A stretch of DNA of 32,000 nt, taken from Acaryochloris marina MBIC11017. Lineage in GTDB: Bacteria; Cyanobacteriota; Cyanobacteriia; Thermosynechococcales; Thermosynechococcaceae. How positions within the stretch are numbered: position 1 is the stretch's first letter; each line of letters begins with the position of its first letter. The position numbers and the translations under genes are program-made. Shown piece after piece: positions 1 through 32,000 of this stretch. The stretch lies in the NCBI RefSeq assembly GCF_000018105.1, contig NC_009925.1, forward strand, positions 1,890,001 through 1,922,000. The letters run 5' to 3'. The notes below the pieces were generated by a model. That model had not been told where the DNA came from, made no database searches, and was given only the letters and a program-made list of their open reading frames with translations.

Positions 1-932
1 CTATCCGATAGGATTTTCGTATCTTTTTTTCCTATAAAGTAATAGCCAGATGCAGCATCAAAAACCCCTGATTGTTGGACTAAATATCGATCAAAATATT
101 GCAAATAAAAGGATGTCAGCCTAGTAAAAATTTTAATCAGCTTACGCAATGCTTTCTGTTTCGTAAAACTGAGCAAAAAGTACTGATAAGACCAGGCTAA
201 CGCCATACCGGGGCCACCAACTGGACCACTCTCCACCTCCTGGAAGTGACGAAATAGGCGTCGATGTCCTAAGTGGGTAAATCGCGTAAAGTCATAGCGC
301 CCCATATGCACTTGTTGCATAAAAGGAGTTTCAGCATAAACGAGGCCATTCGATTTGAGTACACGATGCATTTCTGCCACACATCGATAGGGATCCACCA
401 CATGTTCTAAGACTGCTTGAATAATCACACCATCTATTGACTGATCCGTAAATGGAAGATCGTGAGCATCACAGATTAACTGGGTTCGTTCACTGAAATA
501 GATATCACTTTCAATCAGTTCAATATTCGATTGACGAACCAGCTCTTCCATCCCTTGCCCCAAATTGCCACAGCCAATCACTAACACCTTGGGATGCTCA
601 GAATATTGCAATAGCTGCTGCGTAAACTGTTGATAGTTCTGCTTGGCCACAGGATTCACATCAATATTAGGCAGTGCAGCGCTGATGCGAGCTTTGACTC
701 CACTACCGGTTGACGGGGGCACATGCCCTTCCTCCTGCTCAAACTCGGCAATGGAAAAGATACTGGCGTCTTCATTCAATAGGATGGGAGCACAATTGAC
801 GACAGGAAAGACCGAAGAACAGTCAGCATTCTGACAAGACAAATGGTGGTCCTGCAGCTCCAGCTGGCCTTTGCAAACCGGGCAGCATAGCAAAGATTGA
901 GCAACATCAGAAAAACGGAATTGAGAACCCAT
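1..932 (-). CDS. Class I SAM-dependent methyltransferase with N-terminal Cys-rich zinc-ribbon; 3' end lies beyond the left window edge
   Basis: Absent from the ORF track because it runs off the window. Hand translation from the ATG at 932-930 is open for 310 codons down to position 3; every triplet in this frame was checked and none is a stop. It reads MGSQFRFSDVAQSLLCCPVCKGQLELQDHHLSCQNADC... The SAM motif I is VLVIGCGNLG, followed by DGVIIQAVLEHV and LKSNGLVY. Confidence 0.75.
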   Translation of the reverse strand, partial: MGSQFRFSDVAQSLLCCPVCKGQLELQDHHLSCQNADCSSVFPVVNCAPILLNEDASIFSIAEFEQEEGHVPPSTGSGVKARISAALPNIDVNPVAKQNYQQFTQQLLQYSEHPKVLVIGCGNLGQGMEELVRQSNIELIESDIYFSERTQLICDAHDLPFTDQSIDGVIIQAVLEHVVDPYRCVAEMHRVLKSNGLVYAETPFMQQVHMGRYDFTRFTHLGHRRLFRHFQEVESGPVGGPGMALAWSYQYFLLSFTKQKALRKLIKIFTRLTSFYLQYFDRYLVQQSGVFDAASGYYFIGKKDTKILSD

Positions 933-1049
933 ACTTGTCATTTACATCTGTTGAGATCAGGAGCAGAGTTTATATTACGCGCAGTATCTTCACCATACTC
1001 AACGCTCTGAAATTATTTTATTCTAAAAAATTATTTTATCAACCTCCCT

Positions 1050-2201
1050 TTAAACTAGAGTTGCTAAGGCCTGGTCAACGGCACCAAGGCACACCTCAGG
1101 GGCAAACTTAGTGGCAGCAGACTGCATACCCTGTTCAGCTAAGGTCGAGGCAAGCTGTTGATCATTCAACAACTCATGAATCGCGGCGGCTAAAGCATTC
1201 GCATCCCCTGGGGGGACTAACCGCCCCGACTGCCGATCGGCAATCACTTCCAACATGCCCCCTGCCGCCGTCGCAATCACCGGCTTTTGGGCTAGCTGAC
1301 CTTCAATCGCAATTCTGGCACAAGGTTCAGGTTCAGTAGAGGCATGAATGACAATATCGCAAGCTTTCATCAAAGCCGGGACGTCTTGGCGAAATCCCAA
1401 CCAATGAATTCGATCGGCTAAATCTTCGCCAGCCGCCATTTCTTTGATCATGGCGACATAGTCTTGTTCTCCAAACAAAGCATCGCCCACCAATAACCCA
1501 TGGACATCCGGTAAAGACCGCAACGCTTCAATTAAGACATGTTGGCCTTTCCATGGAGAGAGGCGGCTAAACAGTCCCACCAAGGGTACATTCTCTAGCT
1601 TGAGTTCTTGGCGCACAGCTGTTGCAGCTTCCAGGGTGACCTGATCAAACCGATCCGACTCAATCCCGTCATACATCACTTTCACCAAATTAGGACGACC
1701 ACCCACAGCGATAAAGGCATCAGCCGTTGCCTGTGATGCAACCCAAACTTGAGCGGCCCGGTTATTCGCCAGAGTAATGGCGACACGACGATTCACACCA
1801 CTAAAATGCTTAGCAGTCAGGATATCTCGTAAATGCCAAACTAGCGGCGGCGTCCCGATCAGTGTCGCCAAGCTAGCCGCAATAAACGCTTTTTGAGAAT
1901 TGGCACAAATAAAATCAAATCCTTGAGAGGCTTTAGCAATCTGCTGCGCCATTTGCCACAGCGCTGGAATCGCTTTAAGGGAAGCCAAGCCACTGGATGT
2001 CCGAATAGACAACAGCGAGTCTGGTGCATTGACAACAGTAACCGGGACCCCGGCTTTTTCTAGAGCCTGACGAAACGGTCCATCTTCAAATAGCAACATC
2101 TGGCTCGTTGCCCGATAGGCAGCAGCAATACTCAAACAGCAATATTCTGCCCCTGCTAGCGCGCCAACATGATTAATAAATAAAATACGGTGCTGTTTCA
2201 T
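1050..2201 (-). CDS. GT4-family (GT-B fold) glycosyltransferase
   Basis: 383-aa ORF. N-terminus ILFINHVGALAGAE. The C-terminal domain has STEPEPCARIAIEGQLAQKPVIATAAGG and then LVPPGD, typical of group 1 glycosyltransferases. Confidence 0.85.
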   Translation of the reverse strand: MKQHRILFINHVGALAGAEYCCLSIAAAYRATSQMLLFEDGPFRQALEKAGVPVTVVNAPDSLLSIRTSSGLASLKAIPALWQMAQQIAKASQGFDFICANSQKAFIAASLATLIGTPPLVWHLRDILTAKHFSGVNRRVAITLANNRAAQVWVASQATADAFIAVGGRPNLVKVMYDGIESDRFDQVTLEAATAVRQELKLENVPLVGLFSRLSPWKGQHVLIEALRSLPDVHGLLVGDALFGEQDYVAMIKEMAAGEDLADRIHWLGFRQDVPALMKACDIVIHASTEPEPCARIAIEGQLAQKPVIATAAGGMLEVIADRQSGRLVPPGDANALAAAIHELLNDQQLASTLAEQGMQSAATKFAPEVCLGAVDQALATLV

Positions 2202-2230
2202 ATGCTATTTGGATCTTAAAGTAATGGGCT

Positions 2231-3031
2231 TTAAAGAATCGGTTGACTAACTTTCTTAAAAAAGATGATGACGCCTTCATCCTCCCAATGCCGAGTGAAT
2301 CGAACTAAAGAATGATGGCAACTATTTTCTTGTAAAACATGAAATATTGTATTGAGGTTATAAGCGTTCATTTGCATCATCGGCTTGTAGTCTGCCCCTT
2401 TTATATAATCTTTTAATCGCACAAGGACAGGGAACTTCTGGCCAATGCTAATCGCAAACTTTCGTATCCAGGAAGCTTGCTTAAAGTAAGTAAAATGCAA
2501 AACCCCAATTCCTTCATCTTCTAGTAGGTCAATTAGCTGTTTTAGAATCATTTCGCCTCGTTCACAAGGGATATGTTGGAATACAATAAACGAGTGAATA
2601 AAATCAAATTTCTTGTGCAAGCCAAATACATCTGACAAAGCGTCATCACCTTTAATAAAGGTAGCGTTTTCAACCTCTCTCCTTTTGCAATTCTCAACTG
2701 CTTCTTGCAACATCGAATCGGAAACATCAACACCTGTAACCGACTGACAAATGCCTGCAAGGGGGATAGCGATACGACCTACACCACAGCCAAAATCTAA
2801 GGCATGTTGGGGTTGAAAATCAGGATCTAAGTATTGATGCGAAATATCTAAGATCGTATCGATATGCTTTTTGCCTGTTTCAAAAAAATCTTCAATCGCT
2901 TCAGGAGATAAATTCTCTTTCTTAAATCTATCCCAAGAAACAACACCATAATAAGGATTAGTTTTTCCGTAATACTCCCAATCTTTATCTGTAGTGTATT
3001 TAGAAATTCTGGCTCCTGTATTTTTACTCAT
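2231..3031 (-). CDS. Class I SAM-dependent methyltransferase
   Basis: 266-aa ORF with motif I LDFGCGVGRIAIPLA, acidic loop GVDVS and FDFIHSFIVFQHI. Its start overlaps the upstream GT stop by 4 nt. Confidence 0.8.
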   Translation of the reverse strand: MSKNTGARISKYTTDKDWEYYGKTNPYYGVVSWDRFKKENLSPEAIEDFFETGKKHIDTILDISHQYLDPDFQPQHALDFGCGVGRIAIPLAGICQSVTGVDVSDSMLQEAVENCKRREVENATFIKGDDALSDVFGLHKKFDFIHSFIVFQHIPCERGEMILKQLIDLLEDEGIGVLHFTYFKQASWIRKFAISIGQKFPVLVRLKDYIKGADYKPMMQMNAYNLNTIFHVLQENSCHHSLVRFTRHWEDEGVIIFFKKVSQPIL

Positions 3032-4176
3032 GAGTCTTCATTCACAACCTCTTGGTAAGATGCTTGAACTTGTTGAACAATAACAGACCAGTCGTAGTTT
3101 TTACGCACATGGTCCTCACAGACTTGAGCACTAGGTAAATGACGTTTCTCTGAACAAGCTTCCAGAATGCCAGACGCGATATTTTGAGGTGAATATCCAG
3201 GGAGCACCAAATCCTCACAAAAGGGCCTCAAGATTTCTGGAATCCCACCGACAGGGGTCCCTAAGATAGGAGTCCCCGCTGCCAAGGATTCCAAAACCAC
3301 TAACCCGAATCCTTCCAAAGAGAGGGTGGGTAAAATGGCTAAGTCAGCCGCACGATAAGCCATCGGCAAAGCTTGATCAGGTAAATACCCAAGCATTTGA
3401 ATATGGTTCGTGAGCCCCAATTCCTGTATGCGGGCTTTCAAAGCTTGCTCTTGTTCGCCTTTGCCAGCCATCATTAACAAAACTTCCGGATACTGCTGAC
3501 AAACACTAGCCATCGCTTCCACTAAATTGCCTAAGCCCATGCGCTTGGACAATCTACGCGCTGTAAACAAAATGAAGCGATCTTGGGGCCATTGCAACTT
3601 TGCCCTTGCCGCCTCAGGTGACACGGAAGTTGCAAAACGATCCGTCTCTACTCCCCCAGGAATAATCTGAACCCGCTCTCCAGGAATATCATAGGTATGT
3701 TGCAAAATATCTTTGAAGGCCTGAGATAAAACGATAAAGCGGTTAGCACGGCTAAATACAGCCCTTTCCATCGCTTTCCTGGCTTGGAAACCCAGGCTTT
3801 TATTGCTTTCCACAATACTTTCTAAAGACCAGGGACCATGGAAATGGACAATAAAGGGGCGATGATCCAGCTGGTCCAGCATTGGGAAAGTGTACAAAGC
3901 AAAATGAGACACCAACAGCGAAACATCATCCTGCTGGAGCAGCATCCGAGCGGTTTGGCGTGCCCCCCATAACCGTTTCAGTAGGGAAGACTGGCGTGGC
4001 GCAAAGGCCCTGACCTGGTCATTGGTTTGCTCTGAAACCGTTGGGGGACCCGTGACTACACCAGCAATCTCAACCCCTACCTGAGGGAGATATCGAGTCA
4101 AGTCATAGTAGTAGCGATCTAACCCCCCTCCTTGCTTATCCGGAAACCAATCCATACCAATTTGCAAGGTTTTCAT
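3028..4176 (-). CDS. GT4-family glycosyltransferase
   Basis: 382-aa ORF with SLEGFGLVVLESLAAGTPILGTPVGGIPE, the E-x7-E region of GT4 enzymes. Confidence 0.85.
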   Translation of the reverse strand: MKTLQIGMDWFPDKQGGGLDRYYYDLTRYLPQVGVEIAGVVTGPPTVSEQTNDQVRAFAPRQSSLLKRLWGARQTARMLLQQDDVSLLVSHFALYTFPMLDQLDHRPFIVHFHGPWSLESIVESNKSLGFQARKAMERAVFSRANRFIVLSQAFKDILQHTYDIPGERVQIIPGGVETDRFATSVSPEAARAKLQWPQDRFILFTARRLSKRMGLGNLVEAMASVCQQYPEVLLMMAGKGEQEQALKARIQELGLTNHIQMLGYLPDQALPMAYRAADLAILPTLSLEGFGLVVLESLAAGTPILGTPVGGIPEILRPFCEDLVLPGYSPQNIASGILEACSEKRHLPSAQVCEDHVRKNYDWSVIVQQVQASYQEVVNEDS

Positions 4177-4346
4177 TGCGAGTCTCGCTTGTTGATCGCT
4201 GCTTCATAGGCCGCTAATCGCTGTTGAGCAATGGTGGACCAACTATAGCTCTGGGCCGTTTGATAAGCATTTTGTTGCAATCGGGCTAATTCTGCACGAT
4301 TCTGAATCAATCGTTCTAGTGCAGAGATCTGTAAATAGTTCATCAG
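4173..4346 (-). pseudogene. Orphan 3' fragment of a GT4 glycosyltransferase gene (57 codons), abutting the IS element
   Basis: Hand translation gives LMNYLQISALERLIQNRAELARLQQNAYQTAQSYSWSTIAQQRLAAYEAAINKRDSQ*. This matches the canonical GT4 C-terminal helix pattern ending in YSW..IA....L..Y. Its TGA (4175-4173) overlaps the ATG of the downstream GT (ATGA coupling), so it is a genuine old gene end. No GT body lies upstream of it, only the IS. Confidence 0.7.
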
Positions 4347-5042
4347 CTATAGTCGAGGTTGGAATCCCTTAAATTGCCATTGGAAAGGTTTGGCCATCGT
4401 GTGATTGAAATACTCAATAAATTCGAGGATGCGCTGTTGCAAATCATCCTTGGAGGTGAAATTGCCTCGACGAATCAATCGACGCACCAAAATACTAAAC
4501 CAGCATTCAATCTGATTGAGCCAGGAGGTATGTTTGGGGATATAAACAAATCGGATCCGATGGCTGGGGTCGCTCAAGAAAGCTGTGCGAGTCTCCATCG
4601 ATTTGAGAATACCGGATTGACCTTTAACACCTAACTCTGAATCCATACCGCAACAAGCAGCAACCCATCGCACCAAGGAAGCAGAGCGATGGGTATTGAG
4701 TTGGTCGAGTAGAAAAATCCATCCATCGTCCGGTGCTGTTTCAACGGTATTGGCAATATGATTGGCAAAGTCAAACTCTTTTCGAGTGGGTCCGATAGAA
4801 GGCGCAATCACCTTTCCCAGAGCCACGTGCCAGTTGGCAATCAAACTGAGGGTACCGTGCCGTTTATATTCAAATTCCAAGCGACGTGGTTGCCCTGGTT
4901 TCATGGCTTGGTCTAGGTATAGTCGTTCAAGCGCTTGAATGCCCGTCATTTCATCCGTACTGACAAGGTGAATCTGTTGAGCTGCCAATTCAGCTGCTGA
5001 GTCATACAGTTGACAAATCTGACGCACTTTCGCCTCGAACAC
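4347..5042 (-). CDS. IS630-family transposase, C-terminal DDE catalytic part (orfB)
   Basis: 231-aa ORF with DDE_3-like motifs STDEMTGIQ, FLLDQLNTH and HTSWLNQIECWF. Its frame stays open upstream through ...GEAQLQPHRSRYWLNANPEDPEVFEAKV to the T6G4 run. Confidence 0.8.
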   Translation of the reverse strand: MFEAKVRQICQLYDSAAELAAQQIHLVSTDEMTGIQALERLYLDQAMKPGQPRRLEFEYKRHGTLSLIANWHVALGKVIAPSIGPTRKEFDFANHIANTVETAPDDGWIFLLDQLNTHRSASLVRWVAACCGMDSELGVKGQSGILKSMETRTAFLSDPSHRIRFVYIPKHTSWLNQIECWFSILVRRLIRRGNFTSKDDLQQRILEFIEYFNHTMAKPFQWQFKGFQPRL

Positions 5043-5058
5043 CTCTGGGTCCTCAGGG

Positions 5059-5595
5059 TTAGCATTGAGCCAATAGCGACTCCGATGGGGCTGCAGCTGA
5101 GCCTCTCCCCAAAAAACGTCTCACACTGCTGGCCGACAGGTGAGGGACGATGCCGCGTTTAATCGCTTCATCAGCAATCTCTTCAGGTGTCCATTGACTC
5201 ACAGGTCGGGCTGAGTCCTGGGGAGATTCACAGGCAATAGCCACAATTTGGATCACCTGCTCTGGGGTAAAGGTGGGTGGGACACCTGGACGCGGGGCAT
5301 CTGTTAAAGCCTCCAACACTTGCTGGTGCAATTCTGTTTCGCTGTCGTCTACCTGCTCACAAAGGGCAAGACGCTCTTGATTATCAAGCCAGCGCTGACG
5401 CCAATAGCGAACTTGGTTGCGGTCGAGTTGCCATTGACGGCTAATCTGGGTGTTACTTTCGCCTGAGGCGGCTGATAGGATGATGCTTGCTCGACGTACC
5501 AAGCGATAAGGATTGGTGGTTTGTCGCACGATTTGGGTCAAACAATGGTGTTGTTGCTGCGATAGTTCGATTGGAGAAGCTTTGGGAGTTGGCAT
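5059..5595 (-). CDS. IS630-family transposase, N-terminal helix-turn-helix part (orfA)
   Basis: 178-aa ORF with HTH-like segments (ASIILSAASGESNTQISRQWQLDRNQVRYWRQRW) ending ...SVRRFL. It then leaves the frame that continues into orfB at the run complementary to plus-strand C4A6 (5107-5116). Confidence 0.75.
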   Translation of the reverse strand: MPTPKASPIELSQQQHHCLTQIVRQTTNPYRLVRRASIILSAASGESNTQISRQWQLDRNQVRYWRQRWLDNQERLALCEQVDDSETELHQQVLEALTDAPRPGVPPTFTPEQVIQIVAIACESPQDSARPVSQWTPEEIADEAIKRGIVPHLSASSVRRFLGRGSAAAPSESLLAQC

Positions 5596-5634
5596 TGGCA
5601 GAAATCATATCTTGTGAAGAGGGTTTCTCTGACA

Positions 5635-6699
5635 CTATCCGATTGATGACCAATCTTGTATAACTGCCGGATTATCTTCAAAATCTAGGACTAGGGACTC
5701 GACAATGGCCCGACTATCTCTCACTGGCACGAGCAAGGCATCATGACCATCTTGAACAATATCTGAAGGGCCAGGGGTCGGTGTTGTTACAGGAGCCAAC
5801 CCGCAGGCCATCGCTTCAATCAGAACCTTACCAAAGCCTTCAGACAGCGTAGGGAACAATTTGATATCAAATCCTCGAAGCAGGTCGGGCAATTCTTCGT
5901 GTTGATAATAACTGATAACGGTGAGGCGATTGTGCACTTGAGGATCAAAGTCAGCGTAAACTTCTTCAGGCACGCCATAACCATTGAGTTCAGTCCCAAT
6001 CAAACTCACCTCGACCTCAGGATATTTCAGCAAGATCTCATTGAGAGCGGGGGTACTATACTCGATGCCTTTACGCTGAACATACGTCCCAACCTGAGCG
6101 ATGCGTATCCGTCCATCCCCAGGATATTTCAGGGGTAGGTCCAGAAAATAATTCGGTAATCCATTAGGAAAAACATGGGCAGTTTCAGGATTAACCTGTA
6201 AGTGGTTAACTGCATACTCGGCATCCACACGATTCAGGAAAAAGGTCAAATCTGCATATTTTAAGGACTGAGCAATTTCCCACAGTTGAATACTGCCTCG
6301 GTAAAGGGGATATTTCCAACTCAGGGTCAGATTCCCCAGAGCTGCATCCTGTAGACGTTCTTCATGTTCTAAATGATCTAAACCATGACTTCTCGTCACG
6401 AGTAACGGAGGGTTTAGCGTTAGACAACGGAAGAACCGTGCCCACACCCAAACATCTCCGGTAGAGGCATCAATGACATCAATCTGATGTTGCCTCACAA
6501 TTTGAGTAATCTTGAGGGCAGTCGCCTCCGGGAAAATGAGATCTTTGAGCTTCATAGAAAGCCATGAAGGCAAGTCATCAAATGAGTAGGTATAGACTTG
6601 ATGTCCTAATTCTTGATACTTTTCCTTGAGGTTTAAGGTACTCCCTGCAGCACCTGAATTTGGATCAAGATATTCATGGAGAATCAACAGGATATTCAT
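5635..6699 (-). CDS. GT4-family glycosyltransferase, C-terminally truncated at the IS junction
   Basis: 354-aa ORF with N-terminus MNILLILHEYLDPNSGAAGS and motifs LSEGFGKVLIEAMACGLAPVTT and LLVPVRDSRAIVESLVLDFEDNPAV. It ends abruptly (..IQDWSSIG*) at the TAG that coincides with the proposed IS end. It lacks the usual last 35 or so residues with the FSW motif. Confidence 0.75.
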   Translation of the reverse strand: MNILLILHEYLDPNSGAAGSTLNLKEKYQELGHQVYTYSFDDLPSWLSMKLKDLIFPEATALKITQIVRQHQIDVIDASTGDVWVWARFFRCLTLNPPLLVTRSHGLDHLEHEERLQDAALGNLTLSWKYPLYRGSIQLWEIAQSLKYADLTFFLNRVDAEYAVNHLQVNPETAHVFPNGLPNYFLDLPLKYPGDGRIRIAQVGTYVQRKGIEYSTPALNEILLKYPEVEVSLIGTELNGYGVPEEVYADFDPQVHNRLTVISYYQHEELPDLLRGFDIKLFPTLSEGFGKVLIEAMACGLAPVTTPTPGPSDIVQDGHDALLVPVRDSRAIVESLVLDFEDNPAVIQDWSSIG

Positions 6700-6726
6700 A
6701 CTCAGTTTTGTAATCGCAAAAGATTC

Positions 6727-6754
6727 AAAATTAGCAGTAAAAAATTAGCAGTAA
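6727..6754. repeat. Perfect tandem duplication 2 x 14 bp (AAAATTAGCAGTAA) in an intergenic spacer
   Basis: Read directly: 6727-6740 and 6741-6754 are identical. Confidence 0.9.
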
Positions 6755-6812
6755 GAATAGAAATATCTAAAGCACACCCTATTGCACCCAGTCAGTATTT
6801 TAGAAATTCCGA

Positions 6813-7517
6813 TCAATGTAACGTACAAAAATAGATATCATCCTTCTCTATGTCAAATCCAAACCTTTTACGTTCCTCAGAAGTAAACTCTTGCAAATAG
6901 GGCATCACTGAGACACAAAATCCAGCTTTTTCTAAGCGCTCTTTGTAATCCAACCCATAGACCCGCACATGATCACTTTGACCAAAGAGTTGTTCTCGTT
7001 GTTGGGGATCGGTGATGCTCAAATCTTCATAGGTTTGTTCTCGCAAAATGGGAACTTGAATCACGGCCCAGCCTTCTGGTTTCAATACTCTTGATAGCTC
7101 GCGCATCGCCTGAGCATCATCTGGAATATGTTCCAAAACATGTGAACAATAGATGATGTCAAAACTGTTATCTGGGTATTGAATATCCGTCAGATCCATC
7201 TTGACCATAGCTGAGTTATTCAAATCTGCTGTTAAATAGTCAATAGACTCACATTGAGCAAACTTGTCTACTAGGCACTCTTCAGGAGCAATGTGCAGCA
7301 TCTTTTTGGCATGGGCAGCAAACAAGTCCGTTTTCTGCTTAAAAAACAGCCACATCATTCGATGTCTTTCCAAGCTACTACAGACAGGACAAATGGCATT
7401 TAGCCGAATTTGAGTAGTATGCATCGGCTTAAAGAGTCGGACATTTGATTGGCAAATCGGACAATGATGCTGAGTTCCAAAATACAAGGATTTTTTAAGT
7501 GTTTTAACAATGGGCAT
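6813..7517 (-). CDS. SAM-dependent methyltransferase (Methyltransf_11-like) with N-terminal CxxC...CxxC zinc-ribbon
   Basis: 234-aa ORF with CPICQSNV...CPVCSSLERHR, then MLHIAPE, FDIIYCSHVLEHIPDD and LKPEGWAVIQVP. Confidence 0.8.
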   Translation of the reverse strand: MPIVKTLKKSLYFGTQHHCPICQSNVRLFKPMHTTQIRLNAICPVCSSLERHRMMWLFFKQKTDLFAAHAKKMLHIAPEECLVDKFAQCESIDYLTADLNNSAMVKMDLTDIQYPDNSFDIIYCSHVLEHIPDDAQAMRELSRVLKPEGWAVIQVPILREQTYEDLSITDPQQREQLFGQSDHVRVYGLDYKERLEKAGFCVSVMPYLQEFTSEERKRFGFDIEKDDIYFCTLH

Positions 7518-7531
7518 AGTATATTAGCATC

Positions 7532-8947
7532 CTAGAATTCTTGCTGCACAATGTAGTGAACTTTATAGTACTTATACGCGGCTATACCCAGGCTCAAAAA
7601 TGTCCAAACGATCAATCCAGAGATTTCTGGAAAGTATTGGCCTGTTAGCATCATGGGTAGGAGTCCGACACAAATAATTTTGATAGCAATGAGAAAGTTA
7701 TCTCGACTCGGTGGTTTAACTGTCACTATTTTGGCAATTAGCATAAATACACCCATAAAACAGATCATTGTGCCAATTAAACCGAACTATAACAGCATGG
7801 GCAAAAAGGTACCGTCTCCACTACTAATATTGCTAATGGACTCTAGATAAAAACAAAAGCCTTTACCGACTGGGTTAAATACAATTTTCTCAAATAAGTC
7901 AGAAAAAGCTTCTGCTCTAAGGTTAAGAGCTTCATCACTTTCTAGAGATTGAAAACTTGCAAATCTCTGACTAATACGCTCATTCAATTCACTCACTGAA
8001 AAAACAACCGTAAGGATACTCGAGACGGTTAAGGCTAAGAGGCCCAATAATTTTGACTGCTGCTGTGGGCGCAGGGTCGTAATATACAAGCCCATCACGA
8101 GTAATAGACACAACCATGCGGTTCGAACCACCCCAGCTAATAGGGTAATGGCTCCAAATAAAAGCGCTAAATACTGAGGCCAACTGAGGGGTGGGCAAAG
8201 AGAAAGTAAGATCCCGGTAACCATGGGAAATGATAACTGTTGGGCCGCAGAGGTGGTACTCCACACTCGAATTCCAAAGGGTTCTGGAGTGCCTCTAGCT
8301 TGTATACCTGTAAACGTTAAATAGAACCGATCCCAATCAGGTGCAACGACATATTGATACAGTCCATAAATGCCCATGACAATGACGGCATAAATGAAGA
8401 TTTTGTAAATGGATTGGCATAAATCAGGATAATTTTGCCAGTGAGAGTATAAGTAATAACCAAATACAATGGGACAAATAAATCCAAGGGCCAAGTCAAC
8501 CATTGAAAAGTCCCAGATTGGGTTATTTGCTAGGCCGACTAAAACGCCATAGGTTACCGTGCCTAGGCATAAAATAAACGGCAATCCAACCGACTTTAGT
8601 TCGCTGGGTAGGCTCTTAATACAGTTGGGTAACACAATTAAGTTAACAAGCTCCGGGGTTGTGTAAAATTCACCCATCGTATATGCACCCGCAATAAAAT
8701 CAATGATGCGACGGATCAGGCTACTGAGAAACCATAACCAAAAGGTATAGGCAATATAGAGTCTTGGGCAGCATTGGAACAGGTAGATACCGACTGCCAG
8801 GGAGCAAACGGGGTAAATCAGCACTAAGAAGCGACTAGCACCAATCATAGAAAAGGAGATCAGCAAGCTGACTAATCCCTCAATCGCTAACCATCCATAC
8901 TTTTCATAGGGAGTGGGTTTAAGGCTAGCAGTTGAGAGTGTATCCAT
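7532..8947 (-). pseudogene. Wzy / O-antigen-ligase-like polytopic membrane protein interrupted by one in-frame TAG (7787-7789)
   Basis: ORFs 7787..8947 and 7532..7768 are in the same frame, separated only by TAG plus 6 sense codons (..PMLL*FGLIGTMICFMG..). The joined product aligns end to end with the paralog at 9178..10602. The stop aligns with Tyr in the paralog's LFYFGWIG. Confidence 0.8.
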
Positions 8948-9177
8948 GAATCAGCGTATTCAGGCCGGTGATTAATCGTTGGAGAGTAGCTAGTCAAGTG
9001 AGTAGGAAAGTTAGGAGTGACGAGACTCGACCAGTAAATGTTGCGTAGGGACTGAACGCTAAAGTGAGAGTGGACATGAAAATTGCCCATTCCTCTCTAC
9101 TAATGTACTCACTTAGCATCCCAAGTGCCCACTGAAGGACAGCTTTTGCTGGCAAACTCACGCCTTATCGAGGATAC

Positions 9178-10602
9178 TCACATAGCCTCTAGTCTCCGAT
9201 GGGGTGAAGTAGCCGTTTCAGCCATCTGAAAATATTTCTGGGATGCCAAGCCAAGGGTTAAGAAACTCCAGAAATAAAACCCTAATGTTGCCATCAAAAC
9301 ATTATTAAAGGCAATGATGCTCATTGTTCCAATCACAAATGCCTGTGAAAATAGGGAAAGATAATCTTTCGGACTCGAACGACAGAGCTTTAATACCAAT
9401 GCCAGCAACCCCACTACATAAGGGATAATGCCGATCCAGCCAAAATAAAATAAATATATAAATATGGGAGCATCAACAATATTGAAATCTCCCAGATCTA
9501 GAGAACCCGCCAATCCTACTCCGATAAATTGGGATATTGCTGAGTCGAAATAAGTGTTATATAACTCTTGGCGAATATTCACGCTTATATCATCTTCATA
9601 TAAAAATAGACTGAGCAGTCGAGAAGCAACCTTTTCATATAAGATATCATTCGTGAGTATTAAGACAGAAGTCGTGATAATAAGAAGCAAAATAATAGCT
9701 AATATACGAAATTTAATTCTGATCTTAGTTCTGAATAAGAAGATTGTTAGAGTAATTAAAAAGCAGAGCCATGCAGCCCTTGCTTGACTTAGCAATAGTC
9801 CTAACCCCGCTAAACTTAAAGTAGGAATACGAAGTGGCCAGTCAAACCTATACAAGAGGATCATTAATCCAATCAGTACGGTCGTAGCAAAGGTTTGAAA
9901 ATCCGTGGTTCCACTCCATATCCTGATGGCGAAAGCTTCTGGTAATCCATAGGACCACTTTTCCACTGATCTAAGCCAATGAGTATCCCAGCCCGGCGCA
10001 AAAACAAACTGCAAAACACCATATATGCCTAAAACCAGTGATCCCCAGAGGATTGTATTTTCAGTAACTGATTTAAAAGTTGGATATCTTTTCCAGTGCA
10101 GGTATATATGTAGTCCGAATAGTATTGGACCCACTAAAGCTGAAAACTGCTCAATTAGGATGAGATCTTGGGGTGGGCTTTTAATTAGCGAGATAAATAA
10201 GCTATAGACCGAAGCAGATAGGGTGAATAGAAATGGTGATAATTTTTGATATGGAATCTTGGTTGAATACTGAATTAATGTAAACGCAGAGATTAAAGTT
10301 ACGGAATTAGCAGTAAATGTCAAATAACCGTGATTAATAGAATTAATTTTGAAGTCAATAAAGCGCTGAATTTCTGGTGAGATAAAATGCATCCAGAATG
10401 TGAAGCCTATATACATTTCTGGATTTTTAAAGTATAAGTATATTCCCAATAGAATTGCCGACATTGGCATTATTTGCATTGAGTATCTTGAAAAGCCAAT
10501 CGTTAGGATCAGAATCTGAAAAAATATAAAAGCAAGAATCAGCATCCATGCTATTCGAGATTCTTGATTAGTATTGTTCTTATACTCGTTAAGTTTATGC
10601 AT
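9178..10602 (-). CDS. Wzy / O-antigen-ligase-like polytopic membrane protein (paralog of 7532..8947)
   Basis: Highly hydrophobic ORF. Blocks shared with the neighbour are GIYLY..FTFW..RFIDF, YLHWKRYP, GIYGVLQFVFAPGWD, PEAFAIRIWS and ARAAWLCF. The start is moved to the ATG at 10602 (MHKLNEY..) because that gives the same N-terminal length as the paralog. The 25-codon upstream extension in the ORF track looks non-coding. Confidence 0.75.
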   Translation of the reverse strand: MHKLNEYKNNTNQESRIAWMLILAFIFFQILILTIGFSRYSMQIMPMSAILLGIYLYFKNPEMYIGFTFWMHFISPEIQRFIDFKINSINHGYLTFTANSVTLISAFTLIQYSTKIPYQKLSPFLFTLSASVYSLFISLIKSPPQDLILIEQFSALVGPILFGLHIYLHWKRYPTFKSVTENTILWGSLVLGIYGVLQFVFAPGWDTHWLRSVEKWSYGLPEAFAIRIWSGTTDFQTFATTVLIGLMILLYRFDWPLRIPTLSLAGLGLLLSQARAAWLCFLITLTIFLFRTKIRIKFRILAIILLLIITTSVLILTNDILYEKVASRLLSLFLYEDDISVNIRQELYNTYFDSAISQFIGVGLAGSLDLGDFNIVDAPIFIYLFYFGWIGIIPYVVGLLALVLKLCRSSPKDYLSLFSQAFVIGTMSIIAFNNVLMATLGFYFWSFLTLGLASQKYFQMAETATSPHRRLEAM

Positions 10603-10903
10603 TGTTAAAGTATATCTATATCTTTGTTGAGTCGTCGAGACCACAACAACCATCCAAACGTCCACTTTACAATCCATCGTTTGGGAAAAACCTTGAGAGC
10701 TTCCCTAACTTCTCAAACAGCCTCTTAGTGAATTCAATATCACTAAGCAAAGTTTTTGTGGTTCAACAAGTACCTCAATAAGCCGTAAGATTCAATCATT
10801 CAAAATCTCTGAATAGATTTAGACCATAAATCTTGAAGTATCTAATTTATTCATAAAAAGAATAGATGAAATGCTTAATCAGGTTCAAACAGCATTCTTA
10901 CAT

Positions 10904-12124
10904 TTAATTGTAAATACGAATTAACTGTTGTGTGAGCTGGTTGATATTGAAGTGGGATTGAACATAAGCCCGTCCAGACTGTCCCATCTTGACCCAGCGT
11001 TCTGAGTGTTCGATGAGATAGATGAGTTTTTCTGCGATCGCATCCGGGTCTCGCTCCGGTAATAGAAAACCCGATACGTCATGTTCCACTAATTCAGGGA
11101 TGCCGCTGTAATGGGTACTCACGACCGGTAATCCCATGGCCATGGCCTCCATCAACGCCACTGGAATTCCTTCTTGATCACCCTTTTGACCGGTCACACT
11201 GGGAGCCAGTAATAAATGAGTCTGATTTAAAATTTCAATAACTTCGTCTTGGGATTTCCATCCCACCAACTCAACCATAGAGCCGACATCTAGCTCTGTG
11301 ATCAGTTGTTCGATGGAATCTCGTAAGGGGCCATCACCAACAATGGAATATTTAACTGGAGAAGCGCAATTTTTGAGTTGCGCAATCGCACGAATCCCGT
11401 ACTCAACCCCTTTCTTTTCAACTAGGCGAGCCACGGTTGTGATCTGCACAGGCTCATCGCCTTGGATTTGCCTAGCAATCCACAAGAACTGATCACAGTC
11501 AATGCCCATATGATGCACCGTAATTTTATGAGCAGGGCACCCCAGCTCAATTAATCGATTTTGCCAGTAATGGCTGATGGGTAAGAACCGCTCACCTTTG
11601 CTAAAGAGCTGTCGATAAGCATCTACCCCCGCCTCAGTTAAATACTCAGTGATATCCCAAGCATGAAAGGTGGTGCACAGCTTACCCTGAACAGCGCCAA
11701 TATCCCGCAGTTGTGATCCTAAGATGCCTAAATGTCCAAAATGACAATGCACTACATCATAGGTGGGGCGTTGTTTGAGAAACGGAATCACAGCATACAG
11801 CAACCGAAATGATAGGGCTTGCTTGCCATAGCGCCAGACATTTAGAGATCGAAAAATGAGGACAGGATCCGTCAAGCAGCCTTTGAGAACCAGCAGAAGT
11901 GCTTTCAAACTCCTTAAAAGGTAGTTTGTTGGCATCGGTGGATAGTACTGAGTGCAGTCCAAAAGCTGGTATGTTTCAACATCCGGATGAACTGTCGTCA
12001 AATTCTGAGGGCGACTGGCATATATATCTATCGTGTGTTGCTCATCAATAATATGAGTAATTTGATTCAGAATAAAAGTTTCTGATATGGATGGAAACGC
12101 TCCGACCAAAAAAGCAATTTTCAT
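10904..12124 (-). CDS. GT4-family glycosyltransferase
   Basis: 406-aa ORF with MKIAFLVGAFPSISETF and DQEGIPVALMEAMAMGLPVVSTHYSGIPELV. Confidence 0.85.
   Translation of the reverse strand: MKIAFLVGAFPSISETFILNQITHIIDEQHTIDIYASRPQNLTTVHPDVETYQLLDCTQYYPPMPTNYLLRSLKALLLVLKGCLTDPVLIFRSLNVWRYGKQALSFRLLYAVIPFLKQRPTYDVVHCHFGHLGILGSQLRDIGAVQGKLCTTFHAWDITEYLTEAGVDAYRQLFSKGERFLPISHYWQNRLIELGCPAHKITVHHMGIDCDQFLWIARQIQGDEPVQITTVARLVEKKGVEYGIRAIAQLKNCASPVKYSIVGDGPLRDSIEQLITELDVGSMVELVGWKSQDEVIEILNQTHLLLAPSVTGQKGDQEGIPVALMEAMAMGLPVVSTHYSGIPELVEHDVSGFLLPERDPDAIAEKLIYLIEHSERWVKMGQSGRAYVQSHFNINQLTQQLIRIYN
11034..11041. repeat. HIP1 octamer GCGATCGC
   Basis: Exact match read in the sequence. Confidence 0.95.
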
Positions 12125-12148
12125 ATAACCCTAAGCAAGAATAAATGA

Positions 12149-12925
12149 CTATTGATTGAAGGGCTTTTTAATATATTTGTACTTCAGTATGGGCATTATC
12201 AGCTTATTTTTGGCTTTGATTCCATACCGTTTGACCTGTTCCTTGAAGCTAATCCGAGGAACTTCATCATAAGCTAAGTCTTTAGCCAGCACACAATGGA
12301 CATACTGATTTTTTCGATCTAAGTCCGGGTAGCTAAAATACTGTAATTTGAAATTCCCATGGGCCGCCCACTGGATCAAATCACCAATTTCAATGGTTTC
12401 ATCAATCACTTGTAGCTCATCCGGGTTATGCAGATGTAGATATCTCTGATATTCAGGACTAGGATAGGTCAAGACCACGACCGCATCCCCAGCCGTAACA
12501 CGGCCTAAATTCGAAAAAAAGGTTTCATAGTGGTTTGGAGGAAGATGCTCAATCACATCCACCATCGACACTAGATCCACGGGCTTTTGGATAGTGTCTT
12601 CAATTTTTTTAAATTCATTGATAATATCAACCTTTAAAAAAGTGATGTTTTCATCTATCACTGTTTGTTGGGCATAGGCGATATTTTGATCGGCGATATC
12701 ACAAGCCCAAACATGCCCAGTCTTAATCTTGGCCCCAATTTTTTCTGATACCAGCCCAATACCACACCCGATATCCAGGACCTTGCTATCCGGACGAGTA
12801 TATTGCCCAATTAGCTCTACCGCTTTGTCGATTCGCGGGTTGCCATACAGGCGATAGCTCAACATCCGCGTATCGCGGAATTCATTGTAGTAATTTCTGA
12901 CTTGTTCTACGTTGTTGGTCATCAA
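12149..12925 (-). CDS. Class I SAM-dependent methyltransferase
   Basis: 258-aa ORF with motif I VLDIGCGIGLVSEKI and VDLVSMVDVIEHL. Confidence 0.8.
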   Translation of the reverse strand: MMTNNVEQVRNYYNEFRDTRMLSYRLYGNPRIDKAVELIGQYTRPDSKVLDIGCGIGLVSEKIGAKIKTGHVWACDIADQNIAYAQQTVIDENITFLKVDIINEFKKIEDTIQKPVDLVSMVDVIEHLPPNHYETFFSNLGRVTAGDAVVVLTYPSPEYQRYLHLHNPDELQVIDETIEIGDLIQWAAHGNFKLQYFSYPDLDRKNQYVHCVLAKDLAYDEVPRISFKEQVKRYGIKAKNKLIMPILKYKYIKKPFNQ

Positions 12926-12930
12926 AGGTC

Positions 12931-13701
12931 CTATATTGATTTGCTTGAGTTGACAAGTGGCCGAGCCACAACTAGATAAACAGCGGAATTTTCTTGACGC
13001 TGTTCAGGGGAATAGGAACGATCTAAACAGCGAATAACCTGTTGCATCAATACAGCAAATACTCGTTTAAAGGGACTTCTTATCTTAGGAATTAAGGCAT
13101 CTTGAATCAGGCAGGCTGAAGCGGCTGCAAATCCCAGTACTCCAGTGATCTCAACGACGTCCCAATGGCAGTCTGTCAACAGCTTGGTGAGACCTGCTCC
13201 AGTCCAGCGCCAATAATCCGTCGGTATAGGATGGTAGGGCCAATAGCCATGGGTAGATAACAGCAAGAGGCCGTTGGCTTTGCAAACTCGATGGGCTTCC
13301 GCTAAGTAAGCAGCGGGAGATTCGACATGTTCCAACACCTGGGTGGAAATCACTAACTCAACACTGTTGTCACCCAGGTCAACACTGCCAGTATCCGGAT
13401 CAATGGCTAAATCAGCTAGAGAGTTACTCGCTAAGTCGGCCCCCAAATAGTTCTGGACCGTTGGGGTGAATAAACTACGATAAGGCATCGAGCCACAGCC
13501 CATATCGATCGCGGTTAAGTCATGATGCTGTTGATGGAGGGGTTGAACATGGTTCGCAATCGTTTGCTCAAGGGCCTGACGAAGCTTTACTAAAATGTAG
13601 TAGCGATCGCTGGTCCAGGATGGGTTGAGACGAGGTTCAACTTGATTGATCGTGTCGAGCGGATGGTCAGTTGAAGTTGGGGTCATATCCAGTCTCTGCA
13701 T
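12931..13701 (-). CDS. Class I SAM-dependent methyltransferase
   Basis: 256-aa ORF with motif I AIDMGCGSMPY, then VELVISTQVLEHV and CKANGLLLLS. Confidence 0.8.
   Translation of the reverse strand: MQRLDMTPTSTDHPLDTINQVEPRLNPSWTSDRYYILVKLRQALEQTIANHVQPLHQQHHDLTAIDMGCGSMPYRSLFTPTVQNYLGADLASNSLADLAIDPDTGSVDLGDNSVELVISTQVLEHVESPAAYLAEAHRVCKANGLLLLSTHGYWPYHPIPTDYWRWTGAGLTKLLTDCHWDVVEITGVLGFAAASACLIQDALIPKIRSPFKRVFAVLMQQVIRCLDRSYSPEQRQENSAVYLVVARPLVNSSKSI
13603..13610. repeat. HIP1 octamer GCGATCGC
   Basis: Exact match read in the sequence. Confidence 0.95.
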
Positions 13702-13706
13702 CTCCT

Positions 13707-15215
13707 TTATGCCGCCTTTAAATCAGACATTAATTGTTGCAGATCCCCTAAGATGCGCCTGCCCTTGGGAAGTGCGACTAAAGCCGTAAAAAAGCTGAAG
13801 ACCGTCACGACAAACGCAACACAGCACCCCCAAAAAGGCTGAGGTTGAACAAAGTATCGTAGGGTTCCGAGGGCCAAGAGGGTCCAAATTGTCGCAAAGC
13901 CAAGGGGGGCAATAGTTACATAGAAGTCTTTCGTTTTGACGGGCCCCTGTCGCCCCACCACAAAAAATAATAAGGGCATCGTGATTCCTAGGGCGATACT
14001 GGAATAAGAGATAGCCACCCCCAGGGCCTGCCAGGGTAGGCCGACCCCAAACGAGAAAACGGTAATCGTCGAACTCAAAATGCCCCATCGGAATAAATCA
14101 TCCGTTCGATCTTGGGTAATAAATAACCAGCCTACAGAATTGGCGATGGGCCGCATCAGCCCTGAAATTCCCAGTAATGCGAAGATGGCGCTGGCACCGA
14201 GCCACTGAGAGCCCAATAGCACCTGAATCAGCCAATCTGATGCCGAAATCATAAATAGGATAATCGGCAAGGTCAATAGCATGAGTTTTTCTAAGATGCG
14301 CAAATAGACTTGTCGATATCGATGCGGGTTGTCGACTAAGCGGCTGAGTACAGGAACAGCCACATTGGTGATCGGGGCGTTAATTTGGCTAATCGGCAAC
14401 AGCAAAAGTTGATAGGCTTTAGCGTAGAGTCCTAATTGCTGGGAGCCCCAAAACTTACCAATTAAGACGTTGTCCAAATTGAGGGACAAGTAGTTCACAA
14501 TACTGAAGCCAGTGATGTTACTGCCGAAGACCATTAGCGATCGCATCTCCGTATTCCAGGTGGGTAAACCCGGTACCCATCGACAGGCAATCCAAATGCC
14601 CAGCGTATTCACGCTAATCGTCACCAGGGAAAGGGCAATCAGTGACCAGTAGCCCCAACCTAACCCCACACATAGAAAGGCCGCACTCACCCCAGAGAGC
14701 TGGGCAAAAATATCGTTGAAAGCTAAGGCGTTGTATGACATCTGCCGCTGGAGTAGCGCCGTATGCTGTACCCCTAAGCCCCCCATCACAATGCCACCCG
14801 CTAAAGCAATGGTAATCAGGGTCAGTCTCGGCTCATTATAAAAGCCAGCGATCAAAGGTGAGAGGCAAGCGGCGAGGATCGCAACTCCTAAACTAAAGCT
14901 CACATTAATCCAGAACAGCGTACTGACCTGCTCATGATTAATGTCTTCTTTCTGAACCGTCGCCATGGATAGACCCAGATCTTTGAAGATCGTCACAAAG
15001 CCCATGACTGCGGTCACCATCCCCACTAAACCATAGTCATTCGGGGTTAAGAAACGCCCCAACACAACATTGGCCACAAGGGTCAGCGTAAACTTCAACC
15101 CTTGAGCCGTGATCGTGGTTGCACCACCTCGGACAGCGCGTTGCTTTAAATTACCTTGCAAATGCTTCGTACTGAAGAAAGCATCTGCAGTATGGTTAGA
15201 CTTTCGAATACGCAA
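13707..15215 (-). CDS. Wzx-type polysaccharide flippase (MOP/PST superfamily)
   Basis: 502-aa polytopic membrane ORF. N-terminus ..AVRGGATTITAQGLKFTLTLVANVVLGRFLTPNDYGLVGM is typical of polysaccharide biosynthesis (PST) exporters. The start as given is TTG and no nearby ATG exists. Confidence 0.75.
   Translation of the reverse strand: MRIRKSNHTADAFFSTKHLQGNLKQRAVRGGATTITAQGLKFTLTLVANVVLGRFLTPNDYGLVGMVTAVMGFVTIFKDLGLSMATVQKEDINHEQVSTLFWINVSFSLGVAILAACLSPLIAGFYNEPRLTLITIALAGGIVMGGLGVQHTALLQRQMSYNALAFNDIFAQLSGVSAAFLCVGLGWGYWSLIALSLVTISVNTLGIWIACRWVPGLPTWNTEMRSLMVFGSNITGFSIVNYLSLNLDNVLIGKFWGSQQLGLYAKAYQLLLLPISQINAPITNVAVPVLSRLVDNPHRYRQVYLRILEKLMLLTLPIILFMISASDWLIQVLLGSQWLGASAIFALLGISGLMRPIANSVGWLFITQDRTDDLFRWGILSSTITVFSFGVGLPWQALGVAISYSSIALGITMPLLFFVVGRQGPVKTKDFYVTIAPLGFATIWTLLALGTLRYFVQPQPFWGCCVAFVVTVFSFFTALVALPKGRRILGDLQQLMSDLKAA
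14537..14544. repeat. HIP1 octamer GCGATCGC
   Basis: Exact match read in the sequence. Confidence 0.95.
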
Positions 15216-15249
15216 GGGTTCGGCCTGATGATTCGGTCGACAGACTCAC

Positions 15250-17541
15250 TTAAGCTTTTAGGTAAGCATAATTTTTATGAGTGGGCGTAACGCCATTTGC
15301 CACGAGGCCAATCACATTTAATCTCTTGTGAGCAGAAATTGCTTTGGACAATTCTAATCGGGTGACTTGTTTCATTCGCCCCACCATCACAACACCATCG
15401 CACCCTAAACCGATGGGAATGGTATCGACAACGCCCAAAACTGGCGGACTATCAATCAAAATCAAGTCATAGTTATTTTCAAAAGCTTTAAGCACATCTT
15501 GCATCCGTTCTAAGCTCAGTAGCTTGACCGGATCGGCCGATAGCGGCCCCGCCGTTAGTACATCAATGCTGAGATCAGACGGAGGCAACGTTCCTGGATC
15601 CAGCTCAGACTCATCCCACCGCATATACACCCATTGTGGAGTGGTCTGCAGCTCTGCCAAGGTGACATTCCCATTGAGCAGGGTCGATAGTCCTTGGTGG
15701 TTATTCAAGTTAAACATATAGTGCAAGCTTGGATTCCGCAGATCCGCGTCAATCACAAGGACCCGTTGATCTAAGCGGGCAGCACTAATTGCTAGGCCTA
15801 GGGCCAAGGTCGACTTCCCTTCTCCAGCCCCAGCTGAAGTAATCATCAAGGTTTTGTAAGGATTTTTGGTTTGTAACAGCTGAATGTTGGTATAGATTAA
15901 ATCCAAGGATTCTCGCAGGGGCTGCCATTGAAATAGTTCCGGAGTCGTAAAGGTGGGGCTTTGGGTTTCGGCCACCGGCAGAATGAGCGAGTCACGCAAG
16001 TCAGCGCTTGAAAGTTCAGGAATCGCTCCGAGTAAGGGCAAGGGAAACTGATTGCCCAAATCATCTGAGTTATGGAACTTATCATCCATCGCCTCGCGCA
16101 CAAAGGCCGTGAGGCCCCCTAGAAATAGTCCCACCACTGCGCCCAACATTAAGTTACGACGGGCATTGGGGCTAATTTGCACTCCCAGTTGGGGGGCCTC
16201 GACCACTTGCCAATCAAAGCCACCTCGAGCAATCTCTAATCCCAGCTCTTGCCGAGCTTCTAGCAGCTTTTGCAACGTTCCTCGCCGAGTGGAAACTTCT
16301 GGTTGAAGGCGATTGAACTGGGCCAATAATTCAGGGTATTGCTTTAGTTCAGCTGTTAATTTCGCTTCGGTCTGAGCTAAGCTGCGATCGCGTGCTTGGA
16401 GACTCTGCAAGTTTTTCTGGAGCTCGCTCAACTGCCTAACGAGAGATAAATCATTGTCTCCAAACTGGCCTGCGTTGAGCTGATTTTCACTAGTGGGCAA
16501 CTGGCCCGCATCTCCCCCCAATACACGACCGACTTCCTGCTCTAGGAGGGCCAATTGATCTCGGCGCTGATTGAGTAAGTTAAAAATGACGGGATGATCT
16601 TCTGTCAGAGTCTGACGTTTTTGTGCTAGCTCTAATTCCGTTTGCTGAATTTGATTCAACAGAGACTGATACCGAGTCGATTCACTTAACCGAGCCGAAG
16701 TTCGGGCTTGCTCAGGGGCTAGCTGAATCTGCCGCTGCACACTGGTATAGCTGGCATAGGTTTCCCGATATTGAGCATCTAATGCTTGTCGTTCGGTTTT
16801 GATCCGGTCTAAAGCCGCGGATGCCGTTTGGGCTTGAGTGGCAGGGTCAATCACATTGGTGCCACTGCGAAAAGTCTTGAGAGCCGCCTCTGCTTCCAAA
16901 ACGCTGCGGCGAACCTCTGGCAATTGCTTATCAATAAATGCCAAACCTTTGGATAGACGGAGCTTCTGCTGTTCTAAATTGTAGAGTTGGTAGACCGCTA
17001 AAACCGTTTCTAAAATCTCTTGGGTTTTTTCAGGCTGAGTGCTGATATAAGTGGCTTTTAAGACTTTAGTCGCGACCTTGCCTTTACCTGTACTGTCTGG
17101 AGCATACACAGGACTAAAGGACAAGGATGACCGTAAATCCTCAATGGTGATATTCGGATATTCTGTTTGTAGGCGTTCAACAGCCCTAGACAGTACTTCC
17201 GACCCCGCCAACACCTGCAGTTGCGTTGTGAGATCCACTTGAACGTTTGGATCAGCAAACCGATTCTCCGCGGTCTTCGGCCCTAAACCATTGGGTTTGG
17301 ACTGATAGTTAGACTCCACCAGCAGCTGCATCGTGCTTTGATACAGGGGCTGAGTTTTCAACGTTAAGAATATAGAACCGGCAATGGCACCGGCAAAGGC
17401 ACCTAAAAACCAAAATTTCCGCCGGACTAAGATAGAAAGCAGATGTCCATAACCCCAGTCCTTATCAATGGTTTGGGCAATTAAAGCATCCTGTTGATGA
17501 GTAAGCTTATTAGGGGGTTTATATAAACTGCTTTCAGTCAC
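15250..17541 (-). CDS. Wzc/GumC-type polysaccharide co-polymerase fused to a BY-kinase-like P-loop ATPase domain
   Basis: 763-aa ORF with an N-terminal TM helix (FWFLGAFAGAIAGSIFLTL), a long coiled-coil periplasmic region and a second TM helix (LMLGAVVGLFLGGLTAF). The C-terminal domain has Walker A TSAGAGEGKST, Walker A' VLVIDADLRNPS and Walker B DLILIDSPP. GTG start. Confidence 0.85.
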   Translation of the reverse strand: MTESSLYKPPNKLTHQQDALIAQTIDKDWGYGHLLSILVRRKFWFLGAFAGAIAGSIFLTLKTQPLYQSTMQLLVESNYQSKPNGLGPKTAENRFADPNVQVDLTTQLQVLAGSEVLSRAVERLQTEYPNITIEDLRSSLSFSPVYAPDSTGKGKVATKVLKATYISTQPEKTQEILETVLAVYQLYNLEQQKLRLSKGLAFIDKQLPEVRRSVLEAEAALKTFRSGTNVIDPATQAQTASAALDRIKTERQALDAQYRETYASYTSVQRQIQLAPEQARTSARLSESTRYQSLLNQIQQTELELAQKRQTLTEDHPVIFNLLNQRRDQLALLEQEVGRVLGGDAGQLPTSENQLNAGQFGDNDLSLVRQLSELQKNLQSLQARDRSLAQTEAKLTAELKQYPELLAQFNRLQPEVSTRRGTLQKLLEARQELGLEIARGGFDWQVVEAPQLGVQISPNARRNLMLGAVVGLFLGGLTAFVREAMDDKFHNSDDLGNQFPLPLLGAIPELSSADLRDSLILPVAETQSPTFTTPELFQWQPLRESLDLIYTNIQLLQTKNPYKTLMITSAGAGEGKSTLALGLAISAARLDQRVLVIDADLRNPSLHYMFNLNNHQGLSTLLNGNVTLAELQTTPQWVYMRWDESELDPGTLPPSDLSIDVLTAGPLSADPVKLLSLERMQDVLKAFENNYDLILIDSPPVLGVVDTIPIGLGCDGVVMVGRMKQVTRLELSKAISAHKRLNVIGLVANGVTPTHKNYAYLKA
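16384..16391. repeat. HIP1 octamer GCGATCGC
   Basis: Exact match read in the sequence. Confidence 0.95.
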
Positions 17542-17551
17542 AATCTGTATT

Positions 17552-18679
17552 TCAACTTATAGAAGGAACAAAAGAATTTTGATTAATGGGTTGGGTCGGA
17601 TAAATTTGATTAATAACTTGATGAATTTTTTGAAAAAAGACGGGCTCAGAAAAGTGTGACAGGGCATGGTCACGAATATATTGATAGTCCCATTCGATCT
17701 GTTGAGATCGCACGAGCGCTGCCTGCAAGGATGAGGCAGTTTGTTGATGAAAAAACACACCTGTTTGACCTGGGACTTGGGTATCGATAACACCACCTGC
17801 ACCAAAAGAAACCACAGGTGTTCCACTCGCATTCGCTTCGACGGGAACCAAACCATAATCTTCTAGTGCCGCCACGACCACCGCTTTAGCTTTAGACATC
17901 AAATGACAGCGTTCGGCATCAGAGATATACCCTAGAAACTCGACGTTTGACTTAGCACGTCGTTCCAAATGCTCCCGTTCTGGGCCATCTCCCATAATTT
18001 TTAACGGCCAACCTAACTGATTAAACGCATCAATAATAACGTCAACACGCTTATAGCCCAACAGTCGGGCAGATACCAAGAAAAAATCTTCTTTGTGGTC
18101 TGAAAAAGAGAATTTAGAATTATCAATTGGATAATTAACTACTATCGCTTGTTTACTATAAGTCGACTGGATACGGCGGGCGACTTCGGTAGAGTTAGCA
18201 ATATATAGATCAGGTTCTTGGGCATAGGCAAGATCAGCCTTCCTCATCACCCGAAACATTTTCTCAATAAAAGGGTAGAGATGCTGATAATCCGCATACT
18301 CTCTCAAATAAGTTTGGGTATCCCAAAGAAAACGGGTGATGTTATGACAGAAGCAGATATGTTTGGCATCCGGCCGGGTTCGCACCGCTTTTGCAAAGCT
18401 GGTGCTACTGCTAATGATGAGGTCATATTTCTGTAAATCTAACGCCCTAAAAGCTGGATAATAGAAAGGAGCCAACAACCGAAAATACCGAGTAGCTCCG
18501 GGTAATTTTTGCAGAAGGGTTGTATGGACGAGGCGATCTCCCAACTCTATTGTTTGGTGAGGATCATAGAGGGAAGTGAATATATCTGCACTGGGGAAGT
18601 GACGACACAACAGCTCGAAAACCCGCTCAGCGCCTCCGCGTTGGGTCAGATAGTCATGAACTAGGGCAATCTTCATCAT
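17552..18679 (-). CDS. GT4-family glycosyltransferase
   Basis: 375-aa ORF with MMKIALVHDYLTQRGGAERV and LEDYGLVPVEANASGTPVVSFGAGG. Confidence 0.85.
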   Translation of the reverse strand: MMKIALVHDYLTQRGGAERVFELLCRHFPSADIFTSLYDPHQTIELGDRLVHTTLLQKLPGATRYFRLLAPFYYPAFRALDLQKYDLIISSSTSFAKAVRTRPDAKHICFCHNITRFLWDTQTYLREYADYQHLYPFIEKMFRVMRKADLAYAQEPDLYIANSTEVARRIQSTYSKQAIVVNYPIDNSKFSFSDHKEDFFLVSARLLGYKRVDVIIDAFNQLGWPLKIMGDGPEREHLERRAKSNVEFLGYISDAERCHLMSKAKAVVVAALEDYGLVPVEANASGTPVVSFGAGGVIDTQVPGQTGVFFHQQTASSLQAALVRSQQIEWDYQYIRDHALSHFSEPVFFQKIHQVINQIYPTQPINQNSFVPSIS

Positions 18680-19132
18680 TTCGTTCGTACTTTAGCTGCT
18701 ACTTCACCAGAACCCTTTGTTCAATTTTTAGAAATCCAACGGATGTGGAGGAATAGGCTCGACAATATCATGAGCTTGACGATACAACACTTCGTAAAAG
18801 GATACCTTAAACATTAGAACTCTTGCTTCATAAAGACTACAAAACCCCATTCAATAAGTAGCGCAGCTATTTCACTGGTCACCGCATGGGTTAACTACTT
18901 TGTGGACTTCAATCTCAATATTCATTGAGGAGAAGGAGGTAGTCATTCTAATTTTTTTTCAGCAATAGTCCCTCGCTTAAATCGTGAGGGGGAATAATGT
19001 TTGAAGATATTGGAAGTAAGTGAAAGTCTTGAGAAATTGGCTTAATTAGCCCACTTGCACCTCAGCAAGATCAGTATAGCGTGGCATTTTTCCCCTCGCC
19101 AGATAATTTAGAAAGTTTTTTACTATGATCGG

Positions 19133-20947
19133 TTATCGATAGTTCTGGGCTTGGGTTTCAAACATCGATGCATAGACCCCGTTGAGGTTCATCAACGTAT
19201 GATGATTACCTTCCTCAATCATGTGACCTTGTGACATCACATAGATGTAGTCAGCCATCTTAACCGTTGACAATCGGTGACTAATCAAAATAGCGGACTG
19301 ATCTTGAATGAGCTCTCGGAATTGTTGAAAAACCTCATATTCAGCTTTGGGGTCCATTGCACTGGTTGGCTCATCCAGAACAATCACTTGAGAATCCCTT
19401 AAGAAGGCACGAGCCAGAGCGATTTTTTGCCACTGGCCAATACTGAGTTCTTCTCCTTGATCAAACATCTTACCCAGAACGGTATCGTACCCTTGCGGTA
19501 AAGACTGGATGACTCGATCCGCTCCTGATAGTTGAGCCGCCGATCGAATCCGACGATCATCGGCTGGCCGCTCAATATTGCCTAACTGGATATTATCTCG
19601 GGCTGTGAAATGATATTTAGCATAGTCTTGAAAAATGACGCTGATATGGCTTTTTAGCTCAAGCTTACTAAAGCTTTTGAGATCGATGCCATCAATCGTG
19701 ATACTTCCCTCAGTGGGATCATATAGTCGACAAAGTAGTTTAATGAGTGTCGTTTTTCCAGAGCCATTCTCGCCCACCAAGGCAATAACTTGTCCGGGCT
19801 GGAGCTTGAGTGACACATTGTGAATCGCTTTCCGTTTGGTCGTAGCATATTGAAAGCTAACATTATTGAAAACCACTCCAGTAGCCAACGTTTCTGGGAA
19901 AGGCTGCGGGCGTTCGGGTTCCAAGACTTTGGACTCTATATCTAAAAATTCGTATAGATTCGCGAGGAACAAATTATCCTCGTAAAGCCCCGATAGACTT
20001 CGTAACAACCCCCTCAGACTGTTTTGACCTTTTTGCAACGCTTGATAATAGAGGACTAAGTCTCCCAACTTGAGAACGCCTGCCAACGTTTGCTGGACCA
20101 TATAGATAAAAATGGCAAAGACAAATAACCCTGCAATTACCTGAGCCCCAAAAAAGGCAAAGGATCGTTTAGAAACTATCCCTACTTTTTCCTTATAAAT
20201 AAGTTCTCGTAGCTGGGCATACCGCTGTCTGAAATGCTCTCCTAGGTTGAATAATCGAATCTCTTTGGCGAACAAATCACTGGTTTGTAACCACCCCAAA
20301 TACATTGCCTGCCGTTCTAGCTGAGTCCGACGGCGTTTCCAGTGGTACATTACCCCTGCAAATTTCATCCGCACCAATACAGTTGGAATTGCAGCCACAA
20401 ACAGAATTCCGACAATACCCCAATGCAGGGCCAACAATAATCCCAACATTGCTAGTAATGAAATTGAACTTTGCCCTGCTAAGGCCAACCGATCCAAGAT
20501 GCGGGGAGGCCGATAAGGCGCTTCTTGTTGGGCGCGCTGCAGAGCATCATAATATTGGGCATTTTCGTAATACTCTAAGTCAGCCGAAATCGATTTAGAG
20601 TGGATGATGCCCTGCATATAATCCGTGACTCGCTGAGCATGGGCAATGGTAACTAAATCTGATAGAGAGGCAAAGAGGGTCGTACTAATCGTCAAACAAG
20701 CGGCAACAACCAATAAAGGCACGATATCGTTGAGCGCGGCTGCTCGGTTCGAAAGTGCCAAACTAATCGTCACTTGATCGACAATTAGCTTAGTCATATA
20801 AATAGAAAATAAGGGTAGTATGCCCTGAATGATTACCAAGCCAATGCGTGCCAAAGTCCAGTTAGGACTGCTTTGCCAAACCAGTTTTAAAGCTGGGATG
20901 AAGTGCAAAGGGCGTTTAAATCTTGCTTTGATAAATCCAGTCAGCAT
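19133..20947 (-). CDS. ABC transporter, fused permease/ATPase half-transporter; candidate lasso-peptide exporter (D protein)
   Basis: 604-aa ORF with an N-terminal six-TM-type domain. Walker A GENGSGKTTL, signature LSIGQWQKIALARA, Walker B VIVLDEPTSAMD. It lies directly downstream of the precursor genes on the same strand. Confidence 0.85.
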   Translation of the reverse strand: MLTGFIKARFKRPLHFIPALKLVWQSSPNWTLARIGLVIIQGILPLFSIYMTKLIVDQVTISLALSNRAAALNDIVPLLVVAACLTISTTLFASLSDLVTIAHAQRVTDYMQGIIHSKSISADLEYYENAQYYDALQRAQQEAPYRPPRILDRLALAGQSSISLLAMLGLLLALHWGIVGILFVAAIPTVLVRMKFAGVMYHWKRRRTQLERQAMYLGWLQTSDLFAKEIRLFNLGEHFRQRYAQLRELIYKEKVGIVSKRSFAFFGAQVIAGLFVFAIFIYMVQQTLAGVLKLGDLVLYYQALQKGQNSLRGLLRSLSGLYEDNLFLANLYEFLDIESKVLEPERPQPFPETLATGVVFNNVSFQYATTKRKAIHNVSLKLQPGQVIALVGENGSGKTTLIKLLCRLYDPTEGSITIDGIDLKSFSKLELKSHISVIFQDYAKYHFTARDNIQLGNIERPADDRRIRSAAQLSGADRVIQSLPQGYDTVLGKMFDQGEELSIGQWQKIALARAFLRDSQVIVLDEPTSAMDPKAEYEVFQQFRELIQDQSAILISHRLSTVKMADYIYVMSQGHMIEEGNHHTLMNLNGVYASMFETQAQNYR

Positions 20948-21250
20948 AAATTGCCATTTGACAATGCGTAGTGCGAAACTATCCTAACCCTGTAAGCAAA
21001 GCTCAGCGAGGGAGAGGATCGATATAACCGCCCTTAAACAAAAGTCTGGGTTAAACGAATCTGCTATGCCGCTCATAAGTTCGAAACCTCAGAAAGACCA
21101 ACCGACAGATTAAAAAGGCGAAGTCGAGTTCACCATAACTCAGCCCAAAAAGACTGCATCACATAAGCTAGGAGTCTTTTAGCAAAGCTCAAATCGTTAA
21201 TATTTGGCATGCCCTACTATAGGAGGGTGCGATTTTTTCCGTTTTAGCTT

Positions 21251-21285
21251 AAACAAATAGAGCCAGCATTTGGAAGGCTGACTCT
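21251..21285 (-). terminator. Candidate intrinsic terminator/attenuator downstream of precursor A1
   Basis: The minus-strand RNA reads AGAGUCAGC-CUUCCAAAU-GCUGGCUCU. That is a 9-bp stem whose only non-Watson-Crick pair is a G.U in the sense transcript (it would be a C-A mismatch on the other strand). It is followed by AUUUGUUU and sits about 45 nt after the A1 stop. Confidence 0.45.
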
Positions 21286-21327
21286 ACTCGCTTCAATATT
21301 CAGTTGAACAATAACTGAAAAGGATGA

Positions 21328-21468
21328 CTATGACGTTACATCATCAATATCACCAACGGGAATTGTCCCGAAAGGCACATCTGTAGCATTCAATGACGGT
21401 GAATTCTTAGTCATATCTTCTACGCTGCCGTACACCTTCAATTGGGGTGCACCATAGGTTCTTTTCAT
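21328..21468 (-). CDS. Lasso-peptide precursor A1 (46 aa): MKRTYGAPQLKVYGSVEDMTKNSPSLNATDVPFGTIPVGDIDDVTS
   Basis: Hand translation; below the ORF-track size cut-off. Preceded by AAGGAG. The leader fits YxxPxLxxxGxxxxxTx (Y5,P8,L10,G14,T20). It lies between the cyclase and the ABC exporter. Compared with paralog A2, 36/46 residues are identical, and 17 of the identical residues use different synonymous codons. Confidence 0.85.
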   Translation of the reverse strand: MKRTYGAPQLKVYGSVEDMTKNSPSLNATDVPFGTIPVGDIDDVTS

Positions 21469-21550
21469 GGTCTTAGCTTACTCCTTACTTAATCTGTCGC
21501 TGTTTTAGCTTATGCAAGCATTTGCAAGTTAACAGCATCTAACTATAGTC

Positions 21551-21588
21551 AATTAGGTGTTTTACCCCCCAGGTCAGCTGTGAAACAA
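21551..21588 (-). promoter_or_regulatory. Conserved box upstream of A1 (sense strand TTGTTTCACAGCTGACCTGGGGGGTAAAACACCTAATT)
   Basis: Identical, apart from a 1-nt T indel, to 21888-21924 upstream of A2, while the surrounding non-coding sequence has diverged. Function unknown; it could be a promoter/operator or a 5' UTR element. Confidence 0.5.
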
Positions 21589-21652
21589 TCCACGCTGGAC
21601 CAGGACGCCCACATTCTAGCAACAATCAAAAATTAGTGACTGGATAAAATGA

Positions 21653-21793
21653 CTAGGATGTAATGTCGTCGATATCTCCAGGAGGAATGGTTCCAAAGGG
21701 CACATCAATGGCATTGATTGATGGCGCATTCTTCGTCATATCTTCTACGCTTCCGTAGGTTCTGAGTTGAGGTGCGTCATAAAATTTTTTCAT
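21653..21793 (-). CDS. Lasso-peptide precursor A2 (46 aa): MKKFYDAPQLRTYGSVEDMTKNAPSINAIDVPFGTIPPGDIDDITS
   Basis: Hand translation. Preceded by AAGGAG. Same leader motif and same architecture as A1, including the C-terminal Ser. Confidence 0.85.
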   Translation of the reverse strand: MKKFYDAPQLRTYGSVEDMTKNAPSINAIDVPFGTIPPGDIDDITS

Positions 21794-21887
21794 GGCTTTA
21801 GCTTGCTCCTTAAGTCATCTGCTTTTATCAGCTGTTCTGGTTTCCTTATATGGGTTGCCATACAAGTTGACAGCGTCTAATTAAATT

Positions 21888-21924
21888 AATTAGGTGTTTA
21901 CCCCCCAGGTCAGCTGTGAAACAA
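21888..21924 (-). promoter_or_regulatory. Conserved box upstream of A2 (second copy of the 21551-21588 box)
   Basis: See 21551-21588. It contains a CAGCTG palindrome and a G6 run. Confidence 0.5.
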
Positions 21925-22079
21925 GTTTCTAGCCGGACCTTGATACCGTTATTTGACATACTACCCAGTAGGCAAACTTGCCAAGCGGACATCAATTCAG
22001 CATACAAATCCAGTTAAGCTATTATAACTTCTCAAATATTTTGGGGACATTCCAATCCTTAAATATTCATTAGATTTGA

Positions 22080-24050
22080 TTACTGTAGAGTAGATTCGGC
22101 AAAATTGACGCCTAGATTGGCTTGTTGTAGCCAAAGAGTCAAATTAACGGCAATCCAAATCAACAGTGTATCGTTAGCTTCAGCCTCTCCCCTTTGCCAT
22201 CGCTGGACTAACTGAGTGAACTCGTGCATATCAATAAACGTCTCAATGGCATCGGGTGGATGATTGAGAACTTGATGAATTAGGTCCATACCGTACTTTT
22301 CTAGGGTATGGTCAAACGCTGTGCCCAAATTTCCTTTACCGGCACGCCATTGAATTTGAGGAGGAAGAATACCATCCAGTCCACGTCGGATAATTAATCG
22401 AGTCCAACCATTTTGCATCTTTTGTTCTTCTGGTAGAGAAACACAAAATTCCACTAACCGCTTATCCCAAAAGGGAAATCTCAATTCCACTTGGGAGGCA
22501 GCAGCTGTTCGATCCATCACTTCTAGGGTCGAAGAGACTAAGCCAGATGTAACGTCAACGATATGTTCGTGGCGCTGGGAAGGCTGTGCTCCAAAGCGCT
22601 GACGACGCAGGTGTTTATAACGCTGTAGCACGGATGCTCGATCAACAAAGTCTGGGGTGAGGGGGATGGCCCAGGGCCTGGCTGGAGTCACCTCGGACGT
22701 CTTCTGCTGCCCACGGAATTGCCAGCTTTTAACTTTACCTAAAATTTTGGTAATCTTTGTTTTTTTAAGGAGGGGATTGATGCCAAATTTACGGACATAG
22801 GACCGATACAAGGGCCATAAATCGTAACCAAAGCTTTGGCAAAACCCCCTCATCTCGCGCCATAACTTGAGCCACCGTCCTGCCTTGGCCAGAGTACGTA
22901 AATACCCAACACCATGAGATACCGCCTGATCACCATCAAAGCCATCCAATAACACCCTGACCGATTGGCTTTGAGCGATTTGATATAAGGCATGGGTTAA
23001 ATGGGCGTTACAGGCAAATAAGGGTTCGTCTTGGATAGCTAGCATGTGCTGATAATCGGTCCAGGGGCTGAGTTGATCGCCCTGTACATACTGAGGCTCG
23101 ATGGGTCGCTGATGAATCACGGCATTCATAAATTCCTGCTCATCAGATGCCGTAATTTCATTAAACACGGCGGAGAAAGTAGGGAATTTAGCGGTCTCTT
23201 GCGCCTCCTGTCTCAACTGGGCCGTCATACAGGTAATCGAGGAAGAATCAATTCCTCCACTTAACATTGTGCCGATGGAAAATGCACTTCTCAGGCGGCA
23301 GCGCACGGCTTCGGTGAAAATGGATTGAAACTGTTCCGCATAGGCTTGATCGGAGTCCAGCTGAAGTTCAAAGTCAGGATCGAGAGACCAATAGGCTGAG
23401 ATGTCCAAACTGTTTTGGCTTACTGTCATCCGATGAGCAGGAGGAAGACGAACAATCTGCTCATAAAAAGTCATTTCTGCATCAAATAGCATCAGGGTCA
23501 GATAGTCGGCGACCCTGGTTTCATTGAGGGATTTAGGCACTTCCAGCAAATGAAACAGCGCTTTCATTTCGCTGGCAAAGGCAAAGACTTGTTCGGAGGC
23601 ATAGTAAAAGAAGGGCTTGACTCCAAAATGATCGCGGGCGCAAAACAAATGCTGTTGAGTCTCATCCCAAAGGGCAAAGGCAAAATCACCTAAGAAATAT
23701 TCGGGGCATTGTTCGCCCCATTTTTCGTAGGCAGCAAGAATGAGGGCGCTATCGGTAATCACTGCTGAGGGAGACTCTTTCAGACCCAGCTGGGTCATTA
23801 GGTCCACACGGTTATCAATTCGGGCGTCTGCCGTCAAGATTAAAGTTTGGGAAGCGTTGCTAAGGGGTAGCGTTTCAAACCGGGATTCTGGGGTGGTCTG
23901 TAATAAACAATGGCCTAAGCCAACCCTATCTTGACTCCATTCATTGGTTCCATCCGGTCCTCGATGGGATAGAGATTGGACCATTTGGTGCAAATAATCG
24001 CTCCCCTCAGGATGAGGGTGAGGATAGACAAAGCCAGTAATTGCGCTCAT
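22080..24050 (-). CDS. Lasso-peptide cyclase (C protein), asparagine-synthetase B homolog
   Basis: 656-aa ORF. The N-terminus MSAITGF aligns with the AsnB MCGIxG but has Ser where the glutaminase nucleophile Cys is expected. PP-loop ATP-pyrophosphatase motif MLSGGIDSSS. The genomic context is B1/B2/precursors. Confidence 0.85.
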   Translation of the reverse strand: MSAITGFVYPHPHPEGSDYLHQMVQSLSHRGPDGTNEWSQDRVGLGHCLLQTTPESRFETLPLSNASQTLILTADARIDNRVDLMTQLGLKESPSAVITDSALILAAYEKWGEQCPEYFLGDFAFALWDETQQHLFCARDHFGVKPFFYYASEQVFAFASEMKALFHLLEVPKSLNETRVADYLTLMLFDAEMTFYEQIVRLPPAHRMTVSQNSLDISAYWSLDPDFELQLDSDQAYAEQFQSIFTEAVRCRLRSAFSIGTMLSGGIDSSSITCMTAQLRQEAQETAKFPTFSAVFNEITASDEQEFMNAVIHQRPIEPQYVQGDQLSPWTDYQHMLAIQDEPLFACNAHLTHALYQIAQSQSVRVLLDGFDGDQAVSHGVGYLRTLAKAGRWLKLWREMRGFCQSFGYDLWPLYRSYVRKFGINPLLKKTKITKILGKVKSWQFRGQQKTSEVTPARPWAIPLTPDFVDRASVLQRYKHLRRQRFGAQPSQRHEHIVDVTSGLVSSTLEVMDRTAAASQVELRFPFWDKRLVEFCVSLPEEQKMQNGWTRLIIRRGLDGILPPQIQWRAGKGNLGTAFDHTLEKYGMDLIHQVLNHPPDAIETFIDMHEFTQLVQRWQRGEAEANDTLLIWIAVNLTLWLQQANLGVNFAESTLQ

Positions 24051-24070
24051 GGGGGCAGAAGGGGCAAATG

Positions 24071-25288
24071 TTAGGAAGTAGAAGTGGGTTCAATCGCTTT
24101 AATCATCAGAAATCCCTCTTGAATCAAGTTTTGAGCTAAGGACAATCGTCCAGCATCGTTAATCAAACCACCAATGTCTTTAACAGCTAGATAGGGATGG
24201 TCAATCAGATCAGTCAGGGAGGTCGCTAGGAAAATAGGAAAGGTTAGACTTTTTTGATAGAAGTTCAAAACGATTTGAGTGGAATCTCTATCAACGGAGA
24301 AGAGAATATTGGGTCTGCGAGCAACGACAGAGTTGAGATTGAGCTGTGGCAGGTAAATCAGATCTTGGAATCGACCTTGGTCTTCTGATTTGCGATCGCA
24401 CAAAAATACCTTATGCTTCCGCTCTACCAGTTCTTCAGTCTTAACATTACTAATTAAGTACTGACTCAGGGTTTGAAACAACTCATAAAAAGCCTGCTGT
24501 TGCTCAGAACTGGAAAAACCGTGGGGAATCGCTTTCCGAAAGGCTGGGTCAGCCTGGGCGATGGTGACCAACTCCTCCAAGAGTTCATAGGCGAAGGTGG
24601 GATATAACCCTAGGGATGCATGCACAGAGGTGGTCTCCTGACTAGCCGCTTGATGGACTACCCCCCGAGGAATATAAAGCAAATCACCAGGCTGAAGCAT
24701 TACCGTTAATTCCGGCTCCGCCAGTTTATGGCGGCCAATACTTTGATCGCGGATGTGAGAGGGGAGTTCAACAGGAGAATGGTAGAGTTTCCATTCCTTT
24801 TCCCCCGTGATTTGGAGAATAAACACATCATGTTCATCGTAATGAGGGGCTAAGCCCTGGGCCTGGGGGGGGGTGATATAGATATTGGTTCGTAGCTTAA
24901 ACTTCAGCTCGCATTCTAGAGCACTGCAAAAATGTCTCAGCTTGGGAATTTTCTTATGAGCCCCATTGATAGTCAAGGTTAAGCCTTGATGCAACAGGCT
25001 ATAGAGCTTGTCGTTATTAATAAAATACTGTTGGGATTTAGAGTGGCGATCACACCAGTCTTCCAGACTGAGCTTATTACCCTGATCCACTAGGCGAAAG
25101 TTATTGTAATCCGCCAACAACGCTTTGTTTTGCAGCAGAAGATCGATGTCCTCTGGCTGTAAAACTGACCCATAAAATGAGGCATCATTCCTTGGCAAAT
25201 AGAGGGTTTTTGTTTCCCAATAGGTCTGGAAAAAATCCTCAATCGTGCAAGGAGAGATTAAACGGGCAAATTGAGACTCAACCTTCAT
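24071..25288 (-). CDS. JmjC/cupin_4-type (ribosomal-oxygenase YcfD/RoxA-like) Fe(II)/2OG oxygenase
   Basis: Facial triad context APHYDEHDVFILQITGEKEWKLY (HxD) and LLYIPRGVVHQA (distal His). The ORF track starts at TTG 25321; the ATG at 25288 (MKVESQ..) is preferred and overlaps the kinase stop by 11 nt. Confidence 0.75.
   Translation of the reverse strand: MKVESQFARLISPCTIEDFFQTYWETKTLYLPRNDASFYGSVLQPEDIDLLLQNKALLADYNNFRLVDQGNKLSLEDWCDRHSKSQQYFINNDKLYSLLHQGLTLTINGAHKKIPKLRHFCSALECELKFKLRTNIYITPPQAQGLAPHYDEHDVFILQITGEKEWKLYHSPVELPSHIRDQSIGRHKLAEPELTVMLQPGDLLYIPRGVVHQAASQETTSVHASLGLYPTFAYELLEELVTIAQADPAFRKAIPHGFSSSEQQQAFYELFQTLSQYLISNVKTEELVERKHKVFLCDRKSEDQGRFQDLIYLPQLNLNSVVARRPNILFSVDRDSTQIVLNFYQKSLTFPIFLATSLTDLIDHPYLAVKDIGGLINDAGRLSLAQNLIQEGFLMIKAIEPTSTS
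24392..24399. repeat. HIP1 octamer GCGATCGC
   Basis: Exact match read in the sequence, inside the lasso cluster. Confidence 0.95.
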
Positions 25289-26183
25289 GGGCCAGGATGT
25301 GATTTTCAACGAGGGTAGCAATGTCCGGTAGTAAGTCGAGGGAGGCTGGCCGTAAGAGACGCAAAAGTGGCACTTGTTGAGCCAGGAGCATCAGTTGCTT
25401 AAAATGGTTGGCTCCTCGCTCCTGCAATAAAGTTTGCTCAAAGCGGGTGACATAGGAGTTTTGCATCAAATGTTGAATAATCTCCTGGGGCGGTAACGGC
25501 TTAATGGCGACTTCCTCCCCCTGTCCCAGCACAAAAATATATCTCAAGGGCAGAATGTCAGACATAAAGCCAGAAGAGAGTTGATGATTGCGCTTTTCTA
25601 AGCGGGCCCCTAGTCGTGGTAAATCCTCGGGCTGCTTGCCAATACAGGTGACCGCATCGGGCCACAGCTTGATTTGTGGAAAGGCAGGCTGTACCTGAAT
25701 TTGATGGCGTTGGACCTCTAGGGCTACCACATCATCCGCAATCAAGCTATGGCCACGATCATGCAAAGTCGCTGCCATCGTGGATTTGCCCCATCGCTTT
25801 TGACCAATAAAGGCCACCGCTTCTCCTTCCAACGCCACGGCACTGGCATGGAGGACCAAAAATCCGCGTTGATGCAGCACAACTCCCATGACCGCACCCA
25901 GAATAAAGAGTCGGAGACGATCCTCATCGAGATCAATCTCTAGATCAATCAGGACATCCTGGCCTTCCTGAATCAAAAACGTACCGACTCCTTGCCAATA
26001 TAAATACATTCCTGAATCGTTATTTTGATAGCAATGCAGGGTGTCTCCCGTCTGCAAAGGACTATCGGTAATGGCATCAAAATGAATCCAGACATCCGCA
26101 TCCGTTGCCAGGGTGGGAATCAGTTCTGGCAGTTTAATTTCAGACTGAAGGGTCAAGCCATAGGCTGAATAAAAGTGGGACAT
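25278..26183 (-). CDS. HPr-kinase/phosphorylase-like P-loop kinase (lasso precursor Ser kinase candidate)
   Basis: 301-aa ORF. P-loop FIGQKRWGKSTMAATL preceded by LHASAVALEGEAVAF and followed by LIADDVV, the arrangement of the HprK C-terminal domain. Sits in the lasso-cluster context. Confidence 0.75.
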   Translation of the reverse strand: MSHFYSAYGLTLQSEIKLPELIPTLATDADVWIHFDAITDSPLQTGDTLHCYQNNDSGMYLYWQGVGTFLIQEGQDVLIDLEIDLDEDRLRLFILGAVMGVVLHQRGFLVLHASAVALEGEAVAFIGQKRWGKSTMAATLHDRGHSLIADDVVALEVQRHQIQVQPAFPQIKLWPDAVTCIGKQPEDLPRLGARLEKRNHQLSSGFMSDILPLRYIFVLGQGEEVAIKPLPPQEIIQHLMQNSYVTRFEQTLLQERGANHFKQLMLLAQQVPLLRLLRPASLDLLPDIATLVENHILAHEG

Positions 26184-26312
26184 AGCAATTAGCGGCTATC
26201 CAGACTCAAAGAATAACGTTTTTAAGGGATTTTTGCCTTCAGCAGTTAGGGTGACATATGGGAGCAAAGTAGCAGATCATCAGCGGGACAAACCTGCAGA
26301 TTGAAACCACCC

Positions 26313-27236
26313 TTACCGTTGGTCCCGAGGTAGTAATTTCTTGAGTTTGGATCTTAGTTTTTTGAGAAAGGGTTGAGTGGGTTGAGGCTCGTTTGCCGTA
26401 AACAGTTTATAAATTAATGCTTCGAACAGGGGATTTGGCGCCATAGAGTCCGGATGAATGATGGCATCTAAATTCAAATTAAAGGTTGGCAACTCATTTA
26501 AACCTTGGTTCCCTTGGGTATGACTGCCTTGAGTGCCAATATTGGAAATCAGATTGACCTTCGGCACAACGGTGAGACCGTCCTGAGCGAGACAAGAATA
26601 AAACCATGGAATATCCCAAACCTGTTGGTTCTGATAGGCCCAGTCAAATAATTGGGTCACCCAATCCGTGAGGGCCTGTTGCTCAAAAAATTGGGGTTGG
26701 GTTTGCTTGAACTGAGGCCACCCCGTCATCGTGAGGTCGTTGCCTTGCCACGCTCTGCGCCAAGAGGCCCATCCCCAAGACACAAAAAATTTAGAGAAGA
26801 CATAGGTCTGGGGAATAGAAAGGGTATCTCGCAAAAAATTACTCCCCGAGATGGTCTTGACTTGGAATTGATGACGGTACTGAGCTAACATCCCTTGGCA
26901 AAACGGGAAAAAGCTGGGATGGGGAAGACAGTCATCTTCTAAAATGATCGCTTCTTCCACCTGAGAGAACACCCAGTCCAACCCCTGGACATTACAAGAC
27001 CGTCCCCCCAGGTTCGATTCAGCAAAACGGGTGAACACCTCGCACTCCCAATCCACTTGATCAACAATCGCCCTTGCTTGCTGGCATAAATCATCATCCT
27101 CGGGCACATCAGCTCTCGGGCCATCCGCAACGATAAACAAGGTTGACGGTTTGACTTGGGCAATCGCTGCAAATACCTGATTCGAATATTGCGGACGATT
27201 GAAAATATGAAGGGCAACGGGAGTGGAAAAAGGCAT
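26313..27236 (-). CDS. GT-A-fold glycosyltransferase (GNT-I / 'HlpA-like' type)
   Basis: 307-aa ORF with VALHIFNRPQY...LFIVADGPR, AIILEDDCLPHPSFFPF (an EDD motif in DxD position) and WGWASWRRAW. From memory this pattern matches bacterial GNT-I-like glycosyltransferases. No search was run. Confidence 0.55.
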   Translation of the reverse strand: MPFSTPVALHIFNRPQYSNQVFAAIAQVKPSTLFIVADGPRADVPEDDDLCQQARAIVDQVDWECEVFTRFAESNLGGRSCNVQGLDWVFSQVEEAIILEDDCLPHPSFFPFCQGMLAQYRHQFQVKTISGSNFLRDTLSIPQTYVFSKFFVSWGWASWRRAWQGNDLTMTGWPQFKQTQPQFFEQQALTDWVTQLFDWAYQNQQVWDIPWFYSCLAQDGLTVVPKVNLISNIGTQGSHTQGNQGLNELPTFNLNLDAIIHPDSMAPNPLFEALIYKLFTANEPQPTQPFLKKLRSKLKKLLPRDQR

Positions 27237-27250
27237 GGGAGAAGCAAAAT

Positions 27251-27859
27251 TCAGACAAACCAGCTGACAATGGTGAATCGTTCACCATGGGTGACGGGTT
27301 TAACTTCATGCCAGAGATCGGAACGGAAAGCGATCAGCTGGCCTTGTTCCGGTTCTAAGGGAAAGCCATAGTTTTGACCACGAGCATCATTGAGTAACCC
27401 ATAGAGCGCTAAGGCTCCCCCCCCAAAGGTCTGAGGACTAGGCTCAGCGGACATGCCGTTGAGAAAAATAATTAAAGACACTAATCGATTTTTTTCAAAC
27501 TTGGAGCCCGGTAGGCTCGGATCGATCACATCTCGATGCAGGCCAAAAAAGTCGCCCACTTGATAGCGGTAGCAGGAGGGAGGTTCAAGGGCATGGAGTT
27601 GAACCTCAAAATGAGTTTCTAATCGCGGTTTGATGGCAATTAAGCGCTCACGAATCCCCTTGATCGTGGTTGGGCTGATTTGCAACTGGCCTGTTTTCCG
27701 TCGACTATCGTCGGTCACAGCCTCCCCGTATCGGGTGAGACGAGCAGGCTCACAGGGGCAGGTCTGTGCTTCCGTGAGGTAGGACTCACAGAATTGTGGA
27801 TCTAAGAAGCCAGGGTCTACAAATACCCCCAAGCGTTCAAAAAAAGCAGCGCTAGGCAT
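27251..27859 (-). CDS. Prolyl-4-hydroxylase-like Fe(II)/2OG oxygenase (2OG-FeII_Oxy_3 type)
   Basis: 202-aa ORF with YQVGDFFGLHRDV (HxD), SLIIFLN...GGALAL, LIAFRSDLWHEVKPV (distal His) and GERFTIVSWF (2OG-binding Arg). Confidence 0.75.
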   Translation of the reverse strand: MPSAAFFERLGVFVDPGFLDPQFCESYLTEAQTCPCEPARLTRYGEAVTDDSRRKTGQLQISPTTIKGIRERLIAIKPRLETHFEVQLHALEPPSCYRYQVGDFFGLHRDVIDPSLPGSKFEKNRLVSLIIFLNGMSAEPSPQTFGGGALALYGLLNDARGQNYGFPLEPEQGQLIAFRSDLWHEVKPVTHGERFTIVSWFV

Positions 27860-27929
27860 TGCTCCGAACCTTTTATTCAGTGATAAAAAAATATTTAATA
27901 TTCTAGGTCAAGTCCCCAGAGGATGGGAC

Positions 27930-28388
27930 TTAGATCTTGGACTCAAACGATGGCATCGGCGTAAAGCGAGATAAGTCCTTCACAAAACCCATGATCACTT
28001 GCCCTTGTAGTTCAACCCAGGCATGGGCTTCAAGGGAATGATCCTCTGCTTTCGCGACCCCAATTTTTAGCTCGGGTTCATAGCCTCGTCGGCAAATTAA
28101 GACTTGCGTAACGAGGGCTCGGGCTAAACATTTCACGTGTCCTGGCATAAATCGGCTACTAGTGTTCACTGCCCAGATCACTTTTCCGACAGTTCTACGA
28201 CTAATCTTTCTGAGGGTAGGGGTTTGATAGTAGGCAGGGGGGTTGTGAAAATTGGCCAGCCATTTCTGCAGGATTTTGAAAGGCAGCAACCACAATCCCA
28301 ATCGAACCAAACCCAACAAAACGTAGGTTTTGATCAAGAGAGTGCGATCGCAACTTTGCAACCGCAAAAATTTAAGCAGTGGCGACAT
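27930..28388 (-). CDS. Lasso-peptide leader peptidase B2 (transglutaminase-like Cys protease)
   Basis: Motifs HVKCLARALVTQVLICRRGYEPELKIGV (catalytic Cys) and LEAHAWVELQGQVI (His). The ATG at 28388 is preferred over TTG at 28400. It overlaps the B1 stop by 17 nt. Confidence 0.85.
   Translation of the reverse strand: MSPLLKFLRLQSCDRTLLIKTYVLLGLVRLGLWLLPFKILQKWLANFHNPPAYYQTPTLRKISRRTVGKVIWAVNTSSRFMPGHVKCLARALVTQVLICRRGYEPELKIGVAKAEDHSLEAHAWVELQGQVIMGFVKDLSRFTPMPSFESKI
28344..28351. repeat. HIP1 octamer GCGATCGC
   Basis: Exact match read in the sequence, inside the lasso cluster. Confidence 0.95.
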
Positions 28389-28677
28389 CTTTGATCTCAA
28401 TCAAATCTGATTCAACCAGTTCATTCAGCAACCTGAGGACATCCTGTTCACACTGGTCCGACTCAACTTCGTACTGGTCCAGAATTTGGTCGCAGATGTC
28501 TTTAACCGATCGAGGTTGCTGAAGTAAATTCCAAATACTTGCACCCACTTCATTCAAACCGAAGTACATTCCTGTCTTCAGGTTGAGAATTACTGATTCC
28601 CCTGCTAAGTCAGATGAGACTTGCTCTGGGGTCGCAACAACCGTTGTATTCGTTGAAATAGTGGTAGTCAAACTCAT
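28372..28677 (-). CDS. Lasso-peptide B1 protein (PqqD-like RiPP recognition element)
   Basis: 101-aa ORF with LAGESVILNLKTGMYFGLNEVGASIWNLL...ICDQILDQYEV....CEQDVLRLLNELVESDLI, the PqqD-family pattern. Confidence 0.85.
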   Translation of the reverse strand: MSLTTTISTNTTVVATPEQVSSDLAGESVILNLKTGMYFGLNEVGASIWNLLQQPRSVKDICDQILDQYEVESDQCEQDVLRLLNELVESDLIEIKDVATA

Positions 28678-28865
28678 AACCCTTTAAAACACTCAAATAA
28701 TGCAGATTTCGTATAAGCTAGCACAGATATTTTATATTTATCCGTAGGAATTAAAACATTTAAAGATTTCCCTGAGCGGAATTGTAGCCCTGTTTTTCGC
28801 TAGGTAGCCTGGATCTATTTTAAGCGGCATTGATGATACCATTAGCCAGACTGTATTTCCGCGAC

Positions 28866-30092
28866 TTACGGATTAGGATCACAGAATTTTTCAACGCAGC
28901 GCACAAAAATCTCCACACCCATAGCTAAGGCAGTCTCATCAAAATCGAACTGGGGATGGTGATGGGGATAGGCTAAGCCTCGATCGGCGTTGGCTGAGCC
29001 TAAAAAGAAGTAACAGCCTGGCACTTCTTGTAAAAAGAAGGACATGTCTTCTCCACCCATGGTTTGGCAATTGGGAACAACGCCTGTCGGTGTTTCAATA
29101 ACTTCAGTACTGACGGAGCGAATCAAATCTGAGATCGCAGCATCGTTAATCACCGGTGGATACAGCCGCCAATAGTTGAGGTCGTAGGTGGCTCCCCAGC
29201 TTTGGCAAATCCCTGTGAGAATATCCTGCATCCGTGGCTCAATCAGATGGGCCAATTCCGGGTCAAAGTAGCGCACCGTGCCGCTCATAAAGCTGGAGTC
29301 GGCAATCACATTAGATGCCGTGCCCGCATGGAGTTGCCCGATGGTCACCACTGCGGAATTAAGGGGATTGACATGGCGAGCCACAATCGCTTGCAGGGCA
29401 TTAACGATTTGAGCACTAATCACCACTGCATCAGTGGTTTGATGGGGCATAGCTCCATGGCCCCCCTTGCCCTGAATCTTGCATTCAAATAAATCCACGG
29501 CAGCCATCAGTGGACCCGATTTTATGCCCACCGTACCGAGGGGAAGGTTATTCCATAAGTGGAGGCCAATAATGGCGTCCACTTGTGGGTTTTGCAGAAC
29601 CCCTGCTTCAATCATGGGCTTGGCCCCACCGGGAGACTCTTCCGCAGGCTGGAAAATGATCTTGACCGTACCGGCAAAGTCCTGGCGATGCTGAGATAAG
29701 TAGCGAGCGGTTCCTAGGGCAATGGCCGTATGCCCATCATGACCACAGGCATGCATCACTCCATCATGGCGTGACCGATAGGAAACCGTATTCTCTTCCT
29801 GAATGGGTAAGGCATCCATATCTGCCCGAATGGCTAACACTGGCCCCGGTTGCTCTCCAATGATGGTAGCCATAATGCCCGTTTCAGCAATGGCAGTTTG
29901 ATGCTCAATGCCCCATTCTGTTAAGCGTTGGGCTACAAATTCAGCAGTGAGATGTTCTTTGAATCCAAGTTCTGGATATTGATGCAGATGCCGCCGCCAA
30001 GACACCAAGTCTAGGTGCTGGATATCTGGACGAATAGTGGTGGCAGCATGAGAAGGCGAAGAAACCATAATGCTCTTACTCAAGCAAGACAA
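28866..30092 (-). CDS. M20D-family amidohydrolase (N-acyl-amino-acid amidohydrolase / hippurate-hydrolase-like)
   Basis: 408-aa ORF with WRRHLHQYPELGFKE, MHACGHDGH and IIFQPAEE. The listed start is TTG; an alternative ATG is at 30068. Confidence 0.8.
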   Translation of the reverse strand: MSCLSKSIMVSSPSHAATTIRPDIQHLDLVSWRRHLHQYPELGFKEHLTAEFVAQRLTEWGIEHQTAIAETGIMATIIGEQPGPVLAIRADMDALPIQEENTVSYRSRHDGVMHACGHDGHTAIALGTARYLSQHRQDFAGTVKIIFQPAEESPGGAKPMIEAGVLQNPQVDAIIGLHLWNNLPLGTVGIKSGPLMAAVDLFECKIQGKGGHGAMPHQTTDAVVISAQIVNALQAIVARHVNPLNSAVVTIGQLHAGTASNVIADSSFMSGTVRYFDPELAHLIEPRMQDILTGICQSWGATYDLNYWRLYPPVINDAAISDLIRSVSTEVIETPTGVVPNCQTMGGEDMSFFLQEVPGCYFFLGSANADRGLAYPHHHPQFDFDETALAMGVEIFVRCVEKFCDPNP

Positions 30093-30231
30093 GGATTGAT
30101 TACCTTTTTAGAATACAATTCCCAGATTTTTCACAAACAGTCAGCAAAATGTTACGTAGCAGTCTGACAGAGAATCCTAGTTGGAAAACAATATCGATAG
30201 TCTCAGTCATCGACGAAGGACAGAATCACGT

Positions 30232-31134
30232 ATGAGTCTAGAACGCAACAATTCCTTGAAAAATAGCGCAACGCTTCCAAAAGTACTTTTACACGTCGGT
30301 CGTCATAAGTCTGGTACGTCTGCCATACAAGCTTTTCTAGCGCTCAATGACGAGCTGCTTGCAGAAGAATATGGTGTACTTTATCCGCAAATCGGACGAG
30401 ATCCAAAAGGCAACTACCATCACCCTCTATTTCGTCCTTTGGTTGAGAATATGGTGCCTTTGGATCAAGCTAAACTCCACAAGATTCAACAAGAAGCACA
30501 GGATCGAAATTGTCACACTATCTTGTTGTCTTCAGAAATGCTAAGTCGGATCAAATTATCGGAAGATCACCTGAAAGGCGTCCGAGATGCATTTCAAGGC
30601 CATGAAATACGCGTCATTCTGTACTTTCGCCAACAAGATTCTTTCTTGAGATCAACCTATGCCCATCGGATCAAGATTGGTTTTGTCGCAGCTCCGACAA
30701 AAATTCAAGATTTAGATCCAGCAATGGATTACTTTGAATTTGCGAACCGTTACGCATCCATTTTTGGTAAGCATGCTTTAACGATAAGAAGCTATGACGA
30801 AGATACAGCTAAAGGCTTATTTGAAAGCTTTCTGTCAATTATGGATATACCCTTATCGGACGCTTTTTCACGCCCAACCTCTCGTGTCAACCAGCGGTTA
30901 CCGTGGCGTTATATTGAGTTGATTCGGCACGCAAATCGCTGGCCATGGACCCGCAAGCTGGCCATGCATCGGTATGTCCATCGCACTGCAATCAACCTTT
31001 TGCGTCAATTCCCCGACTTTATGGATAGCCCCGAACCCCTCTCGCCAGAACAAGGTCATCAGATTGTCATAAGCCAACAAACAAGTAATAACCAGCTCGC
31101 CCGTGAATTTCTGAATAGAGAGAGCCTATTTTAA
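30232..31134 (+). CDS. Sulfotransferase-like protein (tentative)
   Basis: The only clear plus-strand gene. LLHVGRHKSGTSAIQ resembles the PAPS 5'-phosphosulfate-binding loop (K-x-G-T-[ST]), followed by ILLSSEML. The ATG at 30232 is preferred to TTG at 30181. The call rests on motif memory only. Confidence 0.4.
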   Translation: MSLERNNSLKNSATLPKVLLHVGRHKSGTSAIQAFLALNDELLAEEYGVLYPQIGRDPKGNYHHPLFRPLVENMVPLDQAKLHKIQQEAQDRNCHTILLSSEMLSRIKLSEDHLKGVRDAFQGHEIRVILYFRQQDSFLRSTYAHRIKIGFVAAPTKIQDLDPAMDYFEFANRYASIFGKHALTIRSYDEDTAKGLFESFLSIMDIPLSDAFSRPTSRVNQRLPWRYIELIRHANRWPWTRKLAMHRYVHRTAINLLRQFPDFMDSPEPLSPEQGHQIVISQQTSNNQLAREFLNRESLF

Positions 31135-31307
31135 TCAGATACTGCATCACCCAACATAATGCCGTTTCTAAGGCTTTCCTGATATGCCCCAAACAAGCCA
31201 GCCTAGCCTTGAACTAGCTAAACCTCTAAGTCGGGCTCCATAGAAAGGCAATCTGCTTGAATTTACTTGCACGGATTCCTTGGCAACTCATTCCACACAC
31301 TCTTCTA

Positions 31308-31348
31308 CTGCTATGCATTGCAAAGATCAAGTTTGCAATGCATAGCAG
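31308..31348. repeat. Perfect 17-bp inverted repeat with 7-nt loop between convergent genes (possible bidirectional terminator or protein-binding palindrome)
   Basis: CTGCTATGCATTGCAAA (31308-31324), gatcaag, TTTGCAATGCATAGCAG (31332-31348). The arms are exact reverse complements. Neither side has a flanking U-tract. Confidence 0.6.
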
Positions 31349-31411
31349 CAAGGACTTGTGAGCAATCCTAATATTGCATCTTTGATTCTGTAATCCTGAA
31401 AAAGGTAACTT

Positions 31412-32000
31412 TTAGATTGCAGCATAGAGCTGATCTGCCAGGGTGACAATCTCTTCCTTCATGGTTAGCCTTTCTAGCCAATAGCGTGGAATACCTTGGA
31501 CTCCGTAGAATGCACCTGCCAATTGACCACAGATTGCAGCCGTAGTATCCGCATCATCTCCAAGATTAGTGGCTTTCAGAACCGCCTGTTCAAAGGTCTC
31601 TGAGGTCCAGAAGCACCATAGAGCAGCCTCTAGACTTTTGACGACATAGCCTGAACCGCGAATCTCCGTGACTGTTTTATGTTTAAATTCTCCCTTAGCG
31701 ATAGCTCGTATCGAAGGAGAAGTTAACCGGTCTAACTGATTTTTTTCAAGGATTTCAGTTTTATTAGCCCCCGATAAAGCGTGAAAAAGCATCTCGCCAA
31801 ACAAGCGACTGGCCTCAACACATTCCGTCGCCCCGTGCGTGGTGCGCGAACTTTCGCCAGAAAAATACACGGTGCGATCGCGATCTGGGTGACAGAACAT
31901 GGGAACCGGGGCTAACCGCATCAAGCAGCCATTTCCAGACGATTTGGGATGTGTAGAACCACTAAACGGGTTCCCCGTCTTCTTGTATTGGTTTAAAGCT
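31412..32000 (-). CDS. ADP-ribosylglycohydrolase family protein, 5' end beyond the right window edge
   Basis: C-terminal motif GDDADTTAAICGQLAGAFYG. The frame stays open upstream of the listed start to position 32000 (..GNGCLMRLAPVPMF, a typical family motif), so the gene is truncated by the window. Confidence 0.8.
   Translation of the reverse strand, partial: ALNQYKKTGNPFSGSTHPKSSGNGCLMRLAPVPMFCHPDRDRTVYFSGESSRTTHGATECVEASRLFGEMLFHALSGANKTEILEKNQLDRLTSPSIRAIAKGEFKHKTVTEIRGSGYVVKSLEAALWCFWTSETFEQAVLKATNLGDDADTTAAICGQLAGAFYGVQGIPRYWLERLTMKEEIVTLADQLYAAI
31874..31881. repeat. HIP1 octamer GCGATCGC
   Basis: Exact match read in the sequence. Confidence 0.95.

Follow-up and report, generated by a model that had tools for sequence, protein, structure and literature searches.

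A kinase-containing lasso-peptide gene cluster of Acaryochloris marina and its predicted tailoring pathway

Kinases of the HPrK type act on linear lasso precursors, phosphorylating their C-terminal Ser, and CanE likewise hydroxylates its precursor in linear form (PMC8498205). In pseudomycoidin the phosphoserine carries a hexose that keeps phosphatase from taking off the phosphate, and bulky C-terminal modifications have been proposed as a topology lock (PMC6993621); the purified peptide is an unthreaded branched cycle. For the davasins, a glycosyltransferase works on the mature lasso peptide (PMC11912497). In 2019 Zyubko et al. mentioned in passing that a lasso cluster of the cyanobacterium Stanieria encodes both a kinase and a glycosyltransferase. 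In the literature searched we found no characterised cyanobacterial lasso peptide, and no lasso peptide with hydroxyproline, JmjC-type hydroxylation or a GT-A sugar.

We analysed a window of 32,000 nucleotides, the whole stretch of Acaryochloris marina MBIC11017 DNA considered here, in which positions 19133-28677 carry ten intact co-directional open reading frames on the minus strand. The locus corresponds to the kinase-containing paeninodin/pseudomycoidin type and differs from it by three further tailoring enzymes. The explanation that fits best is a lasso-peptide biosynthetic operon of that type, resident in Acaryochloris and kept by selection. We consider it highly likely that this is a lasso cluster and that all four tailoring genes belong to the pathway. 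Pathway steps beyond the gene identities are predictions from sequence, and confidence in any single chemical assignment is far lower than in the identity of the cluster.

Gene content, precursors and flanking elements

The features are listed below in transcription order with their supporting evidence.

28372..28677, minus: B1, PqqD-like leader recognition, 101 aa (PF05402, NF033536)
27930..28388, minus: B2, transglutaminase-like leader peptidase, 152 aa (NF033537, PF13471)
27251..27859, minus: prolyl-4-hydroxylase-like (P4H-like) Fe(II)/2-oxoglutarate oxygenase, 202 aa (PF13640, fold)
26313..27236, minus: GT-A fold glycosyltransferase (GT), GT13-like, 307 aa (predicted fold, EDD motif)
25278..26183, minus: HPr-kinase-like lasso kinase, 301 aa (sub-threshold PF07475, motifs, position)
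24071..25288, minus: JmjC-type Fe(II)/2-oxoglutarate oxygenase, 405 aa (PF08007, MINA53/NO66)
22080..24050, minus: C, Asn-synthetase-like lasso cyclase, 656 aa (NF033535, PP-loop)
21888..21924, minus: candidate promoter or regulatory element of A1, TTTCACAGCTGACCTGGGGGGTAAACACCTAATT (identity between copies)
21653..21793, minus: precursor A1, 46 aa (NF033528, leader motif)
21551..21588, minus: second copy of the upstream element, for A2 (repeat identity, conservation)
21328..21468, minus: precursor A2, 46 aa (NF033528)
21251..21293, minus: 17-bp hairpin and U-rich run, candidate attenuator or stabiliser (conserved position)
19133..20947, minus: D, ABC exporter, 604 aa, permease-ATPase fusion (PF00005, MsbA/HlyB-type models)

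The order and orientation of all ten genes agree with the preliminary description, and its functional calls prove right for every gene on profile, fold, motif and position evidence. The ORF lister placed both starts at TTG codons, 28400 for B2 and 25321 for the JmjC gene; we adopted the ATGs at 28388 and 25288, which match public gene calls for B2 (152 aa) and, for JmjC, in two of three contigs. With these ATG starts the overlaps described earlier, 17 nt for B1/B2 and 11 nt for kinase/JmjC, are correct, as is the 14-nt gap between the P4H-like and GT genes; the public TTG call for JmjC in contig L001 would lengthen the kinase/JmjC overlap to 44 nt. The remaining intergenic gaps are 70, 129 (GT to kinase), 20, 286, 184 and 380 nt.

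B1, B2 and the cyclase all pass lasso-specific NCBIfam cutoffs. B1 scores 87.5 bits with NF033536 lasso_PqqD_Bac (cutoff 80; PF05402 E 4.5e-23), B2 118.7 bits with NF033537 lasso_biosyn_B2 (cutoff 33; PF13471 E 9.7e-32) and the cyclase 905.7 bits with NF033535 lass_lactam_cya, a cyanobacterial model with a cutoff of 525. The annotated lasso cyclase of Acaryochloris sp. CCMEE 5410 shares 95% identity with it. The enzyme in the window carries the SGGIDSS PP-loop and, as had been claimed, no N-terminal Cys: the protein begins MSA, lacking Cys2, with an invariant S2. The exporter matches PF00005 (E 9.7e-34) and, over its full length, MsbA/HlyB-type NCBIfam models; homologues that share 60-67% identity with it lie beside related lasso clusters of cyanobacteria.

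Precursor A1 consists of leader MKKFYDAPQLRTYGSVEDMTK and core NAPSINAIDVPFGTIPPGDIDDITS, and A2 of leader MKRTYGAPQLKVYGSVEDMTK and core NSPSLNATDVPFGTIPVGDIDDVTS. A2 reaches the NF033528 lasso_cyano cutoff of 33 (33.0 bits), while A1 scores 32.0 bits in a match limited to the leader; A1 shows the family leader motif with its Thr at −2, and its core has Asp at position 9 and ends in Ser. The family shares a leader with Thr at −2. Among the 70 precursors compared, the first acidic residue of core positions 7-10 lies at position 9 in 40, and 33 end in Ser, as do both A1 and A2. The 25-residue core proposed earlier follows from this family-wide leader motif together with the Asp at position 9. 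Few precursors (4 of 70) begin their core with Asn, and we know of no characterised lasso peptide that does. Prolines, Asp and Asn occur also in the cores of clusters that lack the P4H-like and JmjC enzymes.

Each precursor is preceded by an element about 100 nt upstream, of which 28 nt are 100% identical between the two copies, compared to 73% for the whole duplicated unit. CCMEE 5410 retains the element and L084 retains part of it; it is a candidate precursor promoter or regulatory site. Between the precursors and the exporter gene, 35 nt past the A2 stop codon, lies a 17-bp hairpin with a U-rich run after it, a candidate for an attenuator or for an element that stabilises the transcript. 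A hairpin of different sequence occupies the equivalent place in L001, L084, L007 and L088. Scans for promoter and terminator consensus sequences, including a generic terminator scan, gave results at chance level.

Four tailoring enzymes

Each of the four tailoring families keeps its catalytic residues without variation. The profile searches proposed in the preliminary description identify the P4H-like and JmjC enzymes, leave the kinase below threshold and give no match for the GT.

The P4H-like protein matches PF13640 (E 2.3e-15), and its AF2 model (pLDDT 95) has Pseudomonas PPHD (4iw3) as best PDB fold (E 1.6e-11, TM 0.73), followed by Dictyostelium PhyA (6t8m), algal P4H and PHD2. H108-x-D110...H184 and R194 are invariant. 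Of 32 metagenomic relatives whose flanks reach 4 kb or more, 24 adjoin lasso genes; the family is predominantly lasso-associated. The JmjC protein matches PF08007 JmjC_2 (E 6.2e-32) as well as MINA53 and NO66 (E 1e-31 to 1e-28), with an invariant H149-x-D151...H212. Its subfamily adjoins a lasso kinase in all five other contexts examined (L007, L088, L089, L090, L091). In public data, both oxygenase subfamilies recur as enzymes associated with lasso genes.

The kinase matches PF07475 at E 5.1e-7 with 29.8 bits, below the Pfam gathering score of 33.3 and also below NCBIfam curated cutoffs, and matches HPrK 3tqf at E 5.9e-5. GKST (132-135) and D150-D151 are invariant; the latter pair corresponds to the D158/D159 metal site of PsmK. 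A homologue is present in most of 83 related loci, and the kinase is almost universal in this cyclase clade. The significant sub-threshold match, the invariant catalytic motifs and the conserved position confirm the predicted kinase identity.

The GT has no Pfam, NCBIfam or PDB-sequence match. Its AF2 model (pLDDT 89) retrieves POMGnT1 (5ggi, 4.9e-11) and GnT-I (1fo8, 8e-10) as the best Foldseek matches, and E100-D101-D102 is invariant. The earlier GNT-I-like guess holds at the level of fold although no profile supports it, and the predicted structure and fold search confirm the modelled protein as GT-A fold and GT13-like. In these nearest structural relatives the acceptor of the GlcNAc is a sugar and not a peptide. 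Sequence relatives at 44-51% identity sit in polysaccharide clusters with Methyltransf_21, flippase, GT4 and GT2 genes. The GT derives from a polysaccharide-synthesis family and is the sole tailoring gene specific to this lineage.

Proposed pathway and the sugar acceptor

We propose that the cell makes two 46-residue precursors, probably more of them than of the enzymes, each gene having its own conserved upstream element and the second being followed by the hairpin. B1 would bind the conserved leader (Y..P.L..YG.VEDMTK). While the peptide is linear and leader-bound, the kinase would phosphorylate the C-terminal Ser25 and the P4H-like oxygenase would hydroxylate a core proline; the JmjC enzyme would hydroxylate another side chain of the linear peptide, most likely the beta-carbon of Asp or Asn. 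The substrates of the oxygenases are not readable from sequence, and these targets are predicted ones. B2 would cleave after Thr-Lys, and the cyclase would adenylate Asp9 and couple it to the amine of Asn1, closing a ring of nine residues and leaving a tail of 16. The GT13-like enzyme would then add a sugar, and the ABC transporter would export the product. Since the tail has a single bulky residue (Phe12), phosphate, hydroxyl and sugar may double as a steric lock for threading; by analogy with pseudomycoidin, the product might instead be an unthreaded branched cycle.

Our preferred acceptor for the sugar is the hydroxyproline formed by the adjacent P4H-like enzyme, an assignment that we regard as tentative. 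In Skp1, in plant and algal Hyp-glycoproteins and in collagen, it is established that a residue is first hydroxylated and a sugar is then O-linked to the hydroxyl so formed. Both fold searches return members of such pathways, PhyA and algal P4H for the P4H-like protein and the collagen Hyl-galactosyltransferase for the GT.

The main alternative, possible though rather unlikely, is that in the same lasso cluster the GT caps the phosphorylated C-terminal Ser as in pseudomycoidin, with the oxygenases adding independent, unglycosylated hydroxyls. Both precursors end in Ser, a kinase gene is present, and some GT-A enzymes, polyprenyl-phosphate glycosyltransferases among them, do place a sugar on a phosphate oxygen. 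The PF14907 nucleotidyltransferase (PsmN-type) of related clusters L088 and L090 is missing here, so the GT could substitute for it. In lasso peptides of the kinase type, no glycosylation other than hexose on phosphoserine is known, and Zyubko et al. suggested that the 'clearly recognizable glycosyltransferase' of the Stanieria cluster might replace PsmN. Against this, the lasso-associated GT lies directly 3' of the P4H-like gene in three of three lineages (at 14, 28 and 35 nt), the total on which this link rests, even where the kinase is non-adjacent: L174/L175 (38% GC) read B1-B2-P4H-GT-C, with the cyclase and not the kinase after the GT. In the window the GT is 129 nt from the kinase versus 14 nt from the P4H-like gene. 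None of these points is decisive.

It is very unlikely that the GT, and possibly the P4H-like enzyme too, belongs as a stray or in a shared role to the polysaccharide-synthesis genes next door and does not act on the peptide. Besides the polysaccharide-type relatives of the GT, this reading draws on the large glycan cluster that adjoins the lasso genes on their downstream side in the window (with five GT4 genes, Wzy-like genes, a flippase and a Wzz/tyrosine-kinase gene) and on the count of GT homologues in metagenomic P4H loci, zero of 80. However, the gene sits between B2 and the kinase on the same strand, immediately past the P4H-like gene of a predominantly lasso-associated family, and has a dN/dS of 0.17. 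The pair also recurs inside the lasso clusters of two other diverged lineages, and the short contigs of L174/L175 show no adjacent glycan genes.

Residency, selection and relation to known clusters

The HIP1 octamer (GCGATCGC) occurs seven times in the window versus 0.16 expected. Two copies, the number given earlier, lie inside the cluster, at 24392 and 28344, and density is equal inside and outside. GC content is 46.1% in the cluster versus 45.1% outside. In CCMEE 5410 the cluster is syntenic, with the same gene order and neighbours; the block P4H-GT-kinase-JmjC-C-A-D is kept in L084/L085. HIP1 density, GC and synteny with the same flanks in two diverged Acaryochloris-type genomes support the view that this is resident rather than recently imported DNA.

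All ten genes are under purifying selection, with dN/dS of 0.04-0.17 versus CCMEE 5410 (B1 0.08, A2 0.07) and 0.04-0.13 versus a relative with saturated synonymous sites (A2 0.035 versus L084); the value for A1 is 0.13. That the cluster has fallen silent or is decaying and no longer yields a product is highly improbable: related L084/L085 have no B1/B2 nearby and no cyanobacterial lasso peptide is reported in the literature searched, but all ten frames and the catalytic residues are intact, every gene including both 46-codon precursors is constrained (at most 0.13 at saturating divergence), and a missing B gene is no proof of inactivity since pseudomycoidin forms without B1/B2.

The preliminary description held that few if any cyanobacterial lasso peptides had been characterised, and knew of no characterised cluster combining a kinase, two oxygenases and a GT-A enzyme; our literature search found none of either. 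Its novelty was nevertheless overstated. The kinase is common and the oxygenases recurrent, NCBI already offers curated models for lasso cyclases and precursors of cyanobacteria and annotates the orthologue in CCMEE 5410 as a lasso cyclase, the Stanieria cluster had been mentioned in 2019, and some metagenomic lasso clusters are more heavily decorated. The Acaryochloris cluster is thus not a new kind of system but one of the known kinase-containing type, and it is a good discovery target because it joins two oxygenases and a GT whose chemistry is undescribed on lasso peptides.

Gene content and conservation of the cluster

The preliminary description placed ten co-directional genes in a lasso-peptide cluster. 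We found ten ORFs on the minus strand at identical coordinates, listed here in the order of transcription with the evidence for each.

28372-28677, minus strand: B1, PqqD-like leader recognition (NF033536, PF05402)
27930-28388, minus strand: B2, transglutaminase-like protease (NF033537, PF13471)
27251-27859, minus strand: P4H-like oxygenase (PF13640, fold)
26313-27236, minus strand: glycosyltransferase, GT-A (predicted fold, EDD motif)
25278-26183, minus strand: kinase, HPr-kinase-like (PF07475 below cutoff, invariant motifs)
24071-25288, minus strand: JmjC oxygenase (PF08007, matches to MINA53/NO66)
22080-24050, minus strand: cyclase, Asn-synthetase-like (NF033535)
21653-21793 and 21328-21468, minus strand: precursors A1 and A2, 46 codons each (NF033528, leader motif)
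19133-20947, minus strand: ABC exporter, last in the order of transcription

The spacing claimed for these genes is also correct: B1 and B2 overlap by 17 nt, the kinase and JmjC genes by 11 nt, and 14 nt separate the P4H-like gene from the glycosyltransferase. These figures rest on ATG starts, as in the public gene calls (for JmjC, in two of three contigs).

Lasso-specific profiles recognise B1 (NF033536, 87.5 bits for a cutoff of 80), B2 (NF033537, 118.7 bits for a cutoff of 33) and the cyclase (NF033535 'lass_lactam_cya', 905.7 bits for a cutoff of 525), all three above their cutoffs, and Pfam agrees with NCBIfam on the core lasso genes (PF05402 for B1, E 4.5e-23; PF13471 for B2, E 9.7e-32). 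Direct reading places the Cys and His of B2 in the expected HVKCLA and EAHAWVE contexts. The cyclase carries the PP-loop SGGIDSS and begins with MSA, with no glutaminase Cys2; S2 is invariant across 27 homologues. It is 95% identical to a protein of Acaryochloris sp. CCMEE 5410 that NCBI names 'lasso peptide isopeptide bond-forming cyclase'. Judged by its B1, B2, cyclase and precursor genes this is a split-B lasso cluster, and a threaded product is predicted. Membership in Haft's HPr-rel-A systems or in the SynChlorMet systems was rejected: the matches to TIGR04352, TIGR04353 and ScmC are weak and far under the cutoffs, and the lasso-specific models score better.

The CCMEE 5410 genome has the ten genes in the same order and with the same neighbours, on a contig of 2 Mb, which marks the window as DNA of a close relative of that strain. 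All ten, precursors and tailoring genes included, show a dN/dS of 0.04-0.17 between the two strains. In the much more diverged metagenomic relative at locus L084, the block P4H-glycosyltransferase-kinase-JmjC-cyclase-precursor-exporter is kept together with the downstream neighbours; dN/dS against this locus, where synonymous sites are saturated, is 0.04-0.13 wherever computable. The low dN/dS and the retention of block and neighbours in L084 indicate that the cluster is old in the lineage, vertically inherited and maintained. Residence, as opposed to recent import, had been argued from two HIP1 sites inside the cluster, which we located at 24392 and 28344, and that argument agrees with selection and synteny. 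The window holds seven HIP1 sites for 0.16 expected, and the cluster matches the rest of the window in both HIP1 density and GC content.

In the neighbourhood, a co-directional polysaccharide/O-antigen-type cluster lies directly downstream (1050-18679), with five GT4 genes, two Wzy-like genes, methyltransferases, a flippase (recognised in its CCMEE 5410 orthologue) and a Wzz/tyrosine-kinase protein. In both CCMEE 5410 and L084 the same genes come after the lasso genes. An insertion sequence encoding an HTH protein and a DDE_3 transposase occupies 4347-5595 within the polysaccharide cluster. At 30181-31134, on the plus strand, a 317-aa ORF with no Pfam match has a GRHKSGTS motif that recalls the PAPS-binding loop of sulfotransferases; in CCMEE 5410 its place is taken by a DUF4279 gene.

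A single-protein cyclase query against genome contigs returned no match. An alignment-based scan succeeded, and yielded 80 genomic loci around cyclase relatives (Acaryochloris genomes are not among them) that were compared with the window proteins; the close Acaryochloris-type relatives were found through exact-protein matches. The common layout in these loci is B1-B2-cyclase-precursor(s)-kinase-exporter, found across many cyanobacteria as well as in Mesorhizobium, Acidobacteria, Chloroflexota, Gemmatimonadota and Methanobacteria.

Both precursor leaders end in DMTK, with Thr at position -2, and NF033528 'lasso_cyano' matches A2 at its cutoff (33.0 bits for 33) and A1 just under it (32.0), the match being confined to the leader. 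The clade precursor alignment predicts the cores NAPSINAIDVPFGTIPPGDIDDITS and NSPSLNATDVPFGTIPVGDIDDVTS, each of 25 residues with an Asn1-Asp9 ring and a Ser at the C-terminus, where A1 reads DDITS and A2 DDVTS. Both have Asp at position 9, three to four prolines and no Arg, His or Lys, and the sole bulky residue of the predicted tail is Phe12. The 70 distinct precursors of the clade have the leader motif Y..P.L.V[HY]G.VE.[IL]T[QK]; in 40 of them the first acidic residue within core positions 7-10 is at position 9, and 33 end in Ser. Asn as core residue 1, a start that assumes Thr at leader position -2, is uncommon (4/70) and was noted in A1, A2 and the precursors of loci L004 and L111. We know of no characterised lasso peptide that begins with Asn.

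Two kinds of putative control element flank the precursor genes.

21888-21924 and 21551-21588, minus strand: conserved ~34-nt element (TTTCACAGCTGACCTGGGGGGTAAACACCTAATT); each precursor gene has a copy some 100 nt upstream
21251-21293, minus strand: 17-bp hairpin with a U-rich tail, after A2, the last precursor gene

A 28-nt stretch of the upstream element is 100% identical between the two copies, against only 73% for the duplicated unit overall. The element is also found in CCMEE 5410 and partly in L084, and hairpins of other sequence stand at the equivalent site in four clusters (L001, L084, L007 and L088). Folding of the region after A1 is no better than that of shuffles (z -0.15), and scanning the cluster for consensus promoters and terminators gave chance-level results, which were set aside. 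The upstream element and hairpin are consistent with precursor-specific control of expression.

The four tailoring enzymes

The families proposed for the tailoring genes fared differently against profiles: the P4H-like and JmjC genes score above their cutoffs, the kinase falls below the curated ones and the glycosyltransferase has no Pfam match. Profiles, folds, selection and synteny together support the original interpretation of a lasso cluster with four tailoring enzymes.

The kinase matches PF07475 (HPr kinase C-terminal) with E 5.1e-7 and 29.8 bits for a cutoff of 33.3, scores 34 against an NCBIfam cutoff of 200, and matches the HPrK structure 3tqf in the PDB with E 5.9e-5. Its GKST P-loop and DD pair are invariant among homologues, the latter corresponding to the metal site mutated in PsmK, the pseudomycoidin kinase (PMC6993621). 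A kinase homologue adjoins the cyclase in most of 83 loci; on this gene-neighbourhood comparison the kinase is the rule in this cyclase clade and no extra. By sequence, an HPr-kinase-related gene and precursors ending in Ser make the cluster one of the kinase type, and phosphorylation is predicted. Cyclase relatives of 36-40% identity, kinase homologues and matching leader motifs also occur in Methanobacterium/Methanobacteriaceae genomes (L037, L041, L046, L053 and L077), so that the kinase-type lasso family spans bacteria and archaea.

The P4H-like protein matches PF13640 (2OG-FeII_Oxy_3) with E 2.3e-15 and 57.8 bits for a cutoff of 27. Its model has a pLDDT of 95, and its nearest folds are Pseudomonas PPHD (TM 0.73), Dictyostelium PhyA, algal P4H and PHD2; the fold matches also include PiuC and PolD, enzymes with other substrates. 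The H108-x-D110...H184 iron triad and the 2-oxoglutarate-binding R194 are invariant. The subfamily counts about 1,190 representatives, and in metagenomic loci retrieved with an alignment of closer homologues, 24 of the 32 with at least 4 kb of flank contain lasso genes, the kinase often lying immediately upstream.

For the JmjC protein, PF08007 (JmjC_2) scores 110.2 bits for a cutoff of 22 (E 6e-32), and the matches to MINA53 and NO66 have E 2.3e-31 and 1.4e-28. Its H149-x-D151...H212 triad is invariant. The subfamily is small, 198 proteins that are cyanobacterial for the most part, and adjoins the lasso kinase in all other contexts examined (Scytonematopsis, Chlorogloeopsis, Moorena and two metagenomic contigs, at 34-36% identity). 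The fold is common to this protein and the ribosomal oxygenases, which act on Arg or His; with predicted cores that lack Arg, His and Lys and a subfamily found beside the lasso kinase, a role as a ribosomal oxygenase is nevertheless unlikely.

Both oxygenase families recur in kinase-type lasso clusters of cyanobacteria and soil metagenomes. Two metagenomic clusters with kinase and JmjC are much more heavily decorated. The L090 locus (~700-16431) is one: it has three sulfotransferases, ATP sulfurylase/APS kinase, two Asp/Arg hydroxylases, PrmA-like and other methyltransferases, GT2, GT8 and a nucleotidyltransferase. At the other, L091 (~1-9188), two more 2OG-FeII_Oxy_3 genes, PhyH and sulfotransferases stand beside the kinase-JmjC pair.

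The glycosyltransferase has no match in Pfam (E <= 0.01), NCBIfam or PDB sequences; the GNT-I profile PF03071 is unmatched, and just one of 120 homologues carries it among the matches listed. An alignment-based AF2 model (pLDDT 89, pTM 0.86) shows a clear GT-A fold, and Foldseek places POMGnT1 (5ggi, E 4.9e-11) and GnT-I (1fo8, E 8e-10) nearest, followed by GnT-II, SpsA and other GT-A enzymes. E100-D101-D102, invariant in 36 homologues, follows the fourth beta-strand of the model; we take it to be equivalent to the EDD metal-binding motif of GnT-I, an equivalence drawn without residue-by-residue superposition. The earlier GT-A, GNT-I-like call is borne out by the fold and the invariant EDD and fails at the family profile. 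Because that profile is unmatched, we class the protein as GT-A, its fold being GT13-like, and do not assign it to GT13.

It belongs to a large family (at least 7,893 relatives), whose members at 44-51% identity lie in polysaccharide-synthesis clusters. A distinct clade of at least 55% identity is found in lasso clusters of three lineages: the window with CCMEE 5410, L084/L085, and L174/L175, a HIP1-bearing cyanobacterium of 38% GC with the order B1-B2-P4H-GT-cyclase. In all three the glycosyltransferase gene comes directly after the P4H-like gene, with gaps of 14, 28 and 35 nt. None of 80 metagenomic loci containing the P4H-like gene has a glycosyltransferase homologue. The P4H-like gene therefore exists apart from the glycosyltransferase gene, whereas no lasso-clade glycosyltransferase was seen apart from a P4H-like gene. 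Obligate coupling of the two was rejected in one direction, the P4H-like enzyme occurring without the glycosyltransferase, and retained from the glycosyltransferase to the P4H-like enzyme, on three of three lineages. On this distribution the glycosyltransferase is the lineage-specific part of the cluster.

The metagenomic L084/L085 cluster (~9364-17645), whose cyclase is 65% identical and which is under purifying selection, lacks B1 and B2 over some 9-10 kb of either flank. This absence parallels the B-less cluster of Stanieria and the B-independent formation of pseudomycoidin (PMC6993621). TldD/PmbA gene pairs lie near lasso clusters at L084 (3596-6478, B-less) and L088 (12533-15369), which are unrelated cyanobacterial loci. 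The pair might replace the leader peptidase, or its proximity might be coincidental.

Known systems and the proposed pathway

As reviews describe them, the paeninodin cluster (Paenibacillus dendritiformis) and the proteobacterial ThcoK and SyanK clusters resemble the window in having split B1/B2, a cyclase, an ABC exporter, an HPr-kinase-like kinase and a precursor ending in Ser. Paeninodin differs in phylum and gene order and has no oxygenase and no GT-A glycosyltransferase, and the window kinase, unlike that of paeninodin, lies upstream of the cyclase and overlaps the JmjC gene. The window kinase is too diverged for the Pfam and NCBIfam cutoffs, and it is likened to PadeK, ThcoK and SyanK by description. 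Kinases of the paeninodin type act on the linear precursor (PMC8498205).

Pseudomycoidin (Bacillus pseudomycoides) is likewise of the kinase type and is glycosylated; its sugar depends on the nucleotidyltransferase-like PsmN instead of a GT-A enzyme, and oxygenase genes are absent from the pseudomycoidin cluster (PMC6993621). The closest prior remark concerns Stanieria cyanosphaera PCC 7437, whose lasso cluster, mentioned only in passing in 2019, has a kinase, a recognisable glycosyltransferase and no B genes (PMC6993621). It parallels both the glycosyltransferase of the window and the B-less L084/L085, the likeness of the glycosyltransferases being one of description. Davasins (Streptomyces davaonensis) also have a dedicated lasso-cluster glycosyltransferase, IgtG, which O-glycosylates the peptide iteratively at a Ser once the lasso is mature (PMC11912497). 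IgtG activity was measured in microsomes, and the enzyme is reportedly the only glycosyltransferase of this kind in lasso clusters. The window enzyme, unlike IgtG, is a soluble-looking 307-aa GT13-like GT-A protein from a polysaccharide-synthesis family. Canucin A (Streptomyces canus) has one hydroxylase, CanE, in an actinobacterial cluster without kinase or glycosyltransferase, whereas the window has two unrelated oxygenases; CanE is set beside these P4H-type and JmjC-type enzymes by description.

Reviews to June 2026 list as characterised lasso tailoring phosphorylation, PsmN-dependent hexosylation of phosphoserine, Ser-glycosylation by IgtG, Asp hydroxylation by CanE and Trp hydroxylation (PMC8498205, PMC11912497), together with methylation, acetylation, citrullination, epimerisation, halogenation, prenylation and cross-links; they make no mention of cyanobacteria. 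Paeninodin and pseudomycoidin are the only phosphorylated lasso peptides named in a 2025 study of RiPP phosphorylation in cyanobacteria. Literature on lasso peptides combined with Acaryochloris, cyanobacterial genera, hydroxyproline or cupin, in a search that covers subscription journals thinly, gave genome-mining mentions only. The claim that the enzyme combination is unusual holds in that it has no characterised match in the literature searched; it does not hold for the kinase and both oxygenases, which recur in lasso clusters. Since more heavily decorated clusters exist as well, the combination is no singular oddity. The supposed rarity of characterised cyanobacterial lasso peptides stands, none having been found in the literature searched. 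NCBI models already name the clade.

From the gene functions we infer the following chemistry. The kinase would phosphorylate the C-terminal Ser and the oxygenases would hydroxylate the precursor in its linear form, with the leader bound, by analogy with HPrK-type kinases and CanE, which take linear precursors as substrates (PMC8498205). B1/B2 would then cut the leader after Thr-Lys, the cyclase would link Asn1 to Asp9, and the ABC transporter would export the product.

Comparison of cores with and without each oxygenase, in small samples, found no discriminating residue; Pro, Asp and Asn are frequent whether or not the enzyme is present, so no target is assigned from the cores. Cores with 3-4 prolines are also found in clusters without the P4H-like enzyme. 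Because its nearest folds are prolyl hydroxylases, we commit to a model in which the P4H-like enzyme would hydroxylate a core proline. The absence of Arg, His and Lys from the core and the precedents of FIH-type and CanE-type enzymes faintly suggest the beta-carbon of an Asp or Asn as the JmjC target.

In systems of Hyp O-glycosylation, an Fe/2OG hydroxylase creates the acceptor hydroxyl for a GT-A enzyme, and the analogy to the window is drawn from fold and gene adjacency. Such protein modification is eukaryotic: Skp1 is modified by PhyA/Gnt1 in Dictyostelium, algae and plants have P4H with Hyp glycosyltransferases, and collagen undergoes hydroxylysine glycosylation. PhyA and algal P4H are among the fold matches of the P4H-like protein, and the collagen Hyl-galactosyltransferase is among those of the glycosyltransferase. 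The one-way association and adjacency of the two genes and the hydroxylase-then-glycosyltransferase logic of Skp1, extensins and collagen lead us to favour, tentatively and well short of calling it probable, a hydroxyproline made by the P4H-like enzyme as the sugar acceptor. The main rival, which we also hold to be rather unlikely, has the glycosyltransferase place the sugar on the C-terminal phosphoserine as in pseudomycoidin; Zyubko et al. suggested that acceptor for the Stanieria cluster (PMC6993621).

With hydroxyproline as the acceptor, Pro would become Hyp, Hyp would be O-glycosylated, and sugar, C-terminal phosphate and JmjC hydroxyl would together form a steric lock, a joint reading that we consider doubtful. 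The added groups are put forward as a threading lock because the tail has the single bulky residue Phe12, and phosphate, hydroxyl and sugar may lock the topology. The idea of a modification as lock has already been proposed for pseudomycoidin (PMC6993621).

Meaning for cyanobacterial lasso peptides

This is a real, intact and conserved lasso cluster, whose core public annotation had identified beforehand and whose tailoring set is uncharacterised. It is no conceptual surprise, since the field expects many tailoring enzymes still to be characterised. Lasso peptides are prized for their great stability as scaffolds, and their known tailoring repertoire is small; three uncharacterised tailoring enzymes in a compact 9.5-kb operon make an attractive and well-defined natural-product target. 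Because the P4H-like and JmjC families recur, characterisation of one oxygenase would annotate many clusters. The product would be the first from a large cyanobacterial lasso clade that NCBI has annotated and that has apparently never yielded an isolated peptide, and the cluster offers a test of whether post-translational groups can stand in for bulky residues in locking the threaded tail.

The cluster is one instance of a largely unexplored, heavily tailored set of kinase-type lasso clusters. If the proposed chemistry is true, its product would open the list of characterised lasso peptides from cyanobacteria and be the first from any organism to carry hydroxyproline or a sugar linked to Hyp, and two lasso-associated oxygenase families widespread in metagenomes would receive their first substrate assignment. 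Hyp-O-glycosylation, if it takes place here, would be a bacterial, RiPP-dedicated counterpart of the eukaryotic modification of Skp1 and extensins.

Follow-up and report, generated by a model that had tools for sequence, protein, structure and literature searches.

Two tandem predicted lasso peptide precursor genes in a kinase-containing biosynthetic cluster of Acaryochloris marina MBIC 11017

The leaders of lasso peptide precursors carry a documented motif, YxxPxLxxxGxxxxxTx (PMC6856326). Lasso-tailoring kinases are reported to have a His-Lys-Asp-Asp signature (PMC9266682) and phosphorylate the C-terminal Ser of the linear precursor (PMC9266682; PMC13381572). Two other tailoring reactions also have precedents: Fe/2OG hydroxylation of a lasso precursor in canucin A (CanE) and O-glycosylation of lasso peptides in the davasins (IgtG). 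The paeninodin/pseudomycoidin group occurs in Bacillota, with proteobacterial relatives such as SyanA. The locus described in this manuscript shares with that group split B1/B2 proteins, a cyclase, an ABC exporter, an HprK-like kinase, and a Ser-ending precursor whose ring is predicted to join an internal Asp to the residue that follows Thr-x. In the characterised paeninodin-type relatives the ring closes from an N-terminal Ala, immediately after Thr-x. The literature searched contained no mention of the accessions of the two genes described here or of any Acaryochloris lasso peptide, nor was the phrase “cyanobacterial lasso peptide” found in it.

The window, the whole 32-kb stretch (32,000 nucleotides) that was analyzed, contains a gene cluster in which all genes within 1050-30092 lie on the minus strand. 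In the order in which they are read, an M20 peptidase (28866-30092; Pfam) is followed by the PqqD-like RiPP recognition element B1 (28372..28677; NF033536, 87.5 bits) and the transglutaminase-like lasso leader peptidase B2 (27930..28400; NF033537, 118.6 bits). Four putative tailoring genes come next: a 2OG-Fe(II) oxygenase of the prolyl-4-hydroxylase/PKHD type (27251..27859; H108-x-D110; Pfam and PDB), a predicted glycosyltransferase of 307 aa (26313..27236), an HprK-like kinase (25278..26183; Pfam and PDB) and a JmjC/cupin-4 2OG oxygenase (24071..25321; H160-x-D162; Pfam and PDB). The Asn-synthase-like lasso cyclase C (22080..24050) scores 905.7 bits with NF033535, for which the cutoff is 525, and has the PP-loop SGGIDS at residue 264. 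Directly downstream of the cyclase and on the same strand are two small genes, A2 and then A1, which precede the MsbA-like ABC exporter D (19133..20947; Pfam and NCBIfam). C, B2 and B1 each exceed their curated NCBIfam cutoffs, and the small genes next to them are co-oriented. A Wzx/Wzy-type polysaccharide locus lies downstream of the exporter.

A1 (21328..21468, minus strand) and A2 (21653..21793, minus strand) each consist of 46 codons followed by TAG. A1 encodes MKRTYGAPQLKVYGSVEDMTKNSPSLNATDVPFGTIPVGDIDDVTS, with the leader MKRTYGAPQLKVYGSVEDMTK and the predicted core NSPSLNATDVPFGTIPVGDIDDVTS, and A2 encodes MKKFYDAPQLRTYGSVEDMTKNAPSINAIDVPFGTIPPGDIDDITS, with the leader MKKFYDAPQLRTYGSVEDMTK and the predicted core NAPSINAIDVPFGTIPPGDIDDITS. 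Both translations are identical to those made by hand from the letters in the initial annotation. In each gene the ATG is the earliest in-frame start after the preceding stop, which rules out a longer form of either peptide. The initial annotation had also described the genes as missed. They are indeed absent from the first-stage ORF track, but this reflects the length threshold of that track and not the public annotation, since both are called genes in GenBank and RefSeq and in every orthologous locus examined. A1 is identical to ABW26931.1, WP_012162433.1 and UniProt B0CEG5, named “Lasso peptide”; A2 is identical to ABW26932.1, WP_012162434.1 and UniProt B0CEG6, named “Uncharacterized protein.” These records belong to the 6.5-Mb replicon of A. 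marina MBIC 11017. With the NCBIfam model NF033528 (lasso_cyano; curated cutoff 33) A1 scores 33.0 bits (E=4e-8) and A2 scores 32.0 bits (E=9e-8). Thus A1 falls exactly on the cutoff, and A2 is annotated merely as hypothetical because it falls one bit under it. Their identification is therefore correct but ordinary, as the genes are already annotated and one is correctly named in UniProt. What is less ordinary about this locus is limited to its tailoring set, the terminator and a conserved block of upstream DNA.

Both peptides have the leader motif exactly as first reported (Y5-P8-L10-G14-T20), and Thr is the penultimate leader residue in each if the leader ends at Lys21. A search for Y..P.L...G.....T. 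in the six-frame translation of the window returned exactly these 2 matches, with 0.025 expected from shuffled translations. The NF033528 alignment of A1 and A2 covers model positions 1-21 of 35, which is the leader only; the cores do not align. In both cores position 9 is Asp, which is invariant across all Acaryochloris homologues and available for ring closure, and both peptides end in Ser (Ser46), also invariant in the Acaryochloris homologues. The pattern extends to 27 family sequences, all of which have, in every member examined, an Asp at position 8 or 9: the Asp lies 8-9 residues after Thr-x, it is followed by VPxG, and 24 of the 27 sequences end in Ser.

Within the proposed pathway, the position of the cut is least certain. 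A cut after Thr20-Lys21 follows the canonical rule and would make Asn residue 1 of the ring, a placement read from the motif and predicted rather than proven. Under this Thr(-2) rule the first core residue is Asn and not Gly, Ala, Ser or Cys. One of those four at core position 1 is the usual feature of the class, though not a strictly defining one. The main rival explanation, unlikely in our judgement but the most serious of those considered, is cleavage one residue further on, after Asn22, which would put Thr at -3. In that case the two cores would start with SPSLNATD... and APSINAID..., and an 8-membered ring would close on Asp8. In its favor, N or Q follows Thr-x in 22 of the 27 family sequences and the position after that is a canonical G, A or S, likewise in 22 of 27, and the resulting ring sizes of 7-8 are also allowed. 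It is this preference for G, A or S one position on that leaves the later cut a minor but real chance. Asn1 is favored for two reasons: the Y5-P8-L10-G14-T20 spacing fits the canonical motif with Thr at -2, and the characterised paeninodin-type relatives begin their ring, with Ala, right after Thr-x. In paeninodin the second residue is Gly and the ring Asp is at position 9; if this is correct, G, A or S at position 2 would simply be a family trait. The two cuts predict different masses. For the favored cut, the products (core minus H2O) would be 2512.197 Da for A1 and 2520.238 Da for A2, which are 8.04 Da apart, and for the cut one residue later they would be 2398.154 and 2406.195 Da, respectively.

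The distribution of the precursors was examined in several data sets. Homologues form six 90%-identity clusters among 5.8 billion proteins, all of them Acaryochloris-like. A profile search of 1.84 billion representatives gave 26 matches, and the 20 that were examined are all short and have the same overall layout. Two kinds of longer sequence were set aside. The 711-aa “members” of the 90% cluster of A1 are an unrelated C39 ABC transporter and a clustering artefact, and the 74-aa and 55-aa “read-through” forms of A1 and A2 trace back to a single Logan contig (1584 nt) in which TAG is read as Gln, most likely a genetic-code artefact of the gene caller. In eight orthologous loci, two of them from complete genomes (CP064923.1 and CP071717.1), the gene order is the same and CDSs are called for both small genes. 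The duplication is confined to the clade of A. marina, CCMEE 5410 and “Moss Beach.” A single precursor copy at the same position is found in the other Acaryochloris loci (L001/L016, L010/L015/L019, L011, L013 and L014).

The initial annotation had suggested a search for small ORFs beside cyclase homologues elsewhere. When loci were retrieved through cyclase homologues alone, without reference to the peptide, every one of them carried a homologous ORF. At 65-66% cyclase identity (L015 and L016) a precursor homologue of 46-48 aa follows the cyclase. At 49-50% identity (L017 and the Pleurocapsa locus L018) an ORF of 43-52 aa follows it. This ORF has the same leader and ends in Ser, and its Asp, 8 residues after Thr-x, is followed by VPQGT; the neighboring genes in these two loci encode a kinase, an NTP_transf_5 protein and an ABC exporter. 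Other scans added little. A scan of genome contigs with the cyclase as single query, using over-specific patterns, returned no locus, the same scan with the peptide alignment returned one MAG locus only, and a metagenome scan contributed a single locus, whose lineage was already represented.

Since most Acaryochloris lineages have a single copy, it could be argued that one of the two peptides alone is productive in A. marina and that the other is a redundant copy, a regulator or a decoy, a reading that might also appeal to the position of A2 just under the curated HMM cutoff. We consider this improbable. Both copies retain the full leader motif, Asp9, the DVPFG motif, the C-terminal Ser, the ribosome-binding site and the upstream block. 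In orthologue comparisons of the precursors pN/pS ranges from 0.08 to 0.3, and the values of 0.11 for A1 and 0.08 for A2 indicate strong purifying selection on each and thus that both copies are maintained. In addition, lasso clusters with several A genes are common, so that a second precursor is nothing abnormal. Two functional precursors remain the preferred reading.

The tailoring genes raise the question of what is made from these precursors. The kinase has the His-Lys-Asp-Asp signature (H112; Walker A GQKRWGKST with K133; D150-D151) and matches HPr kinase in the PDB at 6e-5. By analogy with the known lasso-tailoring enzymes it is a candidate kinase for the C-terminal Ser. The best matches of the JmjC protein are MINA53 and NO66 (E about 1e-31), both protein hydroxylases; YxbC and YcfD match more weakly. 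Single-sequence and profile searches of PDB, Pfam and NCBIfam gave no match for the 307-aa protein. It has thousands of homologues, a few of which are named family-2 or family-A glycosyltransferase, and an EDD motif (residues 100-102) is invariant across this family. A Foldseek search with its AlphaFold model (pLDDT 88.7) matched POMGNT1 and GnT-I at E about 1e-10. The structural match and the invariant EDD together identify the protein, as modelled, as a GnT-I/POMGNT1-like glycosyltransferase of the GT-A fold; only structure prediction with Foldseek made this identification. For the JmjC protein, the P4H-type oxygenase and the glycosyltransferase the substrates are guessed. All three probably modify the A1 and A2 peptides, because their genes are interleaved with the core genes and are conserved alongside them in L010 and L015. 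The glycosyltransferase is missing from one lineage (L016) and could instead belong to the neighboring polysaccharide genes.

A tailoring set of this kind would also fit peptides on which only the kinase, hydroxylases and glycosyltransferase act, and which are left linear or otherwise processed and not threaded into lassos. Clusters with HprK-like kinases and no lasso enzymes exist and were recently described in Bacillota (PMC13381572), the L010/L015/L019 lineage has no B1 or B2 within 8-10 kb, and pseudomycoidin lacking its tailoring steps is apparently unthreaded. Against this stands a full-length cyclase with an intact PP-loop directly upstream of A2 and A1, with B1 and B2 also present; the cyclase is still adjacent to the peptide in the lineage without B genes, and the ring-closing Asp is found at position 8 or 9 throughout the family. 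A non-lasso product is therefore very improbable, somewhat more so than a single productive precursor. The initial interpretation of A1 and A2 as two paralogous lasso precursors agrees with their position between cyclase and exporter, the presence of B1 and B2, the leader match to NF033528 and the cyclase-anchored loci. The rival small ORFs in the gap between A1 and the exporter, of 30 aa and 26 aa, were conserved in none of the orthologous loci examined.

A1 and A2 are conserved protein-coding sequence under strong purifying selection. The counts first reported were reproduced: 36 of the 46 residues are identical, and by codon 19 are identical, 17 differ synonymously and 10 differ non-synonymously. 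Five of the residue differences are in the leader and five in the core, at core positions 2, 5, 8, 17 and 23 as originally listed. Nucleotide differences at codon positions 1, 2 and 3 number 7, 7 and 25. By the Nei-Gojobori method sd=23.8 and nd=15.2 over 30.8 synonymous and 107.2 non-synonymous sites, which gives pS=0.77 (saturated), pN=0.14 and pN/pS=0.18 (binomial p=1.6e-7 versus neutrality). The dN/dS calculation proposed for the pair thus bore out purifying selection in the form of pN/pS 0.18, which is the supported figure; as dS is saturated, a formal dN/dS is undefined. A frame control agrees, with 17 synonymous and 10 non-synonymous differences and zero internal stops in the true frame versus 2/28 and 2/29, with 9 and 6 stops, in the shifted frames. 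The idea that A1 and A2 are non-coding or chance, being duplicated regulatory sequence that is fortuitously open, might draw on the shortness of the ORFs and the conservation of the flanking non-coding DNA, but it is effectively refuted by the codon position bias, by the frame control and by frames that stay open in every lineage, as the Acaryochloris loci show, despite saturated synonymous divergence.

Both genes are preceded on the minus strand by the ribosome-binding sequence AAGGAG (21481..21486 for A1 and 21806..21811 for A2), as the initial annotation had noted. Each lies 12 nt ahead of its ATG, a spacer longer than optimal, and in an alignment of 13 units from other loci AGGAG never varies. 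Further upstream is a conserved non-coding block of about 130 nt (21487..21625, minus strand) ahead of A1, with a second copy (21812..21939, minus strand) ahead of A2; the block was duplicated along with the precursor gene. It contains TGCTAGAAT, the inverted repeat GGTCCAGC...GCTGACC, and GGGGGGTAAAACACC, and also the imperfect palindrome CTAATT-N6-AGTTAG and GCTGT...ACAGC. Its 20-mer core, CAGCTGACCTGGGGGGTAAA, has no third occurrence in the window. Conservation of the block extends across Acaryochloris; when MBIC 11017 is compared with “Moss Beach,” it is higher for the A2 block (0.94) than for the A2 coding sequence (0.85). Promoter/operator and 5' UTR are candidate roles. The block is not coding, as indels break every frame (the A1 and A2 units differ by an indel of 1 nt, and one G-run is 6 versus 10 long in L007). 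A structured RNA was set aside on fold z values of 0.18 and -2.5 and on RNAalifold covariation at 3 of 22 pairs, and a search of Rfam with 20900-22150 gave no meaningful match. A scan of the minus strand for sigma-70-like promoters found no site, and candidate promoters picked by eye (TGCTAGAAT as an extended -10; TTGTTT-N18-TAAAAC) were inconsistent between the two units and were discarded.

After A1 there is a hairpin resembling an intrinsic terminator (21251..21293, minus strand), with a 17-bp stem whose 3' arm enters a U-rich tract. Its total fold energy is -28.4 kcal/mol (z=-5.2), and a small hairpin (21299-21319) lies ahead of it. The pairing is preserved through compensatory changes in other loci, and equivalent hairpins of differing sequence follow the last precursor in L001, L011, L013 and L010. 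A hairpin after the precursor is the usual arrangement for producing precursor in excess over the enzymes.

Taken together, A2 and A1 are very probably two translated precursor genes of one lasso peptide cluster that mature by the following pathway, whose steps are inferred from split-B lasso systems and from paeninodin-type tailoring. Each precursor gene carries its own copy of the conserved upstream block, and the hairpin terminator after A1 would end a short transcript, giving far more precursor than enzyme. The PqqD protein B1 would bind the YxxPxL leader. Before cleavage, the HprK-like kinase would probably phosphorylate the invariant C-terminal Ser46 on the linear precursor, as in paeninodin. 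B2 would then cleave after Thr20-Lys21, and the cyclase would adenylate Asp9 and couple it to the new amine of Asn1, forming a 9-membered ring and leaving a tail of 16 residues. The predicted products are two 25-residue Asn1-Asp9 lassos that differ at the five core positions given above. The JmjC and P4H-type oxygenases and the GT-A glycosyltransferase would probably add hydroxyl and sugar groups, and the ABC transporter would export the finished product. The product is probably phosphorylated and hydroxylated, and perhaps glycosylated.

A much more tentative reading, which we regard as possible and on balance doubtful, is that these would be the first characterised cyanobacterial lassos, with a non-canonical Asn1 ring and with phospho-Ser, JmjC and P4H hydroxylation and GnT-I-like glycosylation, a combination unreported for the class, under control of the element of ~130 nt and with a functional tie to the adjacent polysaccharide locus.

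There is little at stake for the A1 and A2 genes themselves. Both are annotated CDSs, their genome was published long ago, and they would be picked up by any RiPP-mining tool. A2 does merit annotation as a second precursor, as it is one bit short of the curated cutoff. The interest of the locus rests on the predicted chemistry of the cluster and not on the existence of the genes. First, the cluster is a defined candidate for a heavily tailored lasso from a chlorophyll-d cyanobacterium, with exact predicted masses. Secondly, the pair and its single-copy orthologues form a series of core variants with which to study how tolerant the cyclase, kinase, hydroxylases and glycosyltransferase are of substrate changes.

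Judged by function and gene content, the cluster is a predicted kinase-tailored, paeninodin-like class II lasso system, and judged by HMM its cyclase and precursor leader are of the cyanobacterial type. The locus has the Ser-ending precursor together with the HprK-like kinase bearing His-Lys-Asp-Asp by which the paeninodin-like group is defined (PMC9266682). The NTP-transferase (PsmN/NTP_transf_5) typical of that group was not found in the window, unlike the distant cyanobacterial relatives L017 and L018, which retain NTP_transf_5. The A1 and A2 cores have no detectable sequence similarity to the NCBIfam paeninodin-type models. With respect to the NF033528 precursors and NF033535 cyclases, the A. 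marina cyclase is a clear member, and the match of the two peptides to the lasso_cyano precursors is restricted to the leader. The putative cluster of Stanieria cyanosphaera PCC 7437 (Zyubko et al. 2019) shares the cyanobacterial cyclase, the precursor and the PsmK-type kinase; however, it has no B genes, whereas A. marina has both. In comparison with the paeninodin/pseudomycoidin group, the host here is a cyanobacterium, the predicted first ring residue is Asn instead of Ala, and JmjC and P4H-type oxygenases with a predicted GT-A glycosyltransferase replace the NTP-transferase. These putative tailoring enzymes also differ from those with precedents in other lasso clusters. The oxygenases, a ribosomal-oxygenase-type JmjC protein and a P4H/PKHD-type protein, belong to families different from that of CanE of canucin. 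Likewise, the davasin enzyme IgtG is a membrane-bound deacetylase/GT2 fusion, whereas the A. marina enzyme, in its putative role, would be a soluble GnT-I-like glycosyltransferase of the GT-A fold.

Each of the two precursor genes, A1 (21328-21468) and A2 (21653-21793), is preceded on the minus strand by a conserved block of non-coding DNA, roughly 130 nt long, which lies at 21487-21625 before A1 and at 21812-21939 before A2 and was duplicated along with the gene. The core of this block, CAGCTGACCTGGGGGGTAAA, occurs twice in the window, at 21561-21580 and 21897-21916, and nowhere else. Within the block are an inverted repeat, GGTC(C)AGC...GCTGACC, which is a perfect 9-bp repeat in the Acaryochloris locus L015, an imperfect palindrome, CTAATT-N6-AGTTAG, and the pair GCTGT...ACAGC, which flanks a variable hairpin. 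The block is kept across Acaryochloris lineages, and its A2 copy shows greater conservation than the A2 coding sequence itself. It had no match in Rfam, its folding energy was not significant and no consensus promoter was found in it. The distant loci L017 and L018 (Pleurocapsa) share an upstream block of their own, which is unlike that of Acaryochloris. A G-run in the A2 block comprises 10 G in the two-copy locus L007 (CP071717.1, around 9541) and 6 G in all other loci, which indicates either a homopolymer assembly error or true length variation inside a conserved element.

Directly 3' of A1 is a hairpin resembling an intrinsic terminator (21251-21293, minus strand), accompanied by a smaller hairpin (21299-21319, same strand). 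Pairing of the larger hairpin is preserved by compensatory changes in other loci, and it would set the precursor transcript apart from the exporter gene.

Among the precursors, only the comparison of L011 (2766-2906) with L013 (883-1023), two single-precursor Acaryochloris loci, lacked clear purifying selection (pN/pS = 0.82). The replacements cluster in the core tail, GTGLNPDVDDITS in L011 and GTIPANDIDDVTS in L013, and this sequence pattern would fit core diversification.

Two irregularities were noted in the database records (P0001, P0163, P0154 and P0157). Two Logan gene calls, both from one 1584-nt contig, lengthen A1 and A2 with TAG read as Gln; this is most likely an artefact of the genetic code that the gene caller applied. 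In addition, the 90% cluster of the 46-aa A1 also lists a 711-aa C39 ABC transporter, which is a clustering artefact.

The cluster also encodes a 307-aa protein (26313-27236, minus strand) with no match in Pfam, NCBIfam or PDB sequences. It can be assigned with confidence to the GT-A fold glycosyltransferases, is GnT-I/POMGNT1-like and has an EDD motif that is invariant in its family. That family is very large (>7800 homologues) and mostly without annotation. Locus L016, although syntenic in other respects, has no gene for this protein. Polysaccharide-biosynthesis genes (GT4, Wzz/BY-kinase, Wzx, Wzy and methyltransferases; window 1050-18679) adjoin the lasso cluster. Because this adjacency recurs in L015, L016, L017 and L018, and thus extends beyond Acaryochloris to distant cyanobacteria with cyclases only ~50% identical, it suggests a possible functional link between the two. 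The polysaccharide locus carries a split IS630-like transposase (4347-5595, minus strand; HTH ORF 5059-5595, DDE_3 ORF 4347-5042), inserted among its genes for glycosyltransferases and methyltransferases.

The gene content of the lasso cluster also varies. In L018, the cyclase, precursor and kinase set is present twice, back to back (3895-16462), with precursors of 52 aa and 46 aa whose cores are very different; the two sets have a single PqqD, a single ABC exporter and a single NTP_transf_5 protein in common, and B2 was not detected. One Acaryochloris lineage (L010, L015 and L019) keeps the tailoring genes, cyclase, precursor and exporter, and its precursor leader is fully conserved despite neither a PqqD nor a B2 gene being found within 8-10 kb. 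In this respect the lineage resembles the cluster that Zyubko et al. 2019 noted in Stanieria, which is likewise B-less.

What the first reader, a model, noticed from the sequence alone, without database searches (positions are those of the whole stretch)
21328..21405. Predicted core begins with Asn and closes a 9-residue ring on Asp9
If cleavage follows the Thr(-2)-Lys(-1) rule, the cores are NSPSLNATDVPFGTIPVGDIDDVTS and NAPSINAIDVPFGTIPPGDIDDITS. The only acidic residue within the allowed positions 7-9 is Asp9, so the macrolactam would be Asn1 alpha-amine to Asp9, a 9-membered ring as in paeninodin (Ala1-Asp9). Characterised lasso peptides mostly start with Gly, Ala, Ser or Cys. Asn at position 1 would be unusual and would test cyclase substrate tolerance. 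The tail is Pro/Gly-rich, with an acidic DIDD patch before the terminal Thr-Ser.
Basis: inference. Interest (0 to 1): 0.65.

Follow-up and report, generated by a model that had tools for sequence, protein, structure and literature searches.

The report
Cyanobacterial lasso peptides starting with asparagine
Two small tandem genes in an Acaryochloris-type cyanobacterial gene cluster almost certainly encode lasso-peptide precursors whose knotted ring would be closed between an unusual first residue (asparagine) and aspartate 9, a plausible but untested variation on a well-known peptide class.

Summary
Two 46-codon genes on the minus strand (21328-21468 and 21653-21793) encode MKRTYGAPQLKVYGSVEDMTK|NSPSLNATDVPFGTIPVGDIDDVTS and MKKFYDAPQLRTYGSVEDMTK|NAPSINAIDVPFGTIPPGDIDDITS. 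They lie between a lasso cyclase and an ABC exporter, in a complete split-B lasso cluster.

The leaders fit the lasso motif YxxPxLx3Gx5Tx exactly, with Tyr-17, Pro-14, Leu-12 and Thr-2. That puts the cut after Lys21 and makes Asn core residue 1. Asp9 is the only acidic residue at positions 7-9.

In every relative found (cyclases 64-100% identical), Asn1 and Asp9 never change, while ring positions 2-8 and leader position -1 (Lys or Asn) vary. Among 123 unique cores with this leader type, the first acidic residue at position 6 or later falls at 9 in 88, at 8 in 25 and at 10 in only one. This supports the Thr(-2) register.

The Asn1-Asp9 nine-residue ring is therefore the best reading (about 0.75). 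The main rival is a cut one residue later, giving a Ser/Ala1-Asp8 ring.

Asn1 was not found in any characterised lasso peptide in the literature searched. It does recur in three other predicted lineages, so it is uncommon rather than startling.

The more unusual feature is the tailoring set: an HPr-type kinase (with a C-terminal Ser on the peptide), a JmjC hydroxylase, a second 2OG oxygenase and a GT13-like glycosyltransferase.

The parts
21328..21468 (-). Precursor gene A1 (46 aa). Leader codons 1-21 are at 21406-21468, core codons 22-46 at 21331-21405, and the stop codon at 21328-21330. Thr(-2) is 21409-21411, Asn1 is 21403-21405 and Asp9 is 21379-21381.
   Evidence: ORF list; sequence; NF033528 lasso_cyano at 33.0 bits, E 4e-8; the exact protein occurs on at least 23 public contigs with the same gene order.
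21653..21793 (-). Precursor gene A2 (46 aa), a tandem paralogue of A1. The core is at 21656-21730, Asn1 at 21728-21730 and Asp9 at 21704-21706.
   Evidence: ORF list; NF033528 at 32.0 bits, E 9e-8; tandem duplication unit aligned; 17 synonymous and 10 non-synonymous codon differences from A1.
22080..24050 (-). Lasso cyclase C (656 aa, asparagine-synthase-like). It is predicted to activate the Asp9 side chain and join it to the Asn1 alpha-amine.
   Evidence: NF033535 lass_lactam_cya at 905.7 bits against a cut-off of 525; Pfam Asn_synthase and GATase_7; 95% identical to the cyclase annotated in Acaryochloris sp. CCMEE 5410.
28372..28677 (-). B1, a PqqD-type RiPP recognition element that binds the YxxPxL leader motif.
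   Evidence: NF033536 lasso_PqqD_Bac at 87.5 bits against a cut-off of 80; Pfam PqqD E 4.5e-23.
27930..28400 (-). B2, a transglutaminase-like cysteine leader peptidase. Public gene calls start at the internal ATG, giving 152 aa (27930-28388).
   Evidence: NF033537 lasso_biosyn_B2 at 118.6 bits against a cut-off of 33; Pfam Transglut_core3 E 1e-31; Cys (VKCLARAL) and His (EAHAW) are visible.
25278..26183 (-). HPr-kinase-like peptide kinase. It is predicted to phosphorylate the C-terminal Ser25 of the linear precursor.
   Evidence: Pfam Hpr_kinase_C E 5e-7 (29.8 bits, below the gathering score of 33.3) and TIGR04352 E 1e-8; the H...GKS...DD motif is present, matching the His-Lys-Asp-Asp motif of lasso kinases; homologues lie next to the cyclase in most related loci.
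24071..25321 (-). JmjC / ribosomal-oxygenase-like Fe(II)/2OG hydroxylase (405-416 aa depending on the start codon). It is a candidate peptide hydroxylase; its target residue is unknown.
   Evidence: Pfam JmjC_2 E 6.7e-32; PDB sequence hits to MINA53/NO66 (E 2e-31) and to YxbC, a 'putative asparaginyl hydroxylase'; HxD...H is present; conserved in every close relative.
27251..27859 (-). Second Fe(II)/2OG oxygenase (202 aa, 2OG-FeII_Oxy_3, prolyl-hydroxylase-like family). It is an accessory tailoring gene, present in only some relatives.
   Evidence: Pfam E 2.3e-15; PKHD-type hydroxylase hit in the PDB; HRD...H...R motif; absent from L089 and L090.
26313..27236 (-). GT-A-fold glycosyltransferase related to family GT13 (307 aa, no Pfam or NCBIfam family). 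It is an accessory tailoring gene.
   Evidence: AlphaFold2 model with pLDDT 91.8; best Foldseek PDB matches are POMGnT1 5ggi and GnT-I 1fo8 (E 1e-10); invariant E100-D101-D102; a profile hit to the same PDB proteins at the EDD region (E 0.2-0.3).
19133..20947 (-). ABC exporter D (604 aa, fused permease and ATPase).
   Evidence: Pfam ABC_tran E 1e-33; MsbA-like NCBIfam hits; conserved position downstream of the precursors in all relatives.
21564..21585 (-). Conserved element TTTCACAGCTGACCTGGGGGGT upstream of A1. An identical copy lies upstream of A2 at 21900-21921. It belongs to the duplicated promoter/5'-UTR unit.
   Evidence: Two exact copies against 0 expected; conserved in related loci, together with a TGCTAnAAT-like extended -10 box.

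Best explanation
The two ORFs are lasso-peptide precursors of an Acaryochloris-type cyanobacterium. The proposed pathway is as follows.

1. B1 binds the leader through Tyr(-17)/Pro(-14)/Leu(-12).
2. While the peptide is still linear, the HPr-type kinase phosphorylates the C-terminal Ser25. The JmjC and 2OG oxygenases, and the GT13-like transferase, probably add further groups at this stage.
3. B2 cuts after Lys(-1), guided by Thr(-2), and exposes the alpha-amine of Asn1.
4. The cyclase activates the Asp9 side-chain carboxylate and joins it to that amine, closing a nine-residue macrolactam around the 16-residue acidic tail.
5. The ABC transporter exports the product.

What the sequence shows: the genes, the motifs, the cut-site register, and the invariance of Asn1 and Asp9. 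What is inferred by homology: the cut itself, the Asn1-Asp9 linkage, the threaded topology, the phosphorylation, and every other modification.
For: A complete lasso gene set passes NCBIfam cut-offs: C 905.7/525, B1 87.5/80, B2 118.6/33.

The leader fits YxxPxLx3Gx5Tx exactly, with YxxPxL at -17 to -12, as reported for lasso leaders.

In 26 diverse precursors, Tyr, Pro, Gly, Thr and the acceptor Asp are the only invariant columns. The window's Asn aligns to core residue 1.

Nine distinct close relatives all read N-x-x-x-x-x-x-x-D-V-P, with positions 2-8 variable. One has leader ...MTN|N, so position -1 varies while Asn1 does not.

Codon comparison shows ring positions 2-8 changing mostly non-synonymously, while the Asn1 and Asp9 codons stay fixed.

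Among 123 unique cores with this leader, the first acidic residue at position 6 or later is at 9 in 88, at 8 in 25, at 7 in one and at 10 in one. This sharp limit at the largest known ring size is what the Thr(-2) register predicts.

Other lineages also have Asn1 under the same rule.

The kinase motif and the C-terminal Ser match the paeninodin, pseudomycoidin and SyanA systems.
Against: There is no experimental evidence for this peptide or for any cyanobacterial lasso peptide in the searched literature.

The residue after Asn is Ser, Ala or Gly in all relatives, which are the classic first residues. A cut one residue later would therefore also give a legal 8-residue ring.

The tail has no Arg, Lys, His, Tyr or Trp. 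In some relatives (L089, L090) it has no aromatic residue at all. A nine-residue ring may therefore not hold the tail without added groups; unmodified pseudomycoidin, also a nine-residue ring, was recovered unthreaded.

A2 scores 32.0 bits, just under the 33-bit cut-off of NF033528, and both matches cover only the leader.

A few predicted precursors of the wider clade (L012, L013, L018, L034) do not place an acidic residue at 7-9 under the Thr(-2) rule.
Confidence: 0.75

Rival explanations
1. The leader peptidase cuts one residue later, after Asn22, putting Thr at -3. The mature peptides would then start with Ser (A1) or Ala (A2) and close an eight-residue ring on the same aspartate, which becomes Asp8.
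For: The residue after Asn is Ser, Ala or Gly in every relative. These are the classic lasso N-termini, and an 8-residue ring is legal. One in-silico survey of rumen lasso clusters placed Thr at -3 by requiring Gly1. An eight-residue ring would need less bulky plugs than a nine-residue ring.
Against: All experimentally studied lasso precursors have the recognition residue at -2 (Thr, or Ile in BsfA) and YxxPxL at -17 to -12. The window fits that register only if Asn is residue 1. Position -1 varies (Lys or Asn) while the Asn never does, which is the reverse of what is expected if Asn were the tolerant -1 residue. Under a Thr(-3) register, none of the 123 cores in the set would have a nine-residue ring, although the characterised clade members paeninodin and pseudomycoidin are Ala1-Asp9. 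In the Pleurocapsa relative (NNGTSFVD...), Asn would be first under either register.
Confidence: 0.12
2. The macrolactam Asn1-Asp9 forms, but the product is not a stable threaded lasso on its own. It would be a branched-cyclic peptide, or a lasso held only by bulky C-terminal or tail modifications (phosphate, sugar, hydroxyl groups).
For: The tail lacks classic plug residues. Relatives L089 and L090 have no aromatic residue at all. Wild-type pseudomycoidin (Ala1-Asp9, same clade) was isolated unthreaded, and its authors proposed that the phospho-hexose groups act as a lock. The cluster encodes four tailoring enzymes.
Against: Topology cannot be read from sequence. Phe12, Ile15, Ile20 and the phosphorylated Ser could be enough. 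This reading modifies rather than replaces the Asn1-Asp9 assignment.
Confidence: 0.3
3. The ORFs are not matured at all. They would be chance or decayed ORFs, or belong to a silent cluster, and no Asn1 peptide exists in nature.
For: No product has been reported. A2 is just under the NCBIfam cut-off. Public annotation calls the closest homologue 'hypothetical protein'.
Against: Both ORFs are conserved with many synonymous changes. They keep a conserved ribosome-binding site and promoter-like element. They co-occur with intact B1, B2, C and D genes on at least 23 independent assemblies and in diverged relatives.
Confidence: 0.03

Closest known systems
Paeninodin (Paenibacillus dendritiformis C454; padeCAB1B2D + padeK)
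   Same: Split B1/B2 genes, an HPr-kinase homologue in the cluster, a nine-residue ring closed on Asp9, an acidic Pro-rich tail, and a C-terminal Ser that the kinase phosphorylates on the linear precursor.
   Different: Paeninodin starts with Ala, not Asn. It comes from Bacillota, not Cyanobacteria. Its tail contains His and Tyr as potential plugs. Its cluster has no hydroxylases and no glycosyltransferase. The window's core shows no sequence similarity beyond the general pattern.
Pseudomycoidin (Bacillus pseudomycoides; psmK + psmN)
   Same: Ala1-Asp9 ring, C-terminal Ser (poly)phosphorylated and then decorated with one or two hexoses. The bulky C-terminal groups were proposed to lock a tail that otherwise slips out. 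The authors also noted a cyanobacterial (Stanieria) kinase-type cluster with a recognisable glycosyltransferase.
   Different: In pseudomycoidin the sugar depends on a nucleotidyltransferase-like protein (PsmN), not on a GT13-like GT-A enzyme. No oxygenases are present. The first residue is Ala.
SyanA / Mesorhizobium-type polyphosphorylated lasso peptides of Proteobacteria
   Same: The same leader architecture aligns without gaps from Thr(-2) to the acceptor Asp9. A kinase lies next to the cyclase. The core carries a C-terminal Ser and a ...D-x-x-[FY]-P-x-x-T-P... tail.
   Different: These start with Gly (GGxxS...D). They have no hydroxylases or GT, and a different gene order (A upstream of B1-B2-C in Mesorhizobium).
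Canucin A / CanE (Streptomyces canus)
   Same: This is a precedent for an Fe(II)/2OG hydroxylase that tailors a linear lasso precursor, by beta-hydroxylation of the C-terminal Asp.
   Different: CanE is a single enzyme acting on a C-terminal Asp. Here there are two unrelated oxygenases, one JmjC/ROX-like and one P4H-like, with unknown targets.
Fusilassin / cellulassin / halolassin (Thermobifida)
   Same: These show that lasso cyclases can use large, non-Gly first residues (Trp1, Tyr1), and that FusC tolerates substitutions at position 1.
   Different: They are actinobacterial, with Glu acceptors, no kinase and hydrophobic cores. None of the natural members has Asn1.

Membership tests
Lasso peptides (RiPP class) | Precursor with a leader carrying YxxPxL and a Thr at the penultimate leader position | tested here: met
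   Y5, P8, L10, G14 and T20 of both ORFs fit YxxPxLx3Gx5Tx exactly. These columns are invariant or nearly invariant in 26 diverse precursors. The register of -17 to -12 comes from PMC10368454.
Lasso peptides (RiPP class) | Asp or Glu at core position 7, 8 or 9 to accept the N-terminal amine | tested here: met
   Asp9 is the only acidic residue at positions 7-9 in both cores. It is invariant in all relatives.
Lasso peptides (RiPP class) | Co-located lasso cyclase, leader peptidase and RiPP recognition element | tested here: met
   NF033535 905.7/525, NF033537 118.6/33 and NF033536 87.5/80 bits. All lie on the same strand within 7 kb of the precursors.
Lasso peptides (RiPP class) | Isopeptide bond between residue 1 and the acceptor, with the tail threaded through the ring | not testable with these tools
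   This needs MS/MS, NMR, or protease and heat assays on the product.
NCBIfam NF033528 'lasso_cyano' precursor subfamily | Whole-protein score at or above the curated cut-off (33 bits) | tested here: inconclusive
   A1 scores 33.0 bits, exactly at the cut-off. A2 scores 32.0 bits, just below it. Both align only to model positions 1-21 of 35, which is the leader.
Kinase-associated (paeninodin-type) phosphorylated lasso peptides | HPr-kinase homologue with the His-Lys-Asp-Asp catalytic motif encoded in the cluster | tested here: met
   Pfam Hpr_kinase_C E 5e-7, although its 29.8 bits is below the gathering score of 33.3. The motif HASAV...GQKRWGKST...ADD is present. Homologues lie next to the cyclase in most related loci.
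Kinase-associated (paeninodin-type) phosphorylated lasso peptides | Serine as the last residue of the core | tested here: met
   Both cores, and all close relatives, end in ...D-[IV]-T-S. Of the 123 clade cores, 67 end in Ser.
Kinase-associated (paeninodin-type) phosphorylated lasso peptides | Phosphate actually installed on the C-terminal Ser | not testable with these tools
   This needs MS of the product or an in vitro kinase assay. BsfK shows that some lasso kinases target Ser3 instead.
GT13-like GT-A glycosyltransferases (for the 307-aa ORF) | GT-A Rossmann-like fold with an acidic DxD-type (EDD) metal/nucleotide-sugar motif | tested here: met
   The model has pLDDT 91.8. The top PDB fold matches are POMGnT1 and GnT-I, with E 1e-10 and TM about 0.5. 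E100-D101-D102 is invariant in 32 homologues. Sequence-level membership of GT13 is not established: the profile E-value is only 0.2-0.3.

The most novel reading that the evidence does not exclude
These would be the first characterised cyanobacterial lasso peptides and the first with an N-terminal asparagine. They would also be the most heavily tailored lasso peptides known. On this reading, a nine-residue Asn1-Asp9 ring surrounds a tail without classical plug residues, and the thread is held or functionalised by a cascade of four cluster-encoded enzymes: C-terminal Ser phosphorylation, two Fe(II)/2OG hydroxylations (JmjC-type and prolyl-hydroxylase-like) and a GT13-like glycosylation. The sugar might go onto a hydroxylated residue, onto the phosphate, or onto ring Asn6, which is present only where the glycosyltransferase gene is present.
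Probability: 0.25. Interest if true: 0.7.

Novelty: new variant of a known kind. Interest (0 to 1): 0.45.

Why it matters
If confirmed, Asn1 would extend the known substrate range of natural lasso cyclases and leader peptidases to a polar, amide-bearing first residue. It would also supply a naturally co-evolved cyclase for engineering.

More broadly, the cluster is a compact test bed with natural variants that have or lack each accessory gene. It can address how phosphorylation, hydroxylation and glycosylation are combined on a lasso scaffold, and whether such groups can replace bulky plug residues in holding the thread.

It would also open an uncharacterised phylum for this peptide class.

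The basic chemistry (a lasso macrolactam, with kinase tailoring) is already well established, so the finding refines existing knowledge rather than overturning it.

Tried and rejected
- A genome-collection scan with the single cyclase sequence found nothing.
- A degenerate DNA pattern for YG[ST]VE[DN]MT in metagenome contigs gave 37 stretches. Only one (L116, the L087 type) is a real precursor; the other 36 are chance matches.
- The profile search for precursors was limited by the word index to 132 candidates. The residue-1 frequencies are therefore indicative only and are dominated by Mesorhizobium and Rhodothermales families.
- The RODEO paper, the paeninodin JBC paper and the JACS version of the cell-free paper are not held. 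The supplements of LassoESM and LassoPred are not held. A global frequency of Asn1 among the roughly 4,500 predicted cores could therefore not be obtained.
- The conserved sequence upstream of both precursors was tested as a possible structured RNA and rejected. There was no Rfam match, and the fold was no better than shuffled sequence (z = -0.12).
- A sigma-70/terminator consensus scan of the precursor region found nothing above shuffled expectation on the coding strand.
- I considered Asp19, Asp21 or Asp22 as acceptors and rejected them. The rings would exceed nine residues, and only Asp9 aligns with the invariant acceptor column.
- I considered Ser3-type phosphorylation, as in BsfK. This is unlikely, because positions 2-4 are not conserved Ser/Thr in relatives while the C-terminal Thr-Ser is.
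- I tried to infer hydroxylase and glycosyltransferase target residues from presence/absence across relatives. Only a weak association emerged, between Asn6 and the glycosyltransferase, and it is confounded by phylogeny.
Full report
**Observation**

Reading the window and listing ORFs confirms two 46-codon genes on the minus strand:
- A1 at 21328-21468: MKRTYGAPQLKVYGSVEDMTKNSPSLNATDVPFGTIPVGDIDDVTS
- A2 at 21653-21793: MKKFYDAPQLRTYGSVEDMTKNAPSINAIDVPFGTIPPGDIDDITS

The intervals in the finding (21328-21405 and 21653-21730) are the 25 core codons plus the stop codon. If the leader ends at Lys21, both cores start with Asn. Asp9 is the only acidic residue at positions 7-9, and both cores end in DIDD[VI]TS.

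**Context**

All neighbouring genes are on the same strand. Pfam and NCBIfam identify them as follows:

| Gene | Coordinates | Evidence |
|---|---|---|
| B1, PqqD-type recognition element | 28372-28677 | NF033536 87.5 bits, cut-off 80 |
| B2 leader peptidase | 27930-28400 | NF033537 118.6 bits, cut-off 33 |
| 2OG-Fe(II) oxygenase | 27251-27859 | Pfam 2OG-FeII_Oxy_3 |
| 307-aa protein, no family | 26313-27236 | see "The wider system" |
| HPr-kinase-like protein | 25278-26183 | Pfam Hpr_kinase_C |
| JmjC oxygenase | 24071-25321 | Pfam JmjC_2 |
| Lasso cyclase | 22080-24050 | NF033535 905.7 bits, cut-off 525 |
| Precursors A2 and A1 | 21653-21793, 21328-21468 | NF033528 |
| ABC exporter | 19133-20947 | Pfam ABC_tran |

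Both precursors hit the NCBIfam cyanobacterial lasso precursor model NF033528, but only over residues 1-21, the leader. A1 scores 33.0 bits and A2 32.0 bits, against a cut-off of 33.

The exact A1 protein is found on at least 23 public assemblies with the same gene order. The nearest named relatives are from Acaryochloris: a precursor in Acaryochloris sp. 'Moss Beach' and a cyclase 95% identical in strain CCMEE 5410.

**Are the ORFs real genes?**

- A1 and A2 are a tandem duplication that includes about 170 nt of upstream sequence.
- Both keep an AAGGAG ribosome-binding site that is invariant in related loci.
- Between the two copies, 17 codons differ synonymously and 10 non-synonymously. Across more distant relatives, the interior of the ring changes mostly non-synonymously, while the Asn1 and Asp9 codons stay fixed.
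- This is the usual signature of a RiPP precursor: a conserved leader, conserved cross-linking residues and a hypervariable core.

**Where is the leader cut?**

Four lines of evidence place the cut after Lys21.

1. The leaders fit the lasso motif YxxPxLx3Gx5Tx exactly (Y5, P8, L10, G14, T20). PMC10368454 reports that YxxPxL spans -17 to -12, and that a Thr at -2 is found in all studied precursors except the Ile(-2) case it describes. The window matches that register only if Asn is core residue 1.

2. I collected cyclase homologues, fetched 80 genomic loci and scanned them for this leader type.
   - In an alignment of 26 diverse precursors, the only invariant columns are Tyr, Pro, Gly, Thr and the acceptor Asp.
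   - The window's sequences align without gaps to the Sphingobium/Mesorhizobium GGxxSxxxD type. That type belongs to the kinase-associated family studied experimentally as SyanA.
   - In this alignment Asn falls on Gly1 and Asp9 on Asp9.

3. In 123 unique cores with the strict leader motif, the first acidic residue at position 6 or later is at 9 in 88, at 8 in 25, at 7 in one and at 10 in one.
   - A distribution that stops at nine, the largest ring known, is what the Thr(-2) register predicts.
   - Under a Thr(-3) register no member would have a nine-residue ring. Yet the characterised clade members paeninodin and pseudomycoidin are Ala1-Asp9.
   - The set is not phylogenetically independent, so this is supporting evidence rather than decisive evidence.

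4. In all close relatives, with cyclases 64-100% identical, the pattern is N-x-x-x-x-x-x-x-D-V-P-x-G.
   - Positions 2-8 vary.
   - One relative (L090) has leader ...DMTN|N, so the residue after Thr varies (Lys or Asn) while the next residue is always Asn.
   - That fits a tolerant -1 position followed by a constrained residue 1, not the reverse.

**The main rival**

The residue after Asn is always Ser, Ala or Gly. A cut one residue later would therefore give a textbook first residue and a legal eight-residue ring. One in-silico survey adopted such a Thr(-3) register by requiring Gly1. I cannot exclude this without mass spectrometry and give it about 0.12. Acceptors other than Asp9 would need rings of 19 or more residues, and they do not align with the invariant acceptor column, so I reject them.

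**How unusual is Asn1?**

- A whole-word search for 'Asn1' together with 'lasso' found no paper describing such a peptide.
- No paper in the library links lasso peptides to Acaryochloris beyond a genome-mining list.
- No paper uses the phrase 'cyanobacterial lasso peptide'.
- Papers on cyanobacterial lasso clusters are purely genomic.

So Asn1 is unprecedented among characterised lasso peptides as far as I can see.

It is less exotic among predictions:
- The cell-free biosynthesis study reports 4,485 unique predicted cores. Every nine-ring position except the acceptor has high entropy. Natural Trp1 and Tyr1 peptides exist, and FusC tolerates changes at position 1.
- In my own set, residue 1 is Gly (most often), then Thr, Ala, Asn, Phe, Gln, Val, Ser, His and Asp.
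- Asn1 recurs independently in a Pleurocapsa MAG (NNGTSFVDVPQGT..., where Asn would be first under either register), an Allocoleopsis MAG (NVNRAGGGD...) and a Heliobacteriaceae MAG.
- A Scytonematopsis relative of the same DVPFGT...ITS core type starts with Gln.

**The wider system**

The cyclase clade is the kinase-associated one: a homologue of the window's kinase lies beside the cyclase in most of the 80 loci. The window's kinase carries the H...GKS...DD residues that define lasso kinases, and the peptides end in Ser. C-terminal Ser phosphorylation on the linear precursor, as in paeninodin, ThcoA, SyanA and pseudomycoidin, is therefore the most likely added modification.

The three other accessory genes have no precedent in characterised lasso clusters that I could find:
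- **JmjC protein.** It resembles the ribosomal oxygenases MINA53 and NO66 (E 2e-31) and YxbC, a 'putative asparaginyl hydroxylase'. It has the HxD...H motif and is present in every close relative.
- **202-aa oxygenase.** It belongs to the prolyl-hydroxylase-like 2OG-FeII_Oxy_3 family.
- **307-aa protein.** It has no Pfam or NCBIfam family but belongs to a very large family.
  - It models confidently (pLDDT 91.8) as a GT-A glycosyltransferase.
  - Its closest structures are POMGnT1 and GnT-I of family GT13 (E 1e-10).
  - It has an invariant EDD motif.

Natural variants exist with different accessory sets:

| Loci | Accessory genes |
|---|---|
| L089, L090 | kinase + JmjC only |
| L088 | kinase + JmjC + 2OG oxygenase |
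| Window, L087, L091, L093 | kinase + JmjC + 2OG oxygenase + glycosyltransferase |
| L092 (contig starts inside the glycosyltransferase gene, so the 2OG gene could not be checked) | kinase + JmjC + glycosyltransferase |

Ring residue 6 is Asn wherever the glycosyltransferase is present and the precursor is known. It is Ser where the transferase is absent. This is a weak association and is confounded by phylogeny.

**Topology**

The tail contains no Arg, Lys, His, Tyr or Trp, and L089 and L090 have no aromatic residue at all. Unmodified pseudomycoidin, which has the same ring size, was recovered unthreaded. Its authors proposed that the phospho-hexose groups act as a lock, and they noted a cyanobacterial kinase cluster with a recognisable glycosyltransferase. 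It is therefore plausible that the modifications here help to hold the thread. This is inference only.

**Verdict**

It is a new variant of a well-known kind, for three reasons: an unprecedented but not implausible first residue, a phylum with no characterised member, and an unusual tailoring set. Interest is moderate (0.45). The Asn1 point alone would mildly interest a specialist, and the tailoring cascade is the more promising lead. Predicted masses for a decisive MS test are given.

Noticed in passing
window 26313-27236 (-): A 307-aa ORF with no Pfam or NCBIfam family is a confidently modelled GT-A glycosyltransferase. Its nearest structures are GT13 enzymes (POMGnT1, GnT-I), and it has an invariant EDD motif. 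It belongs to a very large unannotated family (9,976 cluster representatives at E<1e-3), many fused into proteins of 600-2,000 aa.
   Followed up: yes
window 24071-25321 (-) and 27251-27859 (-): Two unrelated Fe(II)/2OG oxygenases lie inside the lasso cluster, one JmjC/ribosomal-oxygenase-like and one prolyl-hydroxylase-like. The JmjC gene is kept in all close relatives and also occurs next to kinase-type lasso clusters in Scytonematopsis (L008) and Nostoc sp. CHAB 5844 (L032). Their target residues are unknown.
   Followed up: partly
window cores; L087, L088, L089, L090, L092, L093: Ring residue 6 is Asn in every core from a cluster that has the GT13-like gene (window, L087, L092, L093). It is Ser in clusters that lack it (L088, L089, L090). 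There are few lineages and they are phylogenetically confounded, but this is a testable hint about the glycosylation site.
   Followed up: partly
window 21564-21585 and 21900-21921 (-); -10-like box near 21613-21618 (-): The tandem duplication of the precursor includes about 170 nt of upstream sequence. It carries an identical 22-nt element (TTTCACAGCTGACCTGGGGGGT) and a TGCTAnAAT-like extended -10 box, which is also conserved upstream of precursors in diverged relatives. There is no Rfam match and no above-background RNA fold, so it is probably a promoter or operator rather than a structured RNA.
   Followed up: partly
L087 and L093 (5100-13400): In this relative the tailoring genes, cyclase, precursor and exporter are present, but no B1 or B2 gene lies within 5 kb upstream. 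Instead a PmbA/TldD protease pair sits about 2.5 kb upstream. This recalls the B-less Stanieria cluster and the B-independent pseudomycoidin synthesis reported in PMC6993621.
   Followed up: no
window 30181-31134 (+) and 31412-31924 (-): A 317-aa ORF with no family match lies on the opposite strand between the M20 peptidase gene and an ADP-ribosylglycohydrolase gene. It is present in the loci identical to the window (L001, L003) but absent from otherwise syntenic loci L004 and L005, where the two flanking genes are adjacent. This suggests a recent insertion.
   Followed up: no
window 28866-30092 (-): An M20-family peptidase gene lies immediately upstream of B1 in the window and in L088, L090 and L091, but not in L087 or L089. 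It may be a conserved neighbour or an accessory peptidase of the cluster.
   Followed up: no
window 1050-18679 (-): Downstream of the ABC exporter lies a long same-strand exopolysaccharide-type gene set: GT4 glycosyltransferases, a Wzz/tyrosine-kinase-like protein, a flippase and methyltransferases. The same set follows the lasso cluster in all Acaryochloris-type loci. It is probably just the conserved chromosomal neighbourhood.
   Followed up: partly
L012, L013, L018, L034 (precursor-like ORFs next to cyclase homologues): A few precursors with a perfect YxxPxLx3Gx5Tx leader have no Asp/Glu at core positions 7-9. For example, the Rokubacteria core DQNKKLGLSD... has its first acceptor at position 10, and the Rubrobacter core has none before position 33. 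They may use a different cut register or ring size, or be decayed.
   Followed up: no

What the first reader, a model, noticed from the sequence alone, without database searches (positions are those of the whole stretch)
24071..27859. Two unrelated Fe(II)/2OG oxygenases plus a GT-A glycosyltransferase; P4H-GT adjacency hints at hydroxylation-dependent glycosylation
A P4H-like oxygenase (HRD...H, 27251-27859) sits 14 nt upstream of a GNT-I-like GT-A glycosyltransferase (EDD motif, 26313-27236). A JmjC/cupin_4 oxygenase (HYD...H, 24071-25288) is coupled to the kinase. The cores offer matching substrates: conserved Pro3, Pro11 and Pro16 for a prolyl hydroxylase, and Asn1, Asn6, Asp9, Asp19, Asp21 and Asp22 for a JmjC enzyme. 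JmjC enzymes such as FIH hydroxylate Asn/Asp, and the core has no Arg, Lys or His. Prolyl hydroxylation followed by GlcNAc transfer onto hydroxyproline is established for eukaryotic Skp1 (PhyA/Gnt1). An analogous Hyp-O-glycosylated lasso peptide would be new RiPP chemistry. Alternatively, the GT could act on the phospho-Ser or on a hydroxy-Asp/Asn.
Basis: inference. Interest (0 to 1): 0.8.

Follow-up and report, generated by a model that had tools for sequence, protein, structure and literature searches.

The report
Lasso peptide tailoring genes: two hydroxylases, glycosyltransferase
These genes are the decorating enzymes of a lasso-peptide gene cluster in the cyanobacterium Acaryochloris marina: two iron-dependent hydroxylases that recur in lasso clusters of many other bacteria, plus a sugar-adding enzyme found only in this lineage, none of them studied experimentally as far as I could find.

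Summary
Window 24071-27859 (minus strand; Acaryochloris marina MBIC11017, AM1_1916-1919) holds four intact genes. They are a ribosomal-oxygenase-type JmjC oxygenase, an HPr-kinase-like kinase, a GnT-I-like GT-A glycosyltransferase and a prolyl-hydroxylase-type 2OG oxygenase (P4H). All sit inside a split-B lasso cluster with two 46-aa precursors.

- JmjC homologs at 44-53% identity lie in kinase-type lasso clusters of five other cyanobacterial genera. More distant homologs do so in several other phyla.
- P4H homologs at 37-52% identity lie next to the kinase in lasso clusters in 11 of the 13 soil contigs with at least 4 kb of flank on both sides. None of these has a GT or a JmjC.

The GT is different. 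Lasso-linked copies form one Acaryochloris-like clade at 55% identity or more. All four homologs inspected at 51% or less sit in polysaccharide loci.

P4H occurs without the GT, but the GT was never seen without P4H directly upstream. This fits hydroxyproline glycosylation but does not show it. Ser/Thr and phospho-Ser are equally open as acceptors, and the GT resembles GnT-I (GT13), not Skp1 Gnt1 (GT60).

Verdict: a new variant of the tailored lasso cluster. The Hyp-sugar idea stays a hypothesis at about 0.27.

The parts
27251..27859 (-). P4H/PHD-type Fe(II)/2OG oxygenase (AM1_1919); proposed prolyl hydroxylase acting on the lasso precursor
   Evidence: PF13640, E 2.3e-15. HxD...H plus Arg are invariant. 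The model (pLDDT 92.7) best matches P. putida PPHD 4iw3 (TM 0.73), Dictyostelium PhyA 6t8m, algal P4H and PHD2. Homologs at 37-52% identity lie next to the kinase in lasso clusters.
26313..27236 (-). GnT-I-like GT-A glycosyltransferase (AM1_1918) with an EDD motif; accessory gene restricted to this lineage
   Evidence: No Pfam hit of its own, but weak GNT-I hits in the family. The fold matches GnT-I, POMGnT1 and GnT-II. EDD is invariant. Lasso-linked copies form one clade. Homologs at 51% identity or less sit in polysaccharide loci.
25278..26183 (-). HPr-kinase-like lasso peptide kinase; expected to phosphorylate the C-terminal Ser
   Evidence: PF07475, E 5e-7, below the curated cut-off. NCBIfam HprK-related hits. 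PF27840 ScmC and Hpr_kinase_C appear on the orthologs. The target is assigned by analogy with paeninodin and pseudomycoidin (PMC9266682).
24071..25288 (-). JmjC_2 (ribosomal-oxygenase-like) Fe(II)/2OG oxygenase (AM1_1916); its start overlaps the kinase stop by 11 nt; proposed Asp beta-hydroxylase
   Evidence: PF08007, E 6.7e-32. PDB sequence hits: MINA53 2e-31, NO66 1e-28, YxbC, YcfD. H149/D151/H212 are invariant. Homologs lie in kinase-type lasso clusters of other cyanobacteria and other phyla.
22080..24050 (-). Lasso cyclase C (AM1_1915)
   Evidence: NCBIfam NF033535 lass_lactam_cya, 905.7 bits against a cut-off of 525; Asn_synthase.
21653..21793 (-). Precursor A1, core NAPSINAIDVPFGTIPPGDIDDITS
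   Evidence: NF033528 lasso_cyano, 32 bits against a cut-off of 33, so just below it; leader motif YxxPxLx3Gx5Tx.
21328..21468 (-). Precursor A2, core NSPSLNATDVPFGTIPVGDIDDVTS
   Evidence: NF033528, 33 bits, at the cut-off; leader motif.
19133..20947 (-). ABC exporter D
   Evidence: ABC_tran, E 1e-33; conserved at this position in all orthologous loci.
27930..28400 (-). Leader peptidase B2
   Evidence: NF033537 lasso_biosyn_B2, 118.6 bits; Transglut_core3.
28372..28677 (-). RRE chaperone B1 (PqqD-like)
   Evidence: NF033536 lasso_PqqD_Bac, 87.5 bits; PqqD.

Best explanation
The region is the tailoring block of a split-B, kinase-type lasso peptide cluster in Acaryochloris marina MBIC11017. The gene order is B1-B2-P4H-GT-kinase-JmjC-C-A1-A2-D.

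Shown here:
- All catalytic motifs are intact.
- Each of the two oxygenase families is, on its own, a recurrent companion of the HPr-kinase-like gene in lasso clusters of many lineages.
- The tailoring genes are modular. Acaryochloris relatives exist with all four genes, with P4H but no GT, and with neither P4H nor GT.

Inferred:
- The PHD/P4H-type enzyme hydroxylates one of the conserved prolines. It probably acts on the linear, leader-bearing precursor presented by the PqqD-type RRE.
- The ribosomal-oxygenase-type JmjC enzyme beta-hydroxylates an Asp in the acidic C-terminal tail (DIDD-x-TS).
- The kinase phosphorylates the C-terminal Ser, as in paeninodin.
- The GnT-I-like GT was recruited once from a polysaccharide-GT family. 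It adds a hexose or HexNAc from a UDP-sugar to the peptide.

The GT's acceptor is unresolved. Hydroxyproline made by the adjacent P4H is the single best-supported candidate (about 0.27). Direct Ser/Thr O-glycosylation is about equally likely (about 0.3), and the phospho-Ser less so (about 0.15).
For: Lasso core machinery and precursors.

JmjC:
- 8 of the 9 genome loci with a homolog at 40% identity or more carry the kinase plus B1/B2/C. These include Calothrix, Nostoc, Dapis, Coleofasciculus and Chlorogloeopsis.
- More distant JmjC+kinase(+lasso) loci occur in Acidobacteriota, Verrucomicrobiota, Heliobacteriaceae and Flavobacteriaceae MAGs.

P4H:
- 37 of 80 metagenome loci have lasso or kinase genes. 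So do 11 of the 13 with at least 4 kb of flank on both sides.
- The kinase usually ends 7-100 nt upstream. None of these loci has a GT or a JmjC.
- The closest non-Acaryochloris homolog (52% identity) lies in a B2-P4H-C-A-kinase-ABC-NTP_transf_5 cluster whose core is QGGGNSIDVPFGTPVTPDTTINDVTS.
- Soil clusters have a second PqqD gene directly upstream of the P4H.

Folds: P4H matches PPHD, PhyA and PHD2. The GT matches GnT-I, POMGnT1 and GnT-II.

Modularity: L009 has P4H, then 136 nt, then the kinase, with no GT. L010 has B2, then 33 nt, then the kinase, with neither gene. L169/L170 (GT 55% identical) again read B1-B2-P4H-GT.

Residue statistics: Pro is in 13/13 P4H-associated cores (12.5% of residues) against 7/10 JmjC-only cores (6.2%). 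Asp is in 10/10 JmjC-only cores, each with at least one Asp beyond the presumed ring position (read from the core sequences).

Precedents: CanE hydroxylates a lasso precursor with help from B1. PsmK/PsmN and IgtG phosphorylate or glycosylate lasso peptides (PMC9266682, PMC11912497).
Against: - No product data exist, and the target residues rest on correlation over about 23 predicted cores whose boundaries are themselves inferred.
- Pro follows the ring Asp in JmjC-only cores too, so it does not discriminate sites.
- Asp is needed for ring closure in any case.
- PF13640 also contains enzymes of unknown or non-prolyl function (PiuC/YbiX, PolD).
- Characterised ribosomal-oxygenase-type JmjC enzymes hydroxylate His or Arg, not Asp.
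- GT13-like enzymes normally glycosylate sugars, not peptides, and the cluster abuts an EPS locus.
- One JmjC homolog at 42% identity (L025) is not in a lasso context.
Confidence: 0.6

Rival explanations
1. One reading: obligatory two-step Hyp-O-glycosylation. P4H makes 4-hydroxyproline, and the adjacent GT transfers a sugar onto that hydroxyl, by analogy with Skp1 PhyA/Gnt1.
For: - The P4H-GT gap is 14 nt. The P4H-GT order is conserved in three diverged lineages: the window/L001 group, L004/L007 (GT 64-65% identical) and L169/L170 (GT 55%).
- P4H exists without the GT (L009, L171, all soil loci). The GT was never seen without P4H.
- The P4H fold matches Dictyostelium PhyA 6t8m at E 1e-9.
Against: - The P4H family functions widely without any GT.
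- The GT's closest folds are GT13/GT16 inverting enzymes with sugar acceptors, not GT60.
- The cores offer two or three Ser, two or three Thr and a phosphate as ready acceptors.
- The known lasso glycosylations are on Ser (IgtG) and on phospho-Ser (PsmN) (PMC11912497).
- Only about five independent architectures were seen, all within one family.
Confidence: 0.27
2. The GT glycosylates the peptide independently of both oxygenases, either on a Ser/Thr side chain (as IgtG does) or on the C-terminal phospho-Ser (the role PsmN plays in other kinase-type clusters).
For: - The kinase-type relative L171 carries an NTP_transf_5 (PsmN-like) gene, while the Acaryochloris clusters carry the GT instead.
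- The GT lies directly upstream of the kinase, with a 129-nt gap.
- Precedents are described in PMC11912497 and PMC9266682.
- Ser4, Thr14, Thr24 and Ser25 are conserved in all Acaryochloris cores.
Against: This does not explain why the GT is always placed just after P4H and never occurs without it. L009 and L010 lack both the GT and NTP_transf_5, so decoration of the phosphate is not obligatory.
Confidence: 0.4
3. The GT is not a lasso tailoring enzyme. It is a polysaccharide GT, belonging to the adjacent Wzz/GT4 EPS locus, that happens to be lodged inside the operon.
For: - All four inspected homologs at 44-51% identity sit in polysaccharide clusters with a flippase, GT4, GT2 and FkbM methyltransferases. 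One is a cyanobacterial locus next to a Wzz/BY-kinase gene.
- The window cluster is directly followed by GT4 and Wzz/BY-kinase genes at 15250-18679.
- Relatives without the GT keep all the other genes.
Against: - The GT lies between P4H and the kinase, on the same strand, 14 nt from P4H.
- Lasso-linked GTs form a separate clade. They keep this exact position in lineages whose upstream flanks differ.
- The catalytic EDD motif is intact.
Confidence: 0.12
4. The oxygenases act on cellular proteins (ribosomal protein or EF-Tu hydroxylation, as YcfD and PPHD do) and are only neighbours of the lasso genes.
For: The closest solved relatives are ribosomal oxygenases (MINA53, NO66, YcfD) and the EF-Tu prolyl hydroxylase PPHD.
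Against: Both families show repeated, cross-phylum linkage to lasso B1/B2/C and kinase genes, often with overlapping or near-abutting ORFs. They are gained and lost together with the cluster rather than being universally present.
Confidence: 0.04

Closest known systems
Paeninodin and pseudomycoidin kinase-type lasso clusters (PadeK/PsmK HPr-kinase-like; PsmN nucleotidyltransferase)
   Same: Split B1/B2, an HPr-kinase-like gene, a core ending in Ser and an ABC exporter. The relative L171 even carries an NTP_transf_5 gene.
   Different: These clusters contain no oxygenases and no GT-A. Sugar is added to the phosphate by a nucleotidyltransferase homolog, not by a Leloir GT-A (PMC9266682, PMC11912497).
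CanE, the Fe/2OG beta-hydroxylase of canucin A
   Same: A Fe/2OG enzyme encoded in a lasso cluster. It hydroxylates an Asp of the linear precursor with help from the B1 RRE (PMC9266682). This is the mechanistic template for both oxygenases here.
   Different: No CanE sequence was available to compare, so homology was not tested. Here there are two different DSBH families (ribosomal-oxygenase-type JmjC and PHD/P4H-type) in one cluster, and the proposed Asp is not C-terminal.
IgtG and the davasins (Ser-polyglycosylated lasso peptides)
   Same: A dedicated GT inside a lasso cluster that glycosylates the peptide (PMC11912497).
   Different: IgtG was assayed in microsomes and acts iteratively on the mature lasso. 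It is the only GT of its kind in a lasso cluster. The GT here is a soluble-looking GnT-I-like GT-A of a different lineage.
Skp1 modification in Dictyostelium and Toxoplasma (PhyA prolyl 4-hydroxylase followed by Gnt1 GlcNAc transferase)
   Same: A PHD-type P4H paired with a GT. The P4H model matches PhyA 6t8m at E 1e-9.
   Different: Gnt1 is CAZy GT60 (from my own knowledge). The GT here is closest to GT13/GT16. The substrate is a RiPP, not a folded protein. No dependence between the two steps has been shown.
Ribosomal oxygenases YcfD/RoxA, MINA53 and NO66 (PF08007)
   Same: The JmjC_2 domain with an HxD...H triad, with E values of 2e-31 to 4e-9 to these structures. These enzymes perform C3 (beta) hydroxylation of protein residues.
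   Different: Their known substrates are Arg or His of ribosomal proteins. The cores here have no Arg, Lys or His, and the gene context is a RiPP cluster.
GnT-I (MGAT1), POMGnT1 and GnT-II
   Same: The GT-A fold and an EDD metal/nucleotide motif. These are the best structural matches.
   Different: TM-scores are only about 0.5 at 13-15% identity. The window protein does not reach any Pfam threshold. Those enzymes add GlcNAc to mannose, not to a peptide side chain.
BpmG and PbsQ, the JmjC/cupin proteins in biphenomycin-type RiPP clusters
   Same: A JmjC-type hydroxylase assigned to side-chain hydroxylation in a RiPP pathway (PMC12257519).
   Different: They belong to a different RiPP class. No sequence comparison was made here.

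Membership tests
Lasso peptide biosynthetic gene cluster | Asn-synthetase-like macrolactam cyclase (C) | tested here: met
   NF033535, 905.7 bits against a cut-off of 525.
Lasso peptide biosynthetic gene cluster | Leader peptidase B2 (transglutaminase-like) and PqqD-type RRE B1 | tested here: met
   NF033537 at 118.6 bits and NF033536 at 87.5 bits, both above their cut-offs.
Lasso peptide biosynthetic gene cluster | A short precursor with the YxxPxLx3Gx5Tx leader and an Asp/Glu at core position 7-9 | tested here: met
   Two 46-aa ORFs have the motif and Asp9. NF033528 scores 33 and 32 bits against a cut-off of 33.
Prolyl-4-hydroxylase / PHD-type 2OG oxygenases (PF13640) | HxD...H iron triad and a basic residue that binds 2OG | tested here: met
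   H108, D110, H184 and R194 are invariant in 22 sequences.
Prolyl-4-hydroxylase / PHD-type 2OG oxygenases (PF13640) | Profile and fold similarity to solved prolyl hydroxylases | tested here: met
   PF13640 at 57.8 bits against a cut-off of 27. Foldseek gives PPHD 4iw3 (E 6e-12, TM 0.73), PhyA, CrP4H and PHD2.
Prolyl-4-hydroxylase / PHD-type 2OG oxygenases (PF13640) | Peptidyl-proline as substrate | not testable with these tools
   The evidence is only correlative: Pro is present in 13/13 P4H-associated cores.
JmjC ribosomal oxygenases (PF08007) | JmjC_2 domain with an HxD...H triad | tested here: met
   110 bits against a cut-off of 22. H149, D151 and H212 are invariant. MINA53 matches at E 2e-31.
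JmjC ribosomal oxygenases (PF08007) | An Arg or His residue of a ribosomal protein as substrate | tested here: not met
   The genes are embedded in lasso clusters across phyla. The Acaryochloris cores contain no Arg, Lys or His. So the enzyme works like a ribosomal oxygenase but is not one functionally.
GT13 / GnT-I family (PF03071) | A match to the family profile above threshold | tested here: not met
   The window protein has no PF03071 hit. 14 of 27 relatives give weak hits, the best at E 6e-6.
GT13 / GnT-I family (PF03071) | GT-A fold with an EDD (DxD-type) motif | tested here: met
   The model has pLDDT 88. The best hits are 1fo8/1foa at E 3e-10 and TM about 0.5. E100-D101-D102 is invariant.
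Skp1-type Hyp glycosylation (PhyA + Gnt1) | The GT belongs to the GT60 polypeptide HexNAc-transferase lineage | tested here: not met
   The top structural matches are GT13/GT16 and then GT2. ppGalNAc-T2 appears only at rank 25, with E 5e-5. Which CAZy families are related to GT60 rests on my own knowledge.
Skp1-type Hyp glycosylation (PhyA + Gnt1) | Glycosylation depends on prior prolyl hydroxylation | not testable with these tools
   Only gene order and presence/absence are available. The GT is never seen without P4H, while P4H is often seen without the GT.
PsmN-type decoration of phospho-Ser | An NTP_transf_5 nucleotidyltransferase gene in the cluster | tested here: not met
   No such domain is present in the window cluster. 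It is present in the related locus L171.
CanE-type lasso hydroxylase | Sequence homology to CanE | not tested

The most novel reading that the evidence does not exclude
The Acaryochloris peptides would be triply or quadruply tailored lassos: hydroxyproline carrying an O-linked sugar installed by a GnT-I-like enzyme, a beta-hydroxy-Asp made by a ribosomal-oxygenase-type JmjC enzyme, and a phospho-Ser. That would be the first bacterial and first RiPP example of Hyp-O-glycosylation. It would also be a peptide-directed use of the GT13-like fold, which evolved independently of the eukaryotic Skp1 and plant Hyp-glycosylation systems.
Probability: 0.22. Interest if true: 0.85.

Novelty: new variant of a known kind. 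Interest (0 to 1): 0.6.

Why it matters
Lasso peptides are stable scaffolds of pharmaceutical interest, and few tailoring reactions on them are known. This locus points to two uncharacterised hydroxylase families, one PHD/P4H-type and one ribosomal-oxygenase-type JmjC. Each is widespread in kinase-type lasso clusters. Characterising them would add peptide prolyl and (probably) aspartyl hydroxylation to the lasso toolbox.

It would also show a non-ribosomal, non-chromatin role for bacterial JmjC enzymes. The Acaryochloris relatives form a natural knock-out series: all four genes, no GT, and neither GT nor P4H. That makes the question of whether the sugar sits on hydroxyproline directly testable.

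In the papers I could search, no report describes these enzyme families in lasso biosynthesis or any characterised cyanobacterial lasso peptide. That search misses most subscription journals.

Tried and rejected
- Promoter and terminator scan of 18600-30200: counts were at shuffle level, so it gave no information on operon structure.
- Profile search of the GT family against PDB sequences: no meaningful hit. A fold search was needed instead.
- Locating the hydroxylation or glycosylation site by comparing Acaryochloris cores with and without P4H/GT. Only one P4H/GT-less precursor was available (L010: N6 to S, F12 to V, different loop), which is too few to decide.
- Looking for B1/B2 remnants upstream of P4H in L004: none found.
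- A first precursor regex missed the second cyanobacterial subfamily and the distant phyla. A looser scan recovered candidates for L012, L013, L015, L018, L039 and L026, but none convincing for L014, L016, L028 or L034.
- Literature: the two key papers (Zhu et al. 2016 JBC; Tietz et al. 2017) are not held. Searches for lasso with JmjC, cupin, prolyl, hydroxyproline, Acaryochloris, or HPr kinase plus dioxygenase found nothing on these enzymes.
- I rejected the idea that the downstream GT4 (17552-18679) is part of the lasso pathway. It is also retained next to the GT-less L010 cluster, travels with the Wzz/BY-kinase gene, and is more conserved (97%) than the lasso genes.
- The protein-representatives search, the viral collections and the phage, plasmid and E. 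coli collections were not used. They could not add genomic context.

Full report
**1. What is in the window**

The stretch 19133-28677 is a single-strand (minus) lasso peptide cluster. The gene order is:
- B1 (28372-28677, PqqD)
- B2 (27930-28400, transglutaminase-like)
- a 2OG-FeII_Oxy_3 oxygenase, called P4H here (27251-27859)
- a 307-aa protein with no Pfam hit, called GT here (26313-27236)
- an HPr-kinase-like protein (25278-26183)
- a JmjC_2 protein (24071-25288)
- the cyclase (22080-24050)
- two 46-aa precursors (21653-21793 and 21328-21468)
- an ABC exporter (19133-20947)

NCBIfam recognises the cyclase as the cyanobacterial lasso cyclase (905.7 bits). It recognises B1 and B2 as lasso proteins. 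The precursors score at or just below the cut-off of 'lasso_cyano'.

Exact-sequence look-up identifies the source as Acaryochloris marina MBIC11017, genes AM1_1915 to AM1_1919.

The leader follows the canonical YxxPxLx3Gx5Tx pattern. The 14-nt P4H-GT gap and the 11-nt kinase/JmjC overlap are also correct.

**2. The three enzymes of the finding**

P4H:
- PF13640 matches at E 2.3e-15.
- H108, D110, H184 and R194 are invariant in 22 homologs.
- A profile search of PDB sequences finds PKHD-type hydroxylases and algal, viral and bacterial prolyl 4-hydroxylases.
- The AlphaFold model (pLDDT 92.7) is closest to Pseudomonas PPHD (4iw3, TM 0.73). Next come Dictyostelium PhyA, Chlamydomonas P4H, PHD2 and OGFOD1.

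JmjC:
- PF08007 matches at E 6.7e-32.
- PDB sequence hits are MINA53 at 2e-31, NO66 at 1e-28, then YxbC and YcfD.
- H149, D151 and H212 are invariant.
- The two oxygenases have no significant pairwise similarity.

GT:
- It has no Pfam hit of its own. 14 of 27 family members give weak GNT-I (PF03071) hits.
- E100-D101-D102 is invariant.
- The model (pLDDT 88) matches GnT-I best (E 3e-10, TM about 0.5), then POMGnT1 and GnT-II.

One caveat matters. 'GnT-I-like' means GT13-like. That is a different lineage from the Skp1 enzyme also called Gnt1, which is GT60 (from my own knowledge).

**3. Are these fortuitous neighbours? JmjC**

A scan of one genome per species with a JmjC alignment returned 80 loci. 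I screened them by tblastn with the window's cluster proteins.
- Of the 9 loci with 40% identity or more, 8 carry the kinase and B1/B2/C. They come from Acaryochloris, Calothrix, Nostoc, Dapis, Coleofasciculus and Chlorogloeopsis.
- More distant JmjC+kinase(+lasso) loci occur in Pyrinomonadaceae, Bryobacteraceae, Verrucomicrobiota, Heliobacteriaceae and Flavobacteriaceae MAGs.
- One homolog at 42% identity (L025) is not in a lasso context.
- Most homologs at about 30% identity are not in a lasso context either.

**4. Are these fortuitous neighbours? P4H**

A metagenome scan with a P4H alignment returned 80 loci at 36-47% identity.
- 37 of them carry kinase and/or lasso genes, although many contigs are very short.
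- So do 19 of the 24 with at least 2 kb of flank on both sides, and 11 of the 13 with at least 4 kb.
- None has the GT or a JmjC.
- The kinase usually ends 7-100 nt before the P4H.
- In the soil clusters L116 and L129, a second PqqD gene lies directly upstream of the P4H (L116's is Pfam-confirmed; L129's is a close homolog by sequence). These clusters also carry several methyltransferases.
- The nearest non-Acaryochloris P4H (52% identity) lies in a B2-P4H-C-A-kinase-ABC-NTP_transf_5 cluster. Its core, QGGGNSIDVPFGTPVTPDTTINDVTS, clearly belongs to the same peptide family.

Each oxygenase family is therefore a recurrent lasso tailoring companion of the kinase in its own right.

**5. The GT behaves differently**

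About 7,900 homologs exist.
- Those at 55-95% identity that were inspected (P0004, P0007, P0008, P0009) all sit in lasso clusters directly after a P4H. They form one clade.
- All four inspected at 44-51% identity sit in polysaccharide loci with a flippase, GT4, GT2 and FkbM-type methyltransferases. One is a Calothrix locus next to a Wzz/BY-kinase gene.
- The window cluster itself is followed by GT4 and Wzz/BY-kinase genes.

The simplest reading is a single recruitment of a polysaccharide-type GT-A into an existing P4H-containing lasso operon.

**6. Modularity within Acaryochloris**

Four architectures exist:
- B1-B2-P4H-GT-K-JmjC-C-A-A-D (the window and L001-L003)
- P4H-GT-K-JmjC-C-A-D, with no B1/B2 within 10 kb (L004, L005, L007)
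- P4H-K-JmjC-C, with only 136 nt where the GT would be (L009)
- B1-B2-K-JmjC-C-A-D, with 33 nt between B2 and the kinase (L010)

A further lineage with a GT 55% identical again reads B1-B2-P4H-GT. So P4H occurs without the GT, and the GT was never seen without P4H. This is the pattern expected if the GT needs the P4H product. It rests on about five architectures in one family, so I treat it as a lead only.

**7. Which residues are modified?**

I collected 13 cores from P4H-containing clusters and 10 from JmjC-only clusters.
- Pro is the only residue present in all 13 P4H-associated cores, at 12.5% of residues.
- In JmjC-only cores Pro makes up 6.2% of residues, and three cores lack it entirely. 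Pro therefore cannot be the JmjC target.
- All 10 JmjC-only cores contain Asp. Reading the core sequences, each has at least one Asp beyond the presumed ring position, typically in an acidic C-terminal tail.
- The motifs D-V-P-x-G-T and D-[VI]-[TA]-S are shared by P4H-only, JmjC-only and double clusters, so they do not discriminate between the enzymes.

My inference is that P4H hydroxylates a Pro and JmjC beta-hydroxylates a tail Asp. Ribosomal oxygenases perform C3 hydroxylation, and CanE provides the lasso precedent for beta-hydroxy-Asp made on the linear precursor with help from B1 (PMC9266682). The PqqD gene next to the soil P4Hs points to the same substrate form. None of this is demonstrated.

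**8. The GT acceptor**

My estimates for the candidates are:
- Hyp, about 0.27
- Ser/Thr, about 0.3
- phospho-Ser, about 0.15
- not the peptide at all, i.e. the EPS pathway, about 0.12

The evidence for and against each is set out under the rival explanations.

**9. What is known**

Reviews and primary papers describe several lasso modifications: phosphorylation, phosphate-linked hexoses (PsmN), Ser polyglycosylation (IgtG), beta-hydroxy-Asp (CanE), hydroxy-Trp, methylation, acetylation, citrullination, epimerisation and others (PMC9266682, PMC8498205, PMC13352647, PMC11912497).

My full-text searches found no report of a JmjC, a PHD/P4H-type enzyme or a GT13-like GT in lasso biosynthesis. They found no hydroxyproline in a natural lasso peptide. 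They also found no characterised cyanobacterial lasso peptide. The library lacks most subscription journals, and two key papers could not be read. Absence of a report is therefore not proof of novelty.

**10. Verdict**

The solid result is that two uncharacterised oxygenase families are genuine, widespread, kinase-linked lasso tailoring enzymes. Here they are combined with a lineage-specific GT-A. This is a new variant of a known kind of system. Hyp-O-glycosylation remains an attractive hypothesis that can be tested cleanly.

Noticed in passing
L004, L005 and L007 (Acaryochloris-like contigs), about 8700-17650: An intact P4H-GT-kinase-JmjC-cyclase-precursor-ABC block with no B1/B2 within 10 kb and no remnant upstream of P4H. 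The leader peptidase and RRE must be encoded elsewhere, or the cluster works differently.
   Followed up: partly
L116 8090-10612; L129 8967-11431: Soil P4H-type lasso clusters L116 and L129 have a second PqqD gene directly upstream of the P4H (Pfam-checked in L116 only). They also have a weak 2OG-FeII_Oxy_2-like ORF of about 240 aa with an HxD motif. L116 carries a Methyltransf_24 and L129 an FkbM methyltransferase.
   Followed up: partly
L116 12689-13855; L133 10915-12168; L141 10574-11719: A PRMT-like methyltransferase lies downstream of the soil P4H-type lasso clusters. The L116 copy was checked against Pfam (PrmA, PRMT_C); the L133 and L141 copies are judged similar by eye.
   Followed up: partly
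L116, L128, L129 and L133 precursors: If cleavage follows the usual Thr(-2) rule, the first Asp of the core is at position 10 or 11, outside the known 7-9 ring sizes. Either the cleavage site is shifted or the rings are unusually large.
   Followed up: no
L012 8213-8416 and 9566-9823; L013 5349-5618; L015 9122-9322 and 9474-9728: A second cyanobacterial JmjC+kinase lasso subfamily has very long cores (33-59 aa) rich in Gly, Ser, Asn and Asp. They end in Asp or Asn rather than Ser, which raises the question of what the kinase phosphorylates there. One possibility is a hydroxyl made by the JmjC enzyme.
   Followed up: no
window 25278-25288; soil loci L112, L115, L118, L121, L144, L145: Both oxygenase families are tightly coupled to the kinase gene. 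The overlap is 11 nt in the window, and the gaps are 7-100 nt between tblastn matches in the soil loci. This hints at a functional or physical link between hydroxylation and phosphorylation.
   Followed up: partly
window 15250-18679: GT4 and Wzz/BY-kinase (EPS) genes lie directly downstream of the ABC exporter. They are conserved next to the cluster in all Acaryochloris relatives, including the GT-less L010. I judged them not to be part of the lasso pathway.
   Followed up: partly
window 30181-31134 (+): A 317-aa ORF with no Pfam or NCBIfam hit that is absent from the syntenic Acaryochloris 'Moss Beach' locus. By eye, its N-terminus has a GTS-containing P-loop-like stretch of the kind seen in sulfotransferases; this was not tested.
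   Followed up: no
window 28866-30092 (-): An M20 peptidase/amidohydrolase gene lies 188 nt upstream of B1 on the same strand. It is syntenic in L001-L003 but absent from L004, L007 and L010, so it is probably unrelated to the cluster.
   Followed up: partly
L012 3601-3855 (-): An 84-aa Gly/Tyr-rich small ORF lies just upstream of B1 in the Nostoc sp. CHAB 5844 lasso locus. Its nature is unknown.
   Followed up: no
L025 10001-11221: A JmjC homolog at 42% identity in a Nostoc MAG has no lasso or kinase genes within 10 kb. Its neighbours look like a nitrilase and a MATE-type transporter by eye; this was not checked against Pfam. The family is therefore not exclusively lasso-linked.
   Followed up: partly
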